This document shows positions 1 to 32,000 of a DNA stretch of 32,000 bases, one piece after another (position 1 is the first letter of the stretch; every line of letters starts with the position of its first letter). This DNA comes from Candidatus Heimdallarchaeota archaeon. Its GTDB lineage: Archaea > Asgardarchaeota > Heimdallarchaeia > JABLTI01. A model generated the notes under the pieces. That model ran no database searches. It had not been told where the DNA came from and saw nothing but the letters and a program-made list of their open reading frames with translations. The position numbers were made by a program, and so were the translations under genes. The DNA lies in assembly GCA_030614005.1 (NCBI GenBank), contig JAUWKS010000032.1, positions 4,025-36,024 on the forward strand, read 5' to 3'.

Positions 1-687
1 GCAAGAAAAAACGCTCAAGAATATAATGGGAATTTAAACAGTTTATTTCTATTTGGGCGCTCTGCAGGAGCACATTTAGCTTTGTTGAGTGCGTTTCTAC
101 CTGAAACATATTCAAAAATATCTGGTGTAATTGCCTTTTATCCAATTACGGATCTTGAAGGATTCTATGATTTTTATCAAAAAAATCACAAGCGAAAAAT
201 CTCTTTGGTCAGAAGTACAATTGATAATTCAGATGATCACAAAATGTTATACAGACTCTTCTCACCATTGAGCTATGTTAATGAAGATACAAGTGACAAT
301 ATTCCACCAGTTTTCTTGGCTACAGGAGATAGAGATCGGCTTGTAAATCCTGAACAGTCAAAGAAATTATTCAATCGAATGCAAGAATTGGGAATACGAA
401 GTGTGTTATTAGATCTTCCTTGGGCAAATCACGGTTTTGATCAAGTTCTTCTTGGTCCGGGAGGACAATTGATGTTCAAGTATGTCCTTCAATTTTTGGC
501 TTGGGTTATAGCTCAGCAAGAACTGGACGATATAGAATTTAAAGCGAAAGAATATGGCTTAGATTCTATTGTCTCTCGAGAGAAAATTCACTCTATACAT
601 AGTTCTGATGATACAAGAAAAGCTAGGGAAGAGACTATTGTGAATATTGTCTCAACGAATAAAGAACGCTACAGAAACGATAAGTAG
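1..687 (+). CDS. Alpha/beta hydrolase (HSL-like esterase/lipase), 5'-truncated by window edge
   Basis: Frame 1 is open from base 1 (ARKNAQEYNGNLNSLFLFGRSAGAHLA): GxSAG nucleophile elbow, later GDRD (Asp) and HGFD (His) motifs. Confidence 0.85.
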   Translation, partial: ARKNAQEYNGNLNSLFLFGRSAGAHLALLSAFLPETYSKISGVIAFYPITDLEGFYDFYQKNHKRKISLVRSTIDNSDDHKMLYRLFSPLSYVNEDTSDNIPPVFLATGDRDRLVNPEQSKKLFNRMQELGIRSVLLDLPWANHGFDQVLLGPGGQLMFKYVLQFLAWVIAQQELDDIEFKAKEYGLDSIVSREKIHSIHSSDDTRKAREETIVNIVSTNKERYRNDK

Positions 688-724
688 TTATTCATATTAA
701 ATAAGCAAATAATAGGACGTAAGT

Positions 725-1294
725 GTGATGGTTAATCGTTGCTGGTGGGCTGGGACAGACAAAATGTATAATGATTATCATGATATTGAATGGGGTGTTC
801 CTGTTCATGATGATAGAGTTCTTTTTGAGTTTTTAACTTTGGAAGGGGCACAAGCTGGTCTCAGCTGGAGAACAATACTCGAGAGAAGAGAGAACTATCG
901 ACTGGCATTTGACAACTTTGATTACAAGAAAATTGCACAATACAGTGAAAGTAAAGCTGAAGAACTAAGAAATAATGCTGGAATCATTAGAAACAAATTG
1001 AAAATTCGTTCCACCATTACAAATGCAATTGCTTTTCTTGCAGTGCAAAAGGAATTCGGTTCTTTTGACGCATATATTTGGGGTTTTGTTAATAATAAAC
1101 CAATTCAAAATAATTTCAAAGAACCAAAGGATGTTCCCGCTAAAACTGAACTATCAGAGGATATTAGCAAAGATTTGAAAAAACGAGGTTTCAAATTTGT
1201 GGGACCAACGATTGTTTATGCTTACATGCAAGCAGTTGGTTTGGTGAATGATCACACTATGGATTGTTTTCGATACAAAGAATTGTTAGAATGA
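725..1294 (+). CDS. tag: DNA-3-methyladenine glycosylase I
   Basis: RCWW, YHDIEWG, LEGAQAGLSW, IIRNKLKI, GFKFVGPT and LVNDH..C motifs typical of Tag. Confidence 0.95.
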   Translation: MMVNRCWWAGTDKMYNDYHDIEWGVPVHDDRVLFEFLTLEGAQAGLSWRTILERRENYRLAFDNFDYKKIAQYSESKAEELRNNAGIIRNKLKIRSTITNAIAFLAVQKEFGSFDAYIWGFVNNKPIQNNFKEPKDVPAKTELSEDISKDLKKRGFKFVGPTIVYAYMQAVGLVNDHTMDCFRYKELLE

Positions 1295-1311
1295 CTTTTT
1301 GGTTAATCAAT

Positions 1312-1905
1312 TTATTTTCTTTTCCTTCGAGCAATTATACTAAAAAAGGCAAAAGCAAGTATCCCAGTAATAATCGTTATTGGCATTTCAAAACCAATAT
1401 TTCCTGTAGGTACTAATCCATCATCGATTTGATAGTATTCTAGAGAAAGGTAGAGCGTATCTTGGATTGCACTAGTTAAGCTTTGATCATTGTCAACTTC
1501 AAAGAAGAATTTCAAAGGGAGGCTGTATTCCTCTGTCTCTGAAGCATTAATATTGATACTAACATTTCCACTACTTTCTTGGCAGCGAAGAATGCGTAAA
1601 TGTCCTAAATTGCCAAATTCACTTTGCTCTACATCGGATAATACTCCATAACTCCAAAAATTAATCACCGCTGCAGAACATGTTGCTCCTACAGTTCCAG
1701 GCCAATCAAAATAGGCAATAAATTCTCCATTCCCGGATACTTCAAAGATTTCAATTGGTGTATCTTTTGAAGTGCTTTCTGATATCTTAAATGAAGTAGT
1801 ATAGGTTGGTGTAACTTCTAAACTAGTAAGAGATTGTAAGTTTAGAGAATTTATACTTAGAGCAATCAGTAAAATAATGGTTGCACTCTTTAACGATTTG
1901 GACAT
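1312..1905 (-). CDS. Hypothetical cell-surface protein with signal peptide and C-terminal TM + basic tail
   Basis: N-terminal hydrophobic segment; ends GFEMPITIITGILAFAFFSIIARRKRK. Confidence 0.7.
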   Translation of the reverse strand: MSKSLKSATIILLIALSINSLNLQSLTSLEVTPTYTTSFKISESTSKDTPIEIFEVSGNGEFIAYFDWPGTVGATCSAAVINFWSYGVLSDVEQSEFGNLGHLRILRCQESSGNVSININASETEEYSLPLKFFFEVDNDQSLTSAIQDTLYLSLEYYQIDDGLVPTGNIGFEMPITIITGILAFAFFSIIARRKRK

Positions 1906-2021
1906 TATTGATTCACCAAGTAATTAGCTGCACGGCACGGTTTTAGTCTATTCATTAAAAAAGTAACAAGAAGGGAGGAAAAAAAGTTAGAAATGAAAGA
2001 ATTTCCCAACAATCACTATAC

Positions 2022-2660
2022 CTAGAGTGTTGGGATATCTGCAATAGTGTATAATCTTGCTAAAGCCAGTAACAGACCCATACAAACACAGAGAAAAGCA
2101 TTGCCTAAAAGCCATCTTTCAGTCCATTTAACATTAAGAGTTCTGCGTTGCTTTCCATTCCTATCTTTGTAAATAAAAGGAACATGCATAAGAAAAGTGC
2201 CTTTTTTCTGACCAATGCGAAGCACTCCATTTCTCAAATCTCGAACATTGATATTCGGAAAATAGTCTAAGAAAAGATGTGAACCATATGCAATAATGAA
2301 CGGGATAAAACAACTAATGAGAGGATCATTAACTGTTACCCTCCACCACATACTTAACCCGAAAACAATTCCAGGGTAAAAGGATGAGTGGGATACAATA
2401 TCTCTGTGAGACATAAAGCTAAAGAGAACATCAAAATCCGGTCCTTCAGCCCCAAGAATCGCTAATAATAATGCAATAACCCAATAAAGCCAAATATCCG
2501 AAAATCCCGCACCAAATTTATTGTTAATAAGGATGAAATCAATGGGGATATATGCTGCGCCTAATACTATACCAACTGTTACATGAGCAGTTCTGTTTGC
2601 CAATAAATTCCCACCTGTGTTTTTTTTTCTTTTAAGAGAAATATGGTGGTTAGCGCTCAA
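2022..2660 (-). CDS. Membrane-bound metal-dependent hydrolase (YdjM-like)
   Basis: Several TM segments with H...PDFD...HRDIVSHS...SHLFLD motif order. Confidence 0.75.
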   Translation of the reverse strand: MSANHHISLKRKKNTGGNLLANRTAHVTVGIVLGAAYIPIDFILINNKFGAGFSDIWLYWVIALLLAILGAEGPDFDVLFSFMSHRDIVSHSSFYPGIVFGLSMWWRVTVNDPLISCFIPFIIAYGSHLFLDYFPNINVRDLRNGVLRIGQKKGTFLMHVPFIYKDRNGKQRRTLNVKWTERWLLGNAFLCVCMGLLLALARLYTIADIPTL

Positions 2661-2754
2661 AGATGTAAAAATCTTTTGGGGAAGAAACGCACTTCAGAAT
2701 TCAAAAAAAATTGATATAGGGGAATAATACATCGAACACACGAGGAAGCAATAT

Positions 2755-3732
2755 TTGACAATTCAGGATGATAAGAATAATACTGCTGGTTTTAAGGAAT
2801 TATCATTCAAATATGATGGTCCAAAATGGGATGCTCATGTTCACCTCTACAAACTAGATGATGTTCGTGAATTTGTTAAGTATTCTAAAGGGTACAACGT
2901 CCAAAAGATGACTGCTATTGTAAGAGACGATTGGAAAACTTATGAAAAAGAATTTCCCGAAACATTCGCATTCGCTCGTTTCATTATGTCTCAGGATCTT
3001 TTTACAGGTGATATTCAAGCAGTTGTCAATGATGTGCAAGAAATGCATGACTCTGGCTATCCTATAGCAAAATTCTGGTATGCCCCTAGATGGAGAAAAT
3101 ATGTAGAAGAGAAGTATCAAGCTAATATTGAAGGATTTAGAATTGATAATCCAGATTTAGACCCAATCTTTTCCAAAATCGAAGATTTAGGACTAACGTT
3201 ACTTTTTCATATCTCTGATCCAGACATTTTTTATGATACTAAATACCAACCAACCAATTATTACGGGACAAAAAAACAACACCTGGAAGAATTTGAGAAT
3301 ATTATCTCGAGACACCCAAATATGAACGTCATTGGTGCACACATGTCCGGACAACCGGAACACTTGGATGATTTAGGCAAGTGGTTTGAAAAATACCCTA
3401 ACTTTTATGTTGATACTTCATCTGCAAAGTGGATGGTCCGTGAATTTTCCTATGATCCAGATGGAACAGCTGAATTTTTTGTCAAGTATCAAGACAGAAT
3501 AATGTTCGGTACAGACATTGTAACAGGAAGAACTGATCGCGAACCAATTCCAGGATACTATTACAAGCGCTATCTATCTCTTTTAGCATTATTGGAAACA
3601 GATGTGAGAGATTTACCATTGCCCGTTGAAGATCCTGAAAATAATAATAAAACGGTTATTAATGGTTTAGACCTTCCAATGAATGTTTTGAGAAAAATCT
3701 ACTGGGAAAATGCCAAACAACTTTTTGGTTAA
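2755..3732 (+). CDS. Amidohydrolase_2 family protein
   Basis: DAHVH, FH..DP, GAH, YVDTS and MFGTD metal-binding TIM-barrel motifs; TTG start after GAGG. Confidence 0.85.
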   Translation: MTIQDDKNNTAGFKELSFKYDGPKWDAHVHLYKLDDVREFVKYSKGYNVQKMTAIVRDDWKTYEKEFPETFAFARFIMSQDLFTGDIQAVVNDVQEMHDSGYPIAKFWYAPRWRKYVEEKYQANIEGFRIDNPDLDPIFSKIEDLGLTLLFHISDPDIFYDTKYQPTNYYGTKKQHLEEFENIISRHPNMNVIGAHMSGQPEHLDDLGKWFEKYPNFYVDTSSAKWMVREFSYDPDGTAEFFVKYQDRIMFGTDIVTGRTDREPIPGYYYKRYLSLLALLETDVRDLPLPVEDPENNNKTVINGLDLPMNVLRKIYWENAKQLFG

Positions 3733-3862
3733 TCAAGTCCAATTTTCAATTTGGTTATTAGCTTTATATACTCGATTGTTCCGTCCACATTCAGCGGTCG
3801 AAAAAACTGTTAGTTTTAGCCTGTACCGCAAAACTCTGATATTTAGGCAGGGAGAAATAAAT

Positions 3863-5554
3863 TTGAAATTTATACAATTAGATGATGGTGAATCTCAGCT
3901 ACAAAAAGCTGTTAAACTACTAAAAAAGAACGGTTACAAAAGTTCAATCATAGAATTTGAAAGTGGAATCGAACAAATAGTAGCAAATAGAATAAAACAA
4001 TTGGAAAAAAATCTCGAGCAATTAGAGAGCAGCTATACACAATTGGCTAAAAGAATTAGAGGATTCTTTCGAATGGAATTACCAAGTGGTAAATTAACTT
4101 TGGTCGATCAATTTTTGTCCGAGTTGAGTGGGTACCCCCCAAATGTATGGACAGAAACACCAAATTTCATAGAGAAAATAATCCATCCAGATCATTCCTC
4201 TTATTATCAAGAAAATTTCCAGAATCTTTTGAATAACCAAGTGCCGAATCTTCTTGAATACAAAATCATTCGTGCAGATGGTGAAGTAAGATGGTGGTTG
4301 CAATTTTCAATAGGTGCTTTTAATTCCGACGGAAAATTGATCTCAATATCCGCAGTATTGATAGATAACACTGAAAACAAAAAGAGAGAGATCAAATATA
4401 GTAATCTATGTGAAAGCGTAACAGCAGGTATTTTTGTTGTTAATTTTAAAACCGGTCAGATATTAGAAGCAAATCAAAAGGTGGTTGAGGGTTTGGGGTA
4501 CTCTTCAGTTGAGGAACTAAAACAGAACAAGACATCTATTGATCATTATTACAATGCTTCTGATCGAGCACTAGTCATAAAGAAACTCATAGATGAGACG
4601 AAAATAATTGATTACGAGTTGCCATTGAAGCACAAAGATGGGCACCCAATATGGGTTAGCCTTTCAGCCAAACTTTATCCAAAAGAGGGTTACATTGAAG
4701 GAATAGCTATAAACATTTCTCAAAGAAAGATTACTGAGAGCAAATTACGTGAAAGTGAAGAGTTATTCCGAACTTTGGCAGAACAATCTGTAGCAGGGAT
4801 TCTTTTAATTCAAGATGATAAGATAGTCTTTGCAAATGATGTAATAGCAAAGCACTCCGGATATACTTTGGAAGAATTTCTGTCATTAAATGCCAATGAT
4901 TTTCTTAAACTTGTCCACAAAAAAGACCAACCATTTTTTGAAGAACAATTGAACAAAGTAACTATTCAAGGCTCTGCTCCAGAATACTATATAAGAATTA
5001 TCTCCAAATCTGGAGAAACTATCTGGGTATCAATGCAAATGAACAAATTTGAGTTTCAAGGTAGCTCAATGATTGCTGCAACAATTGTTGAAGTAACAAA
5101 AAGAGTTGCTTTTGAGCAAAAACTTCGTGAAGAACGTAATCTAGCTCAGAAATATTTTGATATTGCAGGTGTACTGTTACTCGTTCTCGATGTGAATGAA
5201 AATGTAGTTCAAATTAATGAACGCGGCTGCAAAATATTGGGTTACACAAAAGAGGAAATGATTGGAAAAAACTGGATAGAGAATTTTCTACCTAAAAGAA
5301 TAAGATCTATGGTCAGAACAACTTTTGGAAAAGTCCTCTCTGGTGAAATAACGCCTGATAAATATTACGAGAATTATATTCTAACGAAAACGGGAGAAGA
5401 ACGACTTATCACTTGGCACAATACTGTAATAAAAAGCGCAGAAGGAGATATTGAAGCGATAATCAGTTCTGGTGAAGATATCACTCAATGGCGATTGGCT
5501 GAAGAAATTTTACTAGATAATGATTTGAATATCAATAAAATGCTCAAAAAGTAA
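3863..5554 (+). CDS. Multi-PAS (S-box) protein with no recognisable output domain
   Basis: Four PAS/PAC repeats (IIHPD...ADGEVRW; KHKDGHPIWV; SKSGETIWV; TKTGEERLITW). Likely start is TTG 3863 after GGGAG rather than ATG 3710, which overlaps the upstream gene. Confidence 0.85.
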   Translation: MKFIQLDDGESQLQKAVKLLKKNGYKSSIIEFESGIEQIVANRIKQLEKNLEQLESSYTQLAKRIRGFFRMELPSGKLTLVDQFLSELSGYPPNVWTETPNFIEKIIHPDHSSYYQENFQNLLNNQVPNLLEYKIIRADGEVRWWLQFSIGAFNSDGKLISISAVLIDNTENKKREIKYSNLCESVTAGIFVVNFKTGQILEANQKVVEGLGYSSVEELKQNKTSIDHYYNASDRALVIKKLIDETKIIDYELPLKHKDGHPIWVSLSAKLYPKEGYIEGIAINISQRKITESKLRESEELFRTLAEQSVAGILLIQDDKIVFANDVIAKHSGYTLEEFLSLNANDFLKLVHKKDQPFFEEQLNKVTIQGSAPEYYIRIISKSGETIWVSMQMNKFEFQGSSMIAATIVEVTKRVAFEQKLREERNLAQKYFDIAGVLLLVLDVNENVVQINERGCKILGYTKEEMIGKNWIENFLPKRIRSMVRTTFGKVLSGEITPDKYYENYILTKTGEERLITWHNTVIKSAEGDIEAIISSGEDITQWRLAEEILLDNDLNINKMLKK

Positions 5555-5619
5555 AGAATTTTGAAGACCATTCATTTTAAAAAATTAAAAGAAGAAAGAA
5601 CTTTCAGGTTCTTCTTCTA

Positions 5620-5874
5620 TTATGCTTTACTTCCAAAACGTGTTCTGAATCTTGAATATCCTCTCGAGTGATAATTTCTAAAAACTCCTTTTGAAAGGAT
5701 GGTATCACCACACCTCGGACAAGAGTAGAAGTTTTGATAGTATTTGTGTTCTTTGAATTTCAATGTAATGAGTTGTCCACAGTTTGGACAAAATCTCAGT
5801 GTTTTCATTTCTTCACGCGCTTCTCGTTGCCAATCAATTAATGTATCTTCGTCAAACATTCTTATCGGAACCAA
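5620..5874 (-). CDS. Small zinc-ribbon protein
   Basis: CPNCG...CPRCG pairs in 84 aa. Confidence 0.65.
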   Translation of the reverse strand: MVPIRMFDEDTLIDWQREAREEMKTLRFCPNCGQLITLKFKEHKYYQNFYSCPRCGDTILSKGVFRNYHSRGYSRFRTRFGSKA

Positions 5875-6277
5875 TCGTTTTTTCTCTCAGTAGTGGTCCC
5901 AAAGTTTCCTGTTCTAAATTCAATTGGCAATTCATTTTACACAATATAAAACACTAGAAAAACAAATCTTTATCTCGTTTAAGAGAAAACTATGATAAAA
6001 TGTATAATGAGAAATTTTTGCACAGAAAAATGCTGTTCAGTGCAAGAGCTTTGGTCTAATTCACTCAACTTAACCGTTAAGTTCACAACATATACTGAAT
6101 TAGTGTTTTTAAACCCAACAAATAGATTGTGAGAAAATAAACCTGATTTTTACAGATTAATCAAATTAAGTTTCTGAATACAAAATGATATAAATTCCTT
6201 TTTCTCATTCATTTTAAGGAAAAAGTAAATAGTTTTGCTAACGATAAATAACAATAAAATCACCAGAGTTTTTCACT

Positions 6278-7417
6278 ATGCGCTCTTTCTCTGTGAACCT
6301 TCACGACAAAATGTGCTCTCTCTGCAAAAAATCTTCCAGTACAATATCTGCTAAACTCGGTGTTTGTAAGCAATGTATCTTGACTGATTTTAATGAAGCA
6401 ATGAAAATTGTTGATGTTAATCGTCTCAAGTTTCGCAAATTGTATAATCTACCTGTTTTGAAACCAAACTCAAAAGCTGGTGTAAGTTGTGGTGATTGTG
6501 TTAATAATTGTATGCTAGCAGAAGGTGAGTTTGGTTTTTGTAATCTTGTTACCAATATTAATGGTAGAAAAGTGCGTATTGCTGGTGATAACATTAAGGG
6601 TGGTTTCTTCAGTTTTTATTATGATCCTTTGCCCAGTAATTGTGTTGCCGGTCCTTTCTGTCCTGGTTGCACTTCAAGTGGTTATCCAAAATACTCATAT
6701 GCTAAAGGCCCAGAAATCGGTTGGAACAATCTTTCTGTCTTTTATCAATCATGTACCTATGATTGTTTGTTCTGTCAAAATTACCAATATCGAAAAGGTG
6801 TTCATCTTACGAGCCTCTCAATGCCAGATGTGCTGATTAAAGCTTTAAAACAAAACACAAGTTGTATCTATTTTTTCGGTGGAGACCCCTCTTCACAAAT
6901 TAGGCATTCTATTGCTGTTGGTAAATTAGCTTTGGAGAAAGCGAAAAAGGAAAAACGAATTTTGCGGGTTTGTTGGGAAACAAACGGAAGTGCTAGACCT
7001 TCTCTTATGAAGCAAGCAGCTGGGATTGCTTTGAAGTCAGGTGGATCTATTAAAATCGATTTCAAAGCTTACGATGATTGCTTAGTAAAAGCTCTCTGTG
7101 GCTCCAGTAATAAATTCACAATTAGAAATATACGTAACATTGGTTCAATGACTAGAAAAAGACCTGAAACTCCCTTGCTGGTTGTTAGTACCTTGCTAGT
7201 TCCTGGGTACATTGAAAAAGATCAAATCGAAAAAATAGCCAAATTCCTAATGGAAATCAACCCATCCATTCCATATTCCTTACTTGCCTTTTACCCTGCA
7301 TTTGTTATTGATGATTTACCAACTACATCAAGAAAGCATGCTGAAGAATGTTTTGCTATTGCTAAAGAAGTTGGTTTAGAAAATGTTTGGATAGGTAATA
7401 AACATCTCCTCAGGTAA
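6278..7417 (+). CDS. Radical SAM protein, PFL-activase/AmmeMemoRadiSam-like
   Basis: CTYDCLFCQN CxxxCxxC motif, GGDPS, ETNG, N-terminal Cys cluster, ENVWIGN C-terminus. Confidence 0.88.
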   Translation: MRSFSVNLHDKMCSLCKKSSSTISAKLGVCKQCILTDFNEAMKIVDVNRLKFRKLYNLPVLKPNSKAGVSCGDCVNNCMLAEGEFGFCNLVTNINGRKVRIAGDNIKGGFFSFYYDPLPSNCVAGPFCPGCTSSGYPKYSYAKGPEIGWNNLSVFYQSCTYDCLFCQNYQYRKGVHLTSLSMPDVLIKALKQNTSCIYFFGGDPSSQIRHSIAVGKLALEKAKKEKRILRVCWETNGSARPSLMKQAAGIALKSGGSIKIDFKAYDDCLVKALCGSSNKFTIRNIRNIGSMTRKRPETPLLVVSTLLVPGYIEKDQIEKIAKFLMEINPSIPYSLLAFYPAFVIDDLPTTSRKHAEECFAIAKEVGLENVWIGNKHLLR

Positions 7418-7473
7418 CGAACTTTCGAAGGAGAAAATAAAAAGAAATAATAAAATGAAAAGAGGAAAGTTGA

Positions 7474-7719
7474 TTATTTCTTTCCTTCTAAACCGTATAT
7501 GCAGAAATAACCGCCTTGAAGTTTATCTCTTGTGTAGATAGGACATCCAAAGCAAGTGCATCCTTTGTCAACAATTTTATCTGCCATCTCTGATTTTCCT
7601 CGAGCGCAGAAAAGGGCATGTGGAGCAACTTCTTTCAGTTTATTTTCTTTGAATGTTGGACATATACCACAAAAATCTTTACAGATCTTCATATTTTCTT
7701 GTGTATCTTCAACTGGCAT
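7474..7719 (-). CDS. DUF2769-like Cys-rich protein
   Basis: C..FCGICPT...LFCARGKS...CTCFGCPI...YFC pattern. Confidence 0.75.
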   Translation of the reverse strand: MPVEDTQENMKICKDFCGICPTFKENKLKEVAPHALFCARGKSEMADKIVDKGCTCFGCPIYTRDKLQGGYFCIYGLEGKK

Positions 7720-7846
7720 AATTACTCACTCGTTATCTAAACGATACAGAGATTTGTTATAAAGATGTCTCTTAAATAAATAAACTATTATTTGTTAGGT
7801 TAACTAAACATTTCAGAATACTCTTTATTGAGTATTCATCAACTCT

Positions 7847-8050
7847 TTACCTATTTTTAGTTGAGTATTTCCTTTTAATTTTAACAATAAACGTTAGTAT
7901 AAAAATCGATGTACACAGAAGTAAAAATTGATGAGTAATGGCTATATTTCGAACTGAGTTAATGCTAATACCTTCTTCCAATTCATAGATGCCGATGTTT
8001 CCTAAGACATCTTCTGCAATGATTCTCAATCTATAATTGCCAATTGGTAC
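7847..8050 (-). pseudogene. 3' remnant of an Ig-like surface protein with TM + basic tail
   Basis: PIGNYRLRIIAEDVLGNIG (Ig/FN3-type final strands), then a hydrophobic helix and KIKRKYSTKNR; no N-terminus. Confidence 0.5.
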
Positions 8051-8250
8051 TTGTTTTTATCACAGATTCTTCGTAATAACTGTAGAAACTCCGGTCTAAA
8101 ATGATTATCTCCACCTTCTCCTTGGATTGGTTCAATAATTAACGAAGCAATGTCTTGACTTTTCTTAGCTAGTACATCTTCAATTTCCTTTAATGCTTGT
8201 TCCTCTAATGATTTGACTGTTTCAAGATGTTTTTCAATTGGAAAAGTGAT
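8050..8250 (-). pseudogene. Internal fragment of class-III aminotransferase (L-lysine 6-transaminase-like)
   Basis: PIITFP...EEQAL.EI...IASLIIEPIQGEGGDNHFRPEFLQLLRRICD is the class-III EPIQGEGG segment; both termini missing. Confidence 0.75.
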
Positions 8251-8349
8251 TATCGGTGCTTGTAATTCTTGGCAAATCAATACGAGAGAAAAGAGCAAAA
8301 CTAATCACTTCTTCAGATAAAACAATATCAAAAAAGGATTAATCCTTGG

Positions 8350-8700
8350 GTGAGTAAATTGAAATCAGTAAAAGAGATACCAAAACTAGAGAAAAAAAGA
8401 TTTGAAGAATGGGCGGAAGAAATAATAGAAAAATATGCTATAAAAGAAACAGATACTCTCGAGAATGTCACTGAATATATAGCAAAATTCTTTGATGAAC
8501 TCTTTGTAAATTACAAAATATCTTTCTCAGATATCCATCCTGATGGCATTTTTCCATTTGCATTAAATAGACTGGATAAAAAACCAAGTTATGCGGACGA
8601 GAAATTTTTCGACGAGCTTTTCGAAGTGGAGAATCATTTGAGATGGACCTATACAATGGTATTGACAAAGTTATATCGAGAAAAAGAATGCCCGTTTTGA
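8350..8700 (+). CDS. Hypothetical protein
   Basis: 116-aa ORF with normal composition, filling the intergenic gap. Confidence 0.55.
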   Translation: MSKLKSVKEIPKLEKKRFEEWAEEIIEKYAIKETDTLENVTEYIAKFFDELFVNYKISFSDIHPDGIFPFALNRLDKKPSYADEKFFDELFEVENHLRWTYTMVLTKLYREKECPF

Positions 8701-8768
8701 TCGTTAAGTAATAAAAAATAGAAAAGAGCAATAGTATAACTCTATTGTTGCTATTGTAAATCTGTGTT

Positions 8769-9179
8769 TTAGAACATGAATAGTAAGAAGGATAATATTG
8801 CACCTGATTGTAATATTCCCAGAATAAGCCCAATTACTGCTTTATTTCTATTGTAAGGATTTGATAAACCAATAATGCCGAAAATAATTGCTAACAATCC
8901 TCCAATACCAGGTATGACAAATAAACCAATTATAGCAAAAACTAGTGATAGATCTGCAGCTTGATTCTTCTGGATGGATGCTTGAGTACTAGTTTGTACA
9001 TAGGTTGTTTGTGTTGGTGTTCCAAATTGGTGTGTTGGCTGGTGATATGGTTGAGTTGGTTGAGCTTGAGTTGGAGTGCTTGGAGATACATTGCTATCTA
9101 AACTTGCTCCGCAATTATTACAAAATGACTCACCTGGTTTTGATATACTCCCACAGTAAGGACAATATGATTCCGACAA
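8769..9179 (-). CDS. Zinc-ribbon + Pro/Gln linker + DUF4190-like membrane protein
   Basis: CPYCG...FCNNCG, PTQ-rich linker, two TM helices; TTG start after GAGGAG. Confidence 0.75.
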   Translation of the reverse strand: MSESYCPYCGSISKPGESFCNNCGASLDSNVSPSTPTQAQPTQPYHQPTHQFGTPTQTTYVQTSTQASIQKNQAADLSLVFAIIGLFVIPGIGGLLAIIFGIIGLSNPYNRNKAVIGLILGILQSGAILSFLLFMF

Positions 9180-9321
9180 AGTTGATTTCTCCTCAAATGT
9201 TAGACTATTATGTTAATACTATCTCTTAAATATTATAAATATCCTCATTCAATAAATGTTTCTTATACAAAATAGCTAAAGATTAAGAAGAAAAAATAAA
9301 AAAAAGGAATGATAATGTTGA

Positions 9322-9798
9322 CTAATACATATAGGGATAGTATGTTGTAAAGACTAGTACTAATAGGACAATTACTATGATAGAAAGTACAATTCCTATT
9401 ATATTTAATATTAAACCAGCTATTGATAATCCTTTCTTCGTTGGCGACTTATTCATTCCTACAATACCTAATATTACTCCTACTACATAAAATACTGGTG
9501 TAATAAAAGCAAAAATAAATATTGAAATAAATCCAACAAATGCCATTACTAGTGATATTATTCCAAATACATCAGTCTGACTTGATGCAGGTTTTCCCGG
9601 TTGAACATAAGTTGTTTGAGCACTTGCTCCATATTGCTGTGTTGGAGGAGGGTAATGTTGTTGTTGAGGTGGTGGGGCTGGATAGCTTTGACTTGGTGTA
9701 GAACCAGGTATCGACTCAACTCTTGAACCACAAGAATTGCAAAATTCATTATTGATCTCTATTTCACTTCCACAATGGGAACAATATGATTTTGTCAA
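9322..9798 (-). CDS. Zinc-ribbon + Pro/Gln linker + DUF4190-like membrane protein (paralog)
   Basis: CSHCG...FCNSCG, PPPQQ linker, TM hairpin with GLSIAGLIL; TTG start after GGAGAG. Confidence 0.75.
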   Translation of the reverse strand: MTKSYCSHCGSEIEINNEFCNSCGSRVESIPGSTPSQSYPAPPPQQQHYPPPTQQYGASAQTTYVQPGKPASSQTDVFGIISLVMAFVGFISIFIFAFITPVFYVVGVILGIVGMNKSPTKKGLSIAGLILNIIGIVLSIIVIVLLVLVFTTYYPYMY

Positions 9799-10011
9799 TA
9801 AGATCTCTCCGAAAGTTTTTAGTTCCTATGATTATCTTCTTCGATTGGCAATATAAAGATAATCATTTCTATAAACATTTTCTATCTACTCATGCAAAAC
9901 AAAATTTATTGTTATTATTTTTTAAGTAGATTGTCTTTAACCTATCTATTTTTCAATTTCCTCGTAATTTAGAGAGAAGGAATTAGCTAACCACTCTTCT
10001 GCATCTTCACT

Positions 10012-10548
10012 TCACTCAGATTTGGGTGCTGAACCTTTACCGTAATTCTCCTCCCTTCTTCTAGCCATAATTTCTGATTTATCAATTTCCTCTACTAATT
10101 TACCGTTTTCAATTTTGAGTTCAAGAACAGTTTCATAAGCCATAGGGTTCTGGAATCCCATAAGGGCACCCATAGCTTCTACAAAATCCTTGCCAATAAG
10201 AACTGTTCTTGTGAAAGGCAATTTCAAAAATAATTCTGAATAATAAAATTTGAAGAAATTCCAATTAGATTCTATACCCGGAGGTTTATTGAAATCGGGT
10301 TTGCCTAGTACTTTAGGTTTTTTATCATTGATTTTCTTCTCTTCTTCAAGATTAATAAATAAGGTATCAATTACAAGATGATCATCAATAATATTGTAAA
10401 ATGCTTGATACCCACGCCAACAAGCAGTCATCGAAGAGTAAGGATCTAAATCGTGTTCTTTTGGTGAAAATAATTCACCACCTCTTATTCCACAGATAGC
10501 AAATTTCTCTCCTTTATACAAAAATTTATCAGAAATTTGAATGGTCAT
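10012..10548 (-). CDS. Conserved-looking hypothetical protein
   Basis: 178-aa ORF with TACWRGYQAFY motif. Confidence 0.6.
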   Translation of the reverse strand: MTIQISDKFLYKGEKFAICGIRGGELFSPKEHDLDPYSSMTACWRGYQAFYNIIDDHLVIDTLFINLEEEKKINDKKPKVLGKPDFNKPPGIESNWNFFKFYYSELFLKLPFTRTVLIGKDFVEAMGALMGFQNPMAYETVLELKIENGKLVEEIDKSEIMARRREENYGKGSAPKSE

Positions 10549-10797
10549 TAAAGAATCACAAACTATTTTTCATTTTTTGCTATAAAATCCTTTCTAAAAG
10601 GCCATAACTAAATTAGCGTGCTCTTTTCAAAATGAATGAAATCAGAAAAGGAGCATTTTTTCTAAGAAATTGCTGTTTTAGAGTTTCTCCCTGCCGAAAT
10701 TCTCCAAAATGGCTCCAGTGGTATGCTTTTTCCCTAATATTTATTTAGTGTTAAGCTAAAGAAATAAGAAACTTATAAAGTTAAAAAGGTCTTAAAA

Positions 10798-11055
10798 ATG
10801 CGTCCCCCTGAATGTGTAATTTGTGGCAATGATTTTGAACCAGGAGACAAAGGTGGAGTTTTAAATTTTAAAAAACGCTTCTCAGATTACGTTTGGGAGC
10901 GAAAAATGAAGAGAATAGGTGGGGTAGGACACCCTCCATATGCAGAATGGTTCTGTGAGGAACATTATACTCGAGCAGAAGAGCTCACTAGTATGACGAT
11001 CAATAAAGCAATGGAGATTTTAAGAGAAGAGGAAGAACAAAAGAAATCAAAATAA
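10798..11055 (+). CDS. Small putative metal-binding protein
   Basis: MRPPECVICG...GHPP..EWFC..H. Confidence 0.6.
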   Translation: MRPPECVICGNDFEPGDKGGVLNFKKRFSDYVWERKMKRIGGVGHPPYAEWFCEEHYTRAEELTSMTINKAMEILREEEEQKKSK

Positions 11056-11085
11056 AAAATAAATTGTTTGGTTCCTTTCTCAAAC

Positions 11086-13488
11086 TCATTTCTTTCTTTG
11101 TTTTTGAGCACTGTTCTTAGGTGAAATTCTAAGAACAATCGTATCATCTTTCTTAATTTTGAAGTTGATTCCTGATCTCTGAAGCTTCTCAAGGGTTGTT
11201 TCTTTGACATCAATTTCTGATTTATGATATTTGTAAACAACTTCTATTTTTAGAGCTGTTTTCTTAGGGAGACGAGTTTTCGCTGGAATGAGCACTCTAA
11301 AATTACCGGTTTTCTTCTTACCACGATTTAAGAGAAAAACAAATAGTGATTTCTTTTCTTTATTGAATCGGCAAACTATTTCGATCTCTACATCTGAATT
11401 GAAAGTTTTATGCACATTGTGAAGCGCTAACATATCCTCCAGGAATTCTCTATTTTGTTGTTTAATTTTCTTGGAATCACGATAGAAACTATCGATGACA
11501 TATCTAGCACCAAGTGGGGTACCAAAGACAGTATTTGTTCCTTTCCCTATAGAATTCCTATAAGCAATCACTTTGTTATTAAGCTTCAAAACAGGAACAA
11601 CATCTTCACTCTGCCACATAAACTCTCGAGCGAGATAATCAATGTGTAGCTTTTTACCATATTCGGTGCTAGCAGTTGTGCCCCAGGGCTTCCAATTTCG
11701 AAGAACATTTTCTCTTTCAGTCATTCTCAAATGATAAAGAGCGTTTTGATTGTAATTTTTTAGCAGTCCCTTTTGTAATTGGAATGTTACGTAAGAGCGA
11801 ATTACTCGCATAATAATCGCATGTCTACCGAAGACTTTCTGATTGATTACTACAGCCGGATAGAGTTTCTGGGTATTAAGTGGCCAACCGTGTTCATTCA
11901 TAACAGGATAGTTTGGTCCAGTGACTAAATTTCCACCTGATTTAACATAATCGAGAAGTTTAGTGTAATCTGCTTTTACGATTGCACCTCGGTTGTGAAA
12001 GAAAATTGTCCGTAATTTCTTCATCTGTTTTAGCGAAACCCTTTCAAGAGCAAGTGGTTTTGGATTGTACCCATTAGCAAATAACATTCCCAGAATACCA
12101 TGCTCAGCTTGCATCATGACTTTTTTCATTGGTCGGAGGATCTTGCCGGATGGATCAAGATCACCAGGAATAATGCGGTGATTCATTGCATAAGTAGCAA
12201 AACCAATTTCATCGTAGATCTCTTCAGAAAGCGTTAGCTCTTCCTCGTATTTCTCAACGAATTCAAAGACACTTTGTACTGCATCGAATCTTGAAAGTTT
12301 CTTGCTTTTATGATTTAACATTGAGCGATAGAGATACTTTTCGCCATCAATATCTATACCATCTCGAACAACATACATATTGATACCTTTGGCTCCATGA
12401 GCAATTGAACCTAGCATCAGCTGAACTGTTTCTTCATTTTTAACTCTAACACGGGGATCAAACCAACCACAACCCATTTCGGAAGCAAATAATGCTTGAT
12501 ATTCCGGTCGGAGATAGCCTTTGAAAATAGTTGGAGTAATTGAATTAGCAAAAGGACTGTCTTGCGTTGAACCTGTAAGAGCGCTTTTAGCAGAAATATT
12601 ATAACCGTAGATTTCCACTATTTGGGATTTCTTGTGAGGATTCGAAGGGTTGAAAAAATTACTTTGTTCATTAATGGCAAATAATAATGGGATATCTAAT
12701 TCTAAAACTAAATCGCGTAAAGTTTCGAGATATTCAACGATCCAGTCCTCAAAGAATGATTGCCAAATCATTGATTTAGCGATGTTTAAACCGTCTTTAG
12801 GAGGAGTAACATCCTCAAAACAAAGATAACTTTCGACACAAAAAACGCTTAAGGTTTGAGGGTCACCAAAGAATTCCTCTAGCCAATTATGGAATTGCTC
12901 AATCGTTTCTTCATTGAAATCAATGCGACCAAGATTAGAATTATACATTAAACCCGTTTCGTTATCCAATTGGAAAATGATAATAGGGCTTTCAAAGAAA
13001 TCGCGAAGCTCATTGGCAAGTGTTTCATACCATTTGCGAACTAAAAAGAGGTATTTGGGATGATTAAGACTGATGTTATAATAGTAATTTTCCTTATCCA
13101 TAGATCCATCGACTTTTCGAACAACAACTTCAGGATAGAGTTCGCCAACCCAAAGTGGGATGCCAAATCCCCGATACTCAGAATAAATAAAGGGACCAGG
13201 ACGGAAAATAACAGGAAGCTCAAGTTTTCGGCAGATTTCCAGAAATAAAACAACGTTCCGTCTTGGATGCGTTTTGCCTTCAAAATCAAAGGCATCCTTG
13301 TAAATTTCATGAAAGATCCAAGGAATATATGTAGAAATACAATTTAGTTTGCCTTCTTCCTTCAATAAACGTAAATCGCTCTCCCAATGTTGGGGGTCTA
13401 CTCTAAAATAATGATATTCACCCGATCTGAGGAAGACTTCTTCGCCATTCAATTGGAAACGGCCATCAAAGGAAGTTAATTGAAACAC
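11086..13488 (-). CDS. Beta-galactosidase-like glycoside hydrolase (GH35/GH42-like, clan A)
   Basis: SGEYHYFR, TYIPWIFHE, FRPGPFIYSE, QLDNE (acid/base), ASEMGCGW (nucleophile); no signal peptide. Confidence 0.88.
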   Translation of the reverse strand: MFQLTSFDGRFQLNGEEVFLRSGEYHYFRVDPQHWESDLRLLKEEGKLNCISTYIPWIFHEIYKDAFDFEGKTHPRRNVVLFLEICRKLELPVIFRPGPFIYSEYRGFGIPLWVGELYPEVVVRKVDGSMDKENYYYNISLNHPKYLFLVRKWYETLANELRDFFESPIIIFQLDNETGLMYNSNLGRIDFNEETIEQFHNWLEEFFGDPQTLSVFCVESYLCFEDVTPPKDGLNIAKSMIWQSFFEDWIVEYLETLRDLVLELDIPLLFAINEQSNFFNPSNPHKKSQIVEIYGYNISAKSALTGSTQDSPFANSITPTIFKGYLRPEYQALFASEMGCGWFDPRVRVKNEETVQLMLGSIAHGAKGINMYVVRDGIDIDGEKYLYRSMLNHKSKKLSRFDAVQSVFEFVEKYEEELTLSEEIYDEIGFATYAMNHRIIPGDLDPSGKILRPMKKVMMQAEHGILGMLFANGYNPKPLALERVSLKQMKKLRTIFFHNRGAIVKADYTKLLDYVKSGGNLVTGPNYPVMNEHGWPLNTQKLYPAVVINQKVFGRHAIIMRVIRSYVTFQLQKGLLKNYNQNALYHLRMTERENVLRNWKPWGTTASTEYGKKLHIDYLAREFMWQSEDVVPVLKLNNKVIAYRNSIGKGTNTVFGTPLGARYVIDSFYRDSKKIKQQNREFLEDMLALHNVHKTFNSDVEIEIVCRFNKEKKSLFVFLLNRGKKKTGNFRVLIPAKTRLPKKTALKIEVVYKYHKSEIDVKETTLEKLQRSGINFKIKKDDTIVLRISPKNSAQKQRKK

Positions 13489-13780
13489 TAAATGAATGCC
13501 TCCGGTTAAGCACTAAAGGAAAAAATATTCTCCTATAAGAACTTTAACTCAAGCTGGATATACAAATTAATTGCTCTAAGTAATGACATAAAAGTTTTAT
13601 CATTAAAAATGACTCACAAACAATCGATAAAAAAACACCCAAACTGAATGGGAAAGAAGAAATCGGTAAAAGCAAACGCTCATACTACTCGAGATGAAGA
13701 AGTAGCTGTATTCTATAACAATCTAAATTGAAAAAACTAAATATTGGCAAAGCGCATCATAAATTACTAGGTGATAGTTC

Positions 13781-15103
13781 TTGAAAACGAAAATAAAGAA
13801 GAGCATACTCTTATCGTTGACGCTTATTATTGCTATATTAATCGCTGGACAGTTTTCAAGAGAAACATATTCTTTTTTTGAAAGCTCAGAAGAAACGAAT
13901 AATTTGAGCATTATTTTGATGATCGGTGATGGAATGGGTTTTGAACAGGTGAAACTAGGAAGGTGGGTAGAAAAAGGAATAACAACCAATTTTACAATGG
14001 AAAATCTGCATCTGAAACTAAATGTTTCGACAGTAAATATTGATGGAGATACAACAGATTCAGCAGCTGCTGCAACAGCAATGGCAACAGGAAAAAAAGT
14101 GCAAAACAAAGTTCTTTCAGTGGATGAAAACGGAACGATACTAACAACAATGTTAGAAATCGCTCAAGAAATGGGAAAAGCAACAGGAGTAGTAACAACG
14201 ACGAGCATACAACATGCAACACCTGCAGGGTTTATGACACACGTAACAAGCAGATATCTAACAGCAGAAATTTCAAGGCAAATAATTGAAGAAGCAAATG
14301 TAGATGTATTGTTAGGAGGGGGAGATTCAGATTTCACAGTAGAACAATATCTGATTATGGAGACAAATAACTACACTATTGTAAGGGATAAAGCTGCGCT
14401 GATAGCAGCACCAATAGGAAAACTGATGGGTATTTTTGCTGATGGACACCTCCCATACGAACAAGAACGAGATTTAGCACTAACTCCATCTCTGGCACAA
14501 ATGACCAGAAAAGCAATAGAAATATTAGATCAAAATAGTAAAGGCTTTTTCTTAATGGTGGAAGGAGGAAGGATAGACCACGGAGGACATGCAAATAATC
14601 AAGTGAATGTTGCTCTCGAGACAATTGCTTTTGCAAAAGCAGTAAGGGAAGCAATAGCTTATGTGAAATCAAATGAGAATACAATATTGATAATAACTGC
14701 GGACCATGAAACTGGGGGATTAATGGTACAAAGTGAAAAACTAGACAGCACTCTACCACTATTTGGGTATACCGAGGATCAAAACAGAACAATACAAATT
14801 ACTCGAGCAAATCAGATAACAGTAGAGTGGAGTAGAACAGGACATACGTCAAAACCAGTGCCACTATTTGGATACGGGAACGTATTTACCAGTTTGGAAA
14901 ACAATATTCTCATAGATAATACAGAGATATTTAGAATAATGAACGGTTATTTTAACGGGTCATTGACTCAGATAAATAGTACAACATTTGAAATGAAGAA
15001 TCGCAACATAACATTACTATTACTACTACCAACAATAACAATATTTACTATCAGCTATAGAAAACTAAAAAGAAGAAAAAATCAACAAGTCATTAATAAG
15101 TGA
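13781..15103 (+). CDS. phoA: Alkaline phosphatase, membrane-anchored
   Basis: MIGDGMG, TDSAAAATA (catalytic Ser), HATPA, MVEGGRIDH..H, TADHETGG; N- and C-terminal hydrophobic helices. Confidence 0.92.
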   Translation: MKTKIKKSILLSLTLIIAILIAGQFSRETYSFFESSEETNNLSIILMIGDGMGFEQVKLGRWVEKGITTNFTMENLHLKLNVSTVNIDGDTTDSAAAATAMATGKKVQNKVLSVDENGTILTTMLEIAQEMGKATGVVTTTSIQHATPAGFMTHVTSRYLTAEISRQIIEEANVDVLLGGGDSDFTVEQYLIMETNNYTIVRDKAALIAAPIGKLMGIFADGHLPYEQERDLALTPSLAQMTRKAIEILDQNSKGFFLMVEGGRIDHGGHANNQVNVALETIAFAKAVREAIAYVKSNENTILIITADHETGGLMVQSEKLDSTLPLFGYTEDQNRTIQITRANQITVEWSRTGHTSKPVPLFGYGNVFTSLENNILIDNTEIFRIMNGYFNGSLTQINSTTFEMKNRNITLLLLLPTITIFTISYRKLKRRKNQQVINK

Positions 15104-15401
15104 CCCGCAAATCGCGAGTAGCAGCAACACCACGATGGGTTTCTTTCATTTGTTTTTCAATTAAACTACCATAAGGACCAATAAGAACACTACCAACAAT
15201 AATGTGGGATTTATCATTCTTGGAGAGACCATCTTCGTTAAATAAATACTCAAAAGAGGCAGAGATGCTACCATCATGTAATTCTTTCATCTCCATAATT
15301 GTAAGCTCCTCAATCTCATATTCAGGTTTCAAAGGGTCAGCCCAACCGGTTCTATCACGGATAAACCGAAGGATGATTTTCTTGGCTTCATCGAAGTTAA
15401 T
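15093..15401 (-). CDS. Hypothetical protein (~102 aa), probable ATT start
   Basis: The frame of ORF 15093-15332 stays open upstream (INFDEAKKIILRFIRDRTGWADPLKPEY); ATT at 15401-15399 lies 7 nt after GGAGG. Confidence 0.5.
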   Translation of the reverse strand: MNFDEAKKIILRFIRDRTGWADPLKPEYEIEELTIMEMKELHDGSISASFEYLFNEDGLSKNDKSHIIVGSVLIGPYGSLIEKQMKETHRGVAATRDLRVTY

Positions 15402-15600
15402 AGTGATTCCTCCAATAATTACTATTGGTAATGAACAAATATAATTTTATCTCATAAATTAACTAGTAGATAAATGATTTGAGATAAAAAAAGAACCATT
15501 CATATTGAGGAGAATAATGATTAGCTAGTTTTTTAAGTAAAAGTGCTAGTAGACAGTACAACGGAAACAATAAGGGAAACATTTCTCATTGGGATAAACT

Positions 15601-16251
15601 TTGGCAGAACGTAAAGAAGAAAATTTTTGGGAATCGGCATTAGAATTCTTTCAAAAACAATCATTAACATTCAAAGTAGCAATTATTGTTATTTATACCA
15701 TAATATTTGTTGGGACCGTAGGAGGACTCATCTCATTAATTGTATTTGGAATAGTTGAAGATTATGTGGGACAAATATTAATATTTTTTGTAGTTGTAAT
15801 TGTAATATTATCTGGTATTTCATTTAGTTTCTTTTTCTTTATAGATAAGTTGGACGATAAAGTTCAAAATAGAAGACATAACCGAAAAAGAAGAAAACAA
15901 ATAAGAGAGTTAGGTTTTGACAGATTAGAGGACGGAGAACAGGCATTATCTTCTGAGGAATTAGAAGAAAGATATAACCAAAGGTTAGCAATGAGGCAAA
16001 ATAGTGAAAGAAGAAGACCAGTAATAGCATTACTGAATGAAAGACCATCAAATGAAACTTTGCTGAAAAAAATGACCTTCAAAGGAGATATTGCCGGAGA
16101 AAAATGTTCAATATGCAAATTGGATCTGAGGAAAAAACAGACTATTGTCCAATGCCCGAAATGTCATGCGCTGTTCCATAATGATCATTTGAGTAATTGG
16201 TTTGAAAAAAACAATGATTGCCCAGTATGTGATGAAATATTAGTAAAATAG
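15601..16251 (+). CDS. Membrane-anchored RING-finger protein (putative E3 ubiquitin ligase)
   Basis: Two N-terminal TM helices, charged coil, C-terminal CSIC-x12-CPKC-x4-H-x2-H-x3-W-x6-CPVC. Confidence 0.8.
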   Translation: MAERKEENFWESALEFFQKQSLTFKVAIIVIYTIIFVGTVGGLISLIVFGIVEDYVGQILIFFVVVIVILSGISFSFFFFIDKLDDKVQNRRHNRKRRKQIRELGFDRLEDGEQALSSEELEERYNQRLAMRQNSERRRPVIALLNERPSNETLLKKMTFKGDIAGEKCSICKLDLRKKQTIVQCPKCHALFHNDHLSNWFEKNNDCPVCDEILVK

Positions 16252-16462
16252 GAATTGCTTATTGAGAAGTGGGAAGATAGTAAAAGCAACACTAGGCTTA
16301 CCAGAAAAATTGATAATATTTTATGCAAAAAATAAGCAGTGCTATTGGAAGTACAAGTCTTTATTTGTTGGGAAAAATAATTCTGGAGAGGGAAGAGCTG
16401 AGAAAGAAACAACAAATAGTGCAATTACAAATTCATAGTTATTTCAAGAAAGATTGTTCCTG

Positions 16463-16582
16463 TCATTCTAGACTTTGATGAACAAAATATTGATTGTAGA
16501 GTGAAGCATATTTTCCTTGTAGGTTTTAAAGATCATTATGGGTTCCTTCCTCAATAATATTACCATTATCCATTACAATGAT
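16463..16582 (-). pseudogene. 3' remnant of ABC transporter ATPase (ABCB-like)
   Basis: IIVMDNGNIIEEGTHNDL*NLQGKYASLYNQYFVHQSLE* is the classic ABCB C-terminal motif, with an internal stop. Confidence 0.7.
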
Positions 16583-16630
16583 GGTCAAAACTCACATTTC
16601 TTCTTACAGGGCTAGTAGTCCAGTGTGGGA

Positions 16631-16663
16631 AGGACGCGCTTCCAGCTTAGATGCTTTCAGCTA
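16631..16663 (-). repeat. 33-nt inverted copy of a 23S rRNA segment
   Basis: Reverse complement TAGCTGAAAGCATCTAAGCTGGAAGCGCGTCCT matches 24746-24778 at 31/33. Confidence 0.85.
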
Positions 16664-17752
16664 AGATTCAGATGTTGTATTAGCAGTTTTGCTAGATTCT
16701 AATTGTTTGAAAGATTGATTAATAATTGTTATTTTGTTTGTTCTACCCCATCTATCACGTTTTAGAACTTTTTTTTCCTCTAATTTTGCTAATATTTTTG
16801 AAACTTTTGATTTAGAATAACCTGTCTTATCACAAATCCTTCTTTGAGTTGAAACACCACCATCTAAATTTATAGCTATGATTATTTCTTGCTCACTTTT
16901 ACTGAGAAGTGAGGTAACCAAATCTTTCTCACGGGTTTTCTTACGCACTGAATAAAAGATGATTACTCCAAGTGAACCTGACATTAGTCCAACGAATAGT
17001 GATAAGATGTTTAGGAAAACTTTGTTACTATTTTCACTAGAAAGTATTATTGATCCTGGAATGTATCTAATAAGGAAAAGGTCACTCTGGTTGATATTTC
17101 TATTAGTGTATTCCCAGCTAATCTTAATTATATCATTTTCTTCACTAATTTTTGAAGGTTTAGGAAAAAGAGGTTCAAGACGTTCTATATCTAGAATTTC
17201 TGCGTAAATTGGTAATAATAATTCAAGATTAAATGCAAGTGAATTTCTTGGATGATTGACCCCATAATTAAGCTCAAAATACTCAGGAATCCCCAATACA
17301 CGATAGACAGTATCTTTAATTTTATATGAAACAGAGAAAGCATAAATTTCATCTTGTAATAAAGGGTATCGCAAGGTAACATTAATCAAATTACCTGTAA
17401 CGGGATTAACAAGCCATATGAATTGTAATGAATCAATTAAATCAAAACAAAAAACTGAGTCTATCGTTTTATTAATTATGAAAGTAAAGAAATTTAGTGG
17501 TTGAGTATCATTATTTATCAAAACAAAAGTAGAAGTAATTTCTAGGGTATTCTCTTGATTAATTTTCACTTTCATTTTATGAGTAAATAATGTTTCATTT
17601 ATGATGGAATTGGATTCCAATGGACAAATAAAATCACTAGTAGTAGGAGATTTTGAAATAGGTATCTCACAGTTACTATTTGACGATTTATGAATACTTA
17701 ATGTTAATAATGTTAAGAAAACCAACATTTTGATATAACTGCGAGGATACAT
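16661..17752 (-). CDS. Membrane protein with extracellular domain and C-terminal winged-helix DNA-binding domain (COG2512-like)
   Basis: Signal peptide, TM helix near aa 245-267, then LSKSEQEII...GGVSTQRRI...GYSKSKVSKILAKLEEKKVLKRDRWGRTN. Confidence 0.8.
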   Translation of the reverse strand: MYPRSYIKMLVFLTLLTLSIHKSSNSNCEIPISKSPTTSDFICPLESNSIINETLFTHKMKVKINQENTLEITSTFVLINNDTQPLNFFTFIINKTIDSVFCFDLIDSLQFIWLVNPVTGNLINVTLRYPLLQDEIYAFSVSYKIKDTVYRVLGIPEYFELNYGVNHPRNSLAFNLELLLPIYAEILDIERLEPLFPKPSKISEENDIIKISWEYTNRNINQSDLFLIRYIPGSIILSSENSNKVFLNILSLFVGLMSGSLGVIIFYSVRKKTREKDLVTSLLSKSEQEIIIAINLDGGVSTQRRICDKTGYSKSKVSKILAKLEEKKVLKRDRWGRTNKITIINQSFKQLESSKTANTTSES

Positions 17753-17789
17753 TAAATTACTTCACCAACTATAACTATTTTTTGAAATG

Positions 17790-18815
17790 TTAATTATTTT
17801 TAAGAAGGATGTGATTAAGGTAAATTCTATTATTATGTCCCTTAGAAGACCTATTTCGTTTTCTAGATAGTATACCAAACATTATCAAAGTAATTATTCC
17901 GCTAACTATAGATATAGAATGGAGTGAAAGAGAAAAATTCTCAGGATAAATACCGATTATTGGATCATGAACCATTTTCAAGGAATTACCATAATTTGGA
18001 TAGGTTAAATATAGCGGAATTGTGTCCAAATCTATTGGAAGGTTTACTGGAATATCTTCGAGTATAGAAGCTTTGCTAACTGAAATATTATTAACTAAAT
18101 CAAGTCCATCATAGATACTAGCGAAATTAGCCCATTCAAAAAAGGCTATCTTATTATCATTATATTCTTCACTCTCAATTTGTATTGATTGACTAGCATT
18201 ACCATTTTCATTATATGTTCCATCTCGTATATTCATTCTGTGGTTTTGTTGAGATTCAAAAACATTAGTGAGAAAAGCAAGACCGGAAGCATTTTCAGTG
18301 AATTCCCAGTTATTAATTACAATGTCAAATTTCATTTCAGTCAATGCATCTACTAAATGATCGGTTCCTTGAATCACTTGATTTTCATTATAGATGTTGA
18401 GAATAAATTGTATTTCAGCCCCGTTTGCCAAACCAGTTAGCGTAAATTCTATTGTTAGTGATGCATCATTCATTGTTATTTGATATGACCAATCACTTGA
18501 AGCTAGATCATAAGAAATACCACCGAGTTCAAGTGGACTATCTAGAACAGCATCATCACCAAAAAATTCCTTAATAGAAATAAACTTCACATTATACATT
18601 TCATTACTTGAAGATTGGTTGCCAACCCACCAAATAAAATGTGGACATATTTTAGCTATTTTTATAGTTATATAATCAGTTGTAATAATTATGTCATTAA
18701 TGTTTTCATTAAAATTAATGCCCTCAGGATTCGCATCCACATTTACAGCAATGGATGGAATTAAAATCACAATCATAATTGCTAAACTAATCACCTGATT
18801 TTTACATTTTATCAT
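17790..18815 (-). CDS. Secreted surface protein with C-terminal TM + basic tail
   Basis: Signal peptide, Asn-rich beta domain, HDPIIGI, TM helix, RKRNR. Confidence 0.7.
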   Translation of the reverse strand: MIKCKNQVISLAIMIVILIPSIAVNVDANPEGINFNENINDIIITTDYITIKIAKICPHFIWWVGNQSSSNEMYNVKFISIKEFFGDDAVLDSPLELGGISYDLASSDWSYQITMNDASLTIEFTLTGLANGAEIQFILNIYNENQVIQGTDHLVDALTEMKFDIVINNWEFTENASGLAFLTNVFESQQNHRMNIRDGTYNENGNASQSIQIESEEYNDNKIAFFEWANFASIYDGLDLVNNISVSKASILEDIPVNLPIDLDTIPLYLTYPNYGNSLKMVHDPIIGIYPENFSLSLHSISIVSGIITLIMFGILSRKRNRSSKGHNNRIYLNHILLKNN

Positions 18816-18901
18816 TTCTTAAACCTTACTTTAAATTTATGAAACTTGACCTACTATCAATTCTAATTAATAATATAATACTGATATCTTTAAACATTTA
18901 T

Positions 18902-18917
18902 TAGCAACGGTTGCCTA
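18902..18917. promoter_or_regulatory. Palindromic operator candidate 1
   Basis: TAGCAACGGTTGCCTA, ~87 bp upstream of the 18815 start. Confidence 0.4.
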
Positions 18918-19160
18918 ACTGATTCCATAGTGTTTCGAATAATTAAATAGATTGAATCATTAAAGAAAATTCCAATAAGCACAAAAATTGAAATTATAAG
19001 AAAAACTATCTAAAATTCATGACGTTTTTATTTCATTTTCATCTAAAGACATCTACCTGAATGCAATTATTAGTTCTAAAAGGATGAATGCACGAAAAAA
19101 TTCAATTTAGATCTAATAAAATAGCTTTTGTTTTTTCTTGGAAACCTTTAGGAATCAATT

Positions 19161-19175
19161 AAGCAACCATTGCTT
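19161..19175. promoter_or_regulatory. Palindromic operator candidate 2
   Basis: AAGCAACCATTGCTT, ~95 bp upstream of the 19271 start. Confidence 0.4.
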
Positions 19176-19270
19176 GAAATTGTTTTTAATTTATTCTGCT
19201 CTATATTTATTTAGATAAATAATCGATTAACGATTAAATATCAAAAAATAAAAAAATGAGGTAATGAAAA

Positions 19271-19828
19271 ATGAACAAAAAATTAGTAGCAATAATAATC
19301 CCGATAGGAATTGTTGGTTTAGTAGTAGCGTCTATGTTTGTTGTCCCCATAATTAAATATGGAGGAGCCACTGTACCAGTTGTAGAAGGTACTTTATCTT
19401 TCGATTGTACACAAGAAGAAACTTTGGATCTTTCGACTGAATTTATAACCCCTAATATCGGTAATGTAGATTTAGTCTTAGAAAATAAAAGAATAAGCGC
19501 AATCAATTATGGCTATGATGGTATCAATGGTAGAAATGAAATTGCGGATGATAATCCAAGCACAGATATTTCCCTTGAATTATCCATTGTGTTCGTGATA
19601 ACCAAAGATGGTGAAGTAGTAAAAGAAATTGATATAGGTGTAATGCATGGCGAAGGTACGCACGATGTTACAATCTTGTTTGGTCCTGAAGAAGGATTAG
19701 ATGTAGCTGGAACATATGAACTAACTATAAAAATTTCACTAAAATTACATACCCCTGGTACAGATTTAACTTTAGACATTGAACTCGGACCTTTTACATT
19801 CGACTTTGACCCAGAGCAAGAGAGCTAA
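19271..19828 (+). CDS. N-terminally anchored hypothetical protein
   Basis: N-terminal TM, beta-rich acidic body; followed by a T-tract at ~19836-19863. Confidence 0.65.
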   Translation: MNKKLVAIIIPIGIVGLVVASMFVVPIIKYGGATVPVVEGTLSFDCTQEETLDLSTEFITPNIGNVDLVLENKRISAINYGYDGINGRNEIADDNPSTDISLELSIVFVITKDGEVVKEIDIGVMHGEGTHDVTILFGPEEGLDVAGTYELTIKISLKLHTPGTDLTLDIELGPFTFDFDPEQES

Positions 19829-19932
19829 AAACCAATTTCTCCTTTTTCTTTTTTTTTCTTTTATTGTTTAATAATAGTATATAATTAGAAATATACACCA
19901 AAAGATACATTTTGCAGTTCAAAGGGAATTAA

Positions 19933-20049
19933 GAATGCAACAAATGCTTGAATTTATTCCATAAAAAACTTTTAGAAGAATGGTTGGAAAAAAACGACTC
20001 TTGTCCAGTGTGCAGCGAGGATATAGTGGAAACAATAGCAGTCGTGTAA
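19933..20049 (+). pseudogene. RING-finger 3' remnant
   Basis: ECNKCLNLFHKKLLEEWLEKNDSCPVCSEDIV aligns with the RING of 15601-16251; in-frame TAA at 19930 and no start. Confidence 0.65.
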
Positions 20050-20252
20050 GACAGACTCATTAGCATATACATTTGCAAGATATGATGCAATTAATGCACA
20101 CTCAGACCAAAATCCAATGAAAGACGACCAATGCTCATATACTTGGTTCCAATATTGGTAAGGGAATCACATACAAAAAAACAAAGGGAAGAATTTTTCT
20201 TCTCTCTTTTTTTTCACGAAATTTTTCGAAAGTGTTAATTAATTTAGCAGAA

Positions 20253-20522
20253 CTATTTTTCAACTTTAAGACCAAAACTAGTACGATCAACAGAAGGCTC
20301 TTCTTGCTCCTTTGCAAAATTCCAAATAATGGATGTGGTGTCTTCGTAATAGATGCCATAAATAGTCCGTTCGGAACCATCGGAAAAAACTGCTACTCCT
20401 TCAAAAACTCGAGCGGTAACAAAGCCATTCTCATCAATACGATACCCTAAAAGCTTCTGGGAGTCAAAACGAGTTACTGGTATTTCACTATCAAAAGTCA
20501 AGATTGAGTTCACTCCAAACAA
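20253..20522 (-). CDS. Small hypothetical protein, tandem paralog 1
   Basis: Shares MFG..ILT...VTRF.SQ.LLGY.ID..G.VTA..F.G.AVFSDGSER.IYGI with 20761-21018. Confidence 0.7.
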   Translation of the reverse strand: MFGVNSILTFDSEIPVTRFDSQKLLGYRIDENGFVTARVFEGVAVFSDGSERTIYGIYYEDTTSIIWNFAKEQEEPSVDRTSFGLKVEK

Positions 20523-20760
20523 ATATAGTATTTCATTGCTACTTTATTTACATTACTATTAAAGAGCGGTTTTCTAAAGAGAAAACTTTGAAAGAATAAT
20601 TGACAGGAAAAAAATGACGTATACCCAACGCGAAAGGGGAAAAGTGTAGAGTCATTAGCAGACGAAGAATCAAAGAAAAAATGACAATCCTAATAAAAAG
20701 AAAAAATTATTTAACCCAGAAAGAAACTCTGGAGTAAATAATACGAAATTATTTTTGAAC

Positions 20761-21018
20761 CTAAAATCCAAAACAATCTCGATCGATATGTGGTTGTTCT
20801 TGTCCTTCTGAATGATCCCAAGTAATAGAGGGGGCACCCTCATTTTGGATGCCATAAATTTTTCGTTCGGAACCATCGGAAAAAACAGCTGCGCCTACAA
20901 AAATTTTAGCGGTGACAGCTCCACTGGCATCAATAGTATAGCCTAAAAGCTGTTGGGATTCAAAGCGAGTTACAGTTAAATTAGTATCGGGTGTCAATAT
21001 GTTAGGAGCTCCAAACAA
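20761..21018 (-). CDS. Small hypothetical protein, tandem paralog 2
   Basis: Colinear paralog of 20253-20522; conservation at protein level supports coding. Confidence 0.7.
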   Translation of the reverse strand: MFGAPNILTPDTNLTVTRFESQQLLGYTIDASGAVTAKIFVGAAVFSDGSERKIYGIQNEGAPSITWDHSEGQEQPHIDRDCFGF

Positions 21019-21723
21019 ATGTTATGAAACAGCGACATAAATAACAATATATATTTTTTCATTGTGGCAGTTAATGCATTACTTCTAAAGATTGAATACC
21101 TGACTTAGATAATGTTGAAAGAATGATCGGTAACTGTCTGATAAGAATGGAGCGAATCAGCAAGCACTGTTTTTTATTAAATTATAGCGAGAAACACTCG
21201 AGAGTATCAATAAGTGAAAAAATTAAAACAGAGAAAGAAAGCAATTAACAGTTAACAGTTAAAAGACAGATAACAAACACAAAGAAATTAACACCTCTGA
21301 GTGCCAAAAAAAGTTAAATAGAAAAAAGAGTACTATTAACTTTACCGAGGAATTTTGTGTCGAGTGAAAAGAGATATTCTATCCTAGTAGCAAGATTTAA
21401 AACAGTCGGGCAAAACAACAAACCGCTCTGATAGAGCAGAACACTGAACAAAAAACAATACGAATGGGAATACAAATCCTATCGGTATGTTTTTATAATG
21501 AAAAATTCAGTGAACAAAACCGCGAACAATCGCACAACAACAGCAATTGTTGAGCGAAAAGACGCAAAATTACGATAATTGATTAAATTATTGATGCGCT
21601 TGGCGAGACAGTGAAGCTCGCTGAGTAAGAGGTAAAAAATGTGACCACCTGGCGCATCGGTATGGGAATAATGATCAAACATTTCTCTCAAACCGAACGC
21701 TAATTAAGACGTCTGTTTTTACC

Positions 21724-21763
21724 GTAGAAGGCCTCACTTCTTCAAGTGAAATCTAGATCTCCA
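21724..21763 (+). other. 5' arm of pre-23S processing stem
   Basis: GTAGAA-GGCCTC-CTTCTTC-AAG..TCTAGA-TCTCCAT is complementary to 25033-25078. Confidence 0.75.
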
Positions 21764-23786
21764 TAGTAGGTTCCGACACGCAAACGCCATCTGGGGGATG
21801 GATTGGCTCGGACGCCGATGAAGGACGTGGCTAGCTGCGATAAGCGCGGGGTAGCTGCAGGCAGGCATAGAACCCGTGATTTCCTAATGGGAACTCCTAA
21901 TGCGAACCAATAAGTCGCATTACTCCGTAAGGAGGGGGAACGCACCGGACGGAAACATCCAAGTAGGTGCAGGAAAAGAAATCAACTGAGATGCCCAGAA
22001 GTAACGGCGAGTGAAATGGGCATAGGCCAAACTGAATCCCCATACGCAAGTATTGGGAAATGTAGTGTTACGGACTCTCTATTGAGCTCTGCGATGCGAA
22101 GCTGAATATTCTGGAAAGCTTAACTAAAGAGGGTGATAGTCCCGTAAGCGTAAACATCCCTGAGTGTGAGAGTATCCTGAATAGCGGGGGTTGGAAATCC
22201 CTCGTGAATGGGGCACAACGAGCTCCAAGCCTAAATACGTTCCGAGACCGATAGCGCAATAGTAACGTGAGTGAAAGCTGAAAAGTAACCCGGAAGGGTA
22301 GTGAAAAGTGCCTGAAACCAGATGGTTATAGACGTTTGTGGCCCGAAAGGTAAGATCCTCCATGAAGAGAAAGCTGGTGACAGCTAGATCGTTTGGAGGG
22401 GACCGGGGTCACAAGTTCCGTCTAGAAACACGGACCAGGGAGGTCATACTTGTGGCAAGCTTAAGTGATGTCAAAAACACGCAAGCGTAGCGAAAGCGAC
22501 ATGCCCGCAGTTTACAAGGGGCGCCGTCTGAAAGGGCGGGAAGTCACAGGTGTGAGACCCGAAACCGGACGATCTACCCCTGAGCAGGCTGAAGCCTAGG
22601 GAAACCTGGGTGGAGGGCCGAGCAAGTATTGACGTGCAATTCATGTTTGTTGACTTGGGGGTAGGGGCAAAAGACCAATCTAGTCCGGTGATAGCTGGTT
22701 CCCAACGAAGTGGACATAGGCCAGCCTGCTCTGAGATGGAGCATTCGGTAGAGCAATGATTGATGGTTACGGGAAGTAAAATTCTCGCCTGTCAGTCAAA
22801 CTACGAACGGATGTTTATCGTAGAAGAGTAGAGTCGGGCGTGCGTGCGTAAGGCACGTGGCCGAAAGGGGAATAACCCAGACTATGGTTAAGGTCCCTAA
22901 ATCTCGATTAAATGCTAAAATTGGAAGGACGTCATTGGACTAAGACAGTAAGGCGGTAGGCTTAGAAACAGCCACCCGCTAAGAAAAACGTAACAGTTTA
23001 CTTACCGAGTCCTTTGGCTCCGAGAATGGACGGGGCTAAATCGAGTACCGATACCTTAGAATACATTGAAAGATGTAATTTGATAGTTGGGCGATCTGGT
23101 TGGGCGGAAGCAGGGCAGTGATGTCCTGTGGACCGATCAGATTTGCAGATCCTGGCGGTAGTAACAGCAAAGAGAGGTGAGAATCCTCTCCGCCGAAAGG
23201 GCAAGGTTTTCACGGCAACGTTCGTCAGCCGTGAGTTAGTCGATCCTAAGGGCGCTCTTATCTGCGGCGCTCGAAAGGGAAACAGGTTTAAATTCCTGTA
23301 CTGCGTGGATACGTCAGAAGCGGCAACGCGAAGATCATTTTCTGACGCGACTGGATAAGCTCTGTAAAGTTATCGCTTTATTTAACTATATAACCCTCAG
23401 AAGTACCGTGACGGTGAGAATGAGGTGAAATTAGGAATAGGCTGCCAATAGTGGCGGCTCGAGCTTTTTCCACTCGCCCATGAAAAGGAAAATGATAAGG
23501 ATTCCACGTAATCGTACCCAGAACTGACACAGGTGTCCCAAGGTGAGAAGCCTAAGGCGTGTTCGATCAACGATGGTGAGGGAAATCGGCAAATTCGCCC
23601 CGTAACTTCGGGATAAGGGATGCCTGTGGGCTTGAAAGGGCTCGCAGGTCGCAGTGACAAGGAAGGAACAACTGTTCAATTCAAACATAGCAAACCGCAA
23701 GGGTGAAAACCTGTGAACGGTTTGTGAATCCTGCTCAATGCTGGTATGTGAAAGCCGGGTCCAACCGGTCCAAGCACCAGTCAATA

Positions 23787-23826
<40 letters not shown>

Positions 23827-24353
23827 TGTCGGATAAGTACCGACGTGCATGAACGGATCAATGATTCCTTCGCTGTCCCCACCGTCGATCGAGTGAACCC
23901 ACTAGCCAGCGAACAGTCTGGCACCAACCAGCGGGAAGAGAAGACCCCGTGGAGTTTTACTGCAGCCTGTGCCTGTTTTACGGGTAGTTATACATAGTGT
24001 AGTCAGGAGCGTCGAACCAAATTCTCAGGGATTTGGGAATGCAACAATGAAACACTGACTTTAACGGCTTGTTTGACTAACTTCTACTTCTGTAGAAGGA
24101 CAAGTATTGGTGGGCAGTTTAGCTGGGGCGGCTGCGCTTGAAAAGGTATCGAGCGTGTCCAAAGGTTAGCTCAGAAGGGACGGAAACCCTTCGTAGAGTA
24201 TAAGAATAAAAGCTAGCTTGACAGGGTTCTTTCCCATAGGGAACTCTGCAACGAAAGTTTGGTCTAGCGATCTGTCGATGGATCTCGTTGATTCACGGCA
24301 GCGGCAGAAAAATTACCCCGGGGGTAACAGAGTCGTCGCAGGCGAGAGCTCAC

Positions 24354-24422
24354 ACTCTCCAGACAAAAAGTTACCTCGATATATAAAGAAAGATCTAGGT
24401 TTACGTTCTGGAGGAGGAGTAT
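24354..24422 (+). other. 69-nt BHB-type intron in 23S helix 89 loop
   Basis: GCTC/GAGT central helix, ACA and ATA bulges; excision gives the consensus GAGCUCAC|AUCGAC. Confidence 0.88.
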
Positions 24423-24510
24423 ATCGACCCTGCGGCTTGCTACCTCGATGTCGGCTCTTCCTCTCCTGGCGCCGCACAAGACGCCAAGGGTAGGGTTGTA
24501 CGCCCATTAA

Positions 24511-24553
<43 letters not shown>

Positions 24554-24604
24554 ATTCTTTCTACTGGTTGTGCTGGGAAATTGAGGGTAGGGCAGGGTCG
24601 GTAC

Positions 24605-24665
24605 ATTGTATGAGATGTACAGATTCAAACTACATGATTAGTTTAGTAATCTCTTATAAGCCAAA
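24605..24665 (+). other. 61-nt BHB-like intron in the sarcin-ricin loop (helix 95)
   Basis: Excision gives GUAC|GAGAGGAC; intron stem TTGTATGAGAT/ATCTCTTATAA; relaxed BHB. Confidence 0.85.
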
Positions 24666-24792
24666 GAGAGGACCCCCCCGTCGGCGCCTCTAGTCTACCG
24701 GTTATCTGACAAGGTAACGCCGGGCAGCCACGCGCCAAGCGATAATAGCTGAAAGCATCTAAGCTAGAAACGCGTCCTGAAACGAATTTCCC

Positions 24793-24923
24793 ATTCTAAC
24801 GAAGTTTCGACAATGATTGACTCTTACAAGCTGTTTAGAGTTGTGTTACAATTATGAAAAATTATTTTTTTAGTTGGTCGTTTCGAGCATGGGAATGGCG
24901 ACATTAACATGTTTTCGTTGGAC
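24793..24923 (+). other. Supersized expansion segment ES39 (helix 98 position)
   Basis: 131 nt between AATTTCCC and GAAGG; basal stem 24795-24804/24913-24922, long stem 24807-24821/24873-24886, GCGA tetraloop hairpin 24894-24905. Confidence 0.8.
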
Positions 24924-25003
24924 GAAGGTTCCGATACAAGATCGGTTTGAAAGGAGTGCGGTGTACGCGTCGAGTCTTCGGGCGAGATGCTCAGCCGGCA
25001 CTT

Positions 25004-25065
25004 ACTTACCACCTAAGCGTGTCATTACCGAAATGGACTTCTAGACCTTAAAGAAGAAGCGAGGG
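25004..25065 (+). repeat. Direct repeat copy 1 (23S 3' end + processing-stem arm; attL-like)
   Basis: 25020-25058 is identical to 29684-29722 (39 bp), with imperfect extension on both sides. Confidence 0.9.
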
Positions 25066-25094
25066 CCGTAGATTCTACAAAATAATTATCAGTT

Positions 25095-25140
25095 ATTTTT
25101 TCTTTTCTTTTATCCCCTACAGTCTCAGGTGAGACTAGGG
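25095..25140 (+). terminator. T-tract and hairpin after pre-23S
   Basis: TTTTTTTCTTTTCTTTT followed by the CCCT-AC-AGTCTC-AGGT-GAGACT-AGGG hairpin. Confidence 0.45.
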
Positions 25141-25634
25141 TTACTGATTGAAAAATGGATCTACTTTATTTATTTAAAGTTAACTTGAAGAAGTAACCAT
25201 TTTTGATCGGATATTTTAAGTTATTCTAAGATTTATTTCTAGTATTAATTTTTTCTCAGTAAAATAGTTAAATTTTTGTTGAATTTATGTATAAGGTATT
25301 TGTTTAGAAATTGGAAAAAAATTAGAGGGATAGGATATTTTACTTGCTGAATTACTAAAAATGGAAAACAAGTAAATACCAGGTTATTCCAAGAAGATTC
25401 TGCTTAGAATATCTTTTTGGAATCTTTGGTTAATTTCTGTTTTAGTTTTTTCTTTGAACTTGAAGAGAAAGTGTGCACAAAAACCATCTATTATTATTTC
25501 CTCTTTCTTATTTATTCGAATATCCCGCAATATCTATAATTCTATTGAATAAATTTAAATCCTAAAGTATGTTTTTGTTTAAAAGAACTTTTAAATCCTA
25601 TAGAAGAGTATTAGATTTTGGTTTCACAAGATCA

Positions 25635-26801
25635 TTATTTTAAAATTTGATATAGTTTATTATATTTTTTAATTAGGTATTTATCATAAATTAATGAGTC
25701 TAAAGCTGTACTAGCTTTTTTACCCAAATGTATAAGTTCTATTTTTTTTATTTTTTTATTAATTATTTTTCTATTAATTAATTTTTTATTAATAATTGAA
25801 CCTAATTTTAAGTTATCAGTAATCTCTCTATAATTATTTTCATTTAAAAATTCAAAGAATCCTTTTACCAAATCCTTATTTTTAAAGAAATCGAGTATAA
25901 TCTTAAATTCGAGTAAAGGTTCATCTGATTTCTCTTCAACAAGTTTCTTACATAATTTTATCAAATTATGACTTTCATTACCAAAATTAAAGTCTATAAA
26001 TTTTCTATGCAACTTGCTTATTAAATGAAGATCGATGAGTTTAATATCTGAATAATCACTTTTTCGACCAATTAAATTTAAGATTTTCTTTATATCGGAT
26101 ATTTCTGAGATGAAGTTTTCGAAATCTACACTAAAATTTGATTTTGATTTATATTTATTTATGAAATTGTTTTTTTTCCATTTCTCTTGTACCAATTTAG
26201 TGATTTCTTCATTATTCAGGAATATAATTTCATCTATTGGTGTTCTAGTGTAGAAATGTGCTAATTTTCCAATGATTACTTGTCTTGCGGGTTCAATTAC
26301 TCTCGCCATCCAACAATTATTGAAGTTATTTTTCACAATTTTATATGGAATCGAAAATGGATTTTGAAAATCTATGTAAAAAGGACCTGCTGTTTTATTT
26401 TCACTAATTTTAATCTCAGGTAAATAGCAAATTCTAGTGGTATCTCTAATATTTTTCTTTGAAAATTCAACATAACTTGTATTTCTAGATTTTATAGGTT
26501 TTGTATGATATAATGGATAGAACACAAGATTATATTTTGGTCTTATTTCACAATCTTGACTTGCTAAAATTCCATAAGTTGGTTTAAGGAAAGTTTCAAT
26601 AAATATCGCTTCTCCTTCACCTATAACTCTAGATTGTAGTAACTCAGCTTCATTCTCTAAACTATCTCTACCAATTTTTGATTCAACCAAAATGTCATTT
26701 GTAATTATTGGTAAATTCCTAAATATATCTCCTTGTTTAAGTGAAGATTCATTTCTTTTCAATTTGTATTTATAAATTATATCTATCATTGAAATACACA
26801 T
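25635..26801 (-). CDS. Hypothetical protein with N-terminal PemK/MazF-like domain
   Basis: LKQGDIF...ILASQDCEI...LVFYP...CYLP...IDFQNPFSI...MARV...KLAHFYTR resembles the PemK-like pattern, followed by a long helical tail. Confidence 0.5.
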   Translation of the reverse strand: MCISMIDIIYKYKLKRNESSLKQGDIFRNLPIITNDILVESKIGRDSLENEAELLQSRVIGEGEAIFIETFLKPTYGILASQDCEIRPKYNLVFYPLYHTKPIKSRNTSYVEFSKKNIRDTTRICYLPEIKISENKTAGPFYIDFQNPFSIPYKIVKNNFNNCWMARVIEPARQVIIGKLAHFYTRTPIDEIIFLNNEEITKLVQEKWKKNNFINKYKSKSNFSVDFENFISEISDIKKILNLIGRKSDYSDIKLIDLHLISKLHRKFIDFNFGNESHNLIKLCKKLVEEKSDEPLLEFKIILDFFKNKDLVKGFFEFLNENNYREITDNLKLGSIINKKLINRKIINKKIKKIELIHLGKKASTALDSLIYDKYLIKKYNKLYQILK

Positions 26802-26811
26802 TTTCCTTTAA

Positions 26812-27168
26812 TCAACCAAAATTGGTATTTTTTGTAATGTTTGAAGCGAATAACACAAGCTTTCGTAATAAATATCTACACTCTTCAAATTCCTTTATTT
26901 TTGGAATTTCATCATAATACCCTTTCCAATAAACAACATCTAACCAATCATAGTAAAAAAAACCTTTAACAAAAGAGCTAAATAAATAATCATAAGTTAA
27001 ACAAGAAACTTGAAAAGGAAGGTTAATAGTTAAAAAATTCTCAGAATCGGTCATTTTGCTTTCAAGAGCGACTGCATTGAATCTTTCATAAAGTGTAGCC
27101 AAAGTTAATGGTGGATTTCTTATTTCACCTTTCATATCTAATATTTTCCTTATAAAGATAGAGAACAT
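26812..27168 (-). CDS. Hypothetical protein (possibly the 3' part of a frameshifted gene)
   Basis: Frame is open ~15 codons upstream of the ATG and overlaps the end of 27201-27383. Confidence 0.45.
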   Translation of the reverse strand: MFSIFIRKILDMKGEIRNPPLTLATLYERFNAVALESKMTDSENFLTINLPFQVSCLTYDYLFSSFVKGFFYYDWLDVVYWKGYYDEIPKIKEFEECRYLLRKLVLFASNITKNTNFG

Positions 27169-27200
27169 TTCAGGAATTATATATTGAGCTTCTTTCTGTT

Positions 27201-27383
27201 CTAATAGTATTCTCTAAATACGCTATCTAAGTACTGATTGAAAAACTTTGCAGTTTTTTCAACGTTGAAGTCTTTATTTTCCATACATTCTTTGGAATAT
27301 AATATCTTCACGAATTCACTAGTTTTTGTTTTAAATTCAAATATAATTTCATCTCTTGATTTAGAAGTAAAAATTTTTGACAT
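27201..27383 (-). CDS. Small hypothetical protein (possibly the 5' part of a frameshifted gene)
   Basis: 60 aa, operonic spacing after 27395-28129. Confidence 0.4.
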   Translation of the reverse strand: MSKIFTSKSRDEIIFEFKTKTSEFVKILYSKECMENKDFNVEKTAKFFNQYLDSVFREYY

Positions 27384-27394
27384 CTATATACCCA

Positions 27395-28129
27395 CTAAAA
27401 TTCCTCATCCAATAATCCTAATTCTTCTTTATAATCTTCTGTTAGGAATTCGATAAAATATGTTACAATCATATTATGCGCATTGTTTAGTTTCATTTCC
27501 AATTCATCTGAGTTTATGTTTATATCGAGATTTCCATTTATAAAAATACTTTCGATTTGAAATTTATAGAACTCATCTCGTTCGGGAAGAGATTTAAATC
27601 TTAGAATTATCTTTTGGTGGTCTTCCATGGATTCAAATGCTTTAATACCAAAAGTTATATCATTGTATTTTATATCCCAATTGTCTGGTGTTTCAATAGA
27701 TACAGTAAAGTATTTCTTAAAATTGAACCCTTCTTTTTGAATTGAAAATAAATCAACATAAATCAAATTAATTCCTGAAATAGCAGGAATTTTAATTATT
27801 TTATTTAAAATCCTTAGTGTTTTTAGTATCCTTTCTATTTCTCGTTGCCATACATCATAATTAGAAAATCCAAACACTAAGAAATCTTTGCCTAATTCAA
27901 ATCCATTTTTATTGTCCTTATCTAAGAATCGAATAGGTCCCAGTCCGAAATTTATCTCTCCCTGTCGTGGTACCAGCATAATTTTTGGACTATTTGGATA
28001 TATTTCCTTTAGTTTTTTTGATATTTCAGACAAATCGGTAATATTCAGATCTTCAATACTACCTGTTAAATTAATTTCAACCTTAAAGTAATTAAGTGTT
28101 TTATCAACAAAACGAACAATCCTTTTCAT
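27395..28129 (-). CDS. TIGR04255-like protein
   Basis: LKEIYP...RFLD...F.LG.D...Y..W...I..GINLIYVDLF...AH..I..YF..FLT pattern and ~240 aa length resemble this family. Confidence 0.55.
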   Translation of the reverse strand: MKRIVRFVDKTLNYFKVEINLTGSIEDLNITDLSEISKKLKEIYPNSPKIMLVPRQGEINFGLGPIRFLDKDNKNGFELGKDFLVFGFSNYDVWQREIERILKTLRILNKIIKIPAISGINLIYVDLFSIQKEGFNFKKYFTVSIETPDNWDIKYNDITFGIKAFESMEDHQKIILRFKSLPERDEFYKFQIESIFINGNLDININSDELEMKLNNAHNMIVTYFIEFLTEDYKEELGLLDEEF

Positions 28130-28555
28130 ATTAGATAAATCAAATACTTGAATATATTATTTTTTCTATAATATTTCTATTGAGGTTACAATAACCTTTT
28201 ATATATATTTCAAACAAATTCATAGTTATTTACGGAATTTACTAGCAAATTAATTAAATAAATGCTCTAATACAGCTTTTACTTGTTGTTAAAACATATC
28301 ATTACTAAACTGTACTTCTATACCTTTAAAGAAGTGGGTGTTGTGTTTCCTACATTTACTCCTGAATAATTAGCTTTCTCAATCCCTTTTTCAAATTCTT
28401 CTTCTAGATATTTCATAATTCTCTCTTTATATTTCACATCTATTCGTCTCCAAATATCTTTCTTCTTAATGAGTTTAGAATTTAATTTGAAGGTTTAAAA
28501 CCTCATCTAAAAAGTAGAATCGAATTATATTACTTTTCCTCATCAATTAGTTCTT

Positions 28556-29542
28556 TTGCTTTCTTCAATAATAAATGGCCCAATCGATACTGATAAATTA
28601 GATTATTTAGTCAGAGATAGTAAAAATTGCTTTCTGAAGTATGGTGAAATAATAGATTTTGATCGTATGGTTCGCAATTTGACTGTTATAATCACTAAAA
28701 ACGAATATGGACAACGAATACTTACACTAGGTACCTATGAAAAAGGTCGATCTGCTGCTGAATCATTTGCTTTTGCTAGATATTTACTATATCAATCATT
28801 ATATTGGCACCATACTGCAAGAGCTTCTAGAGCAATGCTCCGAGAAGCTGCAAAATCTGCTTTTAAAGGAAAGGGGGGGCAACCAGATTTATTTCTTAAA
28901 GCATTTCAAAATTTACTTGGTGTTAAGAAAAAAATAGCTGGAGGAAATATGATAGCAGTAGATGATATTTTGGACCTTATTGGAAAATATGCTGAAAATG
29001 AGTTTGATTTTATTGAAATGATAAAAGCGAGGAATTATTACAAGAGAATACTCACTGTTCACCGGTATCCATTAAATCATAATGAAGAATCAATGTTGAA
29101 TGATTACAGAAATGCAATAAAGACTAATGCAGATTTTCAAGAGATTTTAAGAAACTCTATTTTAGAGAAATTTCAAAACTTTATAATTAACACAAAATTA
29201 AAACGAAAATCAATACTAACAGTTGAAAAAATGAATGAAACTATAAGATTTTTGAAAAAACCTGGTTCAATCTTATGTGATTGTCCTAAACCTCCATACG
29301 GATCTACAGTAGGTTTAAAATTTATTCCAGAACCAAAGAAATTGAAAACAAACTACTATAAGAGATTTGAAATTGGTGAAAAATTATCTGATATTTGGTA
29401 TAGACCATATAATGAGCTAATGAAAATAGTATCAAAAGGAAGAGTTTTTTGTCATCCTGAGATAAGAGATGTTTTATTGGTTTCAATAGGCGAAGAAGGA
29501 TTGAAAGAATGTTTGCTAAATTCAATTAAAATCACACAATAA
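28556..29542 (+). pseudogene. 5'-truncated HD-domain dNTP triphosphohydrolase-like (SAMHD1/dGTPase family) gene
   Basis: IINGPIDTDKLDYLVRDS...IDFDRMV...KG..AAESFAFARYLLYQSLYWHHT.RA..AML is the C-terminal half; the HD motif half is absent. Confidence 0.75.
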
Positions 29543-29667
29543 ATTTAGTTCTGGTATTACTAGTCTAAAATAATCACTTATTACCATTTAACTGAAGCAA
29601 AGATGTCCGCATTAAAATGGAAAGGGCACTTGGAATGAATTGGACAACAAAATATCAGAATTCAAGT

Positions 29668-29730
29668 ACTTGCCACCTAAGTATGTCATTACCGAAATGG
29701 ACTTCTAGACCTTAAAGAAGAATGTGAGGG
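29668..29730 (+). repeat. Direct repeat copy 2 (attR-like)
   Basis: ACTTGCCACCTAAGTATGTCATTACCGAAATGGACTTCTAGACCTTAAAGAAGAATGTGAGGG versus 25004-25065. Confidence 0.9.
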
Positions 29731-29936
29731 AACTGAATTAGATGTAAAGGTGTTTCCAAATAAGCATAAATCTGCTTATTATGCTCACTTAACATCTGTT
29801 TTCTATTGCTTAAAATGCGGAAAGATAATCTCAGTTAATGTTGTTAAAGGGGGCTAGAGATTCTTTTTTCTTTTATCTTTTTTATGTCTAGTTCAGGTTA
29901 GGCTTATTGAATTGAAGAATTGTTTTTGAAGTTGTA

Positions 29937-30953
29937 TCATTTTGAAAATCGTTCACCTCTACCAGGAAATGGAAATTTCAGTTCGCGCAATTCTCGTTTC
30001 AAAATTCTCTTGACTTCTCTGTAGGAGGAAATATTTGGTAATTCAATTTGATTTTGTATCTCTTTTAATGTTCCATTAAATCTCTCAAACGTATAGATAC
30101 AAGCCAATGAAAGGTATGTTGTTCTTTCAGCTAACGAGTACTCGCAATTAGCTTCCTTGCTTGAAGCAATTTTATAGGCTTTTAAAATTAAATCTTGAAC
30201 TTCAGGCAATTCCCTTAACAATAGTAATGTTCCAAAACAACCTAACCGCAATAAATCCTTAACATCTAGTTCTTTACCAATAATTTCTTTTTTTGCAAAT
30301 TGGAGGAATTCCACCGCGATTTTACGAAAAATGGTTGTTTTCTCATCATATGTAAGATACGTTTTGATATTTCTGTTTTCCAATGGTTGAGTGTCAAAAA
30401 CTTCTTCTTTATCCAAATGATCTATCCATTTCTCATAATTAAAAGAGTAAAATTTATTGTTCTCAATCGCATCTAATTGGCGAATGCTATTCAGTGATAG
30501 GAAATTTGTTACCAACAAATTTGAAGTAAAGAGGAAAGTATCAAATAAGGATAATTCACTGCAATTAATTGGAATGTCTTCTAGTTCTATTTTGATATTC
30601 TTTAATCGTAATTTCTCAAGGTTGTTTGTTTTTTCTAATTCCGCAGAAACACCTAAAGTACAACCATCTGTATCATTACATATGCCTACTAAACTGCTCT
30701 CCCACCAAAGTAATTGGAATTCCTTCTTTTTATCTTCCATTTTGTATTCATTCAAGATTTTCTTTGCATTCAGAGCGATTTTCTTTGGAAATTCATACCT
30801 TTCTAAAGCAATCCTATAGAAATCTGTACAAAGTTTCCTTGATCCAATTTGTGTGAAATCTCTATTATCAAAATTAATGCATCCAATAATATTGTCCTCT
30901 AAAATCACAACAGCTATTGGTTCCTTTATATACATCAAATTATGTTTTTTCAA
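29937..30953 (-). CDS. Hypothetical protein
   Basis: 338-aa ORF with no motif I can assign. Confidence 0.6.
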   Translation of the reverse strand: MKKHNLMYIKEPIAVVILEDNIIGCINFDNRDFTQIGSRKLCTDFYRIALERYEFPKKIALNAKKILNEYKMEDKKKEFQLLWWESSLVGICNDTDGCTLGVSAELEKTNNLEKLRLKNIKIELEDIPINCSELSLFDTFLFTSNLLVTNFLSLNSIRQLDAIENNKFYSFNYEKWIDHLDKEEVFDTQPLENRNIKTYLTYDEKTTIFRKIAVEFLQFAKKEIIGKELDVKDLLRLGCFGTLLLLRELPEVQDLILKAYKIASSKEANCEYSLAERTTYLSLACIYTFERFNGTLKEIQNQIELPNISSYREVKRILKRELRELKFPFPGRGERFSK

Positions 30954-31225
30954 TTTGTTCTCACCAAAACCGGTACTTTCAAATCAATAATGATTTATTT
31001 CTAATGCTTAAAAACTTCTTGAGAAATTTATAATCAATAATTTTCAAGATCTTTCAGAAGATGCAAGAAGTGGTCTTCAATCAATTAGAATTTTCCTTTT
31101 CTTTTACTTGTCTTAATTTATCCTAGTTGAGATTAGGTTTTAGACTTGAAAAAGAGAATTTTGAGTTTTTAGATTTATTGCATTGTATATTTTACTTGAA
31201 GAAGTAATTTTTTCTTTGTTATTAT

Positions 31226-31722
31226 TTAGAAAATGACTGATTCAATAATTGAATAGGCAATATTGCCTACAATAGAGAGTATCCCTGTAGAAAGTGTTAC
31301 TAAAAGTAAAACATTTCTTATTAGATATCTCTTAGTTGTTGGTTTCTTCTGCTCTTTCATTATCCAAGCATGTTTTTCAAATAATTTTACTATCCTATCC
31401 TTATAAATATCAGTACAATGGAAGGAAATATGTAAATTAAATTAGCCAATGTTGTCATCAACAATCCTAGAACCATAAGTAGAACATTCCACATATAGTA
31501 CTCATTACCTATTGAATAATAGACAGAATGAAATATCCCTATACAGATTGCCATTGAGGATCCTGCTGCAATCATAGTTCCGTTTATTATGTAAAAAATT
31601 CGATAATATTTATCAAATGCTTCTCTTCCTTCAATTTCTACTTCCTTTCTTATCTCTTCGTCTTTCTCCTCTTTCCGATCTACTTTTATTATGATTATTC
31701 CTCTCCAAATCTGAGATAACAT
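31226..31722 (-). pseudogene. Membrane protein, probably frameshifted near 31395
   Basis: ORF 31390-31722 continues in another frame as KDRIVKLFEKHAWIM...VLLLVTLSTGILSIVGNIAYSIIESVIF*. Confidence 0.4.
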
Positions 31723-31903
31723 TTCCCATTATTCGTCAAAATTTTGCTCTTCTCTTTTATTGCTTTATCTTTTTTATATATTTCTTTAAGAGTAACTTTA
31801 ACTATATTGTCAATTTCATTCATATTATTACGAAGATTCTCGATTCTTGTTTACTTAAAATTGAACTACTTGTTATTAATCTAAAAATATTACTCAATAC
31901 AAC

Positions 31904-31999
31904 TTACAAACCCCTCATCATTTCTAAGAGTTCCAAAATCTCTTTATCCTTTTCTGATAGAAGAAGTGTTTCATAGATAATCTCGTCAAGAGAAGAGAA
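31904..31999 (-). CDS. 3' end of a gene entering from the right edge
   Basis: FSSLDEIIYETLLLSEKDKEILELLEMMRGL*. Confidence 0.35.
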   Translation of the reverse strand, partial: FSSLDEIIYETLLLSEKDKEILELLEMMRGL

Positions 32000-32000
32000 T

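Follow-up and report, generated by a model that had tools for sequence, protein, structure and literature searches.

The 69 nt at positions 24354 to 24422 of the 32,000-nt stretch of DNA analyzed here (the window) are very probably an archaeal BHB intron that is spliced by EndA and RtcB and interrupts the 23S rRNA gene at the apical loop of helix 89. Introns of unrelated sequence occupy the same site in other Asgard genomes, and RNA-type 23S contigs from the closest relatives lack the insert; together, these observations argue for a real intron that is removed from the transcript.

The insert interrupts a full-length 23S gene that stands alone, as Rfam searches returned no 16S or 5S rRNA in the 32-kb window, and that is the sole match found in its own assembly (3.6 Mb, 90% complete, 126 contigs). 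A neighboring 800-aa protein is 91% identical to isolate HM7_B34 and has its nearest named relatives in Candidatus Heimdallarchaeota MAGs, which identifies the host as an Asgard archaeon of the Heimdall group. Covariance-model alignment assigned 71 nt to the helix 89 loop, compared to 2 nt in the Rfam archaeal LSU model, between the flanks GAGAGCUCA and UCGACCC. On the E. coli 23S gene, with A2451 as the landmark anchoring the numbering, the insert falls between positions 2477 and 2478. A preliminary description of this DNA had placed the insert in helix 89, near position ~2477, and had considered an Asgard host; the two alignments and the relatives of the neighboring protein agree with it on all three counts. 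The gene, the helix, and the predicted intron map as follows.

21770 to 25028, plus strand: 23S (LSU) rRNA gene, full length (Rfam RF02540, 2542 bits, model positions 1-2987)
24331 to 24441, plus strand: helix 89 as encoded (5′ strand 24331-24347, 3′ strand 24424-24441, predicted intron in the apical loop; cmscan structure line)
24354 to 24422, plus strand: predicted intron, 69 nt, 38% G+C, no ORF

Pairing between the ends of the insert and the surrounding exon yields a GCUC/GAGU central helix, with one G-U pair, flanked by the bulges ACA and AUA. The elements of this BHB and of the intron fold are listed below.

24346 to 24347, plus strand: outer helix h, 5′ half (G, A), pairing with U24424 and C24425 as the native closing pairs of the helix 89 loop
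24348 to 24351, plus strand: central 4-bp helix H, exon strand GCUC (helix 89 loop nucleotides 2472-2475)
24352 to 24354, plus strand: 5′ bulge ACA, predicted cut C24353/A24354
24355 to 24363, plus strand: inner helix h′, 5′ arm CUC-UCCAGA, pairing with 24407-24416, G24413 bulged
24370 to 24405, plus strand: distal intron hairpin, from the folds
24407 to 24416, plus strand: inner helix h′, 3′ arm UCUGGA-G-GAG
24417 to 24420, plus strand: central helix H, intron strand GAGU
24421 to 24423, plus strand: 3′ bulge AUA, predicted cut U24422/A24423
24424 to 24425, plus strand: outer helix h, 3′ half (U, C), from the cmscan alignment

The bulges adjoin an exon-exon helix (h) and an intron-intron helix (h′). 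The latter has 9 bp with one bulged G, and the former is short: after only two canonical pairs (G24346-C24425 and A24347-U24424) it gives way to the 3x3 internal loop native to helix 89. On the 5′ side, the outer helix is followed by the central helix, the bulge, and the inner helix; on the 3′ side, the inner helix comes first, then the central helix, the bulge, and the outer helix. Archaeal pre-tRNA has the same arrangement, so one strand of the central helix comes from the exon. Unconstrained MFE folding of 24335-24440 recovered the central helix and the 3-nt 3′ bulge (z = -3.5; 1 of 200 shuffles equally stable), with a 5′ bulge of 3 or 4 nt, as set by one alternative pair. Cutting after the second bulge nucleotide on both strands takes out 24354-24422 (69 nt) and leaves GAGCUCAC/AUCGAC, where the slash marks the junction. 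The predicted junction, GAGCUCAC/AUCGACC, fits the Rfam consensus and is the sequence of both the intron-less relatives and the RNA-type contigs. The central helix, bulges, intron stem, and inner hairpin are all those drawn in the preliminary description. Its further claims, i.e., an ORF-less intron and an archaeal consensus junction generated by the cut after the second bulge base, likewise held, the latter by virtue of the identical sequence in intron-less relatives.

We surveyed the site in 82 genomes of the class and 399 of the phylum (family labels f1, f2, etc., are anonymous). Within the genus, all five genomes containing this part of the gene carry a homologous insert of 68 to 71 nt. 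These inserts are 76 to 87% identical between species (97% in the near-identical pair G000/G010), whereas the flanking exon stretch is 96 to 100% identical, indicating that the insert evolves much faster than the mature rRNA. The same site is occupied in 16 further Asgard genomes, which belong to families f3, f4, f5, and f6 of the class, with inserts of 46 to 470 nt, and to families f17 and f20 outside it, with inserts of 32 to 96 nt. In family f3, one genome carries a 46-nt insert and two are empty; the nine f4 genomes have inserts of 186 to 470 nt, one of them seen only at its 3′ end; the single f5 genome has a 221-nt insert; the three f6 genomes have inserts of 329 to 339 nt; and none of the 19 f2 genomes carries an insert at 2477/2478. 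Outside the class, the four genomes with inserts (96, 36, 35, and 32 nt) represent two Asgard families, and ∼95 other genomes align straight across the junction. Position 2477/2478 is thereby occupied in at least seven Asgard families, with presence and absence varying inside genera. The preliminary description, which had proposed a survey of Asgard LSU genes for such insertions, was right that the site is real but understated the scale, as many lineages are occupied. Same-site introns of different families had no detectable similarity in sequence, and one shared origin can thus be demonstrated no better than several independent ones.

The BHB motif at 2477/2478 exceeds chance. Among the 21 inserts compared, which are independent or related inserts at one site, the central helix has all four pairs in 20 and the 3-nt bulges are in BHB register in every case. 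At least four contiguous pairs directly past the 5′ bulge occur in 18 of the 21, compared to 2.3% of cross-family mispairings. The two strands of the central helix covary: exon GCUC goes with intron GAGU/C, GUUC with GAAC/U or GGAC/U, and GUCC with GGAU. Single-sequence folds contain the central helix and the 3-nt 3′ bulge in all ten same-site inserts folded. The pairs of the genus introns were read by hand and from such folds. The strict form of the 5′ bulge is present in the window and in G010, and that of congeners G005, G007, and G009 is relaxed to 4 or 5 nt or has a neighboring mismatch, so cleavage in the latter would need a tolerant endonuclease. Empty sites coincide exactly with the predicted splice junction. 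The empty allele of G033 equals the occupied one of G035 minus 46 nt, with identical flanks, and empty alleles of family f20 read GAGUCCCU/AUCGACC and GAGUUCCU/AUCGACC, with relatives carrying inserts of 35 and 32 nt. In family f7, the only LSU fragment of one MAG (G081, L060) reads GGUUUGGCACCUCGAUGUCGG, as bacteria do at the helix 89/90 junction, and is probably a contaminating contig.

We then searched the JGI contig collection with the predicted spliced junction placed inside the genus-specific helix 89 stem. Three contigs of 2.9 to 3.4 kb (L083, L084, and L085), from the samples Ga0316596, Ga0307926, and Ga0307927, carry both the spliced junction and this stem. They contain 23S sequence only and are circularly permuted with respect to the gene, in the order ...24354 / 24423-24604 / 24666-25052 / 21736.... 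They are opened at three different points, and one extends beyond the full circle. Given the circular permutation and the lack of flanking DNA, the contigs are most simply understood as copies of circular 23S RNA rather than of DNA (compare PMC12918454). Their 3′-to-5′ junction, CCUUAA/AUCUAGAUCUCC (CCUUAA/AUCUAGA), is identical to the two window flanks inside the processing stem, which in the window is BHB-like and non-canonical. The junction partners and two further stretches in which the gene exceeds the Rfam model are as follows.

21748 to 21751, plus strand: circular-23S junction, 5′ partner, in the flanking processing stem
25049 to 25052, plus strand: circular-23S junction, 3′ partner
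24605 to 24665, plus strand: second mini-intron, 61 nt, ORF-less, in the sarcin-ricin loop (cmscan: 70 nt, compared to 9 in the model)
24794 to 24921, plus strand: extra ∼128 nt relative to the Rfam model, inserted at model position 2882/2883, near the 23S 3′ end

The contigs skip 24354-24422 and 24605-24665 to the base and read unbroken through GAGCUCAC/AUCGACC. At the sarcin-ricin loop they read GGUAC/GAGAGGACC, with the 61-nt insert precisely missing, and from there they align continuously over 24666-25052. Their identity is 87 to 92% with members of the genus and ∼70% with other families. A maximum-likelihood tree built from the exons nests them in the intron-bearing genus, with L084/L085 as sister to the window (98/99 support) and L083 as sister to G009 (100/100); this tree omits G010, a near-duplicate of the window whose contig breaks off within the region. 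Since the five sampled genes of the clade (5/5) all bear the intron, the simplest reading, on grounds of parsimony, is that the contig RNAs derive from intron-bearing genes of related species and would have been spliced and religated. In an index look-up of 23900-25000, with reads unaligned, 19 RNA runs contain 27 to 58% of the sampled words, and runs with this rRNA include X1-X3, from cold seeps and marine sediments; none of the 19 is listed with the seven intron-overlapping words, a zero that in such an index is no proof of absence. By the same kind of look-up, again with unaligned reads, RNA run X44 contains two of the seven intron-overlapping words. We do not weigh these RNA-run shares as evidence.

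These contigs also bear on whether the insert could be a lineage-specific expansion segment, kept at the helix 89 tip when the 23S rRNA matures. Such a view may draw on the ∼128 extra nucleotides that the same gene retains downstream of helix 89 and on the unusual expansion segments that occur in Asgard LSU rRNAs (PMC7594248). However, the RNA-type contigs keep the segment at 24794-24921, which marks it as a true expansion segment and makes it an internal control for a retained insert, whereas the same genus-nested contigs lack the insert in helix 89. Judged on these contigs of the nearest relatives, 24354-24422 is not retained as an rRNA expansion segment would be. The helix 89 tip is not known to carry an expansion segment. 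Furthermore, the same-site inserts span 32 to 470 nt, are unrelated, and have only the geometry of a BHB cut site in common, and insert presence varies even within genera. Finally, the location of the helix 89 tip, inside the uL16 cleft and adjacent to the catalytic centre (PMC7699173, PMC6326782), speaks against a retained insert. We therefore regard retention as very unlikely.

The machinery for removal as a BHB intron is encoded in the same genome, which contains both a splicing endonuclease and an RNA ligase. A 239-aa ORF specifies a catalytic-type EndA with both Pfam domains (PF01974/PF02778), a second, 193-aa EndA paralogue matches PF01974/PF02778 with an additional Sen15 hit, and a 486-aa ORF encodes RtcB. 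In this assembly (G000), the two EndA subunits map to the 3390-3644 region of contig 82 and the 74694-74954 region of contig 9, and RtcB to contig 59. Two distinct EndA subunits would fit an endonuclease of the heterotetrameric type. This type is present in most Asgard genomes (bioRxiv 10.64898/2026.10.13.758758) and is reported to accept relaxed motifs (PMC5829648).

Excision could in principle proceed without rejoining, leaving a mature 23S rRNA fragmented at helix 89, as after RNase III excision of bacterial intervening sequences. Fragmented and permuted 23S rRNAs do exist, e.g., in Pyrococcus (PMC7758197), and a minor unligated fraction would be compatible with the contigs. Yet the RNA-type contigs are continuous through the exon junction, the genome encodes RtcB, and archaeal BHB cuts are normally followed by ligation (PMC4496867), so that we find permanent fragmentation scarcely probable. 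An assembly artefact or a decaying pseudogene is exceedingly unlikely. The MAG is split into 126 contigs and rRNA genes are often misassembled, but this gene is full length, high scoring, and the only copy found, and five MAGs, each assembled separately, share the insert. In addition, an index look-up (reads unaligned) found intron-overlapping 31-mers in DNA contigs of ∼19 public runs from many studies.

A self-splicing intron of group I or group II, intact or degenerate, might be considered in view of the group I introns known in archaeal LSU genes (PMC6125680) and of the insert with a LAGLIDADG ORF that congener G007 carries at L1923, a classic group I site. Nonetheless, 69 nt is far below any ribozyme core, and covariance models identified neither a group I nor a group II core. 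LSU was the only Rfam family matched in the window, the longer same-site inserts, and related loci, and the BHB with its correctly placed cuts fully accounts for the boundaries. A self-splicing origin is thus vanishingly improbable.

Inspection of the BHB introns for cargo gave negative results. None of the 21 same-site introns examined contains a homing endonuclease gene of the kind found in mobile rRNA introns, and that of the window, with 69 nt, is too short for an ORF. Translation of the 12 same-site inserts of at least 150 nt yielded short frames only (≤100 codons), with no visible LAGLIDADG motif, and no C/D-box pairs were found in the same-site inserts. The best-conserved intron block within the genus is the 3′ half of the distal hairpin (GAUCUAGG..AC). 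Pairing of this block with the downstream peptidyl-transferase strand was considered and rejected, as duplex energies of the 21 introns were no better than those of shuffled sequences (all p > 0.06). What had suggested such pairing is the 9-nt sequence UACCUCGAU, which occurs both at 24372-80, in the distal hairpin, and at 24441-49, in the exon strand after helix 89; the chance expectation for this identity is ∼0.05, and congeners match less well.

Position 2477/2478 is one of several intron sites in the 23S genes of this clade. The 61-nt sarcin-ricin mini-intron, which we take to lie at about E. coli 2658/2659, is a companion substrate of the EndA/RtcB machinery and is missing from congeners G007 and G009. 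G005 (L004:1314-1500) and G009 (L005) carry a 187- to 200-nt insert between A2450 and A2451 (GGGGUA/ACAGAG), with a canonical BHB made up of a GGGG/CCCC central helix and the bulges UAA and AAA; the window, in which this position corresponds to 24326/24327, lacks it. An insert of ∼850 to 880 nt occurs in G007 (L003:~200-1080) and also in G005 (L023), at window position 23806/23807 (E. coli 1923/1924), the classic I-CeuI-type LSU site. This insert, which may be a BHB or a group I intron, encodes a 185-aa LAGLIDADG_1 protein (Pfam E = 4e-19) and gave no Rfam group I match. G033 (L021/L025), another genome of the Heimdall class, has a 320-nt insert in domain V, corresponding to window position 24522/24523. 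Alignments of many f2 genomes break near window positions 24545 and 24585-24589, and ∼15 f20 genomes are longer by ∼30 nt at some point between E. coli 2478 and 2620. Judging from these alignments, the domain V insert, the f2 breaks, and the extra f20 nucleotides probably mark more intron sites.

For the helix 89 intron, we infer cleavage and ligation in the host itself, as well as the fate of the excised RNA, as follows. The intron would be transcribed within pre-23S rRNA, where GAGU, its last four nucleotides before the 3′ bulge, would pair with exon GCUC of the helix 89 loop. Both intron ends would pair to form helix h′, and the native closing pairs of helix 89 would serve as outer helix h, such that two 3-nt bulges would be presented on opposite strands, 4 bp apart. 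EndA, for which two different subunits are encoded, would cut after the second nucleotide of each bulge. RtcB would then join the exons, restoring the 7-nt loop GCUCACA, and would probably also circularize the 69-nt intron. Until the intron is removed, the central helix would tie up loop nucleotides 2472-2475, and the native tip of helix 89 could not form. The uL16 cleft is built from helices 38 and 89, and helix 89 is needed for folding of the peptidyl-transferase centre (PMC7699173, PMC6326782). Maturation of the 50S subunit would therefore have to wait for splicing and, in these organisms, would depend on tRNA splicing enzymes.

Most likely, the intron is a neutral or selfish passenger, residing where the exon sequence happens to support a BHB. 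This reading is favored since the intron varies freely in sequence and many healthy lineages have an empty site. A broader proposal, that ORF-less BHB introns have landed repeatedly in the helix 89 loop across Asgard archaea, implying gain independent of an endonuclease, seems rather unlikely. If true, gain could occur, e.g., by the EndA/RtcB reaction reversed on rRNA and then copied back into DNA, with insertion at sites whose exon sequence can supply half a BHB. In a related and similarly unlikely view, the introns at helix 89, A2450/A2451, and the sarcin-ricin loop might be kept because splicing acts as a late licensing step for the active sites, much as helix 89 is held by factors in eukaryotes up to a late stage of 60S assembly.

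Many unrelated ORF-less introns and clean empty alleles at one defined site make a good natural system for the study of intron gain. The introns of this clade occupy the most conserved functional loops, namely, the helix 89 tip, A2450/A2451 of the catalytic centre, and the sarcin-ricin loop. Such inserts split conserved regions and lengthen the gene, and could affect rRNA annotation, probe and primer design, and alignments. Protein-spliced rRNA introns have so far been described almost only in Thermoproteota and Aigarchaeota, and the present case gains interest from its host lineage, from its position, and from how widely this single site is occupied. Our literature search, which did not extend to the classic catalogues (CRW; Jackson et al. 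2002), turned up neither BHB introns in the rRNA genes of Asgard archaea nor an intron of any kind at LSU 2477/2478; with those catalogues aside, this matches the preliminary description, to which both site and host were unfamiliar.

The closest known systems are the short hairpin-forming and remnant ORF-less BHB introns in rRNA genes of Thermoproteales, Desulfurococcales, and Aigarchaeota (Jay & Inskeep 2015, PMC4496867). Like the helix 89 intron, those of Thermoproteales and Desulfurococcales interrupt a conserved rRNA loop, have a BHB at the exon-intron junctions, are small and lack an ORF, are patchily distributed among relatives, and are presumably removed by EndA and RtcB. The host here is, however, an Asgard archaeon rather than a member of Thermoproteota or Aigarchaeota, and the site is the 23S helix 89 loop at 2477/2478. 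BHB introns that encode LAGLIDADG proteins, for which the 23S intron of Desulfurococcus mobilis encoding I-DmoI is an example, share the splicing motif, the machinery, and the host gene, whereas the homing endonuclease gene is lacking here. They are described in general terms from crenarchaeal 23S rRNA genes (PMC4496867), in agreement with the statement in the preliminary description that BHB rRNA introns are known mainly from Thermoproteota and often carry LAGLIDADG genes. Within the phylum, Asgard tRNA genes are rich in introns, including non-canonical BHB introns (PMC11291895; bioRxiv 10.64898/2026.10.13.758758). These share the two-subunit EndA background, the abundance of ORF-less introns, and repeated gains, but their substrate is tRNA instead of 23S rRNA; the words "rRNA" and "23S" are missing from the text of bioRxiv 10.64898/2026.10.13.758758, and "23S" is missing from PMC11291895, where rRNA means 16S only. 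Archaeal BHB processing stems and circular 23S rRNA (PMC12918454) involve the same enzymes, and the RNA-type contigs show the circular junction at the flanking stem of this very gene. There, however, the whole rRNA is released, whereas here an internal piece would be removed and the rRNA resealed. The helix 89 intron further resembles bacterial 23S intervening sequences, which likewise extend the tip of a 23S helix in the gene and are taken out of the transcript. The bacterial sequences differ in that RNase III cuts them out of a plain stem, in helices 25 and 45, and the rRNA stays unligated and fragmented.

Follow-up and report, generated by a model that had tools for sequence, protein, structure and literature searches.

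A Heimdallarchaeota 23S rRNA gene with a putative mini-intron of relaxed bulge-helix-bulge type in its sarcin-ricin loop

The only 23S rRNA gene found in the genome of a Candidatus Heimdallarchaeota archaeon (G000) is split within its sarcin-ricin loop by 61 nt, and these are likely to be an ORF-less mini-intron of the archaeal type, i.e. one that would be cut by the splicing endonuclease EndA at a relaxed bulge-helix-bulge (BHB) motif and joined by the ligase RtcB. Splicing itself and the active conformation of the insert are what we infer, from comparison of genes, enzymes and predicted folds. The sarcin-ricin loop ranks with the most highly conserved RNA sequences known, and one break within it is enough to kill the ribosome. 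We consider the mini-intron the best reading because the boundaries of the insert are exact, the pattern of conservation is that expected of an insert that is removed, a suitable set of enzymes is encoded, the geometry is improbable by chance and an analogous insert exists in Atabeyarchaeia. Throughout, positions are those of the window, which is the whole stretch of 32,000 nucleotides analysed (C95:4025-36024), and a caret marks a cut or an insertion bond.

Position of the insert and its carriers

From Table 1, the gene matches the Rfam archaeal LSU model over its full length, and it is the one LSU match in the entire assembly (3.6 Mb, 126 contigs, 90% complete). In the alignment to this model, helix 95 takes up 70 nt compared with 9 in the model itself. 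The earlier note on this DNA had read the loop as split by 61 nt, and the boundaries prove to be exactly those that it gave. The insertion bond is the first bond of the GAGA tetraloop in H95. The 5' exon ends in ...GGGUCGGUAC, with GGUAC as its last bases and 24604 as the last position, while the 3' exon reads GAGAGGACCCCCCC / GAGAGGACC from 24666. There is only a single register in which the consensus is restored, the bases at the two ends being unlike (C against A, and A against G). Excision in this register yields GGUACGAGAGGACC, which is identical to the loop of two intron-less members of the same genus, G007 and G009; these read GGGTCGGTAC^GAGAGGACCCCCCC, with the junction GGUAC^GAGAGGACC (GGTAC^GAGAGG) exactly as predicted.

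Table 1. Coordinates of the 23S rRNA gene, its two short inserts and the elements of the predicted folds
Feature	Position	Strand	Basis or remark
23S (LSU) rRNA gene	21770-25028	+	Rfam RF02540, 2542 bits, model positions 1-2987
Second short insert, 69 nt, helix 89	24354-24422	+	Predicted BHB with 4/4 central pairs, AC^A 5' site
61-nt insert, putative mini-intron, between C2658 and G2659 (E. coli numbering)	24605-24665	+	Sequence, model alignment and intron-less G007 and G009
Central helix H, 5' strand CGGU, exon (-6 to -3)	24599-24602	+	Pairs with GCCA; invariant in five homologues
Central helix H, 3' strand GCCA, intron (-6 to -3)	24660-24663	+	Invariant in five homologues
5' bulge AC^A, predicted cut after 24604	24603-24605	+	EndA rule, second bulge base; coincides with the comparative boundary
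Intron stem h', 5' arm, UUGUAUGAGAU (DNA TTGTATGAGAT)	24606-24616	+	Pairs with 24649-24659
Intron stem h', 3' arm, AUCUCUUAUAA (DNA ATCTCTTATAA)	24649-24659	+	Pairs with 24606-24616
Inner hairpin AAACUA/UAGUUU, arms 24627-24632 and 24639-24644	24627-24644	+	In the minimum-energy and BHB-constrained folds
3' cut region AA^G AGAGG, predicted cut after 24665	24664-24671	+	Constrained fold; relaxed bulge
Competing hairpin GGUACAUU/GAUGUAC	24600-24620	+	Minimum-energy fold in 5/5 homologues; RNAalifold consensus
Competing hairpin UCUCUU (intron)/GAGAGG (exon tetraloop)	24650-24671	+	Minimum-energy fold in 4/5 homologues; RNAalifold consensus

The comparison within the GTDB genus covered the five genomes that contain this region of the gene (G000, G005, G007, G009 and G010). 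The records of the relatives are deposited as Candidatus Heimdallarchaeota archaeon MAGs. At the same bond, the insert has a length of 61 nt in G000, 62 nt in G005 (isolate 12F4_9) and 65 nt in G010 (very probably HM7_B34), and two JGI metagenome contigs carry homologous inserts of 64 and 61 nt. One of the insert-bearing assemblies is a contig of 130 kb. The doubt whether the insert is real DNA is settled in its favour, since the same bond is interrupted in five independent assemblies, which is not what an assembly artefact would give.

When G000 is compared with G005, 46 of 64 positions are identical in the intron and 39 of 40 in the flanking exon, and not a base of either exon half of the loop varies among the five diverged intron-bearing genes. 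The insert has diverged while its exon flanks are nearly identical, and therefore the gene has been kept under rRNA constraint while the insert drifted. Conserved exons around a drifting insert are the signature of a working gene from which the insert is presumably removed. Within the insert and its borders, both strands of helix H, both bulges and the insert ends are invariant in the five homologues.

The similarity of the inserts tracks the LSU tree, with G000, G010 and the contig Ga0255448 in one group and G005 resembling Ga0114923. The intron-less G007 and G009 form one clade, and the base of the genus tree is weakly placed; a single clade of carriers is compatible with the data (AU p = 0.33). 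Vertical descent, with one gain or with one gain and one loss, fits this distribution, and mobility is not needed to account for it. The upstream exon variants GCUGGGAAAUUGAGGGUAGGGCAGGG belong to the G000 lineage and are different in the intron-less G007 and G009. We also considered the G at E. coli position 2654, which forms a G-C pair in helix H, as an adaptation of the exon to the intron. This was rejected because the intron-less congeners have the same G, and so do 10 of the 38 further Asgard LSU genes that were sampled.

An uninterrupted loop, RGTACGAGAGGAMC, was absent everywhere in a pattern search of the G000, G005 and G010 assemblies. The 61-nt insert contains no ORF. Rfam has no family, of ribozymes or otherwise, that it matches up to E = 10, and a known RNA family or ribozyme was rejected on this ground. 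A group I intron was likewise rejected, by the length of only 61 nt and by the lack of any Rfam catalytic core up to E = 10. No further copies were found in the G000 genome, and so the insert is not a repeated element either. A scan of genome contigs with the pattern GGTACGAGAGGACC gave mostly chance matches, with 4 in LSU context among the 120 matches listed. In a word search of sequencing runs, six RNA runs contain 31-51% of the words sampled from 24300-24900. For the intron with 15-nt flanks there was no match among the RNA runs, which on only 6 sampled words tells neither way, and the four DNA rows with 6/6 words are all flagged as possible sources of this DNA and so do not count as independent support.

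Bulge-helix-bulge geometry and the competing fold

By the EndA rule, a 4-bp helix has one cut per strand, two bases beyond the 3' end of that strand. The boundaries of the insert were taken from the comparison of genes alone, and the cuts given by the rule coincide with these boundaries, fixed independently by the intron-less congeners; what the earlier note had said of EndA-rule cuts that restore the consensus is therefore borne out. The pairs of helix H are C.A, G-C, G-C and U.G, i.e. three of the four positions are paired and one is a C.A mismatch. The intron stem h' has 11 positions, 10 of which are paired and one of which is a U.U mismatch; it is flush with the 5' bulge and its first 5 pairs are contiguous. 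It begins 1 base from the 5' end of the insert and stops 6 bases from the 3' end. This offset is as a BHB predicts, and a plain stem-loop insertion would not show it. The hairpin claimed for the insert is present, and so is its inner AAACTA/TAGTTT stem, which in G005 reads AAGCUA/UAGUUU and is kept through a G.U pair.

The 3' site is looser. It lies in a bulge of 8 nt once GGGU (24595-24598) pairs with ACCC (24672-24675), and only 1 exon-exon pair follows directly after the AAG triplet, which leaves the 3' bulge without closure. The relaxed BHB of the earlier note consequently stands in part, as a weaker motif than the note has it: its CGGU/GCCA helix with the C.A mismatch and its ACA bulge are as described, but its AAG bulge is not closed. 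With 3/4 pairs in H and an unclosed 3' bulge, the structure falls outside the strict BHB. It has the features of a relaxed motif (HBh' or BHL), namely helix H with one mismatch, a proper 5' bulge with an outer helix, and cuts 2 nt past the H strands.

We then compared this geometry with chance. Among 20,000 shuffles of the insert that preserve dinucleotides, 17.7% reach 3/4 pairs in H and 1.0% reach 5 flush pairs in h', while both together are reached by 0.175%. When the boundaries were slid from -12 to +12, none of the 24 other offsets gave a comparable structure and offset 0 alone fits.

The BHB is, however, neither the stable nor the dominant predicted fold of the precursor. In about 100 nt of context, the BHB-constrained fold lies 7-10 kcal/mol above the predicted minimum-energy fold in 5/5 homologues. 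The latter consists of the two competing hairpins of Table 1, the first of which buries the 5' splice site in a helix. It was found that the pairing of stem h' is kept through 2 double and 3 single changes among the five homologues, and that the two apparently compensatory pairs of h' are single wobble-to-Watson-Crick changes in the rival fold. All substitutions are compatible with both folds, and therefore covariation does not discriminate between them; the covariation support (15/500 shuffles) is in any case weak for five related sequences. We account for the rival fold by the resemblance of the intron 5' arm to the loop (GUAUGAGAUG versus GUACGAGAGG, 8/10; GUACGAGGUG in G005), which allows the 3' arm to pair with either partner. 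This resemblance may be a coincidence, the chance of one somewhere in 61 nt being roughly 2% by estimate.

Splicing enzymes and other short inserts in Asgard archaea

The G000 genome encodes two PF01974 (EndA) genes, P0001 and P0002. The alpha subunit is P0001, whose nearest matches are catalytic alpha subunits from Sulfolobus and Aeropyrum (2cv8, 3p1z_B; E ~1e-36) and which aligns without gaps through the Crenarchaea-specific (L1) loop. Its K75 aligns with K44 of Aeropyrum, a residue of the specificity loop named in PMC5829648. The more divergent paralogue P0002 is taken as the beta subunit. Cutting of relaxed motifs is reported to be confined to (alpha-beta)2 and epsilon2 endonucleases with such a loop, and the enzyme reported for Asgard archaea is the (alpha-beta)2 type with L1 (PMC5829648). 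We read the host EndA as an (alpha-beta)2 endonuclease with the broad-specificity loop; its presumed specificity is drawn from the crenarchaeal enzymes. RtcB is encoded as well (PF01139, 578 bits), and so the genome appears to hold both an endonuclease of the type that accepts relaxed motifs and the ligase. ARAGORN called introns in 13 of the 24 tRNA genes that it found, and therefore the splicing pathway should be in heavy use, which fits the heavy tRNA interruption reported for Asgard archaea.

The earlier note had also raised a trans-acting LAGLIDADG nuclease. No LAGLIDADG_1 gene was found in the G000 genome, and the 11 LAGLIDADG_3 matches are located in long ORFs with no link to the insertion site, so a trans-acting homing endonuclease for the insert was dropped as a candidate. 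Taken with its lack of an ORF, its single copy and a distribution that fits vertical descent, the insert does not have the character of a mobile (homing) rRNA intron.

The same gene carries the second insert listed in Table 1, in helix 89, which is present in all four full-length LSU genes of the genus and whose minimum-energy fold includes both H and h'. The H89 insert and the one in the sarcin-ricin loop have no common sequence; they do share the AC^A 5' site that had been pointed out before.

The wider survey covered 399 Asgard species-genomes, with BLAST of an intron-less 300-nt segment and a pattern search. BLAST found the region in 206 of the 399 genomes, and among the matches listed, a set that leaves aside 122 weaker ones, only G000, G005 and G010 break exactly at the Heimdallarchaeota site. 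Many genomes are without the region or have it ending at contig edges, and for G187 the bases beside the region were left out. BLAST also bridges inserts shorter than about 40 nt. For all these reasons the count of carriers is a lower bound, and there may be more of them; it was the pattern search that added Atabeyarchaeia.

In Atabeyarchaeia, which are a distant class of Asgard archaea, all 3 genomes of the family, i.e. Atabeyarchaeia-1 (CP147779), Candidatus Atabeyarchaeum deiterrae / Atabeyarchaeia-2 (CP147780) and isolate LC30 (JAHPYV01), have a 34-nt insert in the sarcin-ricin loop and no intact loop. The insert reads GUACGAG^AGGGC...CCGUAA(A/G)^AGGAAC. By sequence alone it has four registers, and the EndA rule picks G2661^A2662, which is 3 nt further 3' than the Heimdallarchaeota bond. 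This register gives a helix H of UACG/CGUA (4/4) and a 5' bulge AG^A, with 4-5 flush pairs in h'. The BHB fold either has the lowest predicted energy or lies no more than 0.9 kcal/mol above it, and only 0.04-0.13% of shuffles match. For two of the three genomes the chromosome is closed and an uninterrupted loop is nowhere to be found in it, and therefore the interrupted gene must be the working copy. Domains IV and V of the Atabeyarchaeia-1 gene contain a further four short inserts, of 33, 49, 32 and 106 nt, which are absent in Atabeyarchaeia-2. The paper on the Atabeyarchaeia genomes discusses tRNA introns and never mentions the 23S gene.

The Atabeyarchaeia case is no proof of splicing in the Heimdallarchaeota; it shows that short loop inserts of apparent BHB type are a recurring feature of Asgard archaea. 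The earlier note had suggested a family of miniature introns at functional centres of the Asgard LSU rRNA. The H89 and Atabeyarchaeia inserts uphold the recurrence, but not a single sequence family: because they have no shared sequence, the Asgard inserts are a kind rather than one family.

Proposed splicing, alternative readings and known systems

In the reading that we prefer, the last exon bases CGGU of the pre-rRNA would pair with GCCA of the intron, and the 11-bp stem of the intron would stack on this helix. The 5' site would then lie in the 3-nt bulge AC^A and the 3' site, AA^G, two bases past the helix in a larger bulge. The (alpha-beta)2 splicing endonuclease would make both cuts in such a relaxed bulge-helix-bulge of HBh'/BHL type, and RtcB would join the exons to give GGUACGAGAGGACC, with the intron probably circularised. 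The intron would have been inherited vertically in part of one genus, with no homing endonuclease linked to it, and the unrelated 34-nt intron of Atabeyarchaeia would mean that such elements entered the loop at least twice in Asgard archaea.

A bolder extension is speculative, and we ourselves regard it as doubtful. Asgard archaea might possess an undescribed set of ORF-less mini-introns that colonised the loop independently at least twice, in the Heimdallarchaeota genus at C2658^G2659 and in Atabeyarchaeia at the alpha-sarcin bond G2661^A2662, and that were long kept without a homing endonuclease and are not neutral. Completion of the loop would then be late and dependent on EndA/RtcB, and in the Heimdallarchaeota intron it would be timed by a switch from the stable fold, which masks the 5' site and the GAGA loop, to the cleavable BHB.

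One alternative keeps the intron but has it excised by a different route or through a different structure, for example by another nuclease acting on the stable fold or after a rearrangement that depends on proteins or on assembly. The alternative fold is the one of minimum energy in 5/5 homologues by 7-10 kcal/mol and is the RNAalifold consensus, it is compatible with every substitution, and the intron 5' arm resembles the loop. Nevertheless, BHB geometry at the comparative boundaries is improbable by chance (0.175%), the insert has no Rfam match at E = 10, ribozymes included, and the alternative fold puts neither site where any known nuclease cuts precisely. We know of no other exact cut-and-join pathway in archaea for such short ORF-less inserts, and consider removal by another route unlikely.

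The insert might also be excised without rejoining, or retained, so that the loop is fragmented or expanded in the manner of an intervening sequence or an expansion segment. Known intervening sequences and expansions are located in variable helices, while the present insert is inside the universally conserved GAGA tetraloop of H95, and a single break at the alpha-sarcin site inactivates ribosomes. The perfect exon halves of the loop in 5 diverged genes are sensible only if they are rejoined, and the congeners work with an uninterrupted loop. These points make a fragmented or expanded loop quite improbable, even though the same gene has a large H98/ES39-type expansion and unconventional processing of archaeal 23S rRNA is known from Pyrococcus, with excision of H98 and circular permutation (PMC7758197). 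As for a dead or chimeric rRNA copy or an assembly artefact, with the working 23S gene in the unassembled 10% of the genome, it has in its favour that G000 is a MAG of 126 contigs and 90% completeness and that rRNA genes are often missing from MAGs. It is very hard to reconcile with an interruption of the same bond in five independent assemblies, with inserts that diverged while exons were conserved, and with a gene that matches the whole model at 2542 bits and is located within a contig no shorter than 36 kb; the analogous Atabeyarchaeia genomes, moreover, are closed and have no intact loop. We therefore give a dead copy or artefact hardly any weight and keep to the mini-intron.

If the insert is an archaeal-type intron, every ribosome of the host would depend on tRNA-splicing enzymes, and EndA and RtcB would have a wider range of known substrates in the prokaryotes most closely related to eukaryotes. 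The obligatory checkpoint proposed in the earlier note would say no more than that the intron has to be spliced out. If the insert is an ordinary spliced intron, as we expect, it would add a new site and a new host to a known mechanism and not a new mechanism. The weak Heimdallarchaeota motif, which is not the ground state, would be a test case for how much relaxation of the substrate an (alpha-beta)2 endonuclease tolerates. Unrelated putative mini-introns interrupt this loop in two Asgard classes, and several further inserts of 30-110 nt lie close to the peptidyl-transferase centre, which suggests that Asgard 23S rRNA genes are a store of short introns yet to be explored. Such short introns would easily be missed in rRNA annotation, in phylogeny and in the design of primers and probes. 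In a literature search of incomplete coverage, we found neither an archaeal-type intron in the sarcin-ricin loop nor rRNA introns of Heimdallarchaeota or Atabeyarchaeia.

The closest known rRNA system is in the Thermoproteales, whose rRNA genes contain short hairpin-forming BHB introns (Jay & Inskeep 2015, PMC4496867). These are thought to be cut at the BHB by the tRNA splicing endonuclease and joined by RtcB, and they co-occur with larger endonuclease-bearing introns in relatives (PMC4496867). They resemble the present insert in being ORF-less hairpins of some tens of nt at highly conserved rRNA sites. The differences are that the present host is an Asgard archaeon of the Heimdallarchaeota group and not a crenarchaeon, that the site is the 23S sarcin-ricin loop, and that the motif is relaxed (3/4 pairs in H, an 8-nt 3' bulge) and is not the predicted ground-state fold. 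In CPR bacteria, group I introns are located at 23S position 2657 (site 23IS14), usually with LAGLIDADG_1 genes (Tsurumaki et al. 2024, PMC11270868). These too lie inside the sarcin-ricin loop, and they indicate that the DNA of the loop can be a target of introns while the genes stay functional. However, they are bacterial, self-splicing, hundreds of nt long and often furnished with an endonuclease gene, whereas the present insert has 61 nt, no ORF and no Rfam match.

Within Asgard archaea, the Atabeyarchaeia insert is likewise an ORF-less hairpin in the same loop, with an intron stem after the 3-nt bulge of the 5' site and a looser loop around the 3' site; it differs in its position 3 nt further 3', its unrelated sequence, its perfect 4-bp H and a BHB at or near the energy minimum. 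As for the enzymes, the nearest parallel is with the non-canonical tRNA introns of Asgard and TACK archaea, which have relaxed BHB motifs and are cut by (alpha-beta)2 EndA with the L1/CSL loop (PMC5829648, PMC11291895, bioRxiv 10.64898/2026.10.13.758758). The present insert would share with them the predicted enzymes and the classes of relaxed motif (HBh', BHL), and the present genome also has heavily interrupted tRNA genes. What sets the present insert apart from them is its substrate, which is a universal functional loop of the 23S rRNA and not a tRNA.

Sequence around and within the interrupted loop

The 5' arm of the Heimdall intron (window 24606-24620) resembles the sarcin-ricin loop that it interrupts, GUAUGAGAUG against GUACGAGAGG (8/10 alike), and GUAC also recurs. 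The stable competing fold, which is the predicted minimum-energy rival to the bulge-helix-bulge (BHB) fold, is accounted for by this loop-like arm. The chance of such a likeness is roughly estimated at ~2%, so it may be coincidental. The counterpart of the arm in the congener G005 is GUACGAGGUG.

The genus reads CGGUACGAGAGGACC at window 24600-24601, where E. coli position 2654 of the 'universal' AGUACGAGAGGA is occupied by G. This G is shared by 10/38 other sampled Asgard LSU genes (L179-L218). Within this sample of 38, GGACC replacing GGAAC is confined to the Heimdall genus. A wider pattern search also gave sequence matches to AGUACGAGAGGACC in a few further Asgard genomes.

The Asgard LSU gene L221 (G336:C43), at about 1328-1400, apparently goes directly from the H94 region to GCUGAAUGCAUCUAAGC, leaving the LSU short by about 130 nt with the entire sarcin-ricin loop among the missing part; misassembly might explain this gap, or the gene might be a pseudogene or something more unusual. 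In the LSU fragment L203 (G292:C94:240-507) several universal positions are altered, the loop being AGUCCGAGAGGAAC and AAGGCAG standing in place of GAGACAG, and the fragment comes either from a lineage that evolves fast or from a copy in decay.

Other inserts and surroundings of the Heimdall LSU gene

Each of the four full-length LSU genes in the genus contains the helix 89 insert, whose BHB shows 4/4 central pairs. The predicted 5' cut falls between AC and A, the same as in the sarcin-ricin-loop insert, and the two inserts of the source gene have no common sequence. Two larger inserts of the congeners (loci L014, L004 and L006) are absent from the source genome, and so intron content is mosaic inside one genus.

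Features of the Asgard LSU genes (window or locus coordinates)
Feature	Length (nt)	Genome	Position
Helix 89 insert, same LSU gene	69	G000 (source genome)	window 24354-24422
Expansion at H98/ES39 position	131	G000	window 24793-24923
Insert at GGGAUAACAG site, between GGGGGT and AACAGAG	about 229	G005, G009 (congeners)	window about 24325
Insert	850-880	G005, G007 (congeners)	LSU about 2037
Sarcin-ricin-loop hairpin	34	G044 (Atabeyarchaeia-1, CP147779)	L230:3584-3617
Sarcin-ricin-loop hairpin	34	G042 (Atabeyarchaeia-2, CP147780)	L231:3543-3576
Sarcin-ricin-loop hairpin	34	G043 (isolate LC30)	L201
Four more inserts, 23S domains IV and V	33, 49, 32, 106	G044	L230 about 2505, 2665, 3281, 3413

When folded, the 23S flanks (window 21700-21775 with 25020-25090) form a long bulged processing stem, and the minimum-energy structure contains no clean 3-4-3 BHB. 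There is no 16S gene within the window, and the rRNA genes therefore appear unlinked. Elsewhere, the source genome holds 11 LAGLIDADG_3 domain matches (e.g. L171-L178); the open frames that contain them are about 480-555 aa long for 10 matches and 1637 aa for the other. Inteins are one possible identity and a paralogous family another, and no tie between these genes and the rRNA inserts was found.

Inserts in the Atabeyarchaeia 23S genes

In 3/3 Atabeyarchaeia genomes the sarcin-ricin loop is interrupted by a hairpin unrelated to the Heimdall insert, and no intact loop was found anywhere in the two closed genomes. By the EndA rule (a cut 2 nt past each central-helix strand), this insert lies between G2661 and A2662, and UACG/CGUA forms a perfect 4-bp central helix. 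The H98/ES39 expansion has shorter counterparts of 62-63 nt at the same place in Atabeyarchaeia. The four extra inserts of Atabeyarchaeia-1, which are absent from the 23S of Atabeyarchaeia-2, lie close to the peptidyl-transferase centre and are candidates for mini-introns.

Follow-up and report, generated by a model that had tools for sequence, protein, structure and literature searches.

Our analysis identified the 23S rRNA gene of this Heimdall-group Asgard archaeon as a conserved boundary, with syntenic chromosome on one side and hypervariable DNA on the other, and as the anchor of an array of small cassettes. Within the window, the whole 32,000-nt stretch that was analyzed, the 4.66 kb following the gene, which the preliminary description had read as a single island, are the first two cassettes of this array. 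The data are best explained, in our view, by repeated site-specific insertion at the 23S tail, probably by a recombinase that is encoded elsewhere and acts in trans, with positions 25001 to 32000 of the window as the array root. The window comprises the following features.

16590 to 16663, minus strand: inverted, diverged orphan copy of the tail (nhmmer E 3.5e-8; pattern match with 2 mismatches)
21724 to 21781, plus strand: leader (5') strand of the pre-23S processing stem (co-fold with the trailer, -60.7 kcal/mol)
21770 to 25028, plus strand: LSU (23S) rRNA gene (Rfam RF02540, 2542 bits, model 1-2987)
25001 to 25066, plus strand: copy A, the functional master copy, with the 23S 3' end, the helix-1 strand, and the 3' strand of the processing stem
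25035 to 25059, plus strand: 25-nt core GGACTTCTAGACCTTAAAGAAGAAG in copy A (pattern match)
25060 to 25196, plus strand: long-form right arm, or "trailer module" (alignment of twelve copies)
25197 to 28279, minus strand: cassette 1 cargo, four genes (ORFs; Pfam, NCBIfam, and PADLOC scans)
25635 to 26801, minus strand: cassette 1 gene, 388 aa, no family
26812 to 27168, minus strand: cassette 1 gene, 118 aa
27201 to 27383, minus strand: cassette 1 gene, 60 aa
27395 to 28129, minus strand: cassette 1 gene, TIGR04255 family
28280 to 28341, plus strand: copy B, degenerate, co-oriented, 63% identical to copy A and in register
28342 to 29662, plus strand: cassette 2 cargo, in which 28556-29542 is a 5'-truncated remnant of an HD-type phosphohydrolase (Pfam PF19276, E 2e-12)
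29663 to 29730, plus strand: copy C, distal, with GTATGTC replacing GCGTGTC
29721 to 29925, plus strand: second right-arm type (29721-29869 also in G010:C9, then a T-rich stretch)
29937 to 32000, minus strand: accessory genes right of copy C, at 29937-30953 (338 aa) and 31390-31722 (110 aa)

The window matters because the array is anchored here, on the real 23S gene, which it contains together with the leader and the first cassettes. The assembly holds a single complete 23S gene, with a second full copy absent genome-wide, and the leader strand is likewise unrepeated, as a blastn-short search with 21640-21800 returned the self-match only. Cofolding of leader and trailer pairs 21724-21781 with 25017-25078 of copy A and bears out the earlier view that the repeat covers helix 1 and the BHB arm, in that it supplies the 3' strand for three helices: helix 1 (GCGTGTC), a TCTAGA/TCTAGA helix, and a GAAGAAG/CTTCTTC helix. 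As modeled, the pre-23S stem takes a relaxed BHB-like form with 2- to 3-nt internal loops; helix-bulge-helix-bulge-helix pairing around the mature ends was found for master copy A only, in this relaxed form. The outer stem covaries with each genome's right arm, in keeping with a retained rRNA function: TCAC is combined with GCGAG in the present genome (G000), and in G005 and G009 GTGTG is combined with ACAC or GCAC.

With the LSU gene placed by Rfam at 21770-25028, the repeat covers ~25 nt at the 3' end of the 23S gene plus ~40 nt of trailer. The direct repeat first noticed between copies A and C was confirmed: 39 nt are exactly shared by 25020-25058 and 29684-29722, identity is 95% over 56 nt (25003-25058 versus 29667-29722), and similarity continues to about 25066 and 29730. 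The core of copy C, at 29699-29723, carries one change, and the 23-nt core pattern (up to 3 mismatches) occurs three times in the window, compared with 0.01 expected from shuffles. Copy C does read GTATGTC, but the claim that it had thereby lost helix-1 pairing was overstated, since the substitution costs one mismatch and one wobble only and the predicted duplex with the leader is hardly weakened (-58.9 versus -60.7 kcal/mol for copy A). Copy B gave an nhmmer E value of 9e-4 over 3.7 Mb and was retained by the second-round model. The orphan at 16590-16663 fuses 33 nt of the 23S H96/97 region to left arm and core. It adjoins the stop codon of a wHTH gene (16661-17752) and sits at the edge of a block specific to G000, which appears as a synteny gap at about 15440-21670.

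The right arms are of more than one type. The long form contains the outer stem strand GCGAGGGCC, an oligo-T run (25096-25115, downstream of the processing stem), a conserved hairpin, and a 9-bp long-range stem, and ends in a second box, TTAACTTGAAGAAGTAA, at 25180-25196, directly after which variable DNA begins. The sequence is 96% shared with G010:C35 up to position 25200, past which the two are unrelated. The arm at 29721-29869 matches locus L078 (blastn, 76% over 149 nt), and the T-rich stretch after it is, as read from the sequence, related to 25072-25160.

The enclosed DNA was correctly recognized from the outset as accessory DNA without an integrase, and it is strain-specific, as judged by Pfam and PADLOC scans and by the 388-aa protein of cassette 1, which has no homolog in 10 congeners; a DNA homolog of this cassette was likewise absent from the fetched congener loci. 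Its AT richness is real but modest, with ~27% GC compared to ~33% in the upstream non-rRNA DNA and ~30% beyond copy C. The HD remnant of cassette 2 begins within the last HD motif and keeps the HD_assoc_2 part only, and stops occur throughout all three frames upstream of it. The 338-aa protein encoded right of copy C is absent from 10/10 congeners, so strain-specific DNA extends beyond the proposed island. Contig C95 ends with the window, 2.3 kb beyond copy C, and the array probably continues past this end.

Comparison with relatives places the border precisely. Window positions 2050-15440 are syntenic with G005, G007, and G009, and in the four congeners with assembled flanks synteny reaches the 23S tail, ending at 25059/60 in three, with nothing common to these three farther right, and at 25200 in one (G010); the relatives' matches end at 25059 and tblastx synteny at 25058-25060. 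All four congeners thus carry different DNA from one common junction, which upholds and extends the proposal that the 23S tail and its processing signal serve as an insertion point: their use is recurrent.

The tail repeat belongs to a large family. At least 15 copies of the ~60-nt unit are present in G000 (on C95, C102, C66, C55, C71, and C112) and 140 in the fetched congener loci, all co-oriented per contig save one copy on C95. Each unit combines, in this order, ~25 nt from the 3' end of the 23S gene, the 25-nt core GGACTTCTAGnCCTTnAAGAAGAAG, and a right arm; some copies are of the long form (~200 nt), which terminates in a second GAAGAAG box. It was found in 9/10 congeners and in no other genus searched, and among 185,579 species genomes it is almost confined to Heimdallarchaeota MAGs. 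Copies lie a median of 1337 nt apart, mostly with 1-2 genes per cassette, the cargo including DUF433/DUF5615, HEPN/NTase, TumE, ThsB-TIR, AbiEii, HpaII restriction-modification, and HNH genes. In G005:C98, the 23S gene is followed by tail copies over about 26 kb to the contig end, and four further G005 contigs, all fetched in full, carry arrays; as all genomes are MAGs, arrays are known within single contigs only. Across this one genus of Heimdall-group Asgard archaea, the arrays form strain-variable rows of accessory genes, among them toxin-antitoxin and defense genes.

The same cassettes were found beside different neighbors, within and between genomes, an NTase-HEPN cassette occurring in three contexts at about 90% DNA identity. 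Relative to the TCTAGA anchor, pairs with a common left cassette align to +17 to +23 and pairs with a common right cassette align from -15 to +6, so that the exchange point lies within the core. In 120 distal copies, core bases are each 80% to 99% conserved, compared to 40% to 80% in the arms, and this holds equally for bases that are paired and unpaired in the rRNA stem; this pattern suggests that the core is under selection in distal copies. Right arms go with the right cassette (identity 0.86 versus a background of 0.60), while left arms go only weakly with the left cassette (0.75 versus 0.65). Mobility is further suggested by a two-cassette, two-copy block of about 2.4 kb at G000:C71:50579-52980, for which G010:C20 and G001:C295 show the empty site.

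We therefore favor the following model for growth of the array. A site-specific recombinase encoded elsewhere would join a circular cassette to a core, either that of the 23S tail or that of any copy farther along the array, with the incoming cassette bringing its own site of left arm, core, and right arm. The true 23S end would be left intact, whereas the incoming right arm would become the new trailer and the tail-like left arm of the cassette would move distally. Because the insertion site overlaps a ribosome maturation signal, every insertion must supply a working new trailer, one that can still pair with the leader. Repeated insertion would stack cassettes, old copies would decay, as copy B may have done, and cargo would erode, as exemplified by the HD remnant. 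Two observations count against insertion in this form: the secondary site on C71 has a recognizable copy at one block end only, and in long-form copies variable DNA starts after the second box, ~135 nt beyond the core.

Also against this model, neither the arrays nor the DNA beside them contain a tyrosine or serine recombinase. The single PF00589 match in G000, Xer-like in size, lies on C58, distant from every array, and PF00239 and PF01797 have no match in this genome. Tail duplicates had been expected next to tyrosine recombinases, but in five congeners none of these enzymes is encoded on an array contig, and 12 recombinases had no homolog among 1560 ORFs of array and metagenome loci. Upstream of the 23S gene, G000 encodes a RING-finger protein, a wHTH protein, and proteins without known identity, and the G005 ORFs between the syntenic block and the 23S gene, read by eye, include none that is recombinase-like.

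These results lend some weight to a second explanation, which we consider rather unlikely, namely, that no dedicated enzyme is involved. The copies would then be portable homology patches, with cassettes looped out and reinserted through homologous recombination or gene conversion between 60- to 200-nt copies, and the first arrivals would reflect "insertion with long target duplication," whereby the incoming DNA comes to be flanked on each side by a copy of the target stretch, in this case the 23S tail. The extent of 23S homology in left arms varies accordingly (about 25, 63, 145, or roughly 300 nt), and since left arms are far less linked to their cassette than flanking DNA, gene conversion or variable crossover fits better than clean exchange. 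One copy on C102 matches the 23S tail over 51 nt at 100% identity, whereas in G010 the arm of the same cassette has diverged, a pattern resembling conversion. In a second array of the same genome, the tail of a PLD gene is repeated, with a sequence unrelated to the 23S unit, suggesting that the "tail of an anchor gene" may outweigh any one motif. Conversion from the master copy, however, should homogenize left arm and core alike, as the left arm is equally protected there, yet in distal copies the core is much better conserved than the left arm. Junctions also cluster at GAAGAAG boxes instead of spreading across the repeat, and right arms fall into a few discrete families, like the arms of recombination sites.

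It is improbable that one integrative element entered at the 23S tail as attB, leaving attL and attR around 4.66 kb, and later lost its integrase, as was originally proposed. Copies A and C are indeed 95% identical and bracket strain-specific, slightly AT-richer, integrase-less DNA. The internal, degenerate copy B, however, splits this stretch into two cassettes, the strain-specific DNA beyond copy C runs up to the contig end, and the 140 related copies form arrays of 1-2-gene units too small for an integrase. The integrase-loss step also found no support: every congener has other cargo at the 23S gene, none showing an empty site; neither a 25059-to-29723 joint nor a circle was present in Logan contigs of three DNA runs, although such contigs drop rare forms; and an integrase-bearing version was absent from congeners, IMG/VR, where the pattern scan gave chance matches only, and 55 metagenome loci. 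At a median of 1.3 kb, the cassettes look integrase-less by nature.

A role at the RNA level, with copies acting as spare 3' BHB-stem halves whose pairing partner would be the 23S leader or a sequence inside a cassette, so that splicing endonuclease and RtcB process or circularize cassette transcripts and the array is a by-product, is in our judgment highly unlikely. In the cofold the core is the 3' strand of the stem's BHB-like part, with the trailer-side bulge AAA inside it, and copy C is predicted to pair with the leader still. The leader strand is repeated nowhere, however, and no inverted copies occur inside arrays among the 140 copies in fetched loci; conservation is as high at unpaired as at paired stem positions, and the ATGGA and GCGTGTC segments, although paired, are less conserved; the oligo-T run follows the stem and the cassette 1 genes lie on the opposite strand; and genes show no orientation bias relative to copies (66 toward versus 59 away on the left, 71 same versus 57 opposite on the right). 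Least credible of all are relics of decayed extra 23S genes or rRNA-locus segmental duplications, which the orphans on C112 and C71, with 23S 3' sequence retained over about 300 and 63 nt, respectively, might recall, but which do not fit 140 co-oriented copies, spaced ~1.3 kb apart and separated by unrelated cargo that includes no further rRNA remnants, nor the common left boundary of most copies near -38.

In the literature searched, rRNA genes do not feature as known integration targets of archaeal mobile elements: a review of archaeal tyrosine recombinases does not mention rRNA (PMC8371274), and full-text searches returned no report of 23S-tail insertion arrays. In the genomes studied here, a region that may be their largest variable one has the 23S tail as its fixed border. 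Identifying the enzyme could provide a novel site-specific recombinase whose 25-bp target is defined, and could explain how defense and toxin-antitoxin genes are shuffled in the closest archaeal relatives of eukaryotes.

Among known systems, integrons, above all sedentary chromosomal ones, and integrase-less attC clusters (CALINs), including those reported in Asgard MAGs with rRNA unmentioned (Ghaly et al. 2022, PMC9668308), share with the present arrays their length and single direction, 1-2-gene cassettes separated by a recombination-site-like repeat, cargo rich in toxin-antitoxin and defense genes, and the recurrence of one cassette in different orders and contexts. As in integrons, there is a single fixed entry point, the 23S tail being analogous to attI. 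Unlike attC, an imperfect palindrome that forms a hairpin as single-stranded DNA and is conserved in structure, the 23S-tail unit does not fold as a hairpin (z of -1.47 to +0.42 versus shuffles for single-stranded DNA folds of six copies) and its core is conserved in sequence, at 80% to 99%. The entry site is moreover an rRNA gene end, with no IntI beside it or in the arrays and no PF00589 match on C95 or any array contig, and the lack of gene orientation bias makes a Pc-type promoter logic unlikely, integron cassettes being mostly promoterless, co-oriented, and read from Pc.

Islands at tRNA and tmRNA genes, CIMEs, and SCC at rlmH/orfX likewise use a conserved gene end as attB, leave a direct repeat per insertion, and comprise tandem integrase-less units, mobilized in trans (as proposed here), of which old ones decay. 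As for islands with an RNA-gene attB, the 23S-tail repeat flanks strain-specific DNA with the 23S gene intact. The target differs, being the 23S tail plus the pre-rRNA processing stem, and the units are far smaller, number dozens to >100 per genome, and have no integrase-bearing parent that we could find. The archaeal BHB pre-rRNA stem, cut by EndA and joined by RtcB, is matched in relaxed form by the master copy (25001-25078) with the leader (21724-21781); distal copies have no leader partner and a conservation that departs from the pairing pattern, and hence do not themselves constitute processing stems.

Xer-dependent dif modules (pdif modules) of Acinetobacter plasmids are small gene modules, often toxin-antitoxin, with short conserved sites at their boundaries; a housekeeping recombinase whose gene lies elsewhere, the exploited host Xer, mobilizes them. 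The one tyrosine recombinase of G000, by its Xer-like size, recalls this arrangement, whereas the core lacks the 11-6-11 dyad of dif, with only a weak ACTTCT...AGAAGT symmetry as read from the sequence, and the copies are direct where pdif sites alternate. We tentatively suggest that Hodarchaeales-type Asgard archaea may possess a gene-capture platform new in kind: integron-like, with the pre-23S rRNA processing stem as its entry, a non-hairpin, sequence-conserved unit of ~60 to 200 nt as its cassette site, a recombinase of no recognized family or a recruited host enzyme, and arrays of dozens to >100 defense and toxin-antitoxin cassettes.

The tail of the 23S rRNA gene is the anchor of an array of repeats, each composed of the end of 23S (left arm), a 25-nt core, and a right arm, with blocks of genes (cassettes) lying between the copies. 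At the protein level, the window is syntenic from 2050 to 15440 with three congeneric genomes (G005:C98, G007:C99, and G009:C20, given as genome and contig), in all of which 23S comes next; to the right of 25058-25060, no sequence is shared with these three contigs. The DNA matches of seven congeners end at 25059 (query position 110), and in G005:C98, copies follow 23S over about 26 kb as far as the contig end. In G010:C35, 96% identity runs through the tail to 25200 and the sequence beyond is unrelated; this locus was considered as an empty-site allele and rejected, as other cargo follows the common tail and right arm. Among sequencing runs, only three DNA metagenome runs, all of one cold-seep study, contain the stretch (as Logan contigs), and no RNA run is listed for it. 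Many contigs depart from the reference exactly at 25059, which is seen in all three runs, or join it at 25003/25005, and these are other tail copies; no joint from 25059 to 29723 and no back-joint were found, in data that cannot show the absence of excision. The relevant features of the window are as follows.

21770-25028, plus strand: single archaeal LSU rRNA gene (Rfam)
25003-25058 and 29667-29722: direct repeat pair, 95% identity (repeat finder)
28280-28341, co-oriented with the pair: degenerate third tail copy (repeat search; nhmmer E value of 9e-4 over 3.7 Mb)
28556-29542, plus strand: 5'-truncated HD-domain phosphohydrolase, HD_assoc_2 part only
16590-16663, minus strand: inverted orphan tail copy

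The preliminary description took the 4.66 kb between the outer copies for a single integrative element. This reading is now improbable, since the third copy at 28280-28341 divides the stretch into two units and the DNA past the distal copy is likewise not found in congeners. Specifically, neither a 388-aa gene within the stretch nor a 338-aa gene beyond the distal copy was found in any of 10 congeners, so the variable DNA extends past the distal copy; the window (positions 4025 to 36024 of contig C95 in G000, the genome itself) ends with the contig. Four genes, all on the minus strand, make up the cargo of the first unit; one is of the TIGR04255 family and the rest are without a family. The second carries only the C-terminal part of an HD-type phosphohydrolase, which starts within the last HD motif and is preceded by frames full of stops; this is an eroded cargo gene. 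PADLOC and Pfam searches of the window cargo named nothing beyond TIGR04255 and HD_assoc_2, and a tRNA search of the window found none.

Within the repeat pair, 39 nt are exact from 25020 to 25058, and similarity extends to about 25066/29730. With up to 3 mismatches allowed, the window has three occurrences of a 23-nt core pattern, compared to 0.01 expected. The leader and trailer, i.e., the 5' and 3' strands of the pre-23S processing stem, co-fold into a long stem in which helix 1 (GACACGC with GCGTGTC) is followed by GGT/ACC, TCCAT/ATGGA, the palindromic TCTAGA/TCTAGA, a short TGA/TTA helix between 2- to 3-nt internal loops, and, outermost, CTTCTTC/GAAGAAG and an outer GGCC. The repeat thus comprises the 3' strand of a relaxed bulge-helix-bulge (BHB)-like processing stem and the last ~25 nt of 23S, which bears out the earlier proposal that it spans helix 1 and the BHB arm. 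The distal copy indeed reads GTATGTC, as had been noted, but the loss of pairing ascribed to it is overstated, the predicted duplex with the leader being almost unchanged (-58.9 versus -60.7 kcal/mol). In co-folds, the right arm beside each genome's 23S pairs with its own leader: TCAC with GCGAG in G000, and ACAC or GCAC with GTGTG in G005 and G009. The G000 assembly contains no second full 23S gene, and a search of this genome found no repeats of the leader strand elsewhere.

Right arms fall into a few families. On a subset of copies, including the master copy at the 23S gene (25060-25196) and many copies in G010, the arm is ~140 nt long, has a conserved 9-bp long-range stem, and terminates in a second box, TTAACTTGAAGAAGTAA, downstream of which the copies diverge completely. 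Within the stem, GTAGATTCT/AGGATCTAC, lie an oligo-T run and a hairpin that is likewise conserved (CCTA..TCTC AGGT GAGA.TAGG). The module was aligned from 12 copies, that of the window (25068-25173) and 11 others, and may be a structured element, of RNA or of DNA; the copies are too similar for covariation to show.

The tail sequence matches 16 places in G000, and outside the window these include the following.

C102, a 10.4-kb contig: five to seven tail copies, all in the same direction
C66: two to three tail copies
C55: one tail copy
C71: two tail copies, retaining about 63 nt of 23S
C112, 14700-14991 (fetched locus L091, 9700-9992): diverged orphan 23S 3' fragment of about 300 nt (at least 145), with core and right arm

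No matches were found in the other genera searched, and scanning 185,579 species genomes for the exact pattern returned matches almost exclusively in metagenome-assembled genomes (MAGs) of Candidatus Heimdallarchaeota. A metagenome scan with the 25-nt core added 55 loci, and a profile search of the fetched loci yielded 140 copies. Three IMG/VR matches to the 23-nt core were core only and lay within coding-like DNA and are thus attributed to chance. Copies are co-oriented on every fetched contig, with the inverted copy upstream of 23S on the window's contig as the sole exception. Their spacing has a median of 1337 nt in the fetched loci, and 74 of the 104 intervals hold one or two genes, the orientation of which shows no bias relative to the copies. 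The cargo is diverse, comprising DUF433/DUF5615, HEPN/nucleotidyltransferase, TumE, ThsB-TIR, AbiEii-like ATPases, an HpaII restriction-modification pair, HNH, HEAT-repeat and TSP3/FG-GAP surface proteins, and an ABC transporter. A second array in G000 (C25:6589-6656, with copies at 8725, 9632, 10454, and 12106) repeats the last ~35 to 65 nt of a PLD-family gene, and no motif common to this repeat and the 23S-tail core was seen.

The 1-kb flanks of copies were compared all against all, with positions counted from the TCTAGA anchor. Alignments of pairs with a common left cassette reach +17 to +23, and those of pairs with a common right cassette start at -15 to +6. In right-sharing pairs, the right arms (positions +18 to +45) have identities of 0.79 to 0.96 (background, 0.60); for the left arms (-36 to -9) of left-sharing pairs, the mean is 0.75 (background, 0.65). 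Together, these limits and identities place the exchange zone in the core. Across 120 distal copies, each base of the core, GGACTTCTAGnCCTTnAAGAAGAAG, is 80 to 99% conserved, compared to 40 to 80% in the arms. Bases unpaired in the rRNA stem are conserved as well as paired ones, and conservation is lower in two paired segments, ATGGA and GCGTGTC; judged from these sequences, it therefore seems to be DNA, and not an RNA duplex, whose recognition constrains the core.

On balance, site-specific recombination acting in trans probably explains this layout. In this scenario, the site of a circular cassette would recombine conservatively, and repeatedly, with the core, either that of the 23S tail or that of a later copy. 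Each insertion would retain the true 23S end, the incoming right arm would serve as new trailer, and the left arm, which resembles the tail, would shift distally. The repeat family recurs in 9 of 10 congeners, in some of them at 20 or more places. As for an enzyme, the tyrosine recombinases of five congeners all lie on contigs other than the array contigs. In G000, the sole PF00589 gene, which is Xer-like in size, lies on C58, and there is no match to a resolvase or Y1 transposase. Nothing recombinase-like flanks the 23S anchor in G000, none of the open reading frames (ORFs) flanking it in G005 looks like a recombinase when read by eye, and 12 tyrosine or serine recombinases of the genus have no relatives among 1560 ORFs of the array and metagenome loci. 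Enzyme-free shuffling, in which homologous recombination and conversion rearrange the copies and the first insertions arise via a long target duplication, would account for the variable left arms and for one C102 arm that is identical to the 23S tail; however, it leaves unexplained why the core alone stays conserved, and we regard it as unlikely. The repeat is neither an attC site nor a split integrase gene of the SSV type, as it does not fold as a hairpin and its consensus has stops in all six frames.

An NTase-HEPN cassette is found once in G000 and twice in G010, each time in another context, with about 90% DNA identity. In G000:C71 (50579-52980), a 2.4-kb block of two cassettes, one with a glycosyltransferase-like gene and one with a small two-gene pair, and two tail copies stands in place of a conserved chromosomal spacer of ~50 to 65 nt, which is intact, as an empty site, in G010:C20 (L093) and G001:C295 (L094). 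The block terminates exactly with a tail copy (...GAAGAAGTGAGTGG), and the replaced spacer is too diverged for the insertion junction to be placed at single-nucleotide resolution. The C112 orphan, which differs in its ES39-region sequence, stands alone in an intergenic position of an otherwise syntenic locus and is missing at that place in G010:C19. Relative to G000:C112, G010:C19 also has a ~13.7-kb insertion (61047-74724) with a 525-aa tyrosine recombinase (71490-71813), probably an ordinary integrated element.

The inverted copy (16590-16663) has a stretch of 33 nt from the 23S H96/97 region, matching 24746-24778, joined directly to the left arm and core, and from its sequence, it looks as if about 250 nt had been deleted between two CTAAGC...GCGTCC motifs. 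This copy directly adjoins the stop codon of a wHTH gene and lies at one edge of a block, specific to G000 and about 3.4 to 4.8 kb long, that separates the syntenic genes from 23S. Immediately upstream of the block lies a zf-RING_2 RING-finger protein gene (15601-16251, plus strand); in non-Asgard archaea, RING domains are uncommon.

Integrons with attC sites are reported to be enriched in Asgard MAGs (Ghaly et al. 2022, PMC9668308); neither that study nor a review of archaeal tyrosine recombinases (PMC8371274) mentions rRNA, and further literature searches returned nothing relevant. The tail array may represent a new system of gene capture that has an enzyme of its own, which we put forward tentatively. 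Unlike an integron, the array failed on three of the four defining features tested (IntI, a hairpin attC, and co-oriented cassettes), and unlike a genomic island, it is without the island's integrase. In the way it works, it resembles a sedentary integron or integrase-less elements that are stacked at the end of a gene.
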